From: an uncultured Gammaproteobacteria bacterium | GTDB lineage: Bacteria; Patescibacteriota; Patescibacteriia; UBA1544 | NCBI GenBank assembly: GCA_964652585.1 | Contig: CAZZDA010000001.1 | Span: 1-56,859, forward strand | Direction of reading: 5' to 3' | Length of the DNA: 56,859 nucleotides | Shown: positions 1 to 56,859 of the stretch, piece by piece | Layout of the letters: each line of letters starts with the position of its first letter | Position numbering within the stretch: position 1 is the first letter of the stretch | Notes under the pieces: generated by a model | Databases searched by the model: none | What the model saw: the letters and a program-made list of their open reading frames with translations, nothing else | What the model was told of the DNA's origin: nothing | Translations under genes and position numbers: made by a program

Positions 1-7737: not shown

Positions 7738-7844
7738 AGCAATCTTAAAACTTGGAACTTAAAACATGAAACATGCTCTTTAAATCTTTATATTCTTGCA
7801 TTTTTATATTCATATCATTCCGACTGCAATGAAATAATATTTTT

Positions 7845-10685
7845 TTATTTCTTGTCATTTTGCCCTGCCATCCACTCTACCACCGCATTTAAATCTGAAT
7901 CGCCATCTTTTCCTTTTGATTCCAAATATCCTTGTAGCGCCAAAGTGTCGTCACCCATCGCATCTAAATTTGCACGAAGATTTCCCATATTACCCGCTAA
8001 CTTGCGTAATCCCTCGCTCTGATTCTGTTTACCCAGCTTGCCCATAGCAAGCGACAACGGTGCGAGCAATTTTTTCAGCATGTACAACTGATTGACTGAA
8101 AAATATTGACCTCCTGCCATTTGAACCCTTGATGTCGGTACGCTTGGCGTATCGCCACGCGCTTCACCGCCTTGCATAACCGCGTTAATTTGTTCCTCAT
8201 TGACTTCCCGAATATCATTTTCAATATTGACCTCCGCTGATAAATCACCAGTATTTTGACGAGCTTCAACCTGCTGTACCATAGCATCAGCATCACTTGC
8301 TGCCTTCTCATACGCACGCATTTTGGTAACATGTCCGCCGGAATCATCCTTATCAACAATCGCCTGTGTTACCTCATCGGTCTTGGAATACAATTTCTCA
8401 TGATTAATATAATGTGCAATACGCTCCGCCTGATTATTTTCATCTGTCGCACCCGCACCGTGCGCGCGTTCATGCGTAAGCGTTTTTATCACGTCGCGCA
8501 TACCATAATTTTCAATCTTGCCACCAGCGCCGCGCCGCGTATCATACCCAACCGCTCCTGAATTCACCAGCTCCATTTTTTGTCCGCCGCTGGCGGTAAT
8601 ACTGTCTATCCTGTCTTTCGCTCTTCTTATACGTTCCAGTTTTTGTTCTTGCGCTCGTGATTGTTTACCTACTCCGCTTCCTAGAGCATCAATTTTTCTC
8701 TTGAGAGCTTTGGAAAGTGATTCCGCGACACCCTTAAATTGATCGCTTGAAATTGGAACACCTTTGGTACGACTATAATCGGATCCGTCTTTCGGCGCGT
8801 TGGCTTGCTGCAAAGCGTCTTTAAAATCCTCGTCGTCAAAATCCATCGCAATCGTGCTCCCTTTTCCGTGACCCGCAGAAATTTCTCCTTTTCCCCGCGG
8901 TAAATCATGTTCATCAGGCGTCGCCATCCTCGCCGCTCCTTCGGAAGGAAAATTTGGAAATTGTTTTTCCCATCTTTCTTCAGCCTTTTCTCGCTCTGTC
9001 TGAGGTTCTATCTTTTTAGTATTTTTATTCGTATCACTAAAACCCCTACCTGCACCAACCGACGAACGCATATATTTCATAGCATCAATAAAATCAGAAT
9101 CTTTATACCCTTTTGACAATGCTTCCGCACTTCCCGCTTGCAACTCTTCGACAGTCACTTGCCTGTCTTTATTTTCCGGTTTTTTATTATATGTGCCCAA
9201 CGCACTCTCGGCATATTTCATTGCTTCCGAACGAGTTGGCGCACCCTCCTCTTTAAACATTTCCGCACGACGTAATTCTGCTTTTTTTCGAGCAGCTTCA
9301 GCAAATGCTTTTACTTTATCTTTCGGATTTCCAATAAATTTCCTTGTCTTTGCAATTGCCTCTCTGTCTATTTGTTGCTCCCTATTATGTCGCTCATTCA
9401 ATCCAAATCCTTTGCCTATACCTGATCGAGTAAACGTACCTTTTCCAGATTTCCAACCTGCTTTTGTCCAGCCTGCAGCCTTCCTACCCCCAAGTATTCC
9501 TGCACCTGCCGCCACTCCAGCAAGCGCCACACCACCGGTTGCCGCGCCAGCAGCCGTAAGCGCAACTTTTCCTTTATGTCGTCCCGCAAACTGCTGCACT
9601 CGAGTACTTGCTTGTCGTAACGGCTTCATTCCACTACTATAAATTGCTCCTGCATATTTTGAGGCTGCGCCGCCAAGTTGCTGGGTAACCGCTATAGCTC
9701 CTATAAGAAAACCGAGGAACATAATATACGGTACGATATTATCCGCACAGGTAATAGCAGTATCTAACGCGCAAAGCACTTCACTTGAACCCTCACCACT
9801 AACAGCATTTATTTTATCTGTCAAATTAGTTTTTGTTGTCTGCATGGTAGAAAGCGCTAACCACACAAAAAACACCAATATTGGACCACTTACCACATAT
9901 TGAGTAAAGCCACTCCACCATTGAGCAGCATATTTTTGACCGCCGGGAAATACCTGCAACAAGTATGCAAAAGGCGAGAGCACGGCGTATATCCAAAGCA
10001 TTACAATACGAAAGACAATCACTACAACCAGTATTGCCATCACTAACATTGTTAAAAACATGGCAAAGCTGGCAAAAAGACTTGCAACCACAAGATTAAA
10101 CCATTGAGCACCATCTGATTTTTTAGTAGCTGCAGAAAAGCTCGCATATTCTTTAATGGCAAAAAGATTTACAAAATTTCCTGCCCCATTCACATCTCTT
10201 ATAGCATTTGCAAACGTCAACATTACTACTTGTCCTAAATCTATAAGGAATCCCGTAATACTTAAACTAAAATAAATAAGCACTGTCATGATCATAAGCT
10301 TCGGCAATGTTCGCCGCCAGTGATACGATTCTATATGTAATACCGTTGAAATCGCAATAACTAACAATATCACCACAAAAAACATCATGCAGAGCTGTCG
10401 TACGATGTAAAATCCAGTAAGAACAATATCCTCATTAACAAAGTTGTTGTATTGAGCTAAAGAAATAAAAGCATTAATAAGCAAACTGGTCAGCGAGCCC
10501 ATTAATTTAATAAATATGCTGGCTAACTCTCCAGTAACAGTATAGACAAAGTCGGGAGTACCGGCAGACGATATATGTATATAACCAAAAACACCAGCGA
10601 GTAATATAAAAAACAATACTACCAACAAGAATGGTTGCCTCCTATAAATTGAGATGGGGTGTATTTTGTTTATACGCAATACCAC
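7845..10685 (-). CDS. polytopic membrane protein, VirB6/TrbL-like N-terminal half plus long charged C-terminal domain (946 aa)
   Basis: The first roughly 350 aa contain many hydrophobic helices, followed by Gly/Ala-rich segments and a charged domain. It lies in the operon with PrgI/VirB4. The track start is GTG. Confidence 0.6.
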   Translation of the reverse strand: MVLRINKIHPISIYRRQPFLLVVLFFILLAGVFGYIHISSAGTPDFVYTVTGELASIFIKLMGSLTSLLINAFISLAQYNNFVNEDIVLTGFYIVRQLCMMFFVVILLVIAISTVLHIESYHWRRTLPKLMIMTVLIYFSLSITGFLIDLGQVVMLTFANAIRDVNGAGNFVNLFAIKEYASFSAATKKSDGAQWFNLVVASLFASFAMFLTMLVMAILVVVIVFRIVMLWIYAVLSPFAYLLQVFPGGQKYAAQWWSGFTQYVVSGPILVFFVWLALSTMQTTKTNLTDKINAVSGEGSSEVLCALDTAITCADNIVPYIMFLGFLIGAIAVTQQLGGAASKYAGAIYSSGMKPLRQASTRVQQFAGRHKGKVALTAAGAATGGVALAGVAAGAGILGGRKAAGWTKAGWKSGKGTFTRSGIGKGFGLNERHNREQQIDREAIAKTRKFIGNPKDKVKAFAEAARKKAELRRAEMFKEEGAPTRSEAMKYAESALGTYNKKPENKDRQVTVEELQAGSAEALSKGYKDSDFIDAMKYMRSSVGAGRGFSDTNKNTKKIEPQTEREKAEERWEKQFPNFPSEGAARMATPDEHDLPRGKGEISAGHGKGSTIAMDFDDEDFKDALQQANAPKDGSDYSRTKGVPISSDQFKGVAESLSKALKRKIDALGSGVGKQSRAQEQKLERIRRAKDRIDSITASGGQKMELVNSGAVGYDTRRGAGGKIENYGMRDVIKTLTHERAHGAGATDENNQAERIAHYINHEKLYSKTDEVTQAIVDKDDSGGHVTKMRAYEKAASDADAMVQQVEARQNTGDLSAEVNIENDIREVNEEQINAVMQGGEARGDTPSVPTSRVQMAGGQYFSVNQLYMLKKLLAPLSLAMGKLGKQNQSEGLRKLAGNMGNLRANLDAMGDDTLALQGYLESKGKDGDSDLNAVVEWMAGQNDKK

Positions 10686-10712
10686 AGCGCTAAATGTATA
10701 AAAACAATATAT

Positions 10713-11231
10713 TTACTCTGGACACTCCAGAATACTAACAACTTCTACCAAAAAATCATGTACTACATCGCCACTACATACATAGGTAGCAGTTAGTGTT
10801 AAAAGAAGTTGTACAACAATACCTATAATGAAAGAAAGGAGTGATAGTATAAGTATGATTTTCAATACTTTTTTCCACAAAACCTTTTTTACCACTGTTT
10901 TTGTAGACTGTTTTATTTTTTGTTTTACAACTTGTTGAGCTTTTTTTTTCACCTGTTCTTGCAATCTTTGACTTACCCTATCCTGTTGCATCACTGCCTC
11001 TGCCTGCCTTTGTTGTTGCTCTGTTTCCAGTGCTTGCTGCTGTGCTACCGCCTCTTGCTCCGCCTGTACTTGCTGTTCTTGTTTTGCAATTTCCTGCTGA
11101 TGCCGTATTTTTTGAATAGACGGTCCTTCATTTCCTTCCAAACTTCCTGCGAGTTTTGCTCGCTGTCGTGCAAAAGCAAAATCCTTTGCATACACTCCCT
11201 CTTGTTCTTGTTGTTCGGTTTCTTGCGACAT
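10713..11231 (-). CDS. hypothetical Gln-rich coiled-coil protein with C-terminal TM anchor
   Basis: ATG-started ORF with a QQ/EQ-rich central region and the hydrophobic stretch ILILSLLSFIIGIVVQLLLTL. Confidence 0.6.
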   Translation of the reverse strand: MSQETEQQEQEGVYAKDFAFARQRAKLAGSLEGNEGPSIQKIRHQQEIAKQEQQVQAEQEAVAQQQALETEQQQRQAEAVMQQDRVSQRLQEQVKKKAQQVVKQKIKQSTKTVVKKVLWKKVLKIILILSLLSFIIGIVVQLLLTLTATYVCSGDVVHDFLVEVVSILECPE

Positions 11232-11418
11232 TAATTAAATCATATTTATGCATCCCACGACTTATATTTTACCACAAAACACCCCTTCAAACAAAATCCA
11301 ACTGTGCACAACTATTTAGCAAGACAATAAACATGAAAGTCCTTGAAATTCCTACCCTCGATCCAATAACCGAACCAACAACCTAGCTTTTTTATACATC
11401 TATACCCTCACTAACATA

Positions 11419-11450
11419 CGACTTAATAATGCGCCCGCATATTTAAGTCG
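11419..11450. promoter_or_regulatory. hairpin presenting palindromic core ATGCGCCCGCAT (copy L)
   Basis: Structure is cgacttaa-[taATGCGCCCGCATat]-ttaagtcg. The same core with a different stem is at 12106..12143. Confidence 0.5.
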
Positions 11451-11494
11451 TATGAACACTTTCTAACATTTCTATAAAACCACCACCTCTTATT

Positions 11495-12079
11495 CTAAAG
11501 CTTAAACTTTCCTTTAAAATCTCTATCATACTCTACTTTTTGTGCAGTAATATAGAGTACACGCTTCCCGATATGGAAGTCAGCTTTGAGCATTGTAATC
11601 ACATCCTCGCACGGATAGGGATAGATCCATACGCTGTGCTGCAACCGAACAAATCCAAGATTGATTAAGTTGCCCCTTATTTGGTTGCGCAATACACGCC
11701 TATCTTCCGGTATATCAAAAATGATAATGCGCCACTTGCCGTCCCATTTTTTTGGTTTTTTAATACTTCTCTCACCACACTTGTATTGTTCAAGACGCTT
11801 CTTACCTTTTTCGGTTAAATACAGGAACTTTTTGCCATGCTGTGTTTTAAAGCTTATATACCCTTTGCGTTGAAGTTTTGAGATGATGTCGTTGATGTAT
11901 TTTTTTGGATAATACCTTTTCATACGCATCAATTTTTCATACTCTTTTACCGCAATGGCAACACCGGGAAGAATTGCAAGAACTGCCGGAATGGCTGTGA
12001 CAGCAATTACTCCAAGAACTATTTTTTCAATGGGAATTCGTTGCGTCTCTTTTTTTTGTTTTAAGGCAGTATATGACAT
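11495..12079 (-). CDS. membrane-anchored winged-helix / PaaX_C (Cas2-fold)-like putative regulator
   Basis: WDGKWRIIIFDIPEDRRVLRNQIRGNLINLGFVRLQHSVWIYP matches the PaaX C-terminal/Cas2-like pattern. It is preceded by the wHTH-like segment ISKLQRKGYISF and a TM helix. ATG at 12079 is preferred over the track start inside the hairpin. Confidence 0.65.
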   Translation of the reverse strand: MSYTALKQKKETQRIPIEKIVLGVIAVTAIPAVLAILPGVAIAVKEYEKLMRMKRYYPKKYINDIISKLQRKGYISFKTQHGKKFLYLTEKGKKRLEQYKCGERSIKKPKKWDGKWRIIIFDIPEDRRVLRNQIRGNLINLGFVRLQHSVWIYPYPCEDVITMLKADFHIGKRVLYITAQKVEYDRDFKGKFKL

Positions 12080-12105
12080 AGAAGAAAAAGTATAGCTATA
12101 TCCTA

Positions 12106-12143
12106 GACTGACTCTTTTATGCGGGCGCATATATTAGTCAGTC
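12106..12143. promoter_or_regulatory. hairpin presenting palindromic core ATGCGGGCGCAT (copy R)
   Basis: Structure is gactgact-[cttttATGCGGGCGCATatatt]-agtcagtc, just upstream of the regulator gene. Confidence 0.5.
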
Positions 12144-12348
12144 TTGTGTGTTATAGTATAGCACAGAGCAGCCACATACAAAACAGTTTGTGTTGCGTAA
12201 TCAACTGTCTGGTAACAAAGACTTCCAGAAAACAAGTCGCATATGAGTCATAAGTATGATACATAATTATTTTTTCCAATAGCTATTACATCATCCTTAA
12301 TCACCTACACTTTGGTAAAGACCGATGGAAAAGCGAGTTTTATAAATA

Positions 12349-12369
12349 AAAAAACCGCTGTGAGAGCGG
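12349..12369 (-). terminator. weak intrinsic terminator after 12411..12938
   Basis: Minus strand reads GCCGCTctcacAGCGGttttttt. The stem is only 5 bp. Confidence 0.4.
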
Positions 12370-12410
12370 CTTTATTGCTAGAACATATCTTTACCATTTT
12401 TTACTTTGTT

Positions 12411-12938
12411 TCAGGCAACACTTTCTTGCAGTCGCTTATACAAGAATGCTCTTTCTACAACCCATACCGCGCCTAATAATACACTCACATAAAACACGTC
12501 TCCCATTAAGGTGTATTTAAAAAATGGCAGCGCAAGCGTGTATGCCGCCAACAACCCTGTAAATGTATGCGGGTACCATGAGGAAAGCGCCCATACAGCA
12601 AAATTTGTTATCAAGAAGAATTGCAGTGATCCGGAAAGCGTTAAAGTTGCTGTTGGTAAAAAACCGCTACGCTTTCGCAAAAATATGCCGAAGCAGGCAT
12701 AAACAGTGATACTTGCATACACAACTACCATAAGTTTCCAGTTATAAAATCCAAGAAATATATCACTCACTAACAAAGCAAATATAGGTACTATGATTGC
12801 CCATTTTTTTGGTAAATATTTACCGGCAAGCAAACCTACAGCGCCAAGCGGTGTAAAATTCCAAGGATGAGGAATAAGACGCGATACTGCAGCAGCAAAA
12901 ATAAATAATATAATAAAGAAAAAATATTTTTTATGCAT
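12411..12938 (-). CDS. small polytopic membrane protein (DUF6580-like), putative vitamin-transport/substrate-capture component
   Basis: RLIPHPWNFTPLGAVGLLAG followed by 5-6 hydrophobic helices. It is the last gene of the riboswitch-led operon. Confidence 0.6.
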   Translation of the reverse strand: MHKKYFFFIILFIFAAAVSRLIPHPWNFTPLGAVGLLAGKYLPKKWAIIVPIFALLVSDIFLGFYNWKLMVVVYASITVYACFGIFLRKRSGFLPTATLTLSGSLQFFLITNFAVWALSSWYPHTFTGLLAAYTLALPFFKYTLMGDVFYVSVLLGAVWVVERAFLYKRLQESVA

Positions 12939-12961
12939 AGATATTTCTGTGAATATATATA

Positions 12962-13043
12962 CTTTTTCTCCTCAACATCGGGTATACTCCCGTCTCCGCC
13001 AGCTGGCAGATCCTCCTCGACACCCGATGTTTTCCCGAAAAAG
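12962..13043. repeat. palindromic element family 1, copy B (intergenic)
   Basis: Sequence is ctttttctcctcAACATCGGGTatactcccgtc...ctcgACACCCGATGTTttcccgaaaaag. Confidence 0.9.
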
Positions 13044-13484
13044 TTAAAATTGATTTTTAGTAAATTTCCACAATATAGTATCTCCCGGTTGTACGAGATA
13101 CGCACTTGCACCTATTTCCGCATATATTCCATTCACCCAATACTGCCAATATGTTGTACCACTATTTGCAACACCACCAATAGATTCTATAAACACGCCC
13201 ATTCCTTCATATTCCCGGTAGTCAACCGAAATATTTTCCTCTTGCAATGTTCTCTGAAGCACCTTCCATAACGTTTCATTTTCTTCAAAGGCAGTATGGG
13301 GAAAAGTTTGCAGCTCATCATTCCCAAAGTCAATCAGAAAATGTACAACAGATATTTTTTCGCCTTCTGTTTGTATAACAGATGAAGCATCAAAGACCGG
13401 AGCAGGCGCTACAACACTCCTCCCAAGCAAAAGACCCGAAGCAAAAAAAATAAGTGCGATGATAATTGTGTGGAGATGTTTCAT
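13044..13484 (-). CDS. DUF4430 (transcobalamin-beta-like) domain secreted protein
   Basis: Signal-like N-terminus. C-terminal YWQYWVNGIYAEIGASAYLVQPGDTILWKF is typical of DUF4430. The ATG at 13484 has GAAGGA 8 nt upstream. Confidence 0.7.
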   Translation of the reverse strand: MKHLHTIIIALIFFASGLLLGRSVVAPAPVFDASSVIQTEGEKISVVHFLIDFGNDELQTFPHTAFEENETLWKVLQRTLQEENISVDYREYEGMGVFIESIGGVANSGTTYWQYWVNGIYAEIGASAYLVQPGDTILWKFTKNQF

Positions 13485-13525
13485 ATTTTTTCCTTCATTC
13501 CTCATTCATTATTCCTTATTCAATT

Positions 13526-14098
13526 TTATCGTTTCCACCATCTTTTCTTTCGCGCATGCAGCACGTGCCCCAGTCTATTCATCAAACTTTTTCTCCTTTG
13601 TGTTCGCATATACCATAGCACACCTAGCCCGCCAACCGCAATCAGTACAAAGATGTTTATAAGGATATTGCGCAACAAGAGTAATTTTTCAAGAGGCGCT
13701 CCACTTACCGTCACGCGCAGCGGTACCTTAAGACCCGATCCCGCATTAAAACTTTTCTTATCCAATGGATAGCCCACCACTGAAAGCATTGTAGTAAAAA
13801 TCCCTTCTTTTTTCGGATTCACCAATACACGTACGCGCTTTTTTTCTCCAGCCTCTAAACGTATCTCTCTCTGTTGCACACCTATCCAGTCAGTTAACTC
13901 ATCTGCCGAAACGATGTAGATGCCCGGTTCTTGCGCAGTATTTGTTATAGTGAGCTCTGTTAACACCTTACCTCCTTTTTGTGCTGACACATTGATCACA
14001 GCAGGCGAAACACCAACACCTATCGCAAATACTGCGGTATTTGCGATAAGGACAGCGGCAATTACTATAACTATAACCAATACTGTTTTATGGTACAT
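13526..14098 (-). CDS. hypothetical membrane-anchored beta-sandwich-like protein
   Basis: N-terminal signal/TM segment, a beta-rich middle region, and a C-terminal TM followed by a basic tail. Confidence 0.6.
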   Translation of the reverse strand: MYHKTVLVIVIVIAAVLIANTAVFAIGVGVSPAVINVSAQKGGKVLTELTITNTAQEPGIYIVSADELTDWIGVQQREIRLEAGEKKRVRVLVNPKKEGIFTTMLSVVGYPLDKKSFNAGSGLKVPLRVTVSGAPLEKLLLLRNILINIFVLIAVGGLGVLWYMRTQRRKSLMNRLGHVLHARKKRWWKR

Positions 14099-14116
14099 AC
14101 ATATTACTGTGTCATA

Positions 14117-14189
14117 CTTTTTCTCCTCAACATCGGGTGTACTTCCGTCGCTTCACTCCTACTCGACACCCGATGTTTTCCCAAAAAAG
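14117..14189. repeat. palindromic element family 1, copy C (intergenic)
   Basis: Sequence is ctttttctcctcAACATCGGGTGTacttccgtcgcttcactcctactcgACACCCGATGTTttcccaaaaaag. Confidence 0.9.
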
Positions 14190-14200
14190 TGCCTAGTTGT

Positions 14201-16000
14201 TTATTCTATTCCCGTTCCCCAAAAAATGAGTGTACCGTTTTTTTCGCCATAACTTGTATAGTCGTCCGGTACAGGTAAAGATACCACAACAACTTCCTCT
14301 TCTGATTTTTGAATATGTGTTTCGTAGAGCGGCCACAATTGGCTTGCGACATACAAAGCATCGGTAAATATCTCATTACCTTCTACGATACTTTCAATAT
14401 ACAGATCGCTCGTACCCGTATTGGTAAGTGTCAGATCAACCATGCCTTTTTCACCGGGTTTGAGCGCTCCGAAATGTACCTGTCCGCCTGACACCGTAAA
14501 AGCAAGCTCCGGAGCATGAGCGCCGCCATCATCACCGCCACCAACAATATCTACCTTCAAATCAACTTCTTGCGATACGCCGCCGATAACAACCTCCACC
14601 GTGTTACTGCGAATATGCCCCGCTTTTTCCGCCCATATCTGCCACTTAGGTGTCAGACACCTAAGTGGAAATTTGCCGTATTCGTCGGTTGCTGCAGTTG
14701 TCGTGTCGTTACCACAATATACAGTTGCGCCTTCAAGCGGTTGCCATGCAGCAGGGTCGCCTGTCAACGCCTCTACGATAACCATCACTTCTTCTTGTTC
14801 TTGAATATGTGTTTTATCTACCGTAAGTCTCGTAAGTATCGTATTCCCCCAGGTGCCATACGCCCACAATACCTCATCTCCTGTTTGAAGCGTGTAATCC
14901 GCGGCACCAACCGAAGGGCTTTGCCAATTTACCCAATACATCCAGCCTGCAGATCCTTCTGCCATATCACTGCCAATAGTTTTGAGATAGGGGCCAAATG
15001 AAGTATCTTCAATCACATACGTAAAGCCGCATAGATCTGCCGCGTTTCGCACGACCTCAAGCGCTGTGGTTCCCGAAATATTCTTATCGCAGACCGTTTC
15101 CGTACTTCCTTCAATACGTACCTGAAATTGCTGTTCTTCCGCATTTTCCACATACGCTAAAGGAAAGCTTTTGCCGGTTAGTGCGACTACCGCGTGTGCT
15201 GTAATATTTGTATAAATATTTCCATCAGATATTGTCCAAAGATATCCTCCATTTTCTTGCTGTAAAGACTCAAGATGACTTTTTGGCGTTGCACCTCCGT
15301 CAACAACCCACTCATCTAGTGATGTACCAAGCTTATTGAATGCCCACAATACCCACGCGTCAGACCCGCCATCTGACTCGCTTCCAACGCTATAAGGAAA
15401 GCCGCCGTCAGAGTTTTGAACAGACTTCAAATAGATGAGAGCATTTTGTATGACTGCATCGTCTTGAGCAATACCCGCTTCTACCAAAGAAACAACAGCG
15501 GCTGCGGTGTCATTGGTATCACTGTCCGAACCAACCGCGTAGCCCCAACCACCATCAACATTCTGATTTTGGAGAATAAAATTTTTGCTCTGCTGCACTA
15601 CTTGCGCGCCAACCGTATAGCCTGCGGATCTTAATGCTAAAATTCCCCAGATATCATCATTTAAAAGATCCGCGCTTCCCAGTTGCGTGCCGTCATACAA
15701 TCCCGCCAATCCGTCAACCAAATCCGTACTCGCAAAAGTACGCGGATTTTCACCAACTGCAACTATTGCCAAAATACGCTTTGCATAGTCGGTTGCCGTT
15801 GTTCCCGAAAATTCTTGCAAATATGTTATATCGCCGACATCAGAGCCAGCTGCAACCAAGGCTTGTGTTATCCATTCGTCAGCAGACTGAGCTTGTAAAT
15901 ACGTTACGGCTTCCGGAATTCCCGCGGAAACAAAAGAGAAAGTAAAAAAGAGAAGTATACTAGGAAAAATAAAAAATGCGATAAATTTTTTATAAGACAT
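14201..16000 (-). CDS. secreted prenyltransferase/squalene-oxidase-repeat (alpha-alpha toroid) protein fused to DUF4430 and Ig-like domains
   Basis: Signal peptide, DGGWGYAVGSDSDTNDTA and DGGFPYSVGSESDGGSDAW repeats, and the DUF4430-like GWMYWVNWQSPSVGAADYTLQTGDEVLWAY. Start moved to ATG 16000 because the track start lies in a repeat unit. Confidence 0.7.
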   Translation of the reverse strand: MSYKKFIAFFIFPSILLFFTFSFVSAGIPEAVTYLQAQSADEWITQALVAAGSDVGDITYLQEFSGTTATDYAKRILAIVAVGENPRTFASTDLVDGLAGLYDGTQLGSADLLNDDIWGILALRSAGYTVGAQVVQQSKNFILQNQNVDGGWGYAVGSDSDTNDTAAAVVSLVEAGIAQDDAVIQNALIYLKSVQNSDGGFPYSVGSESDGGSDAWVLWAFNKLGTSLDEWVVDGGATPKSHLESLQQENGGYLWTISDGNIYTNITAHAVVALTGKSFPLAYVENAEEQQFQVRIEGSTETVCDKNISGTTALEVVRNAADLCGFTYVIEDTSFGPYLKTIGSDMAEGSAGWMYWVNWQSPSVGAADYTLQTGDEVLWAYGTWGNTILTRLTVDKTHIQEQEEVMVIVEALTGDPAAWQPLEGATVYCGNDTTTAATDEYGKFPLRCLTPKWQIWAEKAGHIRSNTVEVVIGGVSQEVDLKVDIVGGGDDGGAHAPELAFTVSGGQVHFGALKPGEKGMVDLTLTNTGTSDLYIESIVEGNEIFTDALYVASQLWPLYETHIQKSEEEVVVVSLPVPDDYTSYGEKNGTLIFWGTGIE

Positions 16001-16006
16001 ATATAT

Positions 16007-16077
16007 TGTCATTCCCGCGAAGGCGGGAATCTATGATATGAGTATTTATATGGATTCCCGCCTTCGCGGGAATGACA
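16007..16077. repeat. hairpin element family 2 (GGATTCCCG..CGGGAATGACA), two inverted units
   Basis: Units are tgtcattcccgcgaaggcgggaatc and ggattcccgccttcgcgggaatgaca. Confidence 0.85.
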
Positions 16078-16080
16078 GAG

Positions 16081-16116
16081 AAAACAAAAAACCTTCTACT
16101 TGCGTGAAGAAGAAGG
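16081..16116 (-). terminator. intrinsic terminator, probable expression platform of the cobalamin riboswitch
   Basis: Minus strand reads CCTTCTtCTTcacgcAAGtAGAAGG followed by TTTTTTGTTTT. Confidence 0.6.
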
Positions 16117-16193
16117 ATTGAGCTAGCTTTTATACTAGAAGTAAAAACAGGCTATCCTCTTTGGTCTCGCAAGAGTGTATGATCTTAAAATCA

Positions 16194-16308
16194 CCATCAG
16201 TATTCGGACTTATGCCGTAAAACGACAATCACCGTAGCGGACCTATGGAGGACTCGCCACCACACCAATGTATTGGTGTGGTGGTATACACCTCGCTTCC
16301 CTGAATGG
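16194..16308 (-). promoter_or_regulatory. cobalamin (B12) riboswitch aptamer
   Basis: Minus strand reads CCATTCAGGGAAGCGAGGTG...GGTCCGCTACGGTGA...AAGTCCGAATACTGATGG. It shows AGGGAA/GGTG, a CCGCnACnGT element, a B12-box-like AAGTCnGnAnAC, and P1 pairing CCATTCAG/CTGATGG. The downstream operon is DUF4430-rich. Confidence 0.6.
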
Positions 16309-16371
16309 CAATTTATTGAATTGTTAAGGTAAGCACATCTTAACGGAAAGGTAAAAAGATGTCAAATTCTT

Positions 16372-19300
16372 CTACAATCCCTGTACTTCTACCGTTCCCG
16401 CGAACTCATCCCAACCACACATCGGAGGATCTCCAAGATCACCTACGCCGGTGCACCAGCCCCAATTGTCATGAATTTGAATCTTTGGCTTGAACGTACA
16501 GGTATTGCCTGCGCATGTCCCAGGCGGTAACTCCCCTTGATTCTGCTTATCCAAGATATCCCAATAGTTATAAAAGTGTTGGAATGTCTCCGGATTATCG
16601 GTATCCGCTTTTTGGAGCGATGAGAGCCCCGCAACAGTTGTGTACGTGCCATCACCCCAATTGATAATATAGGTTTTAATAGGCAGCTGTTGCGGATCAA
16701 TATCGGTATTAAAGCTTAGGGTAACATAACCGGAAACATTTATCCTTACCAGCGAATCAACTCCCATACCGGTATTATTATTTATCTTAAAGCTATATTC
16801 TTCACACACATCTTCTCCAGGTGCTACGCAATCACCGGGATCGTTACACTCATTCAATCCTATGCTGCACCTGCCTTGCCGTACTTGCGGACGCACCCCG
16901 CAATAGAGATTGACAAGATCAATCGCATTATGATCCGCAATAATGGTAGGAGGAATAAAAGGCGGTACAGGATTTGGTACTGCGCATTCAGCTATAGGAG
17001 GCGACCATTTAGGAATAGCCGGAAACAGCGCATCAACACTTCTATAGTGCTGGTCGTCGCAAATTCCGTCTTCGGTAACCGCACCCGCCGCATCCACCAC
17101 ATTACAACCCACATCTACGGTGCATGATAAACCTTCATTTCCCGGATTGACGCATATTCCCTCCCACGTCCACGCTCCATAACTCTTTACGAAAAGCTGC
17201 TGCAAACGCTGAACAGGAATAGTAAAGTCAAGCGGTGCGGGTGGTGGTGCGACATCGTCACAATTTTCATCACTGCAATCATACGGATTTCCCGCGCGTG
17301 TCTGATAGGGCGATGAAAAATCAGTTGTATTAGGCGGTACCACTTGCAAACGCTGCTTGCCTAACTCTTGCGATCCGTCCCATTCTTCCGGTCTATCAAT
17401 AGAAACGGATGGCGGTACTACCGAGCCAAATGGCGCGTAATCTGACGTATAATTAACAGGATTAATTATTGGGGCAGGGAGAGCGTCAAAATCACTTCTA
17501 AAATAATCGGCAAGTAGTGAGGGAGATGGCGGCGCAGCAGTAAACGCAAAGTTACTCCCTTGCTGCGTACGCGCGTTCCACGGCTTTCCTTCACCACTTA
17601 AGGTAACCACTTTTGACAGGGTATTGCACGTACCTATATTTGCATAAATATTAATTGTGTCCATTGTATTTATGCGATTGCCATCACCGCTTTTATCCCA
17701 AATAACCGTATACATAAATCCTCTAAAATATTCATCTACATTATCAAATACCGCCATAATATTCCAGTTATCTGCCATTGCATCGTCACTTCCTGAATTT
17801 TCTCCACCACCTACTGACCTTAAATACCCACTACAATCATATTGCTCAAACTTTTGCGTACCGTCTGGATTAGTAGTAGTATCTGCGAGTCCGTCTGGAT
17901 TCTGCAACCCGTATCCACTATCGAGACAACCAGTAACATTATTACACCTATCCTGATTACAATATGCCAAATCACGAAGACGCGTACTTAATGTTAGATC
18001 ATCATGTACAAGCGCTCCTCGGTGCTTATTAACAGTACTTATCTTACTCTCGCATACTTCATCCGCCGTTTCGCAATTTAAACCACCACCAACATGAAAG
18101 AAATACCAGTCAGGACAATCTCCCGCATCGTTCCAACCATCTGTCGAAGAACACCACGAATTTATACCACTTCGAGAAGTGTCGCCTACAAGATTTCCTT
18201 TCCAAGAATTACCTCCCGTATATTCAGTACCATTCCATCCACCATTATATGCACCACCAATCTCAATACGTGTTATTGTGCCTTGTTTTAAAAGCTCTCG
18301 TAAATATGAGTCTTCGGATATACCTAAATCGTCCAAAGATATATACCCTGTTTGTGAAGCTCCTCTTCTGCCATCATCAGCATCATTAAGATTAAACGTC
18401 TGCTCAAGCTGGAACACGTTCTCTTCTCGCGTCTCTCCATCCATACAATAATATAATGGCGCGCGGCCGGAGTAGCCCGCGTTAAAGGTGCCAATATCAC
18501 CTTGCACCACATCAACCGGCCACCACATTTGGCAGACATCGCTGTTTTTGGTATCCCATTGCAAGCAATAGCCCAAATCTCCTTTGTATCCTTTGCCTAC
18601 AACATCCCGATATGAGCAAGACGGCGCGTCCGCGGTAGGATAGAGTCGGCAGCTCGCGCCGGTTAAACGATCAACTTCTACAGCTGATTTAGGCGTTACC
18701 GCGTCCAACACGGGACGCAAGCGAATATTGTCCACAAAAATCGTACTCTCCGCTGTATTATTTTCTATAACAATGCTCGCGGAACCGGGGGGTATGGTAA
18801 TATCTACTATATGCGTATTCCATGTTTTCGAGCCCTTTAATTGAATGGACGTTGCCGACCCTGTTACCGAGATTTTTAACGTATTCGTTTCAAGTGCTTG
18901 GCTGGTGTCCGCATCCACCTGTAAATAATATTCGCCCTCAACCACGTCAATAGTGTCAGAGATTACCTCATCCAAACCGCTCACCTTTAGCACATTATTG
19001 CCGTCCGGCGCTTTGGTAAAACCATTTTTTTCAAAATCAAGCGGGTTATTTAAGACACGATAATTATCTCCACCGCTCCAGCCGTATGGCTTGTTATTGG
19101 TTTTATCAAATTCTTCAAAACTGCCATTGGACACGCGACCTGTGTTGCCTCGCTGCACCGCTTGATGCAATGGCACATAGCCCGCGACACTCTCGCCGCC
19201 GCCCCAGTTATATCCGGGCAAGCTATAACCTGTTAAGTCAGCGATGTCAGCAGGATTGTTGAGTTCATTTGACGGAGCACTTTCGCGCTGCACCACGCCC

Positions 19301-22300
19301 GTACACTTACCGTTTTCGTCCAGTTCATTACAAAGCCCTATGCCATAGCATTGATTTTCCACCACGCCTTGAGCGTTTTCAGATTGAGAAAGCGTTTCGC
19401 AATATAGCCACTCTCCGCATGAGCGGTCGGGACGGACTTTGACCAGCGTATTGGCTTCGCAGGCGGAAATAGCGCCAGGTTCGCATACAACCCAGCCCGT
19501 ACCTTCCTCCGGTTTGCCAGTATTGGAACTGAAATTATGGTCAGGGTCGTATTGCACTTGCGTAAGCGAGGCAGCTTTCGTTGCCTCATTTAACAACACA
19601 CAACCATTGTCAAAGTCTACTACGCCATTACAACTGGTTTTATCCAGCGTAGAGTTGACAAGATAATCAATATTCACCTTACGCAATTCTATATTATCAA
19701 AAATATGCCCTGTGCCAAGAGCCGGACTTCCTCCATGATCCGCCCCAAAACAAAGAGATGGATTTCCTCCTTGGCCCGAGTAAAATCTTCCGCTGAATCT
19801 TTGAAACTTATTTGATATGTAATCCCAATTAAACCAAGTGTTCACCTCATCCGCAGGTCCTGTGAGCCCCAAAACGGTTAATTCATCATTACTTAGCGCC
19901 ATAGATTGATCGGAAGATGTAAGGCCTGAAGGACATACGGCTGACTCCGTACACACACCAAGAGTGATGCCATACAAAGGATCGGGATTGTAATTGCATG
20001 CAGGAATATCACATCGCCCCGGAATAATTGGTGCGCCACCACCGGGATCAAAATTACATTCGCTATGCGCAAAGCAGTCAAATGTGTTGACAACGGATGG
20101 ATCGCTCGGAGGAGTACATTTTCCGTTGATGCCGCCATTCAATTGACAATCACTACTTGGTCCACAACGATCTACCGTTTCACCCGGGCGACCCGGTATC
20201 GTTTCTGCGTTTGCAGGATCTCCGCCATTATCCGTACAAACACCCCATTGACCAGTTCTTGCACTATCAATCATGATACGAGGACTATTTCCGTCAAGTC
20301 CATTTTTTACAAAAGCAGAAACCTCATACATCGTATTCGGCTCCAGTATAATTCCCTGACATATATTTCCACCTCCGGATATTTCCGCATTTACTCCAAA
20401 AGAGCTTTGGATGCCGGAACCACTAGTATAGCCAAGTAGCGCACTTCCACCGTCAACCCACCCGTCCGGTACACCATCGCCATTCGCGTCCTGTTCAAAA
20501 TCGCCGTTAAAGAGAGTATTGGGATTGAACAAGCTCATAGGATCCATATACTGCGTACAACCGGACTCGTCTGCCGGACAAAACCCCGCCCAACCGCCTG
20601 CCGGTTGTTGTATGGTTTGGCCGTTGTACCCCATACGCGAGGTTATTGGACAATCGGGAGCACCCGCGACCGATCCGCGCTTAAACCATCCGCTTTGTCC
20701 GCCAATACCGTCTTTCCATTCGCAGGTGTGCAGCTTAGGATCCTTAAAATACGATAAGCCACCTTCGTAAAAATATTCCTCGCACCACAACTCCTCTGCC
20801 ACGCAAAGCGCGGTAGGGTAGGTATCCGGATCATCACGCAAGTATGTTGCTTCAAAACCGGTTAAGATATTTTCCAAATCAAATTGCGGCAGTCCGAGCA
20901 GTCGGCACGCTTGCCCTTCCGGATTGCAATACTTATTCGGATCATTAATGACATACACAATGTTATCAGCCGATACATTAACGTCATCTATAGTTGGTAC
21001 ATTGGTCGTGTTAAAGTTTTCCGCGAATGGATTGTCAGAATTATGCGTGTCAATCATTGCTTCACAGCCTATCGCTTCTTCGCGGCACAAATTACTAAAA
21101 CTCTTCAAGTTATGCGCAGCACCCCGCGTATCCGTATATGCCTCGCACCCCAGCGCGTATTGCGGCCAAGGGTCGCCCGCGGGCGTGGCATCACAGCTCG
21201 ACGGCGTATTCCATGATCCCGCTATCATATAAATATTTTCCTTTACTTCAGTGAGGCGTACATTGTCTATGAAGAATGGCAGACCAAGATTAGTTGCGGC
21301 GTCAGTGGTAAAATTAAGCGTTTCTTGCGGATCAATAGCCCAATTGACCGGTATTGGACCAAGTGTGTATTGCCGCCAGTCTTGGATTAAGTGTATAAGC
21401 GGCGGACGGGTGGTAATATCCGTGTCAGCAAAATATTGACCGGCGGCGAGCGCGGCACCGGAAAAATTGACGGTCATATCTCCCGTACCTTTCGCCCAGA
21501 ACGAGAGTTTATACGCTTTGTCTTGCTGTATCGCCTCACCCGCACGGGTGTCCAGCGCTTGGATGGCGTTGGAGAAAAGGGTTTGATTGATACGACGATT
21601 AAGGGGGTAGATATGCGGCTGGTGATGATACCAGCGCCCTTTTCCTGATTCTGCTAAATAAAGTGCTTCAGGATATCGTTCGCCAGGTTGGCGCTCCTCT
21701 GCAATTACAACTGCTGCCGGATGTACTTCTTCTATGCGATATCTATTATCTGCAAAACTTCCAGAGCTTGTCTTCCATCCACGGGCGATAAAATGATTGT
21801 TAGTGCTATAAATGACCGGCTCATCTGCTATAAGTATGTTTCCAGAAACAATAGGTAAAATATCTGCGGCGGTCGTGTCATTTCCTTGAGTAAACATGCT
21901 ATAGCCCACATTATAGAGCTGCTCAAGAAGAGGACCTTGCGTGATAGGCCATGCGTCTTTGATAGCCAGTACAATATCAGGTTGATACCCTGTTATCGTG
22001 GTATAATCCACAACGCCGCCACCTTCTACAAAGTCAATAAGTCCATTATCATCATCGTCAACTGAAAGATCAATAACTTGATATCCTAAATTGCCAAACA
22101 ACTCCTCCCAATAAGGTAAATGTATAGTATCCCATTGATTCGGACTGCCTATTCCTGTCCAATTAGTGTCAGGACCTTCAATAATCAACGCCAGTTTGCT
22201 TACCGACCTGCGAGTATTAGTAGTGCCGCCTGCATCTTGAACTTTTTGCGAATGACCGCCAAGATTAGTGGATTCGCTGGACACCGCGATATCCGACCCC

Positions 22301-25300
22301 GCGTATTGGCGAATATCACTCTCATTTTCAAAGGTATCAGTAAAGAGCGTACGCGTATTGCGCGCGGCGTTCCCTGAATATTCGCGGCAGTTTTTTGCGC
22401 GCTCAGAGCACGTCTCACCTTGCCCGGGAACCGCGTGGTAGATACAACTGCCTGTTCCTATGGGACCGCATACACCATCACCTGATCCGACAGATGTATC
22501 GCAATCACTATCAATATTACATCCAAGCCCCACTGTGCCCGCTTCACACAACTGATCACGCCATTCGCCGCCTGTTGTTGTACAATTTATATCTTGTGTC
22601 GCGTTGTCTAAAACCGCACTGCGTGTCATCCTATACGGATGGCAGTCGGTGGTACAAGAAAACGTCGTGTCAAAAAATTTATAACGCGCATTACCACCGT
22701 CGTCAAAAAATTCGCGACAATTAGGGTCTGCTAATGCATCTCCCTCACTGTTACAACCCGTAAGAGGACCGCCGGTACCAACAGGATCAAAGCCGCCAAG
22801 CACTGCAACAGATTTTAATTCTTCGCTTATCAGTTGATACCCTGTTTCGTCCGATCCTATCCAGCTAAAGAATGTTTCGCACGTCTCGCCCAGCGCGGAA
22901 TCAAGTTGCGCCGGATTTGCCTGCCCAAATTCATCCACCAAAACGCATTGGCGCAGTTTTGTAAAATATTCTATGGCCTCAGGCGCGTACTCTACGTCGC
23001 CATCCGCGTTTACCGCGGCAAGCCTATCTAAATTGGTAAACTCTGTACACCCCGCCTCTTTCGCGCTGCATTTGTCACCCGTTGCCGGAATAAAGAAGAG
23101 TGGGAAAACAGGGTCTTGTTCAAAATAGCTCACTTCTTGCTGGAACGTGTCATACCCCACGCATTCAGCGGAACACGTGTCATTCTCACCAACAACGCCC
23201 GGCACGGTTGGACCGCCGCTTTTTGGCGTATATCCTTGACAGCCGACTTCATCTTCAAAGCATGAAAGCGCGTAATTGCCACACGCAACTTTGTCAATTT
23301 GTCGGCACTCGCTTGCAATACCATCCTCAAACCAAAACTGCCCGTCTTCTGTGCAATCCGCTTCTGATACCCCACCTATTGCAGGTCCCGGATTATTCGA
23401 CGTAAACCCTTGGCAGTTTAAGTAGTCGGGTGCCACTTTTTCATGGATGACATTTTTTGTGCCATAGTCGCTGTACGCGGTTGTGGTGTCGCCAATTTCA
23501 AATTGGACCGCGTCAACCCACATTTGCGCGCCGGCACTGCGGATACCGCGCACCATTACACTTACTCTAATTAAGGACGATATTAATTGAGGTGGCATGT
23601 TTGCCACCACGCTTTGTCTTTGAAAATCTGTGTTTGTCATACCATCTCTACCGCGCGTTCCTTTACTGAAATAGTCAAAGTAACACTCTCCTGTTCCACC
23701 AGCCCAAACATAACCAAGAGCACCACAGCTTGCCGCATTAAAACCTGAAAAATTTGTTCTAATTCCAATTTGCCAAGAATCTTCCCCCGCAACGATAGTG
23801 CCACCTATTTTCCCGTAACCGCTAAGTGTATAAATGTGTTCTGTAGGAGTAATAAATATATCACTTCCGGGAATATATGAATTTGAAAGACCTAAATCAC
23901 CAATCTTCCCGTCCGGGAGTAGTAGATCAGGATTAATTATTTCTATCATTTGACTTTTTCCACCACTTACCGATGTTGTGGTATCAATTGTATGGTCACC
24001 TAATCCCCCAGCAGGAGTTGCTCCACCAAACCCTACACCCCATCCATCCGCTAATCCATCGCTATTACTATCAGTTTCAAAACTCGGTTGTTTAATAAGA
24101 TTCGTTCCTTTTGTAATGCGTATCAACTCACTGCAGCCGACATCATCCTCGTCACACTCTTGCGCGTCGCGGTCAAGGTAGCGGCGCTGGTCGGTCGCGC
24201 TGTCCGTGCAGGTAAACTCACCTGTTGCAATATCAATATCCGTGCAATACCACGCGCACCCCGCGTTATCAATGGAACAGTCGGTAAAGGTGAGCGTGTC
24301 TTGCAGATAGCTTACGTCGTTGCCGTTTTTATCTTCAAAGGTTTGGCAGGTTTGATTGCGCGGCTCGCAAATTTGCGAATCCACGCCATAGTCCCAACCT
24401 CTGCGTTCTTCGGTGCAGTAACCATAAAATTCACAGGTGCCGTCCTGCCTTTCTTTAATGCACGAGCGCTCATCCGCGCAATAATTGGCATCGCGTCCGA
24501 TAACTCGCGTTGGCGGGGTGTCATCCGGGTCGTCAAAGTCGCCGTCTTGGTTTTGGTCAACACCTGTCACCACTCTCTCGGAAAGAATGACCGGCCCGGA
24601 ACCTTTCTTACCACAATACGCTTCCGGCGCTTTCAGTACCCAATTAGGATCTATCATGCCGCGAAACGGACTGGCACTATTTTCAAAATTATTGATCAGC
24701 TGACGCAAATTTTGTTGTTCGTGGCCAATGTCTTTAATATACAGCGCCGCCAATTCCCAACCCACGGGAATAATGCGATGCTTGCGCAACACAATAAGCG
24801 AACGGTACGGATACCCTTCTTTATAATTTGGCTCAAATCCGTCCGCGCTAAAACCAAGGGTAATACTATCGTCCAACAATCCTTCATCTATCGCTTCTTT
24901 GATTGTGAACTCTCTCTCTATAGCTTCGCGAAAGCTCTCGGTGATAATACAATCATTCGGTCCCGGATTTTCCTCGTCTCGGCATACGGTTAATTCACGT
25001 AAAAGCTCGTACGGACCGCCGGCTTTTGTTTGTGATTTTCCCAGTTTTGCAAAACGAATTTCGGCTCCTTTAATACCGCCGCCAAAAGATGATGATGATG
25101 GGTTGTAAAGACCTGCAGTAGCACCGCTACTAGATCCGCTGCTGCCGCTTCCTTGCAAAGAAGCAATGCCTTTCTTAAACCATTGCTCCAATAAATTTCC
25201 AGCGAGTGATTGCGCAAAGATATCAACAGCATCTGCTACAATACTTCCTGTTGTAGTTTTTTCCGCTCCAGTACTATCTTTTATTGTCCCACCGAACAAC

Positions 25301-26340
25301 TCAACCACAAATTTTCCCGGTGTGACAACTGATCCAGTTATAATATCTGTCACGGGACTAACACCACTTGACTCTAATCTTCCAAGTTCTTTGAGTTTTT
25401 TTTCAAGTTCTTTGTCTGTCAAGACATTAGTATGTACTGTCAGCGCGATGCCTAGATCATTTTCCCATGGATTAAAGTTTGCCTGAAATTTATTGAGAAA
25501 ATTAGGATCATTAATTTCATCTTCCCAATTGTCAATAATTTTAGAGAGCGTACAACGCGGCGAAGAGAAAGTACTGCCCTTCTGCAATCCGGCAGTAATA
25601 CGCATTTGTACTTGTAAATCTGGTTTGCAAATATTTTGAAGTATAGATCCTGCTTGACGTTTCACTACCGCTTTTTTAATATCTTTGATAACATTAAGCA
25701 TTGCACCTTCCCGTCCCTTCAACAGTATCAGTTCATTGACACATTGTTCGCTTTGCTCGCCAAAAACATCACCTCCAAATGTCTGATAATCCTCTAATGA
25801 CGCATTACACTCTTTTTCTTTTAATTTTATCTTGTCTTGTAAATCCACTAATTGTTTTTTACTATCTTCCGGTATTGTTCCTTCATGTTCAGACTCCGCT
25901 TTACTCCATTCAGTGGCAAGTGTTTCTATATAAATACCCGCAGCGGCATCTCCCGCATTTTTTAAATATTCACCCCACCCTTCGGTTATAAACATCGGTT
26001 GCTGCCCCTTGCTACCAGAGCCAAGCCACGTACCCGTATCATATGCCACCTTATTTAAAAAATTTTTCAGTGCAGCTTTATAAGCGATTGCCCATGCTTC
26101 GTCTTCTGCATCTCTAACATATTCAAGCACAACTTTCGACTCTTGAACTACAAAGTCTGCGGCTTGCGCAAGTTTATCAAGGATAAATTTACCTACTCTT
26201 TGTGGAACCGCTAAAAAATCTTCTACTGGAATAGCATGTACAACAGGCGGGCGCACAAAAAGCATCATGCTGAAAAACAGCATTATAAATAATAATCGTA
26301 CTTTTATATTTTTTTTACTCTTGTTGTGAACTCTTGACAT
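16372..26340 (-). CDS. giant Cys-rich secreted/surface protein (about 3322 aa) with four CBM_4_9-like modules and a C-terminal PKD-like domain
   Basis: Uninterrupted 10-kb ORF starting at ATG 26340 with signal/TM LLFIMLFFSMMLFVRPPVVHA. Modules begin with FETDSNSDGLADGW, FTDTFENESD, FNGDFEQDANGDGVPDGW and SNGSFEEFDKTNNKPYGW. They end in VDAVQFEIG, IDNVRLTEV, FDNIELRKV and VDNIRLRPV. The C-terminus has INWGDGTYT..HFYNY. Confidence 0.85.
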   Translation of the reverse strand: MSRVHNKSKKNIKVRLLFIMLFFSMMLFVRPPVVHAIPVEDFLAVPQRVGKFILDKLAQAADFVVQESKVVLEYVRDAEDEAWAIAYKAALKNFLNKVAYDTGTWLGSGSKGQQPMFITEGWGEYLKNAGDAAAGIYIETLATEWSKAESEHEGTIPEDSKKQLVDLQDKIKLKEKECNASLEDYQTFGGDVFGEQSEQCVNELILLKGREGAMLNVIKDIKKAVVKRQAGSILQNICKPDLQVQMRITAGLQKGSTFSSPRCTLSKIIDNWEDEINDPNFLNKFQANFNPWENDLGIALTVHTNVLTDKELEKKLKELGRLESSGVSPVTDIITGSVVTPGKFVVELFGGTIKDSTGAEKTTTGSIVADAVDIFAQSLAGNLLEQWFKKGIASLQGSGSSGSSSGATAGLYNPSSSSFGGGIKGAEIRFAKLGKSQTKAGGPYELLRELTVCRDEENPGPNDCIITESFREAIEREFTIKEAIDEGLLDDSITLGFSADGFEPNYKEGYPYRSLIVLRKHRIIPVGWELAALYIKDIGHEQQNLRQLINNFENSASPFRGMIDPNWVLKAPEAYCGKKGSGPVILSERVVTGVDQNQDGDFDDPDDTPPTRVIGRDANYCADERSCIKERQDGTCEFYGYCTEERRGWDYGVDSQICEPRNQTCQTFEDKNGNDVSYLQDTLTFTDCSIDNAGCAWYCTDIDIATGEFTCTDSATDQRRYLDRDAQECDEDDVGCSELIRITKGTNLIKQPSFETDSNSDGLADGWGVGFGGATPAGGLGDHTIDTTTSVSGGKSQMIEIINPDLLLPDGKIGDLGLSNSYIPGSDIFITPTEHIYTLSGYGKIGGTIVAGEDSWQIGIRTNFSGFNAASCGALGYVWAGGTGECYFDYFSKGTRGRDGMTNTDFQRQSVVANMPPQLISSLIRVSVMVRGIRSAGAQMWVDAVQFEIGDTTTAYSDYGTKNVIHEKVAPDYLNCQGFTSNNPGPAIGGVSEADCTEDGQFWFEDGIASECRQIDKVACGNYALSCFEDEVGCQGYTPKSGGPTVPGVVGENDTCSAECVGYDTFQQEVSYFEQDPVFPLFFIPATGDKCSAKEAGCTEFTNLDRLAAVNADGDVEYAPEAIEYFTKLRQCVLVDEFGQANPAQLDSALGETCETFFSWIGSDETGYQLISEELKSVAVLGGFDPVGTGGPLTGCNSEGDALADPNCREFFDDGGNARYKFFDTTFSCTTDCHPYRMTRSAVLDNATQDINCTTTGGEWRDQLCEAGTVGLGCNIDSDCDTSVGSGDGVCGPIGTGSCIYHAVPGQGETCSERAKNCREYSGNAARNTRTLFTDTFENESDIRQYAGSDIAVSSESTNLGGHSQKVQDAGGTTNTRRSVSKLALIIEGPDTNWTGIGSPNQWDTIHLPYWEELFGNLGYQVIDLSVDDDDNGLIDFVEGGGVVDYTTITGYQPDIVLAIKDAWPITQGPLLEQLYNVGYSMFTQGNDTTAADILPIVSGNILIADEPVIYSTNNHFIARGWKTSSGSFADNRYRIEEVHPAAVVIAEERQPGERYPEALYLAESGKGRWYHHQPHIYPLNRRINQTLFSNAIQALDTRAGEAIQQDKAYKLSFWAKGTGDMTVNFSGAALAAGQYFADTDITTRPPLIHLIQDWRQYTLGPIPVNWAIDPQETLNFTTDAATNLGLPFFIDNVRLTEVKENIYMIAGSWNTPSSCDATPAGDPWPQYALGCEAYTDTRGAAHNLKSFSNLCREEAIGCEAMIDTHNSDNPFAENFNTTNVPTIDDVNVSADNIVYVINDPNKYCNPEGQACRLLGLPQFDLENILTGFEATYLRDDPDTYPTALCVAEELWCEEYFYEGGLSYFKDPKLHTCEWKDGIGGQSGWFKRGSVAGAPDCPITSRMGYNGQTIQQPAGGWAGFCPADESGCTQYMDPMSLFNPNTLFNGDFEQDANGDGVPDGWVDGGSALLGYTSGSGIQSSFGVNAEISGGGNICQGIILEPNTMYEVSAFVKNGLDGNSPRIMIDSARTGQWGVCTDNGGDPANAETIPGRPGETVDRCGPSSDCQLNGGINGKCTPPSDPSVVNTFDCFAHSECNFDPGGGAPIIPGRCDIPACNYNPDPLYGITLGVCTESAVCPSGLTSSDQSMALSNDELTVLGLTGPADEVNTWFNWDYISNKFQRFSGRFYSGQGGNPSLCFGADHGGSPALGTGHIFDNIELRKVNIDYLVNSTLDKTSCNGVVDFDNGCVLLNEATKAASLTQVQYDPDHNFSSNTGKPEEGTGWVVCEPGAISACEANTLVKVRPDRSCGEWLYCETLSQSENAQGVVENQCYGIGLCNELDENGKCTGVVQRESAPSNELNNPADIADLTGYSLPGYNWGGGESVAGYVPLHQAVQRGNTGRVSNGSFEEFDKTNNKPYGWSGGDNYRVLNNPLDFEKNGFTKAPDGNNVLKVSGLDEVISDTIDVVEGEYYLQVDADTSQALETNTLKISVTGSATSIQLKGSKTWNTHIVDITIPPGSASIVIENNTAESTIFVDNIRLRPVLDAVTPKSAVEVDRLTGASCRLYPTADAPSCSYRDVVGKGYKGDLGYCLQWDTKNSDVCQMWWPVDVVQGDIGTFNAGYSGRAPLYYCMDGETREENVFQLEQTFNLNDADDGRRGASQTGYISLDDLGISEDSYLRELLKQGTITRIEIGGAYNGGWNGTEYTGGNSWKGNLVGDTSRSGINSWCSSTDGWNDAGDCPDWYFFHVGGGLNCETADEVCESKISTVNKHRGALVHDDLTLSTRLRDLAYCNQDRCNNVTGCLDSGYGLQNPDGLADTTTNPDGTQKFEQYDCSGYLRSVGGGENSGSDDAMADNWNIMAVFDNVDEYFRGFMYTVIWDKSGDGNRINTMDTINIYANIGTCNTLSKVVTLSGEGKPWNARTQQGSNFAFTAAPPSPSLLADYFRSDFDALPAPIINPVNYTSDYAPFGSVVPPSVSIDRPEEWDGSQELGKQRLQVVPPNTTDFSSPYQTRAGNPYDCSDENCDDVAPPPAPLDFTIPVQRLQQLFVKSYGAWTWEGICVNPGNEGLSCTVDVGCNVVDAAGAVTEDGICDDQHYRSVDALFPAIPKWSPPIAECAVPNPVPPFIPPTIIADHNAIDLVNLYCGVRPQVRQGRCSIGLNECNDPGDCVAPGEDVCEEYSFKINNNTGMGVDSLVRINVSGYVTLSFNTDIDPQQLPIKTYIINWGDGTYTTVAGLSSLQKADTDNPETFQHFYNYWDILDKQNQGELPPGTCAGNTCTFKPKIQIHDNWGWCTGVGDLGDPPMCGWDEFAGTVEVQGL

Positions 26341-26416
26341 GAAAGAAAATATATAGTATTCTGTTGTCACTTAGGAGTTTTTGTTCCTCACAACCCACAA
26401 TACAAAGGAGAAGCTC

Positions 26417-26776
26417 ATGTTTACTCGTATCGTTGTTTCATTGCTCTTTGTTGCGGGAATTTTTCTCAATTTTACCGGATGCACAAGTGTCGCACACATG
26501 GCGCTCACCGCAGCGGCAAAAAGCATTGACGAGTCTGCGAAAAACAGACCTCCTGCGAAAACCTATTCTCTTGACCCTGGTGATCTCTACCCCGATGCCA
26601 TCGCCACCATTCAACATATTGATCCAAAGGCGAAAGTCAATGTGACTGACGGCAATGGAGATGTGGTTTCCAAAGTGCGGATTCGCGGAAAAAACAGAGT
26701 GGTTCGTTCGGAGTTCCGGGACAACAAGTTGTACCGCATCATTGATGCAAAAACCGGAGAAGTCTACGACGAGTAG
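26417..26776 (+). CDS. small lipoprotein (119 aa)
   Basis: AAGGAG lies 7 nt upstream of the ATG. Signal peptide with lipobox LNFTGC. Confidence 0.65.
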   Translation: MFTRIVVSLLFVAGIFLNFTGCTSVAHMALTAAAKSIDESAKNRPPAKTYSLDPGDLYPDAIATIQHIDPKAKVNVTDGNGDVVSKVRIRGKNRVVRSEFRDNKLYRIIDAKTGEVYDE

Positions 26777-26910
26777 ACATAGCGCCATCGCTCTTCTCGC
26801 CTCACTCACATTGTGGGGCTCTTTTTTTATTCTAAAAAGTGCAAGTTGCTTTTTTGTTTTCTGTTACTTCGACTGGGGTGAAACGGAGAAATCTCTTCTT
26901 TGGTTGTAGA

Positions 26911-27124
26911 GGGATTCCTCCGCTCGTCTTCGCCTCGGTCGGAATGACAGAATGGGAAAGCTCATTCAGAATGACAAAGTGTGTATGGATTCCCGATCAG
27001 GTCGGGAATGACATGTTTTTTTAATGTTTCAATGTTGCGATTCTTTCTCTTGTCATTCCCGATTTAGTCGGGAATCTAGAATCTTTTTTCTATTGTATGG
27101 ATTCCCGCCTGCGCGGGAATGACA
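26911..27124. repeat. cluster of four family-2 hairpin units in a convergent intergenic region
   Basis: Units at 26911..26949, 26987..27013, 27051..27076 (inverted) and 27099..27124. Each is GGATTCC..(hairpin)..GGAATGACA. Confidence 0.85.
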
Positions 27125-27132
27125 TTAAGATA

Positions 27133-27954
27133 TTAAGAAGAAACCGTATCCAAAAACATTTGCTTCAATTGTTCATTGGTTAATTGATCAAGAATATCCG
27201 CTCCTACGCCTTGTTGTGCCAGCAATTCCCGCAGTTGCGCGCCGGTGAGTGTTTCCAGTGGATTTGCCGCTGCGCTACCGCCTTCTGTTGTACCAAGACC
27301 TGTGAGTGTTTGTTGATAGATCTCTAAAACCTCATCATCAGTCATTTGTTCAACCAACGCGGGATCCGCTCCTGACTGGAGCAGTAAGTCACGAATTTGC
27401 TGTGGAGTTGCAATGCCGCTCAAAATATCTGCCTCTATTCCTCCGGGTTGCGGCTGTCCGCCCGCTTCACCCGTACCTATACCGGGAAAGGTAAAATCTT
27501 CTTCTCCCGTGCTGGTATCTGCGTCCGGATTATCTAAGAATCCGCCAAAACAATTTTGTCCCGCGGGACAATTAGGATCATTACCGCTGTCAACCTCTTG
27601 CTTATCATTATACCCATCGGAATCCGTGTCCGTTAAGTACGGGCTGGTACCATAAATATCCAGCTCTTCTTTATCGCTCAAACCATCACCGTCTGTGTCC
27701 TTCAGCGCGTCCAAGTCACCAGTGAGCGGCTGCTGCAAATTATTCAATTCATCTTTGAGCGGTGTGATATCTCCATTTTGTAAAGGAACCGTAATGCGAT
27801 TTTTCAATTCCACAACACTGAGTGCGACAGCAAACACGCCAAGTAATAACAATGCACCCGCCAACAGTAATTGTTTTGGCGTGTACGGCTTCGGCGCGTC
27901 ATCTTTTTGTAAAAGCGCCTCGGTAAGCGTATCTTCATAGATGTTTTTTGCCAT
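27133..27954 (-). CDS. membrane-anchored protein with thrombospondin-type-3-like Ca-binding repeats
   Basis: TM helix LLLAGALLLLGVFAVALSVV, then DTDGDGLSDKEELDIYGTSPYLTDTDSDGYNDKQEVDSGNDP. Confidence 0.65.
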   Translation of the reverse strand: MAKNIYEDTLTEALLQKDDAPKPYTPKQLLLAGALLLLGVFAVALSVVELKNRITVPLQNGDITPLKDELNNLQQPLTGDLDALKDTDGDGLSDKEELDIYGTSPYLTDTDSDGYNDKQEVDSGNDPNCPAGQNCFGGFLDNPDADTSTGEEDFTFPGIGTGEAGGQPQPGGIEADILSGIATPQQIRDLLLQSGADPALVEQMTDDEVLEIYQQTLTGLGTTEGGSAAANPLETLTGAQLRELLAQQGVGADILDQLTNEQLKQMFLDTVSS

Positions 27955-27973
27955 TGTGGAAAAAGCTAAAAGT

Positions 27974-27982
27974 AGTATACCA
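27974..27982 (-). promoter_or_regulatory. extended -10 promoter element TGGTATACT
   Basis: Located 20 nt upstream of ATG 27954. A second TGGTATACT lies about 50 nt further upstream. Confidence 0.35.
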
Positions 27983-28082
27983 TGAAGTTGACATTCCTGA
28001 CACCATCATGTGTAAAAATCTTTTTATAGTATACCACAAATTTCTCATAACTCACAACTTGGAACTCAGAACTTTTAAATCC

Positions 28083-28934
28083 TTAAACATTGCAATTTTT
28101 AGATTCACGAAGTTTCAAGGACTTCGTAAGTTGTATCCAATCCTTTACCGAAAGTTCTTGAGCTCTTATGGTAGAAGAAAATCCTACATTCTTTACCATC
28201 GCATCCGCTTCGCTAACCGAAACATGCAATCCGGCACTTAAATTATTTTTCAACTGTTTTCGCCGAGCGGCAAAGCCAATACGTACAATTTGAAAAAGTT
28301 TTTTTTCTTCTTGCACGTTGAGTGGCAATGTTCTTTTCATTCGTAATCGCACCACAGCAGAGTCAACATTCGGTTGTGGATAAAAACTTGTCCTCGGTAC
28401 GGTAAAAAGATACTGCACTTCCATATAATATTGTACCGCTACCGCTATGATACTCATTGCACCCGCCTGCGCGGTAATACGTTCTGCGACTTCTTTTTGA
28501 AGCATGAGCGTCATTTCACTTGGCTTTGATGCAATTTCCCCAACAAACTTTTTTAAGAATTTTCCGGTTATTTGATAGGGTAGATTCGCAACTACCTTAT
28601 AGCCTTTATTTTCCAGCCCGAGTTCTTCCGGAGACATTTTTAAAATATCGTTGTTGACCACTTCTACTTTATTTAGGTGTTGGACACCTAAATATTCCGA
28701 AAGTTTTTTATCCATCTCTACCACTATCACTTTGCCGGCTTTGTGCGTAAGTCGCTCTGTGAGCACGCCAAAACCTCCGCCCACTTCCAATATTGTATCA
28801 CCTGACGTTACACCAGCTTCACGCATAAGACGATCCAGTACTTGTGCATCAACCAAAAAACATTGACCGGACTTCTTATCCGGCCGTACACCAAGCTTCT
28901 TGCAGAGTTGTTGTGTGTGTTCTAAAAGGGTCAT
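28083..28934 (-). CDS. rsmA: 16S rRNA (adenine1518/1519-N6)-dimethyltransferase RsmA/KsgA
   Basis: GQCFLVD..ILEVGGGFGVLTERL SAM-binding motif and NLPYQIT motif. Confidence 0.85.
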   Translation of the reverse strand: MTLLEHTQQLCKKLGVRPDKKSGQCFLVDAQVLDRLMREAGVTSGDTILEVGGGFGVLTERLTHKAGKVIVVEMDKKLSEYLGVQHLNKVEVVNNDILKMSPEELGLENKGYKVVANLPYQITGKFLKKFVGEIASKPSEMTLMLQKEVAERITAQAGAMSIIAVAVQYYMEVQYLFTVPRTSFYPQPNVDSAVVRLRMKRTLPLNVQEEKKLFQIVRIGFAARRKQLKNNLSAGLHVSVSEADAMVKNVGFSSTIRAQELSVKDWIQLTKSLKLRESKNCNV

Positions 28935-28968
28935 GCACAATAACGAAGTTGTTGAACACTTTGGTTAT

Positions 28969-30141
28969 TTATTTTTTTAGCAACATGTACAAGAGTGACA
29001 TAACGCCTGCGGTTATAAAGGAAATGGTCCAAAAATTATCACTGCCTCCCATTGCAAGAAGTGCTAACAGTATCACCGACATTGCAACTATCTTTCCCGC
29101 CACCAAACTCATTTCAAAAAAAACAACTCGCTTCATTGGACTTCCATGATTCGCATGCGTATACGTTATCGCCATTTGCGGTACGCGCGTTAAATGATCA
29201 GAAACTTGATACAGCATTTCTACAAAAAACACGCCACCAGCGCCTCGCGTAAAAATACGGGTGAACCACGACAAACTTTTGACGATAGAGCCGAAACGTA
29301 AAACCGATTGCCGATTGTATCGGTCGCTTAGTTTTCCCACGTACAGTACCGCGGCTGTGGAGATAAGTGTCGCGAGTGCAACCAATGATCCAACCGATAA
29401 ATAATCCTGTCCCACTGCCAAGAAAATAAATACCGGCCACAAGAACTGATACACCAACTCTTCTCCATAGCCCATATACGAGAACAGTGCACGGCGGTTA
29501 TCGCGACGCACAAGACGCTTGTACGAGTCTTTGTAGGAAAAATCTGTCGGAGTAAATTGTTCCGGTGTTTTGAGAAGTGGTATATTGGATGCCAAAATAC
29601 AAAAAGAGGCAACAATAAACAACACCGGAAAGCCGGTAAATTCAAGAATAAGCCCTCCGACCACTGGTCCAATGATAGTAGTAATATTATTAAGCGCTAT
29701 GAGATTGCTAATTTCCCTGCCACGCTCGCCATCCACGCTAAACCGCGCGAAGTCCGCGTTATACCCTTGCCAATAAAGCATTTTCTGCACGATAAGCATT
29801 ACTACCGCTACACCAATAAACAACGAGTGAATAGAAATGGCAAAAAGGGAGAGGTAGTAGAGTATCAGGAATGGTGTTGAAAAAAGAATGCCATGCTCAT
29901 AGCCTTTTTTACGCGCGATCTTTGCGCCCAGCGGCATGACAAAAAAATAGCCAACGTAGATGACAAGGTAAAATCCGACTATAGCCGGCAAACTAAATCC
30001 TTGTTTATAAAGATAGAGCGGTTCAAAAAGACCAACAGCAGCCACCGCAAAGTTCATGATCATGACCGAGGTGTAGAGCTCTTTGACCTGCGAGGTTGAC
30101 TTGCTTGCGAAGTAGGATTTGAAATAGGAATTGAATATCAT
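28969..30141 (-). CDS. MFS-type transporter (390 aa)
   Basis: About 12 hydrophobic helices and an MFS-like loop GAKIARKKGYEHG. Confidence 0.65.
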   Translation of the reverse strand: MIFNSYFKSYFASKSTSQVKELYTSVMIMNFAVAAVGLFEPLYLYKQGFSLPAIVGFYLVIYVGYFFVMPLGAKIARKKGYEHGILFSTPFLILYYLSLFAISIHSLFIGVAVVMLIVQKMLYWQGYNADFARFSVDGERGREISNLIALNNITTIIGPVVGGLILEFTGFPVLFIVASFCILASNIPLLKTPEQFTPTDFSYKDSYKRLVRRDNRRALFSYMGYGEELVYQFLWPVFIFLAVGQDYLSVGSLVALATLISTAAVLYVGKLSDRYNRQSVLRFGSIVKSLSWFTRIFTRGAGGVFFVEMLYQVSDHLTRVPQMAITYTHANHGSPMKRVVFFEMSLVAGKIVAMSVILLALLAMGGSDNFWTISFITAGVMSLLYMLLKK

Positions 30142-30250
30142 GTCTGTACTATATCAGATTTTAGAGAACGCTGGAATAGAAAGAATTGTAATAGTAAAAA
30201 AGTTTACAAACAATCCATATGGATTGTACTCTGAGTAGCGGTAATAAAGT

Positions 30251-30282
30251 GCTCATAATCTGACGGCCGTCAGATTATGAGC
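30251..30282 (-). terminator. perfect 32-nt palindrome, possible terminator after the tsaC-like gene
   Basis: Sequence is gctcataatctgacgg/ccgtcagattatgagc. It is followed by only a weak T tract on the minus strand. Confidence 0.35.
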
Positions 30283-30333
30283 AAGACATACTATTCACTT
30301 ATCCACTCTTTATTTTCTACTTCTTGCCATTTA

Positions 30334-31065
30334 CTATCTCCCTCTCTGTACACCAAACTTTATGACGCCTTGGCGAAGAATGGTTATCACGCCGTCGTCT
30401 TCCACTTTCGCAATAGTTGATGCTTTTTTTCGTGGGAGCGTGCCGCCGTCAATATAGAAGTCAGGATTGTCTTTTTTATTGTCATTCCCACTCATGTCAA
30501 ACATCGGATGTTTGACAAAGGTGGAGGGAGTGATTATTGGTGCGTTGTCGCCAAATTGTTTTTTGACCGCGGTAATAGTGTAGCACATAGGTTTTCCGGA
30601 AATGTTCGCACTGGTTGCGATAAGTGGTTTGCCTATTTTTTTAGAAAATTTGCGGGCAATAATATTATCCGGCACACGAATGGCAATAGCACCACCTGTC
30701 ATTCCGAGTCCATTCGACAAGCTCAGGATAAACTCCGCCGAGGAATCCCTTTCTTTAGATACAAGGGATCCCTCCGCTCGTCCGCTTATCAGCGTACTCG
30801 GTCGGGATGACAGAATGGGGTGATATTCCTCCCTCAAAGGAAGAATGAGGGTTAGGGGGCCGGGCCAGTGTTGTTTTGCCAGCTTTTTTGCTGTAGGTGA
30901 AAAGACACAATACTTTTCCGCCATAGCAAATGACGCCGCAATCCATGGAAAGGGCTTGTTGTTCGGTCGGCCTTTTATTTTTGCAATACGTTTATGTACT
31001 TCTGGATCAAATGCATCGCCCCCAATTGCGTACGCAGTGTCAGTTGGGTATATAATAATTTTCAT
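30334..31065 (-). CDS. tsaC: YrdC/TsaC-domain L-threonylcarbamoyladenylate synthase-like protein with about 40-aa repeat-derived insertion
   Basis: YPTDTAYAIGGDA, KGRPNNKPFPWI, WPGPLTLILP, IAIRVPDN and LIATSANISGKP motifs. Confidence 0.7.
   Translation of the reverse strand: MKIIIYPTDTAYAIGGDAFDPEVHKRIAKIKGRPNNKPFPWIAASFAMAEKYCVFSPTAKKLAKQHWPGPLTLILPLREEYHPILSSRPSTLISGRAEGSLVSKERDSSAEFILSLSNGLGMTGGAIAIRVPDNIIARKFSKKIGKPLIATSANISGKPMCYTITAVKKQFGDNAPIITPSTFVKHPMFDMSGNDNKKDNPDFYIDGGTLPRKKASTIAKVEDDGVITILRQGVIKFGVQRGR
30697..30812. repeat. composite family-2 element (two opposed units) inside the tsaC-like CDS
   Basis: tgtcattccgagtccattcgacaagctcaggataaactccgccgaggaatccc plus gggatccctccgctcgtccgcttatcagcgtactcggtcgggatgaca. 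Translated as HPILSSRPSTLISGRAEGSLVSKERDSSAEFILSLSNGLGMT. Confidence 0.85.
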
Positions 31066-31147
31066 GTCGTCTTACTATATTACAAACCCCGCGATAGAGC
31101 GGGGTTACTTTAATTACTTCACACCTGCTATAAGAACAAGAATATTT

Positions 31148-32083
31148 TTACTCACACTGCTTTTGTAATACAGCAACACGAAATCCATAACCACATTTGC
31201 CAGTATTACAGTCTGCATTTTCATCACATTTATCGCCAATATTCCCTTTGGTTCTGCAACAACCAGCATATTGTTGCTGTCCAGGTTTAGCACCTAAAAT
31301 ATCACATCGCTCTGCCATATTACATATATATGCGGAATCACTGCACTGACTATCATTATTATCTGTACATGCTTTGCTTTGCCCCGCTAGCGTTCCTTTA
31401 CAAAATGGTTGCTCTGTGCAACTGCCCGAAGATCCATCACATCGCCAGTTGCTAGGAAGATTTAATGCTGCAGGTGAACAAGTTTCTTGAGTAATACCTC
31501 TAGTTGCAACGTCTTGTATACCTGATATTTCCTTACACTGTGTTTCGGTGTATGGACCTTTTGCAGTATTGTAATCAATTCTACATACACAACAATTACT
31601 AACCACATCTTTTCTATTTATATCTGTAACCCCTATAGGTCCTAAAGTTACCAAGTCAGGACTTATGGTATTTAAAATAATAAATGACGCGAGGAGAAGC
31701 ACCATACCGGAAATTGCGCCAGTGATGTACTCCTTTGCTTTGCCGATACGTTCCATACTCCCACCGGAAGTGAGCCACATGATACCGCCGTACATCATCA
31801 TGATCACTGCCAAAATTGCGGTGCCGGGAACCGCGAAATTGAAAAAGGCAGAGATGTAGTCGCCGATGAGGGAATCTGAAACTTCTACATTACTTCCTTC
31901 AGAAAATCTTCCTGATCCGGGAATAGATATTCGAGGGCTAAATTTTAATGCATCAGCCGCAAAAACCGCAAGAGGAGATAGTAGAAAAAAAGCAACCATA
32001 AAAACAAGTGCCAGTTTATGGAAAGGGATTCCTCCACTTCGGTCGGAATGACAGTATGTTTGTTTTACTCCAAGTTTCGCCAT
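31148..32083 (-). CDS. TrbC/VirB2-like pilin-type protein with about 170-aa Cys-rich C-terminal extension
   Basis: Signal-like LALVFMVAFFLLSPLAVFA. Two-helix core FNFAVPGTAILAVIMMMYGGIMWLTSGGSMERIGKAKEYITGAISGMVLLLASFIIL. The tail has many Cys residues. The start is uncertain because the track N-terminus overlaps the toxin gene and a repeat. Confidence 0.55.
   Translation of the reverse strand: MAKLGVKQTYCHSDRSGGIPFHKLALVFMVAFFLLSPLAVFAADALKFSPRISIPGSGRFSEGSNVEVSDSLIGDYISAFFNFAVPGTAILAVIMMMYGGIMWLTSGGSMERIGKAKEYITGAISGMVLLLASFIILNTISPDLVTLGPIGVTDINRKDVVSNCCVCRIDYNTAKGPYTETQCKEISGIQDVATRGITQETCSPAALNLPSNWRCDGSSGSCTEQPFCKGTLAGQSKACTDNNDSQCSDSAYICNMAERCDILGAKPGQQQYAGCCRTKGNIGDKCDENADCNTGKCGYGFRVAVLQKQCE
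32025..32053. repeat. family-2 hairpin unit
   Basis: Sequence is gggattcctccacttcggtcggaatgaca. Confidence 0.8.
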
Positions 32084-32198
32084 TAGACGCTCTAAGCTTC
32101 GCAGGTGTCGGACACCCAAGAGGGTGGACGACACCTTTAGAGCGGCTAAAAGAAAGCGAAACTTTATTTTTTTACAAAATGAAAGCATGAAAAATATT

Positions 32199-32471
32199 TT
32201 ATTTTTTCGCCCATTTGGCATAGTCGTCATGGCTGCCAATATTTATAAGTAGGACATGGTTTTCTTCTTCAAATACAAAAAGCGCACGATAACCATCTCT
32301 CAAATAAAACGCATAGTATAAATCCAAGTTGCCGCGCAGTTTGTGCGTATTCAGTGAGAGATCAAAGGGATCACGAAAGAATACACTGATTCGCTTGTCA
32401 AAATCATTCCTGATAAGAGATGGTAATTTTTTGTATGAGCGTTTGAAACGGGATGTTATCTCAATGCGCAT
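32199..32471 (-). CDS. RelE/ParE-superfamily type II toxin
   Basis: MRIEITSRFKRSYKKLP..HKLRGNLDLYYAFYLRDGYRALFVFEEENHVLLINIGSHDDY fits the RelE/YafQ-like pattern. It starts 7 nt after the antitoxin stop. Confidence 0.7.
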   Translation of the reverse strand: MRIEITSRFKRSYKKLPSLIRNDFDKRISVFFRDPFDLSLNTHKLRGNLDLYYAFYLRDGYRALFVFEEENHVLLINIGSHDDYAKWAKK

Positions 32472-32478
32472 AGTATAA

Positions 32479-32718
32479 CTATGAGCGCAATTCTTTAACA
32501 AGAGATTTCGCAGAAGAAAACGACTTTGTTTTCCCAAGCGCGCGATGGAGGCGTGCTTCTGCTACCATTTCATCTATGGTGTTTGGTTCGTTCAGCTTTT
32601 TAAGCGCGGATACATCAATCTCACACACAATCTTTTTACCTCGCGTGGTTTTGTATAAACACCTAAGCGCGGTTAATGGCAGTGTTACCGCCGCAGGTTT
32701 TGTTGTTCTTATAGACAT
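32479..32718 (-). CDS. putative antitoxin (79 aa)
   Basis: Small ORF immediately upstream of the RelE-like gene, on the same strand. Confidence 0.55.
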   Translation of the reverse strand: MSIRTTKPAAVTLPLTALRCLYKTTRGKKIVCEIDVSALKKLNEPNTIDEMVAEARLHRALGKTKSFSSAKSLVKELRS

Positions 32719-32779
32719 ATATTGTATAGGTTAGATATCATGATTGTAACACGAAAAGGAAGAATGTGCAAAAAAAAAG

Positions 32780-32807
32780 AGATTCCTCCGCTTCGGTCGG
32801 AATGACA
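32780..32807. repeat. family-2 hairpin unit
   Basis: Sequence is agattcctccgcttcggtcggaatgaca, directly 3' of the leuS stop. Confidence 0.8.
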
Positions 32808-32814
32808 GAAAGAG

Positions 32815-35310
32815 CTAGAGAACAATACTCACTAATTTGCCTTGCACGACAAGAATCTTTTTTGGTTCTTTGCCATCAAACCACTTTTGTACGAGTTTAT
32901 TTTCTAATGCTATTTGCTTGAGCACCTTTTCAGATATGCTTGCGTCAACTGTAAATTTCGCCCGTACTTTACCGTTTATTTGCACCACTATTTCTCTTAC
33001 TTTCTCTTGGATGAGTTTTTTATTATATTGTGGCCAGGATTGGTGGAAGATGCTTTCTTTATTGCCCACATCTTCCCACAACTCTTCCGCCAAATGCGGC
33101 GCGAATGGTGCGAGTAGTTTTAAGAGTATTACGTACTGTTCTTTTGTTATTGATTCCGCTTGAGAAAACGTATTCACCAAGATCATCATGGCTGATACCG
33201 CGGTATTAAAACGAAAATTTTCTATATCTTCGGTTACTTTTTTTATGGTTCGATGTAAAAGCTGAGTTACTTCTTTAGCGGTCGCACCACTCTCAACCAC
33301 AGCAGCCCCAAGTGGAACGACCGCTACACGAGATTGCAGTTGCCACACTTTATCCAAAAACCTCCTCACACCAACAATACCCTTAGTGTTCCACGGCTTC
33401 GCATCTTCAAATGGTCCCATAAACATTTCATAGAGACGCATCGTGTCTGCTCCATACTCTTCTACCACTTCATCAGGATTCACTACATTACCCAAAGACT
33501 TGCTCATTTTTTGCCCGTCTTCTGCAAGGATCAAGCCTTGATTTTTAAGCTTGGCAAAGGGTTCATCAAAGTCAATATAGCCTGCATCACGCAACACTTT
33601 TGTAAAAAAACGTGCGTAGAGCAAGTGCATCACCGCATGCTCCGCGCCGCCCACATACATATCCACCGGCAGCCACTCTTTAATATTTTTTTTATCTGCA
33701 AAAGCCTTGGTGTTGTGCGCGTCCGTATAGCGAAAAAAGTACCAACTGGAACAGACAAACGTATCCATAGTATCCGACTCTCTTTTGGAGGGTGTATTGC
33801 AAGATGGGCACGCGACATTATGAAAACTTTTTGATTGCGTGAGAGGTGATTCGCCGGTTGGTCGAAAGTCAACGTCGGTCGGCAACTCTATCGGCAACTG
33901 ATCCTCCGGTATAGGAACCTCACCACAATGATCGCAATAGATAATAGGAATTGGCGCACCCCAATAGCGTTGGCGCGAAATAAGCCAATCGCGCAAGCGA
34001 TACTGCACTGTTTTTTCTCCTTTCACAAACTTAGTGATTTCCCACTTAGCTTTTTCACTATCCGTGCCGTCAAACTTTCCGGAGTTGATCATGGTGCCGG
34101 AGTCGGTGTAGCATCTATTGTTACTTTCCTCCTCAACATCGAGTGCATATCCCTCTCGCTTTTTAACACCCGATGTTTTCCCGGAAAGCGGTTTTATCAC
34201 TTCTCTTATCGGTAAATCATATTTTTTTGCAAACTCGTAGTCCCGTTCATCATGCGCGGGTACTGCCATAATAGATCCCGTACCATAGTTTGCAAGTACA
34301 TAATCAGCGATAAAAATTGGCAGCTCTTCATTGTTTGACGGATTCACTGCAACAAGACCTTGCAATCGCACTCCTGTTTTTTCTTGTGCCACATTCGTGC
34401 GCTCAATTTCCGTATGTCGCGCCGCGTGCTTCATATACTCCTCAACCTCTTTCCAATTGGCAATATGCTCTTTAAGTTGTTCTACCAAATCATGCTCAGG
34501 CGCCAATACCATATAGGTTGCGCCAAAGAGCGTATCAGGCCTGGTAGTGAAAACTTCTATGGTTTCTGCAACTTCTTGAGAATCTTTTACAAGTGCACTT
34601 CGTACTTGAAATTTTATTTTTGCTCCTTCAGATTTTCCTATCCAATTCTTCTGCATGAGCTTGATGGGTTTCGGCCAATCTATTTTTTCCAACCCTTCCA
34701 ACAACTGTTCCGCATAATCAGTGATCTTAAAGAACCATTGCTTCAATTGTTTTTGCACCACTTCATTTTTACACCGTTCGCACGCGCCATTAACTACCTG
34801 CTCATTCGCCAGCACGGTTTTGCAGCTCTCACACCAGTTCACCGCAGCTTCTTTGCGATACGCAAGTCCGCGCTTGTAGAGTAAAAGAAAAAACCACTGC
34901 GTCCATTTATAATATTCCGGTGATGAGGTATTTACTTCCCGATTCCAATCGAGCCAAAATCCAAAGCCTTTAATTTGCCGTCGAAAGTTTTTAATATTTT
35001 GTTCTGTTGTTTCTTTCGGATGTGCCCCGGTTTTGATAGCATAATTTTCCGCCGGCAATCCAAACGCATCCCACCCCATAGGGTGCAACACTTCATACCC
35101 TCGCATCGCTAAGTATCGAGCTGTGATGTCAGTCGCAATATATCCCAATGGATGTCCCACATGAAGTCCGGCAGCGGAAGGATAAGGAAACATATCCAAA
35201 AGATATTTTTTCGGTTTCTTTGAGCTATCGTCCGCCCTATGCAGTTGCTGCTCATCCCATATCTTTTGCCACTTTGGTTCTATATCTTTATGATTGTATC
35301 GTTGATCCAT
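32815..35310 (-). CDS. leuS: leucine--tRNA ligase
   Basis: YNHKDIEPKWQKIWDE, HVGHPLGY (HIGH), the KMSKS motif as QKMSKSLGN, and editing-domain motifs. ATG at 35310. Confidence 0.95.
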   Translation of the reverse strand: MDQRYNHKDIEPKWQKIWDEQQLHRADDSSKKPKKYLLDMFPYPSAAGLHVGHPLGYIATDITARYLAMRGYEVLHPMGWDAFGLPAENYAIKTGAHPKETTEQNIKNFRRQIKGFGFWLDWNREVNTSSPEYYKWTQWFFLLLYKRGLAYRKEAAVNWCESCKTVLANEQVVNGACERCKNEVVQKQLKQWFFKITDYAEQLLEGLEKIDWPKPIKLMQKNWIGKSEGAKIKFQVRSALVKDSQEVAETIEVFTTRPDTLFGATYMVLAPEHDLVEQLKEHIANWKEVEEYMKHAARHTEIERTNVAQEKTGVRLQGLVAVNPSNNEELPIFIADYVLANYGTGSIMAVPAHDERDYEFAKKYDLPIREVIKPLSGKTSGVKKREGYALDVEEESNNRCYTDSGTMINSGKFDGTDSEKAKWEITKFVKGEKTVQYRLRDWLISRQRYWGAPIPIIYCDHCGEVPIPEDQLPIELPTDVDFRPTGESPLTQSKSFHNVACPSCNTPSKRESDTMDTFVCSSWYFFRYTDAHNTKAFADKKNIKEWLPVDMYVGGAEHAVMHLLYARFFTKVLRDAGYIDFDEPFAKLKNQGLILAEDGQKMSKSLGNVVNPDEVVEEYGADTMRLYEMFMGPFEDAKPWNTKGIVGVRRFLDKVWQLQSRVAVVPLGAAVVESGATAKEVTQLLHRTIKKVTEDIENFRFNTAVSAMMILVNTFSQAESITKEQYVILLKLLAPFAPHLAEELWEDVGNKESIFHQSWPQYNKKLIQEKVREIVVQINGKVRAKFTVDASISEKVLKQIALENKLVQKWFDGKEPKKILVVQGKLVSIVL
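33277..33325. repeat. palindromic element family 3, copy 3, in-frame inside leuS
   Basis: Sequence is agcggtcgcaccactctcaaccacagcagccccaagtggaacgaccgct. Translated as AVVPLGAAVVESGATA. Confidence 0.9.
34124..34188. repeat. palindromic element family 1, copy D (shorter, more diverged), in-frame inside leuS
   Basis: Sequence is ctttcctcctcAACATCGAGTGcatatccctctcgctttttaACACCCGATGTTttcccggaaag. Translated as LSGKTSGVKKREGYALDVEEES. Confidence 0.8.
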
Positions 35311-35441
35311 ATTGTACATCCTATGCTTTTTTACTAAATAAATCAACAACTGTCCGACATCGCAAGCTACCTACAGAACAAACTCACGACATTCGATGTC
35401 GTGAGTTTTGGCAAACAGGAACAGACACGTCACGCGTCCCG

Positions 35442-35470
35442 TTGACAAAAGAAAGATATTGTAGTATTCT
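35442..35470 (+). promoter_or_regulatory. sigma70-like promoter
   Basis: TTGACA, 17-nt spacer, then TATTCT, about 35 nt upstream of the small-ORF pair. Confidence 0.4.
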
Positions 35471-35508
35471 GCATCAAACTTTCAACCGTTCTTTCTTTGG
35501 AGGATGTA

Positions 35509-35715
35509 ATGCCGAAAAAATGTTATCTCCCTTTAGTAATTGCCGCTGTACTTTTTATTGTAGCAGTATGCATCGGCTTTAACGCCGACTTCGCAAAGAA
35601 TGCGATTGCATACTATACGCTCAATACTTTGGGCATCATGTTTTTCCTTGTATTTTGCGTACTAAAGTTCAACGCTTCGGACATCTGTTCATCAGAAACA
35701 CCGCACAACTCTTAG
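35509..35715 (+). CDS. small hydrophobic protein (68 aa, two TM helices)
   Basis: GGAGGA Shine-Dalgarno 4 nt upstream of the ATG. It lies between a promoter-like site and a strong terminator. Confidence 0.45.
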   Translation: MPKKCYLPLVIAAVLFIVAVCIGFNADFAKNAIAYYTLNTLGIMFFLVFCVLKFNASDICSSETPHNS

Positions 35716-35728
35716 TTGGAGGAGAAAC

Positions 35729-35917
35729 ATGGCTTTCACCAAACATTGTATCTTGCCTTCAGTTTGTTCGGCAGGATGTTTGTTCGCCACCTGCGCGTAT
35801 AGCGTAGTGAATTCAGAAACAGTCGGAGAGAAAGATCCGCTATTCCTGCTGCTACTCGCGGCACTAGCCGGCTCAGCCATATGGTTGTGCAACCACTCAT
35901 TTCCTCCCGCACCATAA
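35729..35917 (+). CDS. small Cys-containing hydrophobic protein (62 aa)
   Basis: GGAGGA Shine-Dalgarno 5 nt upstream of the ATG. A terminator follows directly. Confidence 0.45.
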   Translation: MAFTKHCILPSVCSAGCLFATCAYSVVNSETVGEKDPLFLLLLAALAGSAIWLCNHSFPPAP

Positions 35918-35948
35918 AAGGACTCTTCGCGAGTCCTTCTTTTTTTGG
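35918..35948 (+). terminator. intrinsic terminator
   Basis: AAGGACTC-ttcgc-GAGTCCTT followed by CTTTTTTTT. Confidence 0.7.
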
Positions 35949-36047
35949 TGGAGATAAAAATTCGGAAAGAAACAATCATTTCTCCAAGCTTCGCAGACAT
36001 CGGACACCTAAAAAGATGTACGACATCTATGGAGAAAAACAATCGCT

Positions 36048-38942
36048 TTACAGCGCTTTCTTCAAATATTTTCCCGTATAGCTTTTTTTCACCTTTACTA
36101 CGTCTTTTGGTGTTCCAACAGCCACCACATATCCGCCCTTATCTCCACCCTCCGGTCCCAAATCAATAATCCAGTCCGCGGATTTTATCACATCTAAGTT
36201 ATGCTCAATAATAAGAACGGTATTTCCCTTGTCTACGAGCGCGTGCAAAACACCCAACAAGCGCTTTACATCCGCAAAGTGAAGTCCGGTTGTTGGCTCA
36301 TCTAAAATATAGAGTGTTTTGCCAGTTGAACGACGCGAGAGTTCAGTAGAGAGCTTCACGCGCTGGGCTTCACCTCCCGAGAGCGTGGTTGCAAACTGTC
36401 CTAAGTGAATATATCCCAATCCCACCTCGTTCATGGTTTTCAGCTTGTCAAAAATTGTTGGAATAGTTTCAAAAAACACCAGCGCTTCCTCAACCGTCAT
36501 CTCCAAGACATCGGCAATTGTTTTTCCTTTGTAGTGAATTTCCAATGCTTCCTGGTTGTACCGTTTGCCATGGCACTCTTCACACTCCACATAGACATCC
36601 GGCAAGAATTGCATCTCAATTTTCACCAGACCTTCGCCTTGACATGCTTCGCATCGTCCGCCCGTCACGTTAAAGCTAAACCGCCCCGGTCTATAACCGC
36701 GAATTTTTGCTTCGGGTAAATTTGCAAATAGATCGCGAATCGGCGTAAAAACACCGGTATAGGTTGCGGGGTTTGATCTTGGCGTTCTGCCAATTGGCGA
36801 CTGGTCTATGGTAATAACCTTATCAATATGCTGAATTCCCGATATGCCTTTATGCTTGCCAGGTATATTTTTTGCTCGGTAAAAATGTTTGGAGAGCGCT
36901 TTACCTAAGATCTCCGTCATGAACGTTGATTTGCCGGATCCTGAAACACCGGTCAAAGAAACAAATTTCCCCAAAGGAATGTTCACGTCAATATTTTTCA
37001 GGTTAAAGGCACTTGCCCCATGAACCGTCAGTATGTTTCCCGATCCCTTGCGATGCTTCTTTGGCGTTGCGATACTCTCAGCACCTGAGAGATATTTCCC
37101 CGTAGGTGATTTCGGATTTTTCTCAATAGCATTTGGGGTTCCATGCGCAATAACCTCGCCTCCATGAGCTCCCGCGCCCGGTCCAATGTCAATGACCCAA
37201 TCAGCTGATCGTATGGTTTCCTCATCATGTTCTACCACAATAACCGTATTTCCTAAGTCCCTTAATGACTTCAGTGTTGCAATAAGTTTCGTATTATCCC
37301 GTTGATGAAGGCCAATGGATGGCTCGTCCAAAATATAGAGTACGCCAACGAGCGCTGAGCCAATTTGCGTAGCCAGGCGAATACGCTGTGCCTCGCCTCC
37401 GGAAAGCGTCGCGGCAGTTCTGTCCAACGTTAAATAGTCAAGTCCCACATTACGCAAAAAAGTAAGTCGGGTGGTAATTTCTTTCAAGATCTGTTTTGCG
37501 ATCAGTTGTTCACGAGCAGAAAGTGCGTTTTCGTTTACTGATGTTTTTTTCTTACTCGCAGAAAGCGCCTCAAAAAATTGTGTAACTTCGGCAATGCTTA
37601 ATGAAACGATCTCATAAATATTTTTACCAATAACGGTAACAGCAAGTGCCGTGGGCTTCAACCGTTTACCGGTACATACGGGGCATGGCAGTGTACGCAT
37701 GTATCGCTCAATTTCCCGTCGAACATAATCAGATTCTGTTTCCTTGTAGCGGCGCTCAAGATTTGGAATAACACCCTCAAACGCTGTCCAGTAATCACCC
37801 GAAAACTTATTGCCCTCATAATCTACTTTATATTGCTTATTACCGGTGCCATAGAGGATCAAATCAAGTTGTTCTTTCTTTAATTTTTCAACCGGTACTT
37901 TTGTGGGAAGCTTTTCTTCTGCCGCAACCGCCTCTATGATTTGATAATAAAATCCTTGATTAGCAGTCATACGCGCCCAAGGCTGAATCGCTCCTTCGGC
38001 CAATGAAAGACGCTTATTTGGTATGATGAGATCTTTATCAACAATAAGTAAATTGCCAAGGCCGCTACAGCGCTCACATGCTCCATGCGGTGAGTTAAAC
38101 GAAAAATCACGCGGCTCAAATTCCGGCAGCGATATAGTGCACACCGGACAAGAAAGATGCTGCGCAAAAAGATGTTCTTCGCCCGTATCCGCACGCTCTA
38201 CCACGACAAGGCCATTCCCCAGATCAAGTGCTTGTTCTAAAGAATCTTTCAGGCGAGTGCGCTCCCCTTCTTCCATATGTTGTTTCGCGTCAATCGATGT
38301 CGGTGTCATAACAAAGCGGTCAACCACCACATCAAGTGTATGTTTTTTCTTTTTATCAACACTCAGATCCTGTGCTTCCTCAAGACTATACATCACCCCA
38401 TCAAAACGCACTCGGGCGTATCCCGCTTTTGCAATTTCAGCAAGCGCATTTTTATGCTCGCCTTTTTTATCACGCACCACGGGAGCCAAGAGCAGTATCT
38501 CCGCTTCCTTCCCTAGCTGCGCAATAGACTCAGCGATCTGGTCCAGTGTCTGTTTTTCAACCAGCCGCCCGCATGTAGGGCAGTGCGGATGTCCTATGCG
38601 CGCGAACAACAGACGTAAATAGTCATACACTTCCGTCACCGTACCAACCGTTGATCGAGGATTGTGCGATGTGGACTTTTGATCAATGGAAATTGCGGGA
38701 GAAAGCCCTTCAATTTGATCCACGTCCGGCTTATCCATCAACCCTAAAAACTGCCGCGCATAAGCAGATAGTGATTCTACATAACGCCTTTGACCTTCCG
38801 CGTAAATAGTATCAAAAGCAAGTGAAGACTTACCGGAACCAGAGAGTCCGGTTATGACTACAAATTTATCACGAGGGATATCAATGTCGATATTTTTAAG
38901 ATTGTGCACACGGGCGCCCCGGATGCGTATGGTAGAAGACAT
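36048..38942 (-). CDS. uvrA: excinuclease ABC subunit A
   Basis: [23 protein letters not shown], two ABC modules, zinc-finger cysteines, LSGGEAQR motif twice. Confidence 0.95.
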
Positions 38943-39023
38943 GTAATTCTTGGAACTTAAAACTTGGAACTCATAACTTAAATAAGAGTCGTTGCGTACC
39001 GTAGAAGATAATGCTTCCTTACT

Positions 39024-39776
39024 TTATTCTCCTGACACGCTTTCTAAAATCCCCTCCCACAATGCACGCGATACAACGCCTTCAAGTTTTTCACCATTCA
39101 CGAAAAAAGTTGGCGTACCGGATACGCCGTACACGGTACCTATTGAAGCATCGCGCGCAACTCGTTCCGCCGCACGTTCGCTTGCCACACACTCCGTAAA
39201 TACTTTCATATCCAAACCTACTGCCTGCGCAAAACGACTATAAGGATTCTCGGCAAGCGTTTCTTGATTTTGAAAAAGACGATCGTGATAAGGCCAAAAC
39301 TTACCTTGTTCATGCGCGCAGCTACTGGCAATGGCGGCCACAACCGCGCTAGGGTGTATCGTGTCGAGCGGAAAATGACGATAGACGTATGCGACATCTT
39401 GACTGTGCGCTAAAACGAATTCACGTATGATCGGGTATGCCGCATGGCAGAAAGGGCACTCAAAATCACCAAATTCAACAATAACGAGCTTCGCAGTTTT
39501 TACATCCCCAATACGAGGATTATGCTCTTCCACTAATATTTCTATCCCTTCCGACTGTGGAGGTGAAAATGAAGCGGGGAGTAGTGTACCACGCGTAAAC
39601 TGTTCCGTCAACGTATCTTGCCTATCAACAACAGTAGTGCGACCAGAAAAAAACTGTGCTAAAAATACATACAGTGTCGTGCCGATTATAAGACAAAGAA
39701 CAGTGAGTATAAAGTATTTAACCCACCGTATAGAAGAAGTGCGTTGATCTTCCTGCTGCAAAGAATCTCTAGGCAT
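39024..39776 (-). CDS. DsbA-family thiol:disulfide oxidoreductase, membrane anchored
   Basis: TM helix, then FGDFECPFCHAAYP containing the CPFC active site. Confidence 0.8.
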   Translation of the reverse strand: MPRDSLQQEDQRTSSIRWVKYFILTVLCLIIGTTLYVFLAQFFSGRTTVVDRQDTLTEQFTRGTLLPASFSPPQSEGIEILVEEHNPRIGDVKTAKLVIVEFGDFECPFCHAAYPIIREFVLAHSQDVAYVYRHFPLDTIHPSAVVAAIASSCAHEQGKFWPYHDRLFQNQETLAENPYSRFAQAVGLDMKVFTECVASERAAERVARDASIGTVYGVSGTPTFFVNGEKLEGVVSRALWEGILESVSGE

Positions 39777-39800
39777 GTTACTTGTGTTACGAGCTTCAAG

Positions 39801-40766
39801 TTATGAACTATGAGATTTCGTGATCTTTTCTACAATCGCCTTTCGCTCCTCAGAACTATAGTATTCAATAACGCACCTACCTTTTCCTTTTGCATCTTGA
39901 AAAATTACTTTTGTACCCAACACCCTCTCTAATTCTTTTTCTTCCGCACGAAGCTCCGGCGTTTTCGTAGACGAACGCGTATGTCCAGCAACGGCGATTC
40001 TTTTCCCGGTATGCTGCGCCGTTTCCGCAACACTTAAGCCGTGCGTAGTGATCTGTTGAAAGACGCGCATTTGCTCCGCTTCTGTTGCAAGTCCTGCCAG
40101 AATTTTGCCATGCCCTTCCGTAATTTTTCCAAATTTCAATGCATCCTGAATAGGCTGTGGTAGATTCAAAAGACGTATGCTATTTGCAACTTTCGCGCGT
40201 GATTTGCCAATTTTTGCGGCAACTGTATCTTGTGTCAATCCAAATTCTTCCATCATGCGCTTGTATGCTATCGCTTCTTCAATGGGGTTAAGGTCCGCAC
40301 GCTGTACATTTTCAATAACCGCCAGTTCCAACTGTTGTTCAGCATCAACTGCCGTATGCAAAACAACCGGAACTTCTTGAAGACCGGCAAGCTCTGCCGC
40401 ACGCAGACGGCGCTCACCGGCAATAAGCTCATAGTTTTCAAGATCTTTTTTTACAACAACCAAGGGTTGTAAAATACCGTGTCGTTTTACAGAGCTCACC
40501 AGCTCTTCAATAGCCTGTTCTGTAAATTGCTCGCGCGGCTGATAAGGATTTGCCGTAATATTTTTCAGTGGTACGCTCATACTGCCATTGTACAACACTC
40601 CTTGCGTGTGTTGTTTTTTGTTTTGCGCATGTCCATCACCAACGGTAGATGCAAGAGGTATGCCAAAACTTTTTGCAGCAGGCGCCGCACCACTCGTATT
40701 TGCAGAAGATTTTTTACTTGGTATAAGTGATCCGAGTCCTTTGCCCAGTCCTTTTTGTATAGGCAT
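39801..40766 (-). CDS. parB: ParB/Spo0J chromosome partitioning protein
   Basis: GILQPLVV, LIAGERRLRAA and an HTH segment. Confidence 0.9.
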   Translation of the reverse strand: MPIQKGLGKGLGSLIPSKKSSANTSGAAPAAKSFGIPLASTVGDGHAQNKKQHTQGVLYNGSMSVPLKNITANPYQPREQFTEQAIEELVSSVKRHGILQPLVVVKKDLENYELIAGERRLRAAELAGLQEVPVVLHTAVDAEQQLELAVIENVQRADLNPIEEAIAYKRMMEEFGLTQDTVAAKIGKSRAKVANSIRLLNLPQPIQDALKFGKITEGHGKILAGLATEAEQMRVFQQITTHGLSVAETAQHTGKRIAVAGHTRSSTKTPELRAEEKELERVLGTKVIFQDAKGKGRCVIEYYSSEERKAIVEKITKSHSS

Positions 40767-40833
40767 AATCGTACGAAATTACAAATTTCAAAATCCAAAT
40801 GACAAATGAATGTAAAAAATTATTTATGTATCT

Positions 40834-41598
40834 TCATGTTACTTCCATAATCTCTCTTGCTAATTTTTCATACGCGCGCGCGCCCTTTGACTTTGCGTCA
40901 TATTCCGCTATCGGTATACCGTGGCTTGGAGCTTCCGCCAAACGAACTGAGCGCGGGATAACCGAGCGAAAAATTTTATTGGGAAAATATTGATACAATT
41001 CTCGCAAAACCTGCTGCGAAAGTTTATTGCGCCTATCATACATAGTGATCACCGCTCCTAAGATGGAAAGGCTGGGTTGTAAATGCTGTTGGACAAGTTC
41101 AATGGTTTGTAGTAATTGTCCAAGACCTTCAAGTGCGTAATATTCTGATTGCACGGGAACAAGCACCGTATCAGCGGCAGCTAAACCATTGACCGTTAAA
41201 AGCCCAAGAGAAGGCGGGCAATCAATGATAATATAATCGTAGTCATTGCGTACACTTTGTAAAAGTTTTTGCAGCTGGAATTCTCTGTCTTCCAGATCCA
41301 CCAGTTCCACGTTTGCTCCCGCAAGTGCCGGACTTGCCGGCGCTAATGCGTAACCCGCAACGGAAGTGGTCATAATATTGTCGCGCAACCCCTGTTTCTG
41401 CAACAAAGACTCGTAGATACCATTGGTGACTTCTTGATGGTTCACGCCCAAGCCGCTTGTGGCATTCGCCTGCGGATCAGTGTCAACAAGCAACACAAAC
41501 TTTCCTAGACGCGCCAAGTACGCTCCAAGATTCACGGCGGTTGTTGTTTTGCCTACACCGCCTTTCTGATTGACGACTGCGATGATCTTAGAACTCAT
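40834..41598 (-). CDS. parA: ParA/Soj partitioning ATPase
   Basis: IIAVVNQKGGVGKTTTAVNLG deviant Walker A. ATG at 41598 was chosen because the track N-terminus reads into repeats. Confidence 0.9.
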   Translation of the reverse strand: MSSKIIAVVNQKGGVGKTTTAVNLGAYLARLGKFVLLVDTDPQANATSGLGVNHQEVTNGIYESLLQKQGLRDNIMTTSVAGYALAPASPALAGANVELVDLEDREFQLQKLLQSVRNDYDYIIIDCPPSLGLLTVNGLAAADTVLVPVQSEYYALEGLGQLLQTIELVQQHLQPSLSILGAVITMYDRRNKLSQQVLRELYQYFPNKIFRSVIPRSVRLAEAPSHGIPIAEYDAKSKGARAYEKLAREIMEVT

Positions 41599-41609
41599 AA
41601 TTGAAGTAA

Positions 41610-41682
41610 GGCGGTCGTTCCATCCATTCGACAAGCTCAGGACAGGCTTATGGTCGATATGGTTGAGAGTGGTGCGACCGCT
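41610..41682. repeat. family-3 element with a nested family-2-related unit
   Basis: ggcggtcgttcca[tccattcgacaagctcaggacaggcttatggtcgatat]ggttgagagtggtgcgaccgct. Confidence 0.7.
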
Positions 41683-41787
41683 AATAAAACTTTTTACTTT
41701 TGCTATTTGTAAGTATACAATGAACGCCTACCTTTGACAATGTGAAAGAAATTCAGTACACTAGCCGTGCCACAATGTTAAGTTATT

Positions 41788-41872
41788 GCCGGAGTGGTGA
41801 AATTGGTAGACACGTACGACTCAAAATCGTATGCCGCAAGGCGTGTGGGTTCAAGTCCCACCTCCGGCACCA
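41788..41872 (+). tRNA. tRNA-Leu(CAA), type II, CCA encoded
   Basis: GCCGGAG..GTGGTGAAATTGGTAGACAC..TACGA-CTCAAAA-TCGTA..GTGGGTTCAAGTCCCAC-CTCCGGC-ACCA. Confidence 0.9.
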
Positions 41873-41904
41873 AAGCATATTTAATTTCTCTTATCAACAA
41901 GTCT

Positions 41905-42174
41905 ATGAAACTTTTGCGTATATTAAAAGGTATTGTTTTATCAATTGGTGTAGGGTTTGGAGCAGCATTTGTATCAGCCATTATTTTAGCAGTAATAAAT
42001 ATTTATCTCTCCGGTCACGGTAATGATATTTTTGATAAAGATATATTCAATGGTCCTGTATTGTATGGCGGGATAGATGATATTATATTAATTGTTGTTT
42101 CATTGAGCGCTATGGTAGCAACATTTATTCTTTATATACGCCGGAAAAATAAAAAAAGTCCTTCTGTACAGTAA
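41905..42174 (+). CDS. small membrane protein (89 aa)
   Basis: ATG lies downstream of the tRNA. Two hydrophobic helices and a basic tail. Confidence 0.45.
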   Translation: MKLLRILKGIVLSIGVGFGAAFVSAIILAVINIYLSGHGNDIFDKDIFNGPVLYGGIDDIILIVVSLSAMVATFILYIRRKNKKSPSVQ

Positions 42175-42231
42175 TATACAGTATCACTCAATAAAAACCC
42201 GAGTATATGCTCGGATTTTTTTATATGAGAC

Positions 42232-42741
42232 TTATAGATAGGCAAGAACTTTATCCAAAGAAACTTTAAACCAATAAGTGTAGTTTTCCGGATGTTGTGT
42301 TATATCGTTTTTTAATTCATCTATTCCTATCCATTTCCAATCGTCTGCTTCTTGCACGTTTGGTTTCGGCTCGCCGTCATATGTACCAATAAACACATGA
42401 TCAAATTCATGTTCAGTGAGTCCGTTGTCAAACGATTTTTTATACGTAAAGGTAAAGAGTTCTTTAAGCTCGCAATCAAAGCCCATTTCTTCTTTAAGCC
42501 GTTTGTGCGCTGCTGCTTCCGTATCTTCTCCGGGGCATGGATGACTACAGCAGGTGTTCGTCCAAAGTCCTCCGGAGTGATATTTACTCGCCACACGCTT
42601 TTGGAGCATCATCTCGCCACGAAAGTTAAAAATGAAAATAGAAAAACAACGATGGAGTATTCCTTTTTGATGCACGTTCATTTTTTCTCCTGTGCCAATT
42701 TGATTATCGTGTTCGTCAACTAGGATGATATTGTCCGCCAT
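42232..42741 (-). CDS. idi: isopentenyl-diphosphate delta-isomerase, type 1 (Nudix fold)
   Basis: ILVDEHDNQIG, HRCFSIFIFN, WTNTCCSHP and EE motifs. Confidence 0.85.
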   Translation of the reverse strand: MADNIILVDEHDNQIGTGEKMNVHQKGILHRCFSIFIFNFRGEMMLQKRVASKYHSGGLWTNTCCSHPCPGEDTEAAAHKRLKEEMGFDCELKELFTFTYKKSFDNGLTEHEFDHVFIGTYDGEPKPNVQEADDWKWIGIDELKNDITQHPENYTYWFKVSLDKVLAYL

Positions 42742-42751
42742 ATATATTGAA

Positions 42752-42802
42752 ACCTGCCTGCCGGCAGGCAGGTACTTATTTAATTACGTAATTAATTACG
42801 TA
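42752..42802. promoter_or_regulatory. 22-nt perfect GC-rich palindrome plus AT-rich palindromic repeats in the divergent intergenic region
   Basis: ACCTGCCTGCCGGCAGGCAGGT (42752..42773), TTAATTACGTAATTAA (42780..42795), and AATTACGTA occurring twice. Confidence 0.5.
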
Positions 42803-42904
42803 CATCACTCAAAAAAGTATAGCAGACTTTTTCTCCGTCTCAAACTGGTAATTTTTCTTCCATCTGCTATACTCTCTACAAGTTAATTCCTATATACTAT
42901 CACT

Positions 42905-43234
42905 ATGGACCAACAAAAATGGAAAGAAACCCTTGGCATGATCAAAGAGAGTTTTGAAGTGGAAGACAATGGCAGCGAACATTCGGATGAGTATGGCGGT
43001 ATTGATACTGAATACGTCGTTTTCCAAGGTCCTATAGGAAAAATGAGGCTGGAATTTATCACCAAGCCGGTTGTTTTGGATAAACAAACAACGTATTCCC
43101 GAAGAATAGGGTCTGAAACTACCGTTGAATATATTTACAGCCCTGATGAAAAAATTCAAAAACTCATGGTCTACACGTGGAGCGATGAGAAGGACGATTG
43201 GATAGAAGTTGACTCGGATAGTTTGAATTTGTAA
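42905..43234 (+). CDS. hypothetical protein (109 aa)
   Basis: ATG-started ORF with balanced composition. The antisense ORFs look spurious. Confidence 0.55.
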   Translation: MDQQKWKETLGMIKESFEVEDNGSEHSDEYGGIDTEYVVFQGPIGKMRLEFITKPVVLDKQTTYSRRIGSETTVEYIYSPDEKIQKLMVYTWSDEKDDWIEVDSDSLNL

Positions 43235-43292
43235 ATAAAGAAGCAAAAAAACACCCTATTAATGGATGTAGAGGTGTTTTTTATTTTGTTAT

Positions 43293-43673
43293 TTAGTTTA
43301 CCACTTCAATTGATTCTCTTGGTATAGGACCAAGAAAAGCCACTACTCCATGAAATTTTTTATCCGGTCCGGTAAAACGAGGTACCACTTGACGTGCTAC
43401 ATCACCTCGAATACGCACTTTTATTCTCTCCCCCTCTTCTCCAGAAGGAAGATATGGCTCTCTACCTATAGTTCCCGCAATAATACGTTCATTCGTAAGC
43501 CATGAGCTATGCGGTTGGAGACCGTTTTGTAACTCTTGTTCAAATTGTCCCGGAACCGTAACAATAGGCCTTTCTCCTTTTTCAAGTAATTGCTGAATAT
43601 ACTCTTGCGCTTCTTCAGGATCTTCAATTGACGGAATGTCAGGCTGTATAGTACCTCGTTCACGATATGCCAT
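43293..43673 (-). CDS. hypothetical protein (126 aa)
   Basis: ATG-started ORF. No family was recognised by eye. Confidence 0.55.
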   Translation of the reverse strand: MAYRERGTIQPDIPSIEDPEEAQEYIQQLLEKGERPIVTVPGQFEQELQNGLQPHSSWLTNERIIAGTIGREPYLPSGEEGERIKVRIRGDVARQVVPRFTGPDKKFHGVVAFLGPIPRESIEVVN

Positions 43674-43678
43674 ATTTG

Positions 43679-43951
43679 TTATATGTTTATTATGCTTTTT
43701 GTTGGATGATTAAATGCAATGAGATTTTCTTTCTTGATCTTTGTCCACCCTTTGATTTGTTTTTCTCTTTTTCTTGCCTCACTTAAGCTCACAAATTCTT
43801 CAAAATAGACAACTTTTACCGGTCGTCTTTGTCTTGTATATTGTGCTCCCATTCCTTGATTGTGTTTGATTTCTCGTGCCTTGAGATCAATACATGAACC
43901 TGTGTAAAGAGAATTATCACTGCATCTTGCTAGATAAACAAAGTATGTCAT
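43679..43951 (-). CDS. small standalone GIY-YIG nuclease family protein (90 aa)
   Basis: YFVYLARCSDNSLYTGSCIDLKAREIKHNQG..VVYFEEF..REKQIKGW. Confidence 0.8.
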   Translation of the reverse strand: MTYFVYLARCSDNSLYTGSCIDLKAREIKHNQGMGAQYTRQRRPVKVVYFEEFVSLSEARKREKQIKGWTKIKKENLIAFNHPTKSIINI

Positions 43952-44136
43952 GTATGCAATTAAATATCATCTCGAATTATACCTTATGACGTCCTTCGAC
44001 TTCGCCAGTTCGACAGGCTCACTGACTTCGTTCAGGACATTCAACTCGCTAGAGATAGATTACATAGTGCTAGCACCATTGAGTGAATAAAAGAGACCGT
44101 TTGGTGGGACACCATGAGCGAGCGAAGCGAGTCGAA

Positions 44137-44213
<77 letters not shown>

Positions 44214-44323
44214 ATTTTAAAAAGTTGCGTAGACAGTACTAGTATACTGTCTTGCAAAAAAATATCAATATGCTATGCTGGTTACCGCTACAGCATACGG
44301 ATAAAAACTCTGTTTGTCAACGA

Positions 44324-44400
44324 CGCGGGGTGGAGCAGTCTGGCAGCTCGTCTGGCTCATAACCAGAAGGTCGAGGGTTCAAATCCCTCCCCCGCAACCA
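44324..44400 (+). tRNA. initiator tRNA-fMet(CAU)
   Basis: CGCGGGG...CTCATAA...GAGGGTTCAAATCCCTC-CCCCGCA-ACCA. The C1:A72 mismatch is typical of bacterial initiators. Confidence 0.85.
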
Positions 44401-44452
44401 AAGAGTCCTTAAGGTTTTTCTTAGGGATTTTTTTGTATGAATATCTGATTAT

Positions 44453-44482
44453 AAAAAAGAGGCAGTCCAATTGAGATGCCTC
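44453..44482 (-). terminator. intrinsic terminator after leuA
   Basis: Minus strand reads GAGGCAtctcaattggacTGCCTC followed by TTTTTT. Confidence 0.55.
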
Positions 44483-44510
44483 ATATGCATTAGGTTGTGT
44501 AAGGAACAAT

Positions 44511-46085
44511 TTATACAACTTCCTGTGAAGCTAGTGCGGTGCGATTGCGCTTCCAGCTTTCCATGCGGTTGAGCGCGTTCACATAGGCATTAGCTGACGC
44601 AATCACGATATCAGTACTGGAACCTTGTCCGGTAATTACTCTTTCAGGGTGTACATCGGGAGAATGTTGTTCTGCAATTTTAACCATTACCTCGGCCTGA
44701 GCATCCGTACCGCTGGTGATCGCCTTGACCACATACGCCTTGAGCACGGCACTACTTTCCACAATCTCCTTGATGGCGTGAAAACAAGCGTCCACCGGTC
44801 CATCACCGTTTGACGTCACTTCCAACTCTTCGCCTTCCACTTTCATACGAACAGTGGCCGTGGGTTGCATCTCCGAACCCGAGCGCGTATCCACAAAAGT
44901 GAGAGTGAAATAATCCGACTTGCGGTGTACCACCTCATTAACTACCGCTTCCACATCTTCGTCAAACACGTACTTCTTCTTGTCGCACAGACTCATAAAA
45001 CGTATGTATGCATTTTCTATCTGCCCTTTATCAAGAACATGGCCAAGTTCCATCAGCTTATCAGTGAAGGCGTGACGGCCGGAGTGCTTACCCAAAACGA
45101 TAGTGCTGCTTGGCTGTCCGATTGATTCCGGAGTCATAATCTCATAGGTAGCCCGGTGCTTGAGTACCCCGTCCTGATGAATACCTGCTTCATGGGCAAA
45201 TGCATTAGCGCCAACTATGGCTTTATTTGCCTGCACAACCATTCCGGACATCTCAGACACCAGCCTTGAGGTATGGTAGATCTCTTGGATATTAACTGCG
45301 GTAGTAAATGGGAAGAAATCTGCTCGGGTGCGCAACGCCATCACCACCTCTTCCAAAGAGGCGTTGCCGGCCCGTTCACCAAGACCATTCACCGTGCATT
45401 CCACCTGACGAGCACCAGCCTGAATAGCCGCCAAGGAATTGGCAACAGCTAATCCAAGATCATTGTGGCAATGAACGGAGATTATCGCATTGTCAATGTT
45501 GACCACCTTTTCCTTCAGTGTACGAATCAGCCGGTAGAACTCCTCGGGTACCGTATACCCAACCGTATCCGGAATGTTGATTACTTTCGCACCAGCATTG
45601 ATCACCGCCTCAACCACCTCGCACAGATAGACAACATCAGTGCGCGCCGCGTCCTCGGGGGAGAATTCAACGTTGTCCGTGAGGCTCGCCGCCAGCTCCA
45701 CCATCTTCGCTGCCTGAACAAGCGCGGCTTCACGGCTCATGTGTAGCTTGTGTTCTAGATGGAGATTGGAAGTCGCCAAGAAGGTGTGGATGCGCGGATG
45801 CTCAGACAGCTGCACCGCCTCCCACGCCCGATGAATATCTCCTTCCCGCGCTCGTGCCAAAGCAGCAATCTGTGGACCATCTATCTCACCGGCTATACGC
45901 TGGACGGCGTCAAAATCGCCGTCAGAGGCAATAGGGAAACCCGCCTCGATAATATCAACTCCGAGCCGTACGAGCCGATGAGCAACACGCAACTTCTGGC
46001 CGGTATTCATGGAAGCGCCGGGCGACTGCTCCCCATCTCGCAAAGTAGTGTCAAAGATGTCAACCTTTTCCTGTTGTGTTGTCAT
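44511..46085 (-). CDS. leuA: 2-isopropylmalate synthase (LeuA/CimA family, with C-terminal LeuA-dimer regulatory domain)
   Basis: IFDTTLRDGEQSPGASM, HCHNDLGLAVANSLAA, HEAGIHQDG, and a C-terminal ACT-like domain. Confidence 0.9.
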   Translation of the reverse strand: MTTQQEKVDIFDTTLRDGEQSPGASMNTGQKLRVAHRLVRLGVDIIEAGFPIASDGDFDAVQRIAGEIDGPQIAALARAREGDIHRAWEAVQLSEHPRIHTFLATSNLHLEHKLHMSREAALVQAAKMVELAASLTDNVEFSPEDAARTDVVYLCEVVEAVINAGAKVINIPDTVGYTVPEEFYRLIRTLKEKVVNIDNAIISVHCHNDLGLAVANSLAAIQAGARQVECTVNGLGERAGNASLEEVVMALRTRADFFPFTTAVNIQEIYHTSRLVSEMSGMVVQANKAIVGANAFAHEAGIHQDGVLKHRATYEIMTPESIGQPSSTIVLGKHSGRHAFTDKLMELGHVLDKGQIENAYIRFMSLCDKKKYVFDEDVEAVVNEVVHRKSDYFTLTFVDTRSGSEMQPTATVRMKVEGEELEVTSNGDGPVDACFHAIKEIVESSAVLKAYVVKAITSGTDAQAEVMVKIAEQHSPDVHPERVITGQGSSTDIVIASANAYVNALNRMESWKRNRTALASQEVV

Positions 46086-46316
46086 AACTCTCTCCTCTAG
46101 TGTGTGTTACAACGAAAACTTCTGTTCGCTATTCTATTGTCAAGGTACTAAAGGAACATCTGAAAAACTCCGAAGTTGCTCTTTTTTATTATTTTTCCCT
46201 TCAACTTCTTTATCAAAAAGCTAAAAATACTCTGCATTTCCACGATTTTCGCTTCATCGTTGAAGAAAAAAATCTCTAAAAATTAGCACATCCGTAGTTT
46301 TTCAGATATTCCTAAA

Positions 46317-46344
46317 CTAAAAAACCACCCTTCTCTTGGGTGGC
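46317..46344 (-). terminator. intrinsic terminator/attenuator between the leader ORF and leuA
   Basis: Minus strand reads GCCACCCaagagaaGGGTGG followed by TTTTTTAG. Confidence 0.6.
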
Positions 46345-46367
46345 AAACCTTTTGTATTTTCTTTCTA

Positions 46368-46460
46368 TCAACTAGTTTGATACATACGAAAACGAGCCAC
46401 CCGTAAAGGCAGTAACAACAATGAAGCTAGCAATAAATTGTGTCGGTTAGCTTGTTTCAT
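46368..46460 (-). CDS. candidate Leu-rich leader peptide (30 aa) MKQANRHNLLLASLLLLPLRVARFRMYQTS
   Basis: The ATG is about 10 nt after a TATAAT box. 8 of codons 9-19 are Leu. An attenuator hairpin lies downstream and leuA follows. Confidence 0.45.
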   Translation of the reverse strand: MKQANRHNLLLASLLLLPLRVARFRMYQTS

Positions 46461-46470
46461 ATATAATCCC

Positions 46471-46498
46471 ATTATAGACGTTTTTGATGTATTGTCAA
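46471..46498 (-). promoter_or_regulatory. near-consensus sigma70 promoter (TTGACA, 16-nt spacer, TATAAT)
   Basis: Minus strand reads TTGACAatacatcaaaaacgtcTATAAT. Confidence 0.5.
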
Positions 46499-46510
46499 TG
46501 CACCTGCAAC

Positions 46511-46546
46511 TAAAAATCCTCAAGGAATACCTTGAGGATTTTTTTG
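46511..46546 (-). terminator. bidirectional intrinsic terminator after the M16 peptidase gene
   Basis: ATCCTCAAGG-aata-CCTTGAGGAT flanked by an A tract and a T tract. Confidence 0.75.
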
Positions 46547-46566
46547 TAAAATAAACAGATACTCTA

Positions 46567-47841
46567 CTACTTCGCAACAGCAATCAGTTTTTTAAACGGC
46601 TTAGTGTTTTTGTACGGCCCGATCATGGCAAGTGTGAGGCGAGCAGGAATCATCACTTTTTTTGCCACTTCCTGAATATCCGCAAGCGTTACTTTTTCCA
46701 ACTGCTTCATTTTTTGTTCCGGGGTCAATACTTTCTTTGTTAAAAGCGCTTGTTTCGCAAACCACTCCGCCAAAGCGGAAGAGTCTTCCAGCGCTAATAT
46801 CATTTTACCCGCATAGTATTGCTTCGCTTTTTTAAGTTCTGCTGCGGTTACACCTTTTTCTCTCACCTGATAAAGCTCTTTTAAGATGAGTTCTAACGCC
46901 GGTATAATACGCTTGCTATCAAGACCCGCATGCACTTCAAAATTACCCCTGTCTTCATACACGGTCATACCTGCTCGTATCAGATAGCACAATCCCTTAC
47001 GCTCACGCACGCGAATAAAGAGACGCGAGCTCATGTTCCCACCCATAATAGTGCTCAAGAGCTGCAAAGCGGGAAGCTGTGAGCTGGTGTAACCAAACGC
47101 GGGCCAGCCGAGCATCACTTGTGTTTGATTTGTATCTCTATAAAGACATTTCACTCGGGGATTTTTTTGATCTACCGTAAAAGGTTTATATGTCCGCAAC
47201 TTCTTTTGTATTGTGTTTTTGTTTCCAAAATACTGCTCTACTTGCTTTTCAATGTCATCCGTTATTTTCCCTCCAATCGCTAGCACCGCATTATGTGGCT
47301 GATAAAAATGATTCTTATAGGCAAGCATTTTTTCTCGCTGCATGGTGTCCACGGTCTTTTCCGATCCTGCAATATTCCATCCCAAAGTTGAGCCGGAAAA
47401 CATTGCGCTTTCAAAAATATCTCCTATATACATAAGCGGATTGTCTTCGTACATGCGAATCTCTTCTTTAATAACTCCGCGCTCTCTATCAAGTTCTTTT
47501 GCGTCAAACTTTGATCGATAAAGCATATCTGAGAGCATGTCCAATGCCAATCCTATTTTTGGTGCGGCGACTTTAATGTAGTAGCCCGTATGATCCTTGC
47601 CAGTAAACGCATTAAATTCCGCGCCAACACTATCAAGCTCTTTTGATATTGCAAGAGTGTTGGGACGCTTCTTTGTTCCCTTGAACATCAAGTGCTCCAA
47701 GAAATGCGAAACTCCATTTAAAGATTTCGTTTCATAGCGCGAACCAACTTTGTAGAGTATAAGCACCGTTACTGCCGCGGTATCTTCGCGAGGCACCACA
47801 ACTGCCCGCATGCCGTTTTTGAGTTGAAATCTCTTATACAT
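46567..47841 (-). CDS. M16 (pitrilysin) family zinc peptidase
   Basis: HFLEHLMFKGT inverted zinc motif (HxxEH). Confidence 0.85.
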   Translation of the reverse strand: MYKRFQLKNGMRAVVVPREDTAAVTVLILYKVGSRYETKSLNGVSHFLEHLMFKGTKKRPNTLAISKELDSVGAEFNAFTGKDHTGYYIKVAAPKIGLALDMLSDMLYRSKFDAKELDRERGVIKEEIRMYEDNPLMYIGDIFESAMFSGSTLGWNIAGSEKTVDTMQREKMLAYKNHFYQPHNAVLAIGGKITDDIEKQVEQYFGNKNTIQKKLRTYKPFTVDQKNPRVKCLYRDTNQTQVMLGWPAFGYTSSQLPALQLLSTIMGGNMSSRLFIRVRERKGLCYLIRAGMTVYEDRGNFEVHAGLDSKRIIPALELILKELYQVREKGVTAAELKKAKQYYAGKMILALEDSSALAEWFAKQALLTKKVLTPEQKMKQLEKVTLADIQEVAKKVMIPARLTLAMIGPYKNTKPFKKLIAVAK

Positions 47842-47848
47842 ATTTATC

Positions 47849-48469
47849 TTATTTTTTTAAGAAAAAGAGTAGCAACACCGTGGCAATGATTAAAAGACCT
47901 CCAAGTACAAAAGGTAGTAAAGGTAGTTTCAATGCGGCGTCGTCGTCATCGTCATTGTATGTAGTATTGTTTTCGCTGTTCTCCATCTTACTATCACTAG
48001 TTCCGCGGTTATCAATACCACTTATTGATTCTTCGAGATTGTATGCAACAAATGTATTGTTATATTGTATCAGTTGAACCGTGCCGCTAATTCTATCCCC
48101 TTGTTCAAAGATATCTCCCTGCTTGGCAAGTAATTGATCTAACACTATTTCATTATTCTCATTAAGTTGAAATTGATTTTTATAAGAATTTGGGCCATCT
48201 GCCGGCCCTTCACTCGGCACGCAGGAAAGTGATTCTATATATACGGAAAGTACATATCGCGCACCCCTTTCAGGTACAAAGGCGCCTACCGGGCAGTTAT
48301 TATCTTTAACACACGGGTCTTCAAAGGCTTCATGAAAACTCGCTGAGATGATAGTTCCCTCAATATCACACGATCCGGTCGCATCAAATGCAACACGAGA
48401 TGCAGACACAGAGCCGCTTACTGCCAGTAATAAAACACCGACTGAAAAAGCAAGGAGTATTTTTCTCAT
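47849..48469 (-). CDS. secreted hypothetical protein with C-terminal TM anchor
   Basis: Signal peptide ending VSASR, Cys-containing domain, poly-Asp stretch, hydrophobic C-terminus. Confidence 0.6.
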   Translation of the reverse strand: MRKILLAFSVGVLLLAVSGSVSASRVAFDATGSCDIEGTIISASFHEAFEDPCVKDNNCPVGAFVPERGARYVLSVYIESLSCVPSEGPADGPNSYKNQFQLNENNEIVLDQLLAKQGDIFEQGDRISGTVQLIQYNNTFVAYNLEESISGIDNRGTSDSKMENSENNTTYNDDDDDAALKLPLLPFVLGGLLIIATVLLLFFLKK

Positions 48470-48537
48470 AGAAGTAAGAAGAAATTAATTTGCCGGCTTA
48501 CGAAGTCCTTTGAACTTCGTAAGTCAAAATATTAAGA

Positions 48538-49950
48538 TTATAGCTTGAACTTGTCACTAAAATAATTTTCAATATCTGCAATAGCAATTCTCTCTTGCTC
48601 CATTGTGTCCCGATCGCGTACCGTTACCTTGTTATCCTCCAGTGAATCAAAATCTACCGTTACGCAATAAGGCGTGCCAATTTCATCTTGCCGGCGGTAA
48701 CGTTTACCAACCGATCCTGTTTCATCATATTGTACCGTCAAATTTTTTCGCAAAGTATCCGCTATACCACGCGCTTCTTTTGCAAGCGGTTCTTTTTTGG
48801 ACAAAGGCAAAACCGCAACTTTTATCGGCGCTATATTTTTATTCAAACGCAAAACCACTTCCGCTTCTTTCACGCTTTCTGTTGTAGTCGTACGTCCGCC
48901 GGTAACCTCTTCATATGCTTCCAGCAGTACCATAAGCACAGTTCTGTCCACGCCAAAGGTTGGCTCAATAACATGCGGAATGTATTTTTCGCCGCTGACC
49001 GGATCGGTATAGCGCATATCTTCACCGCTTTCTTTCATGTGGTTTTGCAGATCAAAATCCGTACGATACGCCAAACCGTATAATTCTTTCCATCCAAAAG
49101 GAAAATTATACTCAAAATCAATGGTTCTTTTGGAGTAGTGCGACAATTCTTCTTGTGTATGTTCACGAACCTGAATATTTTTCTTGCTTATCCCAAGATC
49201 AACAATCCATGCCGCCATTTCTTTCTCCCACGACGCAAACACTTTTTTCCAATCTTCTTTGGGATTGATAAAATATTCAATTTCCATCTGTTCAAATTCC
49301 AACGTACGAAATATAAAATTTCCCGGCGTGATCTCATTACGAAATGCTTTGCCAATCTGTCCAATGCCGAATGGCACGCGCATGCGTGAAGCTTGTTGCA
49401 CGTTCTTAAAATTGACGAACATTCCTTGCGCTGTTTCACCGCGCAAGTAGACAATTGACTTATCTTTTTCTACCTTGCCAATACTTGTTTCAAAAAGAAG
49501 ATTGAAGTTGCGAGCTTCCGTAAACTCAGTTGCGCCGCACGATGGGCAGACAATATGATTGCTCTCAATAATTTGTGTGAGCTCATCTGGTGTTTTTCCC
49601 TCAACGCTCTTTTTAATTACATCTTCAACTAAGTGGTCTGCGCGAAACCGCGCTTTGCATTTTTTACAATCCACTTGTGCATCCGCAAAATTCGCAACAT
49701 GTCCTGACGCTTCCCATACACGAGAATTCATAAAGATCGCTGCGTCCATGCCCACCATATCACCCCGGCCTTGTACAAACCGCTCCCACCACAAACGCTT
49801 GATATTATTTTTGAGCTCAATACCCAGCGGTCCATAGTCCCACGTATTGGCAATACCTCCATAAATCTCGGACGAAGGAAATATAAAACCGCGCCGCTTG
49901 GCGAGCGACACGAGCTGTTGCAATGAAACTTGTGTAGCTTTCTTTGCCAT
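48538..49950 (-). CDS. glyQS: glycine--tRNA ligase (homodimeric GlyQS type)
   Basis: RRGFIFPSSEIYGG..WDYGPLG, class II motifs, C-terminal anticodon-binding domain. Confidence 0.9.
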   Translation of the reverse strand: MAKKATQVSLQQLVSLAKRRGFIFPSSEIYGGIANTWDYGPLGIELKNNIKRLWWERFVQGRGDMVGMDAAIFMNSRVWEASGHVANFADAQVDCKKCKARFRADHLVEDVIKKSVEGKTPDELTQIIESNHIVCPSCGATEFTEARNFNLLFETSIGKVEKDKSIVYLRGETAQGMFVNFKNVQQASRMRVPFGIGQIGKAFRNEITPGNFIFRTLEFEQMEIEYFINPKEDWKKVFASWEKEMAAWIVDLGISKKNIQVREHTQEELSHYSKRTIDFEYNFPFGWKELYGLAYRTDFDLQNHMKESGEDMRYTDPVSGEKYIPHVIEPTFGVDRTVLMVLLEAYEEVTGGRTTTTESVKEAEVVLRLNKNIAPIKVAVLPLSKKEPLAKEARGIADTLRKNLTVQYDETGSVGKRYRRQDEIGTPYCVTVDFDSLEDNKVTVRDRDTMEQERIAIADIENYFSDKFKL

Positions 49951-49953
49951 ACA

Positions 49954-51033
49954 CTAAACGGAATTTTCTTCAATTTTTTTAAGATCTTTATTACCGCCAA
50001 AAAAATCATGAATTAAAACACTAACCGCAGTTGCAACCGGCACGGCAATCAGGGCGCCAAATACAAAGTGACCGGATTGCGCTCCCAATTTTGCACCAAT
50101 AAGCAATACCACAATCGTTACAATTGGCGAGAAGCCAACCGCTTTTTGCATGATCTTAGGAGCCAAAACATTATTTTCCACTTGCTGAACAACAATATAA
50201 ACGATCAATACCGCAACAAACGCGAAAAGAGACTGGGTGGAAGCAAAGAAGAGCGCGGGAATAGCGGCAAAAATTGGCCCTAAGACCGGTACAATTTCAA
50301 AAAGACCTGCCAATAACGCCAAAAGCAGCGCATACTTCACCTGTAGGATCAGCAACGCAACAAGCGTAAGAATAAAAATGGATATCATGAGCAATACCAT
50401 GCCCTTGAGCCATCGCCCAATTTTTAGCTGCATGCGATCGGTAACATCTGTTATGTATTTTTGGTAACGTTCCGGTACAATTTGAATAAGGCTCCTGCGC
50501 ATCACACCCTCATCAATCACCATGTAGAAACTTAAGACCAAAATAAGCAGGAGCGACGCAAAACCGCCAAAAATACCCGCAAGCACGCCAAAAATGTTTT
50601 TAAATGCCGCACCTCCTACCGTTCCCAGTGACTGACTCCATTCCTGAAGGGATACGAGCAGACCACCGTTTTGTTCGGTGCCAATCAGCTGTGCTATCGT
50701 CTGATCAAATCGTTCAAGAAGTACCGGGAGCTCATGCGCAAGCTCCGCCACCTCATTAGCCACCGCCGGAACCAGCAATATAAAGGTGAGCACCATGACA
50801 CCAATAAGACCAATATAGATGATGAGCGCCCCCGCAACGCGCGGTATAGCCCGCCGATGCAAAGCCGAAACCAACGGCTCAATAGCAGATGCCAATACAA
50901 TAGAGATAAACAACAAAATAATAATATCTCGTATAATATAGAGTACCGCTAACCCCGCTACAAAAATAAGCAGCTTTATGAGCATAATATTTGAAATTTG
51001 TATGTTAACCGAATTTGCTTTGTTTCCGAGCAT
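49954..51033 (-). CDS. AI-2E family transporter (PerM/UPF0118)
   Basis: 8 TM helices. The FEIVPVLGPIFAAIPA motif is typical of this family. The start is uncertain. Confidence 0.75.
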   Translation of the reverse strand: MLGNKANSVNIQISNIMLIKLLIFVAGLAVLYIIRDIIILLFISIVLASAIEPLVSALHRRAIPRVAGALIIYIGLIGVMVLTFILLVPAVANEVAELAHELPVLLERFDQTIAQLIGTEQNGGLLVSLQEWSQSLGTVGGAAFKNIFGVLAGIFGGFASLLLILVLSFYMVIDEGVMRRSLIQIVPERYQKYITDVTDRMQLKIGRWLKGMVLLMISIFILTLVALLILQVKYALLLALLAGLFEIVPVLGPIFAAIPALFFASTQSLFAFVAVLIVYIVVQQVENNVLAPKIMQKAVGFSPIVTIVVLLIGAKLGAQSGHFVFGALIAVPVATAVSVLIHDFFGGNKDLKKIEENSV

Positions 51034-51094
51034 AGAGTAGAGTATGTTGTACAAATAGTGCCATGTGAAGGCACGTGTAGTATAATAGAGATAT

Positions 51095-51649
51095 ATGCAA
51101 AAGTCAAAAAAACACTCATCAACGCTCGCGGTTAATAAGCGAGCCCATTATGACTTCGATATTCTGGAAACATTTGATGCCGGTTTAGTGTTGACCGGAT
51201 CTGAAGTAAAAGCCGTCAAAAATGGTCATATTAAGATCGTTGAAGCATATATTACCCTCAAAAACACTTCTCTTCCGGCAAAAAAACAGCCTGCGACAAA
51301 AAAAGAAAAAAAGGTGACTATGTCCGCACGTACAAAAACCGAACTTTATCTGACCAATGCCTATATTTCTCGTTATAAACCGGCAGGTCCTGACCTTTCC
51401 TATGACCCAACACGCCCGAGAAAGCTACTTCTCCATAAAAAAGAAATAGCCACTCTTGCCGGAAAAAAGACCCAGAAAGGGTTGACAATGGTGCCTTTAA
51501 AGGTGTATACTAGTCGGGCTCTTGTGAAAGTTACTTTTGGTCTTGCCCGAGGAAAAAAGAAGTATGATAAGCGGCAAGCTCTCAAGGAGCGCGAAATAAA
51601 GAAGCGTATCACAAGCGTTCTTCGACAAGGGGATGAAGGGCTTCGATAG
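51095..51649 (+). CDS. smpB: SsrA-binding protein SmpB (with Lys-rich internal insertion)
   Basis: NKRAHYDFDILETFDAGLVLTGSEVK, YDPTRPRKLLLHKKEI, GLARGKKKYDKR. Confidence 0.9.
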   Translation: MQKSKKHSSTLAVNKRAHYDFDILETFDAGLVLTGSEVKAVKNGHIKIVEAYITLKNTSLPAKKQPATKKEKKVTMSARTKTELYLTNAYISRYKPAGPDLSYDPTRPRKLLLHKKEIATLAGKKTQKGLTMVPLKVYTSRALVKVTFGLARGKKKYDKRQALKEREIKKRITSVLRQGDEGLR

Positions 51650-52032
51650 GAAGTTCCCTTGAGTACGTGCACTTTCGAGCACGAAGCGCTGCTCGTTACT
51701 ATGCGTTTCATCATCTAAGTGCAAAATCATTTGCCAGCAAGGCACGCACTGCATTTGCTCGCGCATTCGCAGTACCAGCCTTCGCACCAGCTCTCGCTTA
51801 AATAATGCCAGAGCCGTCTCTCTTCTGCTCTCGGGGCTGAAGAGTCAGGCGTCATATTCCCGAGGTAGGTATGTGCTTCCCGTCTGAGAGCATATACCGA
51901 AATCTTCCAGACAAACGTGAGAATTTCTGTTGTCCATTATAAGGTTCTCATGTCGCGACAATGGACTATAAAGTGTAGTATCGTGCTCAATGTACTTGCT
52001 AGACGCGGGTTCAACTCCCGCCATCTCCACCA
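51629..52032 (+). ncRNA. ssrA: tmRNA (SsrA), one-piece
   Basis: 5' GGGGATGAAGGGCTTCGATAGG and 3' GACGCGGGTTCAACTCCCGCCATCTCCACCA form an acceptor stem with a G3:U70 pair. The internal tag frame ends ..AFAVPAFAPALA-TAA (stop 51799..51801). It is adjacent to smpB. Confidence 0.85.
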
Positions 52033-52094
52033 GTACCAACTAACAACCAATAACTTATAACCCACCGCATTAGTATAGGTGGAGAAATGAGATA

Positions 52095-52661
52095 ATGCGT
52101 AGAACATATCGTAAACGATTTCGTAGACAGGCACCTGAAAAAACATTTCGGGTAAATCGTCAGATCCGTGCACCGGAAGTTTCCATTATTGATGAAAGTG
52201 GAACATCGCTTGGGTCAATGGAAACCGCAAAAGCGCTTGAGCTTGCTCAAGAACGTGGCTTTGATCTCGTTGAAGTATCTCCCCTTGCCAAACCTCCGGT
52301 GGTAAAATTTTTAGACTTTGGCAGTTTCAAGTACCAGGAAGAAAAAAGAAGACAGAAAGCGCGGCTGCAGCAAAAAGAAAAACAGGTAGAGGTGAAAGCC
52401 GTACGCCTTACATTCCGCATAGGCGATCATGATACGGCAGTACGAAAAAAAGCGGCTTTAAAGTTTTTAGAAGAAGGCGATAAAGTAAAAATTGAAATGA
52501 ACCTTCGCGGAAGAGAGCATCGCCATACCGATCTTGCCAAAGAAAAAGTCAATGATTTTATTAAAGAAATTAATGAAGAAATTTCTGTGACAACAGAACA
52601 AGCAGTTGCTAAACAAGGAGGAAAGCTCCTCGCCATTATTCACAAACAGACCGCTTCATAA
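52095..52661 (+). CDS. infC: translation initiation factor IF-3
   Basis: RVNRQIRAPEVSIIDESG..LVEVSP..PPVVKFLDFGSFKY. Confidence 0.9.
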   Translation: MRRTYRKRFRRQAPEKTFRVNRQIRAPEVSIIDESGTSLGSMETAKALELAQERGFDLVEVSPLAKPPVVKFLDFGSFKYQEEKRRQKARLQQKEKQVEVKAVRLTFRIGDHDTAVRKKAALKFLEEGDKVKIEMNLRGREHRHTDLAKEKVNDFIKEINEEISVTTEQAVAKQGGKLLAIIHKQTAS

Positions 52662-52683
52662 ATACACTCATACATATTGCCAT

Positions 52684-52878
52684 ATGAAAATGAAAACACA
52701 TAAAGCCATTGCAAAACGTATTTCTATCACAAAAAAAGGAAAGATGAAAAAACGCACTGCTGGTCAAGACCACTTCAATGCACGAGAAACCGGTAAGGTA
52801 GGCTCAAACAAAAAACGCTCTTCAACACTCTCTAAAGTGCATGCAAAAAATATAAAACGGCTTTTACCGTATAACTAA
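52684..52878 (+). CDS. rpmI: 50S ribosomal protein L35
   Basis: MKMKTHKAIAKRISITKKGKMKKR. Position matches the infC-rpmI-rplT order. Confidence 0.9.
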   Translation: MKMKTHKAIAKRISITKKGKMKKRTAGQDHFNARETGKVGSNKKRSSTLSKVHAKNIKRLLPYN

Positions 52879-52962
52879 TCAAAATTACCATTACAACCAT
52901 TCAAATTATAAATAGAACGTTATTTGTTATTTGGATTTTGACATTTGGGATTTTTTAACATT

Positions 52963-53313
52963 ATGCCTCGAGTAAAACGCGGAACCGTGCGCACCAAAAA
53001 AAGAAAAGCGCTGCTTTCCAAAACAAAAGGGTACAGATGGGGACGTAACAGTCTTGTTCGCGCCGCAAAAACCGCGGTTAAAAAAGCTGGGCAACATGCC
53101 TTTCGCGATCGCCGCAACAAAAAACGCACGATGCGTGCGTTGTGGAATGTGCGCCTGAATGCCGCTGTACGCGAAGAAGGTATGACCTATTCCACCTTTA
53201 TACACGCACTCAAAAAAGCTAATATCGCGCTGGATAGAAAAGTCTTAGCGCATTTAGCAGCCGACAAACCGGCAGTATTTAAGAAAATTGTTGCACAAGT
53301 AAAGTCCAGCTAA
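52963..53313 (+). CDS. rplT: 50S ribosomal protein L20
   Basis: [28 protein letters not shown]. Confidence 0.95.
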
Positions 53314-53343
53314 AGATCTACAATTCTCAAATTACAAGCAGAA

Positions 53344-53376
53344 ACCCGACTCTTGAAGATAGAGTCGGGTTTTTTA
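53344..53376 (+). terminator. intrinsic (bidirectional) terminator
   Basis: ACCCGACTCT-tgaagat-AGAGTCGGGT followed by TTTTT. Confidence 0.8.
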
Positions 53377-53393
53377 GTATTTTTATTGTGTTC

Positions 53394-53729
53394 TTAAGAC
53401 TTTTCTTTATCCCCTTGAATGTATGAAAGATCATTTTTGACATCCTCTTGCACGGTAAAAGCAATGTCAGCAAGTACGGTGTCAACTTCAGGTACATGCT
53501 GATAGAGAAATTCAGCAACCTTTTCACCACTGGTATCAGTTTGTAATAGTGTCGTAAGTTCTTCCCGTTCACTTTGCGAAAGTTTATCTTGCGCTGCAGA
53601 CATAAACCGCATATAAGCAAGCTCGCCCATTTTTTCCAAAATATCGCGCCTCTTCACATCTTTCAGATATTCAAATCCTAACATTTTAAAAAAGTTGGTG
53701 AGGTGTTTTTGTGGAGTTGTTTGCGACAT
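53394..53729 (-). CDS. hypothetical protein (111 aa)
   Basis: ATG-started ORF with helical-looking composition. Confidence 0.55.
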   Translation of the reverse strand: MSQTTPQKHLTNFFKMLGFEYLKDVKRRDILEKMGELAYMRFMSAAQDKLSQSEREELTTLLQTDTSGEKVAEFLYQHVPEVDTVLADIAFTVQEDVKNDLSYIQGDKEKS

Positions 53730-53738
53730 AAGAATTAT

Positions 53739-56700
53739 TTATTGTTTATTTTCTAAAACCATGATCTCCTTTACCACCTGATCTATTGTTTTCAAATCTT
53801 TAATCATTCCATGCTCGTCAAATGTATGAGGGTCTATTTTTCCTTTTTCTATCCAGGGAGATATCCACTCCTTCAAATGATCTTTATGTACGCTTTCCAG
53901 CGCATCTGAATCGCCCAATTGGTCAGTTATTCTGTCTCTTACAAGATCAAGCGCGTGTTTCCCTTTATAAAAATCCCAGTCGTTATCCCACTGTCCATCT
54001 TTAAACATTCCAAATCTACCCGTCAACACATTCTCTTTAAAACCTTTTGGATTCATTACTTCCGCAACTCTTCCTTTAAGTTGTGTAGGCGTTATAGAGG
54101 TAGTATCTATTTCTTTAGTCAGACTTTGCCGCAAAGATACTTCCTCCATTGTACTGTCAATGAACGATTCTCCGTTTCCTTCCAAAATAGTAGGAAGAGT
54201 TTCTTTAGTCACCGTAAAATCAGGATGTGATTCCACAAAAGTAGTGTAGTTATTGAAATGCTCCGGTGTAACACCCTCTCCATTTTCAATCCATTCTTCC
54301 ATTATGTTATTCCCTAGCATATGTTCAAGGTTTTCTGTTGCTGAAGGAATGCCGGCTTGCGCGGCTTGTGTCGCAATATCAACATTGTGTTGAATGTTCG
54401 CCACCTGATCAAGCGTTAGCCCCTTCATTTTTGCGAACATCTCACCGCCTTGTTCTTGTACAACCTTTGTAAAATCAAGTTGCGTGTCTTTGGGGAAAGC
54501 ATGCTCAACATCAATTCCTTCTTTCAAATTGAAGTTTTCAGGATGTGCAACCACTTCGTCTTTTAGCCAATCAATAAGATACGTTTGTTGTGCTTCTGAC
54601 AGATCTCCAAAATTCTGTACTCCTTCTATTTTTGCTGATTGTATTAATTTGTCTAAAGCTCCTTGCTCAAGTACATGCTCCGCTTGCGCCCATACGGTTT
54701 TCCCTTCACCAATTAATTCTGTGGTCGTTTCAACCTGTACCGCAACATCCAGCTCTTCTGCTACAGGTGCAACAACTCCCGCTTCAGCGATTGGTGGTTT
54801 TTTATCAGACGGTACAGATTCCGGACTAGGAGTGGTTGGAGCAGCTGCGTCTTGCGGAGGCACATCTACGGCTGGTGATGTTATGGGTTCTACTTCCGGC
54901 GAAACCATAGGCTCTTCGCTAGGAATGATAAGCGGCTCAGGACTTTCCGATGGTGTTTGCATTGGCACAGGAACTTCCGGCGCTTCAGGAACCATGTGTT
55001 CAAGCGCTTCTCCGGTACCCATACCCGCGCCAATAGCAAGAACAGATGCCGCAAGTGTCTTTTTTATTTCACGCTTAAGGCGTTTTGCATCTTCAATGGA
55101 AAGACTGTGCTGCACACTCACAAAAGTTTCAGTCAACATTTCGCGAGTGCGTTGATAACTATCACGAGCTATTTTTTCCGCCACATTGTTGCCACTTGCC
55201 TTCTCTTTTGTGATGTGTTGTTCGTATGTTTGAAGATTGTGAATAAGTGTTGCTATATTTTCCTCCGCTTCTTGCCGTATGCGCTCTTCTTCTTTATTGT
55301 TCATCCATTTGTTATCCATCCAATCAAATAATTTTTTGGTGCCAATACCGGCAGACATACCTGCAACTCTACGTCCTGCCGCTACCGCACCAAGTGCAAG
55401 CCCGCCTATTGCAAGACCGGCGCCTGCAGCAACAGCCACGCCGCCAAAACGCATACCTCTTTTATTTTTACGTAAAAAATTTACCGATGTCTTTGTAAAT
55501 TCTGAACGGCTTTTTTGTGTTTCTTGATGTCTTGCCTCTTCAAAACGCATGCGTTCGTCAAGCACCGTATCAAGAGAGTGCGCAAGCGCATCTTCTTTCG
55601 CCATAGCAACCCAGGCATCCGCTGTTTCCGCGGTTAAAAGCTCGTGTTGCATACGTTGCATTTCTGATGTGGTGTCGTAGTGGTCAGCTGTCTTTCCCTT
55701 TTTTGCCAACTTTTTTTCTCTTTTCGTGTAGTCTTTTTTCACTTCTTCCTCAACCGTACCTTCTAAGTCTTTATCCGAAAGTCTGTCTCGGAGTTTTTTC
55801 CAAGACTGTAGCCACGTTTGTTCGGCATACGCTTGTGCTGCCAATTCTCTTTGACGAATCTGACCCAATGCCGCAACATATAGCTGATCATCAAGATGTA
55901 CTTTATGACCATCCACTTCAATTTCCTGCACTTCATCGGCATACATAGAATCACCGCAGAGCTCTTTTGCAATGCCTCTTACCAATTCTTCAAAATGCTC
56001 ATTGTCTTCCTCGGCTATTTTTTGCAGTTCAGGATTGGTTTTTAAAATTATTTCCGCTGCTTGTTCTTGAACCTTTTGTTTTTCTTCATCACTTGCCTCT
56101 CTCACAATTTCACCTGTTTCACTGACCTCGCTAAAAAGATTATGCAACATCTCTTCACGATAACCACTTTTGTCATCCCCATCTTTTGTAGAATCATCCG
56201 GTGAAGGAGGTGCGGTATCCGATTTTGTTGGCGGTACTACTTCACCATGCCCATCTGCTACCGAATCAACTTCTTCTCCATCTGTTTCCGACGACACGTC
56301 ACCGACAGCCGGCTCCACAACTCCTTGAGATTGCTCCGCATGCTCATCCTGAGGTTGATTTGGCTCTTTCAGTTCTACCACTTCTTCTGTACTATACTCC
56401 CCCTCAACTTCTGCGATCATTTTTTCATGTTCAACAACAAGGTTTGCAAAATCAGCATCACTCCATGCTGGAAATTCTTGCGATCTTCGATCATCACTTA
56501 GTCCATTAGACCAGTATTTATAATCCATTAAAACTTCTTTATATTCGTCTGTTTTATCAAGATCGCTCCAAAGAGCATTGAGCTCTTGAAGCCGTTCTGT
56601 ATAATCAGCAGGTTCATGCTCTGTTTCACCTTCGGCATCTTCCTGTGGTTCTGTTTGTTCTACCTCCTTTGTTTTTTCTTCCTCATATATTTCTCTTGCC

Positions 56701-56858
56701 GCTTCGTGATGTTGTGTAAGTAATATTTGAAAATCCTTCCGCTTCCATTGTGCTAATTCTTTTTTTAATTCACTAACTCCTTTCTCAAAATCTTTATATC
56801 TATATCTCGGTTTGTCACCTTTCTTTTCAGACGCCATGCTATCATACATTTTTTGCAT
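53739..56858 (-). CDS. large hypothetical membrane-associated acidic coiled-coil protein (at least 1039 aa; 5' end at window edge)
   Basis: Continuous ORF to the window end. It has central Gly/Ala-rich hydrophobic segments (GGVAVAAGAGLAIGGLALGAVAAG), a Pro-rich linker and a C-terminal globular part. Confidence 0.65.
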   Translation of the reverse strand: MQKMYDSMASEKKGDKPRYRYKDFEKGVSELKKELAQWKRKDFQILLTQHHEAAREIYEEEKTKEVEQTEPQEDAEGETEHEPADYTERLQELNALWSDLDKTDEYKEVLMDYKYWSNGLSDDRRSQEFPAWSDADFANLVVEHEKMIAEVEGEYSTEEVVELKEPNQPQDEHAEQSQGVVEPAVGDVSSETDGEEVDSVADGHGEVVPPTKSDTAPPSPDDSTKDGDDKSGYREEMLHNLFSEVSETGEIVREASDEEKQKVQEQAAEIILKTNPELQKIAEEDNEHFEELVRGIAKELCGDSMYADEVQEIEVDGHKVHLDDQLYVAALGQIRQRELAAQAYAEQTWLQSWKKLRDRLSDKDLEGTVEEEVKKDYTKREKKLAKKGKTADHYDTTSEMQRMQHELLTAETADAWVAMAKEDALAHSLDTVLDERMRFEEARHQETQKSRSEFTKTSVNFLRKNKRGMRFGGVAVAAGAGLAIGGLALGAVAAGRRVAGMSAGIGTKKLFDWMDNKWMNNKEEERIRQEAEENIATLIHNLQTYEQHITKEKASGNNVAEKIARDSYQRTREMLTETFVSVQHSLSIEDAKRLKREIKKTLAASVLAIGAGMGTGEALEHMVPEAPEVPVPMQTPSESPEPLIIPSEEPMVSPEVEPITSPAVDVPPQDAAAPTTPSPESVPSDKKPPIAEAGVVAPVAEELDVAVQVETTTELIGEGKTVWAQAEHVLEQGALDKLIQSAKIEGVQNFGDLSEAQQTYLIDWLKDEVVAHPENFNLKEGIDVEHAFPKDTQLDFTKVVQEQGGEMFAKMKGLTLDQVANIQHNVDIATQAAQAGIPSATENLEHMLGNNIMEEWIENGEGVTPEHFNNYTTFVESHPDFTVTKETLPTILEGNGESFIDSTMEEVSLRQSLTKEIDTTSITPTQLKGRVAEVMNPKGFKENVLTGRFGMFKDGQWDNDWDFYKGKHALDLVRDRITDQLGDSDALESVHKDHLKEWISPWIEKGKIDPHTFDEHGMIKDLKTIDQVVKEIMVLENKQ

Positions 56859-56859
56859 A

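Follow-up and report, generated by a model that had tools for sequence, protein, structure and literature searches.

How does a leucine--tRNA ligase gene come to carry two different palindromic elements within its reading frame, and what kind of DNA are these elements? The question is raised by leuS on a 57-kb contig of a Patescibacteria bacterium (the window, i.e. the whole stretch of DNA that was analysed), in which both elements, here called family 1 and family 3, recur at other positions.

Two palindromic elements in leuS

The host gene (32815..35349, minus strand) is an 844-aa open reading frame, from which the gene caller derives a product of 831 aa that starts at a Met 13 codons in. It encodes a bacterial leucine--tRNA ligase: in an NCBIfam scan the protein scored 1066 bits against TIGR00396 (leuS_bact), about twice the equivalog cut-off of 548, it matched the T. 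thermophilus LeuRS 1h3n with E = 2.5e-235, and its HIGH, KMSKS and editing-site motifs are intact. In the LeuS alignment, invariant columns hold HIGH (H63, G65, H66), KMSKS (614-618), TTRPDT (268-273) and D367. The AlphaFold model has a mean pLDDT of 83 and drops internally below 50 only in the two element-coded segments. Both sites are hypervariable among 25 Patescibacteria LeuS proteins, and the segments themselves are absent from the 24 other proteins of this alignment and from the genes of a syntenic relative, with uninterrupted LeuS homology on either side of each element. The original prediction, which had placed them in variable loops and taken them for dispersed DNA repeats instead of conserved parts of LeuS, is borne out on both points. 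If the inserts are translated, peptides such as VAVVPLGAAVVESGATAK and EGYALDVEEESNNR would span them.

The family-3 copy (33277..33325, minus strand) is identical at 47 of 49 positions to the reverse complement of 7406-7454, as had been claimed, and the two form a 49-nt inverted repeat with 96% complementarity (blastn-short, E = 7.8e-16). Its 48 nt from GCG to GCT make up exactly 16 codons and read AVVPLGAAVVESGATA (aa 676-691), directly followed by LLHRTIKKVTEDIE. On the sense strand, the RNA is predicted to fold into a hairpin of -31.3 kcal/mol (z -4.6). In the AlphaFold model, helices 655-674 and 689-710 enclose the site, a loop in which pLDDT falls below 50 at 679-687. This loop measures 24 aa compared to 25 aa in the closest orthologue, so that there is no net gain; after subtraction of the insert, the native loop would be left with about 8 aa (loop proper) or 11 aa (by W-to-LLH count), and the shortest homologue has 13. 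Since the orthologue's segment is about as long and the native loop left over would be unusually short, some replacement or deletion has to be assumed at this site, and by sequence comparison a plain, clean insertion is not shown.

The family-1 copy (34123..34190, 68 nt) lies on the plus strand; its minus-strand reading, in the frame of leuS, is PLSGKTSGVKKREGYALDVEEES (aa 387-409). Its location agrees with the original prediction except for the start, which had been given as 34124, whereas nhmmer sets the bounds at 34123-34188 (E = 5e-17). The resulting peptide, (P)LSGKTSGVKKREGYALDVEEES, is flanked by IREVIK and NNRCYTDSGTMINSGKFDG. Here, the closest orthologue shows an 18-aa gap, and pLDDT is below 50 at residues 391-410. 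The sense-strand hairpin reaches -26.9 kcal/mol (z -5.4), while the plus strand folds more weakly (-16.4 kcal/mol, z -2.9). Two compensatory changes from T-A to C-G are found in the outer stem, and compared with the other family-1 copies this one has a 15-nt deletion in the loop and several substitutions.

Dispersed copies and their absence from relatives

Four copies of each family were found, five of the eight in coding and three in intergenic sequence; these counts rest on a single contig (57 kb) of the source organism. A 22-mer core of family 3, GGTTGAGAGTGGTGCGACCGCT, occurs four times exactly and was matched in 0 of 100 dinucleotide-preserving shuffles.

Besides leuS, coding copies are located in a 600-aa open reading frame (ORF600; 5935..7737, minus strand), whose variable middle region contains four in-frame repeat units. 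ORF600 has no Pfam match but belongs to a large family (2256 homologues at E <= 0.001; mostly ~420-620 aa among the 150 best of 2256). Its neighbourhood is a type IV secretion/pilus-like gene cluster, and among the matches listed its closest relative sits on a Patescibacteria contig. Opposite the element-coded segments of ORF600, homologues show gaps. The family-1 copy (6381..6464, minus strand) reads GFFSSTSGVLPSSPSNNSSSTPDVLPKK, and 11/11 aligned homologues have a 14-aa gap there. Both family-3 copies are on the plus strand, antisense to the gene: the one at 7406..7454 is used in another frame and reads KRSHHSQPQRPQVERPL, opposite a 10-aa gap in the orthologue P0122, and the one at 7069..7117 reads AVAPLSTAAAESGTTA, at a position where a stretch of comparable length is present in the closest orthologue, so that some replacement or deletion has to be assumed here, too. 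We rejected the relative's 'PLVTAAPSAEAIS', aligned to 'PLSTAAAESGTTA', as an old orthologous family-3 copy, as its DNA similarity was at the level of shuffled sequence (P = 0.51). As stated in the original prediction, the leuS copies of both families are opposite in sense-strand orientation to those in ORF600.

The intergenic copies are all on the plus strand. A family-1 copy of 84 nt (12961..13044) occupies the spacer between a DUF6580 and a DUF4430 gene, which measures 105 nt compared to 58 nt in the relative, and a second one of 75 nt (14116..14190) lies in the spacer of the genes 13526..14098 and 14201..16012 (102 nt compared to 21 nt). The third, a family-3 copy of 72 nt (41611..41682), lies upstream of parA, 13 nt from the likely start codon; it had been regarded as a half copy at 41635-41682, but is in fact complete with a variant loop of 37 nt. 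A motif at the protein level is ruled out, since copies are found in either orientation, in three different reading frames and also in spacers.

A third palindrome type (family-2 type; 30697..30812, no strand assigned), with the ends TGTCATCCCGA ... TCGGAATGACA, is in frame in tsaC/sua5, where it adds 35 aa compared with the orthologue of the relative (fold z = -2.9). Its GGRATGACA motif occurs 12 times compared to 0.9 expected, and the family is also in frame in ORF600. A second housekeeping gene is thereby affected in the same way.

In 43 kb of syntenic DNA, the closest relative found has none of the eight copies of families 1 and 3; its LeuS is about 70-72% identical and its gene order agrees over 40 kb. 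At the copy sites, the relative has gaps at five of eight (two of them being the shorter spacers) and unrelated sequence of similar length at two, the site upstream of parA being left out. Its own 14-aa insertion in LeuS is not palindromic (z = -0.5). The family-3 copies differ from each other by 4-12%, while the host genes share 44-85% amino-acid identity with the relative, which indicates that the spread of this family was recent. The original prediction of a recent spread of near-identical DNA thus holds for family 3, but does not describe the leuS copy of family 1 with its loop deletion and substitutions.

Searches in larger collections were negative. A family-3 20-mer had only one chance match in GTDB species genomes (a gene of a high-GC Gemmatimonadaceae), a gapped family-1 pattern only two in JGI metagenomes (one a Bacteroidota-like terminator, the other a dehydrogenase gene), and neither pattern had a match in IMG/VR. 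The composite element peptides and the TsaC insert peptide were without match in an index of 5.8 billion proteins, for the size of which these queries are too short. In another CPR lineage, the same LeuS loop carries in-frame copies of intergenic repeats.

Proposed insertion, reading frames and hairpins

Families 1 and 3 are probably lineage-specific, non-autonomous REP/MITE-like hairpins of ~48-84 nt that have recently multiplied in this genome and persist in genes only where they are tolerated. Copies would land between as well as inside genes and, in a genome that is ~90% coding, most insertions would hit genes. To persist there, an element would have to keep the frame, be free of stops in the frame used and lie at a structurally permissive site. 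In LeuS, the two sites are an inter-helix loop in the C-terminal helical (anticodon-binding-fold) domain and, where the editing (CP1) domain ends on its C-terminal side, a long coil on the surface; at both, the elements are presumably translated as 16-23 extra or replacement loop residues; judged by its sequence, the enzyme should remain functional. Mobility, translation of the inserts and filtering by selection are what we infer from this pattern. As to the mobilising enzyme, our favoured guess would be one that recognises hairpins and acts without target duplication, e.g. a Y1 transposase of the IS200/IS605 or RAYT type whose gene lies in another part of the genome. The flanks of the family-3 copies read TA/TA, TC/TC, AA/TT and AG/TA, i.e. 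a direct repeat at two copies and none at the other two, and no target-site duplication is visible in the flanks of family 1. Among the 29 window ORFs scanned, none matched a transposase-, recombinase- or Y1-type Pfam family, and a parent insertion sequence with the same termini was found neither in the window nor, apart from chance matches, in the GTDB, JGI and IMG/VR scans.

Passive filtering by the host might not be the whole story if the elements themselves had been selected to be codable, with lengths divisible by three, five of six frames free of stops and bland loop peptides in both orientations; an insertion would then seldom be lethal in so gene-dense a genome. The original prediction had likewise considered an element evolved to be readable on both strands. 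In family 3, five of six frames are open, as composition predicts (P = 0.3-0.45), and we observed no stop-codon avoidance. It is modest in family 1, where the same number is open in the two long copies, one of them intergenic (P = 0.001-0.009 against shuffles, 0.02 against random contig windows; n = 2), and four of six in the shorter ones; the long family-1 copies alone exceed the controls. The intergenic copies (84, 75 and 72 nt) and the 48-nt family-3 units are multiples of three and two of the three coding family-3 copies coincide exactly with codon boundaries, but the 68-nt family-1 copy in leuS is not divisible by three, element boundaries are uncertain by 1-2 nt and the sample consists of eight copies. 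The palindromy itself also speaks for codability: a near-perfect palindrome, read in the symmetric frame, gives a similar peptide in either orientation. Indeed, AVAPLSTAAAESGTTA of the ORF600 copy 7069-7117 is identical to AVVPLGAAVVESGATA of LeuS at 10 of 16 positions, and TSGV and PDV/LDV are common to family-1 peptides of both orientations, so the earlier statement that the opposite orientation yields unrelated peptides is only partly true. On this balance, we regard selection for codability as unlikely.

Of nine folds of families 1 and 3, seven have free energies between -21 and -39 kcal/mol and z-scores between -4.2 and -6.6; the exceptions are the plus strand of the leuS family-1 copy, as given above, and the copy 7069-7117, which folds only weakly in the sense of ORF600 (-16.4 kcal/mol, z -1.0). 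The outer stems are ACTTTTTC/GAAAAAGT in family 1 and GCGGTCG/CGACCGC in family 3. In family 1, pairing of the outer stem is preserved by three compensatory double changes, and 94.8% of cells are paired compared to 38-57% when the partner column is slid. In leuS, the sense-strand mRNA hairpins are ~10 kcal/mol more stable than the antisense ones because mismatches turn into G-U pairs. Stems maintained by compensatory change, the stronger fold on the leuS sense strand and intergenic copies that exactly fill the spacers of co-directional genes would all suit hairpins that serve the host as RNA or DNA signals and are functional in leuS, be it as a transcript stabiliser, an RNase or attenuation site or an inter-domain translational pause. 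We consider this quite improbable: in ORF600 the weaker orientation falls on the sense strand, the closest relative has the same operon layout without the copies, and a transposition that needs the hairpin predicts compensatory change equally well. Moreover, no T-run follows the hairpins on the transcribed strand, by which an intrinsic terminator role of the intergenic copies was also rejected, and none of the Rfam families matched the elements credibly (there were two chance matches below E = 1, one overlapping the copy at 12961). Two further candidates were discarded: a Shine-Dalgarno role of the family-1 GAGGAG, which is 24-29 nt from start codons and thus too distant, and a DGR template/variable repeat pair, as the copies are palindromic and inverted, some lie between genes, and the differences among them are not specific to adenine.

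Strong hairpins within coding sequence could also remain untranslated through ribosome bypass or removal from the mRNA, for which phage T4 gene 60 and the mobile palindromic 'byp' elements of Magnusiomyces mitochondria set a precedent. This is very improbable here, as all seven coding copies, including the family-2-type units, are in frame and free of stops, which would be needless if they were skipped, and as they sit in loops that can harmlessly take up extra residues. Metagenome assemblies are prone to misjoins at repeats, but an assembly or chimera artefact is hardly conceivable given the unbroken LeuS homology and gene order around both elements, the same order over 40 kb in the relative and the substitutions and indels that distinguish the copies.

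Known palindromic repeats and implications for reduced genomes

If families 1 and 3 are tolerated mobile hairpins, their best reading is as a functional analogue of the Rickettsia palindromic elements (RPEs). According to the summary in PMC10969869, RPE-1 to RPE-10 (Ogata et al., 2000 and 2002) comprise several dispersed palindromic families, with many copies in frame in genes, where translation turns them into additional peptide segments. Both systems share a small, gene-dense genome, in-frame copies in unrelated housekeeping genes at positions compatible with the fold and further copies in intergenic regions, but RPEs are longer (~100-150 nt compared to 48-84 nt) and without sequence relationship. 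Families 1 and 3 are likewise palindromic, multicopy and dispersed, and in-frame insertions at fold-compatible surface sites occur in LeuS (two sites), ORF600 (three) and, with the family-2 type, in TsaC. They differ from RPEs in the phylum, in numbering eight copies so far and in peptides that are too short for a domain. When LeuS, ORF600, TsaC and two ORFs across the intergenic family-1 copy 12961-13044 were scanned against NCBIfam, in a release that may lack RPE models, the LeuS and TsaC models were matched, besides chance matches, but no domain of the RPE type.

The elements resemble REP/REPIN-RAYT systems as single imperfect hairpins with conserved stems, a variable loop, compensatory change and no consistent target-site duplication. 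REPs are 20-40 nt long, essentially extragenic and usually have a GTAG or CGTC head (PMC3733652); here, elements of 48-84 nt are intragenic in five of eight copies, a conserved tetranucleotide head is absent and none of the 29 window ORFs scanned is a RAYT gene. Bacterial MITEs fused in frame with genes include Coxiella QMITE1, intragenic ERIC and Anabaena MITEs (PMC5896051, PMC10969869). Both families share with MITEs the inverted-repeat termini, the multicopy, non-autonomous character and the occasional overlap with or extension of ORFs. However, MITEs are typically 100-400 bp long, have target-site duplications and can be traced to a parent IS, whereas here the whole element is one hairpin and duplications are inconsistent.

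In agreement with the original prediction, which knew of no such description for Patescibacteria, a search of the Patescibacteria/CPR literature found no paper on in-frame palindromic repeats in genes. A bolder version, which we think doubtful, is that Patescibacteria have RPE-like selfish palindromes adapted to translation (lengths divisible by three, poor in stops, similar loop-forming peptide both ways) that would regularly supply new surface loops to the core proteins of minimal genomes.

In-frame 'selfish DNA' in essential genes has so far mostly been viewed as a peculiarity of Rickettsia. The Patescibacteria case comprises three unrelated palindrome families, with two insertions in LeuS and one in TsaC, in a bacterium which, like Rickettsia, has a reduced, gene-dense genome and depends on a host. 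By analogy, this suggests that in-frame palindromes may be a general outcome where genomes are small and intergenic space is scarce, and that palindrome insertion may be one route to the variable loops of CPR proteins. Such inserts inflate the apparent divergence of proteins and give rise to spurious ORFs, and where CPR marker genes are used for alignments and phylogenies, they can lead to wrong results.

Palindromic repeats in leuS and ORF600

Comparison of the contig with itself revealed three short palindromic repeat families. Family 3 (consensus AGCGGTCGTTCCACTTGGGGCTGCTGTGGTTGAGAGTGGTGCGACCGCT) is present in four copies: two inside the minus-strand gene ORF600, a 600-aa ORF (7069-7117 and 7406-7454), one inside leuS in the opposite orientation (33277-33325), and a full copy 13 nt upstream of parA (41611-41682) with a loop of 37 nt instead of the usual 13. 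The leuS copy and 7406-7454 are identical at 47/49 positions (E = 7.8e-16). Family 1 has two stems, ACTTTTTC/GAAAAAGT outside and ACATCGGGTGT/ACACCCGATGT inside, and its loop is variable; of its four copies, one lies in ORF600 (6381-6464) and one in leuS (34123-34190), while the other two (12961-13044 and 14116-14190) fill spacers between co-directional genes. The repeats are real and well above chance, and the core motifs of both families never reached the observed copy number in dinucleotide-preserving shuffles of the contig.

In seven of nine cases the hairpin folds were far more stable than those of shuffled controls, at -21 to -39 kcal/mol and with z-scores of -4.2 to -6.6; weaker folds were obtained for the leuS family-1 copy on the plus strand (z -2.9) and for the 7070 copy in ORF600 sense (z -1.0). 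In the outer stem of family 1, 94.8% of cells are paired, compared to 38-57% with the partner column slid, and three compensatory double changes maintain the pairing; two of these, both T-A to C-G, belong to the leuS copy. No Rfam families were found at the elements. Families 1 and 3 are DNA elements and not protein motifs, since their copies are found in either orientation, in three different reading frames and also between genes.

The coordinates, peptides and orientations given in the original prediction were confirmed. Its statement that opposite orientations give unrelated peptides holds only for the ORF600 copy 7406-7454, for which another frame is used. Owing to the palindromy, an inverted element yields a related peptide in the symmetric frame: the LeuS family-3 peptide AVVPLGAAVVESGATA is identical to AVAPLSTAAAESGTTA of ORF600 7069-7117 in 10/16 residues, and family 1 reads ...TSGV...(P/L)DV... 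both ways.

Insertion sites in LeuS

The 56.9-kb window is an entire contig from a Patescibacteria (CPR) bacterium, and Patescibacteria MAGs or metagenome contigs are the source of all the best LeuS homologues. The product of leuS (32815..35349, minus strand) matches T. thermophilus LeuRS (E = 2.5e-235) and scores 1066 bits against the bacterial LeuS equivalog model (cut-off 548). In an alignment of 25 Patescibacteria LeuS, the invariant columns contain the HIGH, KMSKS and TTRPDT motifs and the editing-site Asp, and both insertion sites are hypervariable in length and sequence. Site 1 (family 1) is a long coil following the conserved AHDERDYEFA...IREVI segment, which alignment with T. thermophilus LeuRS assigns to the CP1 editing domain, in its C-terminal part; site 2 (family 3) is a loop in the C-terminal helical domain, joining helix 655-674 to helix 689-710. 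In the AlphaFold model (mean pLDDT 83, pTM 0.79), pLDDT drops below 50 in exactly three segments: a spurious N-terminal extension and residues 391-410 and 679-687, the latter two lying, residue 410 excepted, inside the element-encoded residues 387-409 and 676-691. Additional residues should be harmless at both sites.

The leucine-specific insertion domain of ~55 residues before KMSKS (T. thermophilus LeuRS 582-636) is missing at residues 611-614 of the window protein, as it is from 24/24 aligned CPR homologues. Many CPR homologues in the hit list are longer by 100-300 aa and have additional Pfam domains: NUDIX (PF00293), alpha/beta-hydrolase (PF06821, PF00561, PF12697) or, as in P0017 and P0082, an IS200-like Y1 transposase domain (PF01797).

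Repeats of another kind were found in the LeuS of a second CPR genome (GCA_028717685.1, L010). Two loops contain in-frame copies (10693-10721 and 11102-11152; peptides FSIFNFQFS and IKNEKLKIKNHNLKFKN) of AT-rich, non-palindromic intergenic repeats (5780-5808, 3185-3235 and 1789-1816), one of them in the same post-editing loop as family 1 in the window. A similar FSIFNFQFS peptide recurs in homologue P0026, and the same loop of P0013 holds a Lys/Asn-rich stretch that is only loosely similar, with about half of the residues matching. In the window, AT-rich 'AACTTGGAACTTAAAAC'-type repeats lie in promoter-proximal spacers (7744-7770, 28042-28077, 38942-38982, 40752-40807 and 52922-52977), and a peptide of the closest relative's ORF600 orthologue, FTKPENWQLGTGNRQQEQ, resembles such a repeat in translation.

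Comparison with the closest relative

The closest LeuS among 5.8 billion proteins (P0002) is 70% identical, and its contigs L001 and L007 are syntenic with the window over ~43 kb. Neither family 1 nor family 3 was found in this syntenic DNA, nor was a comparable dispersed repeat family seen there. The relative's LeuS has a gap of 18 aa opposite the family-1 segment, and its ORF600 orthologue has gaps of 14 and 2 aa opposite the family-1 copy and of 10 aa opposite copy 7406-7454; the spacers of the two intergenic family-1 copies measure 105 and 102 nt in the window versus 58 and 21 nt in the relative. The original prediction, that palindromic elements have recently spread and are tolerated within the reading frame of an essential gene, was largely right in kind. 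At the LeuS family-3 site and ORF600 7069-7117, clean insertion is not demonstrated by the alignments, as the relative has unrelated sequence of similar length; a peptide resemblance at ORF600 7069-7117 was rejected for want of DNA-level support (P = 0.51). Removal of the family-3 element would leave a LeuS loop of ~8 aa (W-to-LLH count 11, versus 13 in the shortest homologue), so the insertion probably cost or replaced some native residues. Both families are very lineage-restricted, as scans for their patterns in GTDB species genomes, JGI metagenomes and IMG/VR returned chance matches only.

In-frame palindromes are not confined to leuS. In 11 syntenic orthologue pairs, we counted four window-specific insertions of at least 6 aa. 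Two were terminal length differences (pilin-like ORF); the only internal ones were the family-1 segment of LeuS and one of 35 aa in the t6A-synthesis gene tsaC/sua5 (30334-31065). There, a 116-nt palindrome of the third family (TGTCATTCC...GGAATGACA type) with the ends TGTCATCCCGA...TCGGAATGACA lies in frame at 30697-30812, adding 35 residues relative to the relative's protein. An older, degraded unit in the same gene (30470-30500) reads 'MSGNDNKK' where the relative has 'SLLRGNDKEK'. Hairpins of the GATTCCCGC..GCGGGAATGACA type (16007-16077, 26941-27124, 32022-32054, 32776-32810 and 6796-6844), whose GGRATGACA motif occurs 12 times against 0.9 expected, are shared with the relative (L001 12660 and 14029). 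They occupy intergenic spacers singly or as inverted doublets, apart from one in-frame third-family unit in ORF600 (KRDFSTALGMI). The ORF600 family comprises 2256 homologues at E <= 0.001, the closest in a Patescibacteria contig, and ORF600 tolerates four units because its middle region is variable, with zero invariant residues there across aligned homologues.

The ORF600 neighbourhood (window 2107-10685, L007 7137-15033) is a conserved type IV secretion/pilus-like cluster with VirB4/TraG P-loop ATPase, PrgI-like, TraC-like and TrbL-like proteins. After the cluster, the relative has a serine recombinase and HTH regulators (L007 16782-19523), adjoined by a duplicated tRNA-like sequence (16492-16837). 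Elsewhere, the 184-aa SmpB (smpB, 51095-51649) carries a Lys-rich insertion of ~25 aa (TSLPAKKQPATKKEKKVTMSARTKT) that splits its Pfam match.

Origin of the open frames and known systems

Filtering at the host level is sufficient to account for the observations. The original prediction had also considered an element readable on both strands, a case that proved overstated: family 3 is open in 5/6 frames, as expected from its G+C-rich composition (P = 0.3-0.45), and the shorter family-1 copies are open in 4/6. Only the long family-1 copies, one of them intergenic, exceed the controls, with 5/6 open frames (P = 0.001-0.009 against shuffles, 0.02 against random contig windows). Furthermore, the intergenic copies (84, 75 and 72 nt) and the family-3 units (48 nt) are all multiples of three, and of the three family-3 copies in coding sequence, two coincide exactly with codon boundaries. 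These hints of adaptation to being read are suggestive but do not establish it for the element itself, given a sample of eight copies whose boundaries have an uncertainty of 1-2 nt.

No match to a Pfam transposase, recombinase or Y1-type family was obtained in the 29 window ORFs scanned, a set that lacks 10 of the 40 ORFs with 150 aa or more, and flanking direct repeats are inconsistent. That compensatory changes keep the hairpin and that target duplications are lacking fits recognition of a single-stranded hairpin as in REP/RAYT or IS200/IS605, a mechanism that we only infer. The features that define REPs (size, extragenic location, GTAG/CGTC head) are absent from the window elements.

By behaviour, the closest known system is the Rickettsia palindromic elements (RPEs), which, in the account of PMC10969869 (citing Ogata et al. 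2000 and 2002), comprise several palindrome families that lie within the reading frames of unrelated genes, at positions compatible with the protein fold. Coxiella, enterobacteria and cyanobacteria likewise have MITEs fused in frame with genes (PMC5896051, PMC10969869). RPEs share no sequence with the window elements, which are two to three times shorter. Our full-text literature search, incomplete in coverage, found no description of such elements in Patescibacteria/CPR. On the thin evidence of eight copies on one contig, the elements would bring RPE-like in-frame palindromes, a behaviour already known, to a new phylum.

Follow-up and report, generated by a model that had tools for sequence, protein, structure and literature searches.

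A probable leucine leader-peptide attenuator upstream of a horizontally acquired leuA gene in Patescibacteria

The occurrence of a short, leucine-rich open reading frame (ORF) between a promoter and an intrinsic terminator, upstream of leuA, raises the question of whether a member of the Patescibacteria ties the transcription of this gene to its supply of charged tRNA-Leu. Leader-peptide attenuation is a textbook mechanism, known mainly from the Proteobacteria, with scattered cases in the Firmicutes and predictions for the Actinobacteria. The organisms of the CPR are generally taken to be auxotrophic symbionts, and, to our knowledge, the coupling of transcription and translation is unstudied in the Patescibacteria. 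Among the papers covered by full-text searches, none was found to describe such leaders for the CPR or Patescibacteria, and there is no corresponding Rfam 15 family. The original prediction, made from the sequence alone, knew of no earlier description of the mechanism for an organism of this kind. The locus lies in a stretch of 56,859 nucleotides (the window, i.e., the whole stretch of DNA that was analysed). Given the evidence presented here, which includes no transcript or experimental data, the element is very likely to be a ribosome-mediated (leader-peptide) transcription attenuator that ties leuA transcription to charged tRNA-Leu.

On the minus strand, the region opens with a sigma-70-type promoter (46471..46498) that matches the consensus at 12 of 12 positions, with the -35 box TTGACA (46498..46493) and the -10 box TATAAT (46476..46471) separated by a 16-nt spacer; two promoter-like sites were found in the region, against 1.6 expected. 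The ATG of the leader ORF stands at 46460, 10 nt past the -10 box, and opens 30 codons and a TGA stop (46460..46368, minus strand; MKQANRHNLLLASLLLLPLRVARFRMYQTS). Eight of the codons from 9 to 19 encode leucine, and form the regulatory block (46404..46436, minus strand), with TTA TTG CTA at codons 9-11, TTG TTG TTA CTG at codons 14-17, and TTA at codon 19. The terminator, on the same strand, is composed of GCCACCC (46344..46338), the loop aagagaa, GGGTGG (46330..46325), and T6 (46324..46319), and the hairpin by itself folds at -11.7 kcal/mol. The promoter, the ORF, and the terminator had all been claimed in the original prediction, and each was recovered as described. The leader-peptide ORFs of loci L001 and L092 were left uncalled by the gene callers.

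Transcription is inferred to start at approximately 46464, some 4 nt 5' of the ATG, which would make the leader mRNA nearly leaderless. Such a start had been considered atypical, as had the mixed usage of Leu codons, but neither reservation was upheld. Only four of the 32 genes in the window have a Shine-Dalgarno (SD)-like core, and the ORFs of the leader family begin 8-14 nt past the -10 box, while mixed codon usage is a trait of this family.

The RNA contains four strands capable of alternative pairing, all on the minus strand. Region 1 (46448..46457; AAACAAGCTA), the anti-antiterminator strand in codons 2-5, pairs with TGGCTCGTTT. In region 2 (46389..46402; GGGTGGCTCGTTTT), the 5' part, which contains the antiterminator strand GGGTGGC (46402..46396), pairs with region 3, and the 3' part pairs with region 1. 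Region 3 (46338..46344; GCCACCC) is the 5' arm of the terminator, and is common to the antiterminator, while region 4 (46319..46330) is the 3' arm GGGTGG of the terminator with its U-tract. The alternative pairing of GGGTGGC and GCCACCC had been proposed at the outset, and when both folds were computed, they were found to be mutually exclusive. The antiterminator is formed by GGGUGGC:GCCACCC plus a flanking helix, and the terminator fold (-33.1 kcal/mol) is isoenergetic with the alternative in which its 5' arm is paired upstream (-33.3 kcal/mol). The antiterminator is far better than chance. When the upstream part was dinucleotide-shuffled 1000 times, the antiterminator-terminator gap was +11.3 ± 4.4 kcal/mol, and only 0.5% of the shuffles reached the native gap of -0.2 kcal/mol, while the exact GGGUGGC arises in 0.18% of them. 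Taken as a whole, the 171-nt stretch folds with an unremarkable stability (z = -0.85).

The pairing of codons 2-5 of the ORF with UGGCUYGUUU, the anti-antiterminator, completes a 1:2 / 2:3 / 3:4 scheme. Of the 10 positions at which region 1 faces its partner, nine pair in the leader of the window, and 7-10 pair across the 12 leaders, and the helix AAACAAGYYA : UGGCUYGUUU is present in every one of these 12. This 1:2 helix was predicted independently by RNAalifold, with the start codon included. In the 1:2 helix and the terminator together, 95% of the cells pair, in comparison with 29-55% after sliding of the partner strand, and in locus L111, there is a matching 3-nt deletion in both strands of the 1:2 helix (AAAGCCA / TGGCTTT). 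There is little covariation among the Leu leaders as a group, where a single pair is altered on both sides; the sequences of this group are very similar, and 21 loci were picked by the exact triad. The conserved anti-antiterminator had been overlooked in the original prediction.

The proposed mechanism is a sequence of steps in which the transcription start, the translation of the ORF, the stalling, the termination, and the direction of the response are all inferred. Transcription would begin just before the ATG, and yield the nearly leaderless leader mRNA. In the absence of a ribosome, or once a ribosome has reached the stop codon, codons 2-5 (region 1, AAACAAGCUA) would form a helix with UGGCUCGUUU, the 3' part of region 2. 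Region 3 (GCCACCC) would then remain available for region 4 (GGGUGG-U6), and the RNA polymerase would terminate at approximately 46319. When Leu-tRNA is scarce, a ribosome stalled at Leu codons 9-11 would cover or sterically block region 1, and the free GGGUGGC would pair with GCCACCC as soon as the latter is transcribed, in which case no terminator would form and transcription would read through into leuA.

The effect of the ribosome was modelled by folding with its footprint masked. With no ribosome masked, the fold is 1:2 plus the terminator, and with the A-site at Leu codons 9-11, the minimum-energy fold is the antiterminator, by approximately 3 kcal/mol over the terminator. In this modelling, stalling at Leu codons 14-19 would place the ribosome over region 2, and termination would be favoured. 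Region 2 is left uncovered when the ribosome is at the stop codon (-26.7 versus -26.4 kcal/mol), and termination at Leu sufficiency would therefore need helix 1:2 to re-form behind the ribosome. The geometry departs from that of the textbook, with the later Leu codons being less favourable.

The conservation of the leader ORF and the pairing triad upstream of leuA in relatives, which the original prediction had named as a check, was confirmed in L092 and L114, both of which were found through the similarity of the LeuA protein alone, and were not chosen by the triad. In L092, in which LeuA is 66-67% identical, an equally perfect promoter (TTGACA-16-TATAAT) precedes a 30-codon ORF (MKQVKRQNLLLTSLLLLPSRVARFHIYQTN and a stop), CGGGTGGCTCG, and the terminator GCCACCC-aaaacaa-GGGTGG-T6, with leuA approximately 45 nt past the terminator. 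In L114, from an NCBI MAG labelled Patescibacteria, the same promoter, a leader with its Leu run (MKQVIQKNLLLGLLLLLPLRVACFYVDKE and a stop), and the same triad stand before leuA (covariance model R1: 142.8 and 133.3 bits). The leader ORF of the window is homologous to those of L092, L093, L094, L098, L101, L104, L107, L109, L110, L111, L113, and L114. In the 12 aligned Leu leaders, the ATG, the frame, the stop, and the Leu positions are kept, with an ORF length of 25-30 codons, and the codons at the kept Leu positions vary synonymously (TTA, TTG, CTA, CTG, CTC, CTT); the ATG, the frame, and the length are also kept in L114. The promoters of the family other than those of the window and L092 keep a -10 or an extended -10, and a terminator is present in every member, lying 30-50 nt from leuA in L092, L098, and L114. 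Across three leader groups, the motif GGGTGGC falls in three different reading frames, which indicates that the constraint acts on the RNA. No RNA run was found to contain the window. In L098, the metatranscriptome contigs span portions of leuA, as well as the stretch that follows the third leader, but not the leaders, and being contigs, they provide no 3' ends.

The same elements might, alternatively, constitute a switch made of RNA alone (e.g., a T-box-like tRNA sensor, a riboswitch, or the target of a protein antiterminator), in which the ORF would be incidental and untranslated. The sequence GGGUGG resembles the core of the T-box, and the triad is conserved in sequence beyond what pairing alone requires, although a cmscan of positions 44000..47000 at E <= 10 recovered no match to the T-box (RF00230), the Leu_leader (RF00512), or the Leu-phe leader (RF01743), and only two weak, below-threshold matches touch the leader, to SNORA61 (plus strand) and U6atac. 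Over the whole window, only tRNA and tmRNA reach the Rfam 15 gathering score, and on seven related loci, no Rfam match to the leaders was found. The start without an SD might also be taken to favour an untranslated ORF, but the absence of this signal is the norm in the genome of the window. The transcript is approximately 145 nt long and lacks a Stem I or specifier-loop architecture, and its family carries 7-10 Leu codons in which synonymous variation keeps the amino acid, and not the sequence or the pairing, within a conserved ATG, frame, and stop. An RNA-only switch is thus scarcely credible, and a translated leader peptide remains the preferred reading.

The leuA gene (2-isopropylmalate synthase, 524 aa; minus strand, 44511..46095) comprises a coding sequence at 46085..44511, preceded by the SD GGAGAGAG at 46095..46088, and is followed by its own intrinsic terminator, as read from the sequence (44453..44482, minus strand; GAGGCA, a 12-nt loop, TGCCTC, and T6). 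Its GC content is 52%, in comparison with 43% for the window, and the nearest LeuA proteins, with 74-81% identity, are found on contigs of 65-72% GC, one set being from a MAG labelled Nitrospirae. Upstream, the terminator hairpin of an M16-peptidase gene (46512..46545, minus strand) and a remnant of the 3' end of a tRNA-Met (GTTGCAGGTG, 46510..46501) make up the first copy of a direct repeat that flanks the leader and leuA. The second copy (44389..44434, minus strand), identified by alignment, contains a hairpin like the M16 terminator together with the 3' end of tRNA-Met, whose gene lies at 44324..44400 (plus strand). The two copies are 77% identical over 47 nt (blastn), in the same orientation, and in the closest genome (L010), the M16 terminator hairpin is followed directly by tRNA-Met. 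The leader and leuA are a horizontally acquired 2-kb cassette, inserted next to tRNA-Met. This acquisition was not mentioned in the original prediction.

The possibility that leuA brought its leader from the closest LeuA lineages was considered and rejected. In these homologues, the gene order is ilvBN-pssA-leuA, and the upstream regions contain no similar leader, some of them sharing a different conserved GC-rich element without any Rfam match. A second donor-like group (L115-L119; ilvBN-ilvC-cimA-leuA) gave no match to the leader covariance model. Given this absence from the donor-like LeuA lineages, the leader did not travel with leuA from them. In 80 Patescibacteria loci anchored on the M16 peptidase, which were used for synteny and background only, there was no adjacent leuA and no convincing leader.

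A MITE-like palindromic insert (46157..46307), with the terminal inverted repeats ATCTGAAAAACTACGGA ... TCGGAGTTTTTCAGATG, lies between the attenuator and leuA. It is 69% self-complementary over 165 nt, and three further contigs from the source run carry copies that are approximately 85% alike, while L092, L098, and L114 lack the insert. These 150 nt, which had gone unnoticed previously, explain the 230-nt gap to leuA, and without them, the terminator would be approximately 70 nt from the gene, close to the distance of 30-50 nt in the relatives. The insert also contains a promoter-like site (46216..46188; TTGATA-17-AATAAT, 10/12), which could drive leuA independently of the attenuator.

Given this interposed promoter-like site, and the long hairpin potential of the insert that parts the terminator from leuA, the attenuator may be a genuine member of its family which is now no more than a relic, with leuA uncoupled by the palindromic insertion or by the loss of the pathway. 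The leuB, leuC, and leuD genes are not nearby, being absent from the window, and the 1:2 helix of the window has one mismatch. This outcome is nevertheless unlikely, for the perfect promoter, the open ORF, and the perfect triad are all intact, as is leuA, which scores 763 bits in NCBIfam NF002086 against a cut-off of 532, and the leader recurs unchanged in a second, independent sequencing study (X2), in a 193-nt contig that is identical to the window over 46328..46520. A functional attenuator is thus still the preferred reading.

A pattern scan and a covariance model recovered sister leaders in other Patescibacteria contigs, with codon runs rich in Ile, in aromatic residues, or in Met/Ala. Wherever the downstream gene is identifiable, the codon run fits its pathway. 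Isopropylmalate synthase is preceded by 7-10 Leu, and citramalate synthase by 6-12 Ile (TIGR00977, 661 bits in L097 and 331 bits in L098; in L114, the call rests on the same Pfam domains and gene order, with no NCBIfam score), while a run of seven Phe, two Tyr, and two Trp precedes ADH synthase (TIGR01949, 352 bits, cut-off 299). In L104, a V/I/L-rich run is found approximately 680 nt before citramalate synthase (641 bits). The triads differ, yet stay complementary, as in L094 (GAGGAGATTGG / CCGGCTCCTC / GGGAGCCGG), in L098, by comparison (...ATCAG / CTGGCTCCTC / GGGGAGCCAG), and in L111 (GGGCGG / CCGCCC / GGGCGG). The leaders found by the model were judged by their visible three-strand complementarity; a shuffle test on them, which was crude, in that the A-tract bases of the long stems were forced to pair upstream, gave mixed values, which for some leaders were meaningless. 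Several members of the family precede genes with no known link to the amino acid of the run, such as those for small Cys-rich proteins and an 84-aa protein, and a 130-aa protein found behind some of the Leu leaders has a weak likeness to the LeuA C-terminal domain (pairwise E = 0.015), with no Pfam hit. A single contig, L093, carries the scaffold MKQ..N(run)PQRVACF in two versions, one with the run LLLGLLLLLL and the other with AMAVMMAAAT, and this exchange fits a swappable codon sensor, rather than a conserved membrane peptide.

The sister leaders bear directly on a further alternative, in which the ORF would encode an independently acting small hydrophobic (e.g., membrane) peptide, the hairpin would end its transcript, and leuA would be transcribed from another promoter, for which the site in the palindromic insert is a candidate. 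The central LLLASLLLLPL is hydrophobic, but at only 11 residues, it is too short to span a membrane, and the run is swapped for Ile, aromatic, or Met/Ala residues on the same scaffold, tracking the downstream enzyme, even though unrelated small genes follow some of the leaders. A search for stop-free windows with at least eight Leu in 11 codons gave two in the 56.9-kb window, counted over all six frames, and 12 in Patescibacteria loci totalling 890 kb, or approximately one per 30-70 kb, and the chance of finding one on the sense strand within 480 nt before leuA is estimated at approximately 0.004; Leu-rich stretches are, however, the commonest in real proteins, which weakens the coincidence in comparison with a flat probability. 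A peptide of this type would not account for the retention of GGGTGGC in three reading frames, or for an antiterminator far better than chance, and helix 1:2 of the RNA accounts for the N-terminal MKQ(V/A). In the relatives, the 30-50 nt that precede leuA show no evident second promoter. An independent peptide is therefore very improbable, and the attenuation reading of the original prediction is supported by the conservation in the relatives, the triad, and the match between the codon run and the pathway. The sequence elements, the exclusive pairings above chance, this conservation, and the match in the sister leaders are demonstrated, whereas translation and Leu-dependent read-through are only inferred.

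The leader unit is one of a family of modular attenuators in the Patescibacteria, and arrived here with leuA as the 2-kb cassette. It is probable that the reduced Patescibacteria sense their supply of amino acids through the classic switch based on ribosome stalling. A broader reading, which is advanced tentatively, as somewhat short of an even chance, is that native, modular, near-leaderless attenuators of the Patescibacteria (CPR) form an amino-acid starvation regulon, with a shared scaffold, in which the start region pairs with the antiterminator strand, an exchangeable run, and a switch of the GGGUGGC/GCCACCC type. As parts of this same tentative reading, different versions would sense the supply of Leu, Ile, aromatic amino acids, and possibly Met/Ala; the leaders would precede independently acquired first-step enzymes, that is, leuA (from at least two donor lineages), cimA, and ADH synthase, as well as the unknown small Cys-rich proteins; and units of attenuator plus gene would be mobile as cassettes, in this case into a tRNA-Met site.

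If the attenuator reading is true, ultra-small uncultured bacteria would monitor the charged-tRNA levels of individual amino acids, and regulate the committed enzymes of the pathways for Leu, Ile, and aromatic amino acids, a point of relevance to the real extent of their auxotrophy. Attenuation would also be workable on nearly leaderless mRNAs without an SD, with the start codon as part of the switch, and the unknown small proteins would be under amino-acid-specific control, which would provide a first functional handle on them. The leader family represents a practical marker for annotation, in which the pathway of the gene that follows can be predicted from the codon run.

Among the known systems, the T-box (RF00230) shares with the leader of the window the competition between terminator and antiterminator in the 5' leader of amino-acid genes, as well as a GGGUGG-like motif, but the leader does not match its model, has no Stem I, and presents many codons in a conserved reading frame, rather than one specifier. 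The enterobacterial leuL leader is similar in its short promoter-proximal ORF, its Leu run, and its intrinsic terminator before leuA, and also in the exclusive 1:2 / 2:3 / 3:4 pairings and the inferred logic by which a stalled ribosome leads to read-through. In leuL, there are four consecutive Leu codons, whereas the leader of the window has eight, in two blocks, with four different codons, located in the loop that separates region 1 from region 2, and not inside region 1. Region 1 itself is placed at codons 2-5, with a wider 1:2 helix that includes the start codon, on a nearly leaderless mRNA with no SD, in a Patescibacteria host, and the leader does not match the Rfam model of the Leu_leader (RF00512) in either sequence or structure. 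In the ilv-leu operon of Staphylococcus aureus, a conserved Leu-rich leader peptide and a terminator control the branched-chain genes, as supported by Leu depletion and attenuator mutants (PMC5794164); this system belongs to another phylum, has unrelated sequences, is under additional control by CodY, and has experimental support, which the leader of the window does not. In the Actinobacteria, leader ORFs with codon runs have been predicted upstream of leuA, ilvB, trp, and cys, and the LEU element was proposed to form a pseudoknot between the Leu codons and the Shine-Dalgarno of leuA, with no classical terminator, while mutational tests in Streptomyces were inconsistent with classical attenuation (PMC1262725). 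The actinobacterial leuA element and the leader of the window are alike in being Leu runs recognized before leuA by comparative genomics, outside the Proteobacteria, but the leader described here, unlike the LEU element, has a canonical terminator/antiterminator pair.

On the minus strand of the window, downstream of a terminator hairpin of the M16-peptidase gene read from the sequence (46545..46512), the leader begins with a promoter of 12/12 score (TTGACA at 46498..46493 and TATAAT at 46476..46471, separated by a 16-nt spacer). It continues with a 30-codon ORF encoding MKQANRHNLLLASLLLLPLRVARFRMYQTS, whose ATG (46460) lies 10 nt downstream of the -10 box and whose stop codon is at 46370..46368. 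The antiterminator strand GGGTGGC occupies 46402..46396, and the terminator is formed by GCCACCC (46344..46338), aagagaa, GGGTGG and six T residues, ending at 46319. The statements of the original prediction on the sequence of these elements all proved correct on re-reading, and the following gene (46085..44511) is a bona fide leuA, encoding 2-isopropylmalate synthase (NF002086 score 763 bits, cut-off 532). Across its six frames the window has two stop-free 11-codon stretches with at least eight Leu, the leader ORF and one other, and 890 kb of Patescibacteria DNA contain 12.

The 7-bp pairing of GGGUGGC with GCCACCC proposed in the original prediction was recovered when both conformations were folded, in an alternative fold in which the terminator 5' arm is paired upstream, and which is as stable as the terminator fold (-33.3 vs. 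-33.1 kcal/mol). In this alternative fold, the bases immediately preceding GGGUGGC also pair with the terminator 3' arm, as a second helix. When only the upstream part was shuffled (1000 dinucleotide shuffles), the alternative fold was worse by 11.3 +/- 4.4 kcal/mol, and the native value was reached in only 0.5%. The folding stability of the whole stretch is ordinary (z = -0.85).

The original prediction was to fall if the leader ORF or the GGGTGGC/GCCACCC/GGGTGG triad were not conserved upstream of leuA in relatives, and both are conserved in the loci L092 and L114. The seventh-best LeuA homolog (P0008, 66–67% identical) lies on the 44%-GC contig L092, where leuA is preceded by a TTGACA-16-TATAAT promoter that is just as perfect, a 30-codon ORF (MKQVKRQNLLLTSLLLLPSRVARFHIYQTN) whose ATG lies 12 nt downstream of the -10 box, and CGGGTGGCTCG followed by GCCACCC-aaaacaa-GGGTGG-T6. 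A scan of a metagenome collection with the pattern GGGTGGC-N40-65-GCCACCC-N5-9-GGGTGGTTTT, of which the ORF forms no part, returned 21 loci against a rough chance expectation of about one, most of them on contigs of 36–44% GC with the same architecture and homologous ORFs. The peptide consensus reads M-K-Q-[VA]-x-x-x-N-L-L-L-x-L-L-L-L-L-P-x-R-V-A-C-F; across the aligned Leu leaders, the Leu positions are constant while their codons vary (TTA, TTG, CTA, CTG, CTC, CTT). The scan contigs and named Patescibacteria loci have M16-peptidase and GlyRS genes in common (54–61% identical). Most leader loci were chosen by the exact triad; an unbiased check started from the LeuA type of locus L098 and turned to the upstream regions of its relatives. 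Outside the L098-type cluster, the closest relative (P0122, in L114, an NCBI MAG labelled Patescibacteria) is preceded by MKQVIQKNLLLGLLLLLPLRVACFYVDKE and the same triad, and nothing like the leader was found upstream of leuA in non-Patescibacteria relatives with 74–78% LeuA identity.

A third pairing is predicted from the alignment. In all 12 aligned Leu leaders, AAACAAGYYA (codons 2–5, region 1) can pair with UGGCUYGUUU, which consists of the final four bases of GGGUGGC and the six that follow (the 3' part of region 2), forming 7–10 of the 10 possible pairs. RNAalifold independently predicts this helix, extended over the start codon, together with a small ACCY:GGGU hairpin and the terminator. 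With the 1:2 helix and terminator as given, 95% of the alignment cells pair, against 29–55% when the partner strand is slid by one to three columns. Covariation within the Leu group is small; in L111, three bases are missing on both strands of the helix (AAAGCCA / TGGCTTT). The 1:2 helix is, by inference, the anti-antiterminator of a classical attenuator, and accounts at the RNA level for the conserved N-terminus MKQ. The reading of GGGTGGC in three ways in three leader groups (cGG GTG GCt, ttG GGT GGC, and GGG TGG Caa) likewise points to a putative constraint on the RNA.

A covariance model built from the Leu leaders and searched in the same contigs recovered further elements with other codon runs, and with switch sequences that are different yet still complementary. 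Leaders with an Ile run precede a citramalate-synthase homolog in L098 (MNLAQGTIIIIGIIGIIIIGNRFYCALKAKLE), a LeuA/CimA-family homolog without an NCBIfam score in L114 (MSLIQSIIIIIAIIGIIIIGNRSYYALKAKLK), and a citramalate synthase in L097 (MNYKQTQLTNISIISSIIMLRFLGGPNVI; TIGR00977, 661 bits, cut-off 450). In L104, a Val/Ile/Leu run (MPVRKERENILVLIVSIVVVALLGRGLKIS) lies some 680 nt upstream of a citramalate synthase (641 bits), and an aromatic run (MTEIKHTIGQFFFSFYYFWFPRGGRFLCLNRSW) precedes ADH synthase (2-amino-3,7-dideoxy-D-threo-hept-6-ulosonate synthase; TIGR01949, 352 bits, cut-off 299), the first enzyme of an alternative aromatic amino-acid pathway. A Met/Ala leader in L093 (MKQAIRHNAMAVMMAAATPQRVACFHI), which precedes an 85-aa protein of no known function, has the same scaffold as a Leu leader 2 kb away on the same contig. 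Within the aromatic group, the three strands vary jointly (...ATTGG / CCGGCTCCTC / GGGAGCCGG in L094, and ...ATCAG / CTGGCTCCTC / GGGGAGCCAG in L098). In L111, a model-found triad reads GGGCGG / CCGCCC / GGGCGG. Several leaders precede genes without known function. The codon run tracks the pathway of the next gene, which is the strongest comparative argument for the presumed sensing through translation and speaks against a membrane peptide encoded by the leader ORF.

In some Patescibacteria contigs, three to four attenuator units follow one another (L098 163..4116; L114 2868..7000; L104 9548..12768; L093 1195..4656), combining an Ile leader and cimA-like gene, a Leu leader and leuA, and an aromatic leader and small protein; such an array may constitute an amino-acid starvation locus. 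Several Leu-rich and Ile/Leu/Gly-rich leaders have as their first downstream gene one for a small Cys-rich protein (CxC / CxxC, 50–96 aa) without a Pfam match (L095 2192..2435; L103 1047..1251; L107 1681..1776; L111 about 4188..4350; L113 about 11947..12156, minus strand, in locus coordinates), followed by ribosomal protein S1 in L095, L099, and L103. In L094 (2602..2992, minus), a Leu leader and a short acidic ORF are followed by a protein of about 130 aa, with homologs in L110 and L101, whose N-terminal part is similar to the beginning of the LeuA C-terminal regulatory domain (pairwise E = 0.015; without a Pfam match). The contig L104, with its three leaders, also has a group I intron adjoining tRNA genes (5874..6126; RF00028, 78 bits).

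The mechanism is an inference guided by folding with a ribosome footprint, without transcript or functional evidence. In the absence of a ribosome, the minimum-energy fold comprises the 1:2 helix and the terminator. With the A-site at Leu 9–11, the antiterminator is better than the terminator by about 3 kcal/mol; the footprint would reach back to region 1, leaving GGGUGGC free for the antiterminator. With the A-site at Leu 14–19, region 2 lies under the footprint and the terminator is favoured, while the two folds are equal in energy with the ribosome at the stop codon. Given these preferences, the model would require stalling at the first Leu block and, under sufficiency, the re-pairing of regions 1 and 2 behind the ribosome before region 3, the terminator 5' arm, is transcribed.

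The 5' UTR is about 4 nt long in the window and 1–7 nt across the family, without a Shine-Dalgarno (SD) sequence. The near-leaderless start had been considered atypical, a view that does not hold for this host: only four of the 32 long ORFs of the window have an SD-like core upstream (gene starts include 47841, 49950, and 51095), and at 51095 the ATG follows a TATAAT by 9 nt. SD-less or leaderless initiation thus appears to be the general mode in this organism, as far as its gene starts allow this to be inferred. Initiation on the leader is probably possible only during its ongoing transcription, because the start codon lies within the 1:2 helix.

Between the attenuator and leuA lies a ~150-nt palindromic element (46307..46157) bounded by terminal inverted repeats of 17 nt; it is 69% self-complementary over 165 nt. 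Three other contigs of the source metagenome, of similar depth, carry copies that are about 85% alike, whereas relatives of the leader lack the element and have their terminator 30–50 nt from leuA. The element is best described as a secondary, MITE-like insertion within the 230-nt gap; with it subtracted, the terminator of the window lies some 70 nt from leuA. A promoter-like site inside the insert might bypass the attenuator. Most family members, of all codon-run types, have a conserved box GTTCTTT(A/T)AAA between the terminator and the SD of the downstream gene (L092 285..330; L098 2160..2190; L104 12200..12235; L114 4970..5000), and a degenerate copy, TTCCTTTAG, follows the insert in the window (~46145..46156).

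The neighbouring genes assign the window, by similarity, to the Patescibacteria (CPR). Its M16 peptidase and GlyRS are 76% and 82% identical to those of L010, "Parcubacteria group bacterium CG08_land_8_20_14_0_20_48_21", and gene order is kept between the tmRNA and M16 genes. In L010, two divergent tRNA-Met genes directly follow a single copy of the M16 hairpin, and no leuA is present at this site. In the window, the hairpin and the first 10 nt of the tRNA-Met 3' end occur twice in direct orientation (46545..46501 and 44434..44389), as diverged copies (about 77% alike) that enclose some 2.05 kb with the promoter, leader, terminator, leuA, and leuA terminator. No integrase was found in this cassette, which looks like a tRNA-site insertion or the remnant of a larger island. 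The leuA gene has a GC content of 52% (window 43%) and a GC3 of 54% (window about 40%), and is preceded by a strong SD, GGAGAGAG. Its nearest homologs (74–81% identity), one set of which belongs to a MAG labelled Nitrospirae, lie on contigs of 65–72% GC in the order ilvBN-pssA-leuA(-leuB). The direct repeats, foreign GC, strong SD, and high-GC homologs identify the leader-leuA unit as a presumptive horizontally acquired cassette, inserted beside tRNA-Met. Within the 57-kb window, leuA stands alone, without leuB, leuC, leuD, or ilv genes.

For the L098/L114 type of Patescibacteria LeuA, the closest sequences belong to another donor group (70–78% identity; ilvBN-ilvC-cimA-leuA operons), with several matches labelled Desulfobacterales. 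As the two LeuA types have different donor groups, leuA has apparently been acquired at least twice, each time coming to stand behind a leader of this kind. In the Patescibacteria MAG L021 (11100..11360), too, a gene of this synthase family adjoins tRNA-Met: a citramalate/isopropylmalate-synthase homolog directly follows tRNA-Met and tRNA-Leu, without a leader. The GC-rich close LeuA relatives have in common a ~200-nt element upstream of leuA (L002 4679..5000; L006 1..229; L090 232..557), comprising GTGCAACCCTCGCT, GAGATCCTCTGAGG, and a terminator-like hairpin, CCTCGGAGGGG-T5, which has no Rfam match and could represent another leuA regulator, not yet described. On the minus strand of the window there is also a very long ORF of 3332 aa (16372..26370).

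The leader matches no Rfam model, the T-box and Leu leaders included, and a full-text literature search found no description of such leaders in CPR or Patescibacteria. It represents in effect a new family within known leader-peptide attenuation, although support from transcripts or function is lacking. In the Actinobacteria, predicted leaders include a Leu-run ORF before leuA, without a classical terminator (PMC1262725). The leader of the window follows the same inferred logic as the enterobacterial leu leader, and as the ilv-leu operon of S. aureus, whose Leu-rich attenuator peptide has experimental support (PMC5794164).
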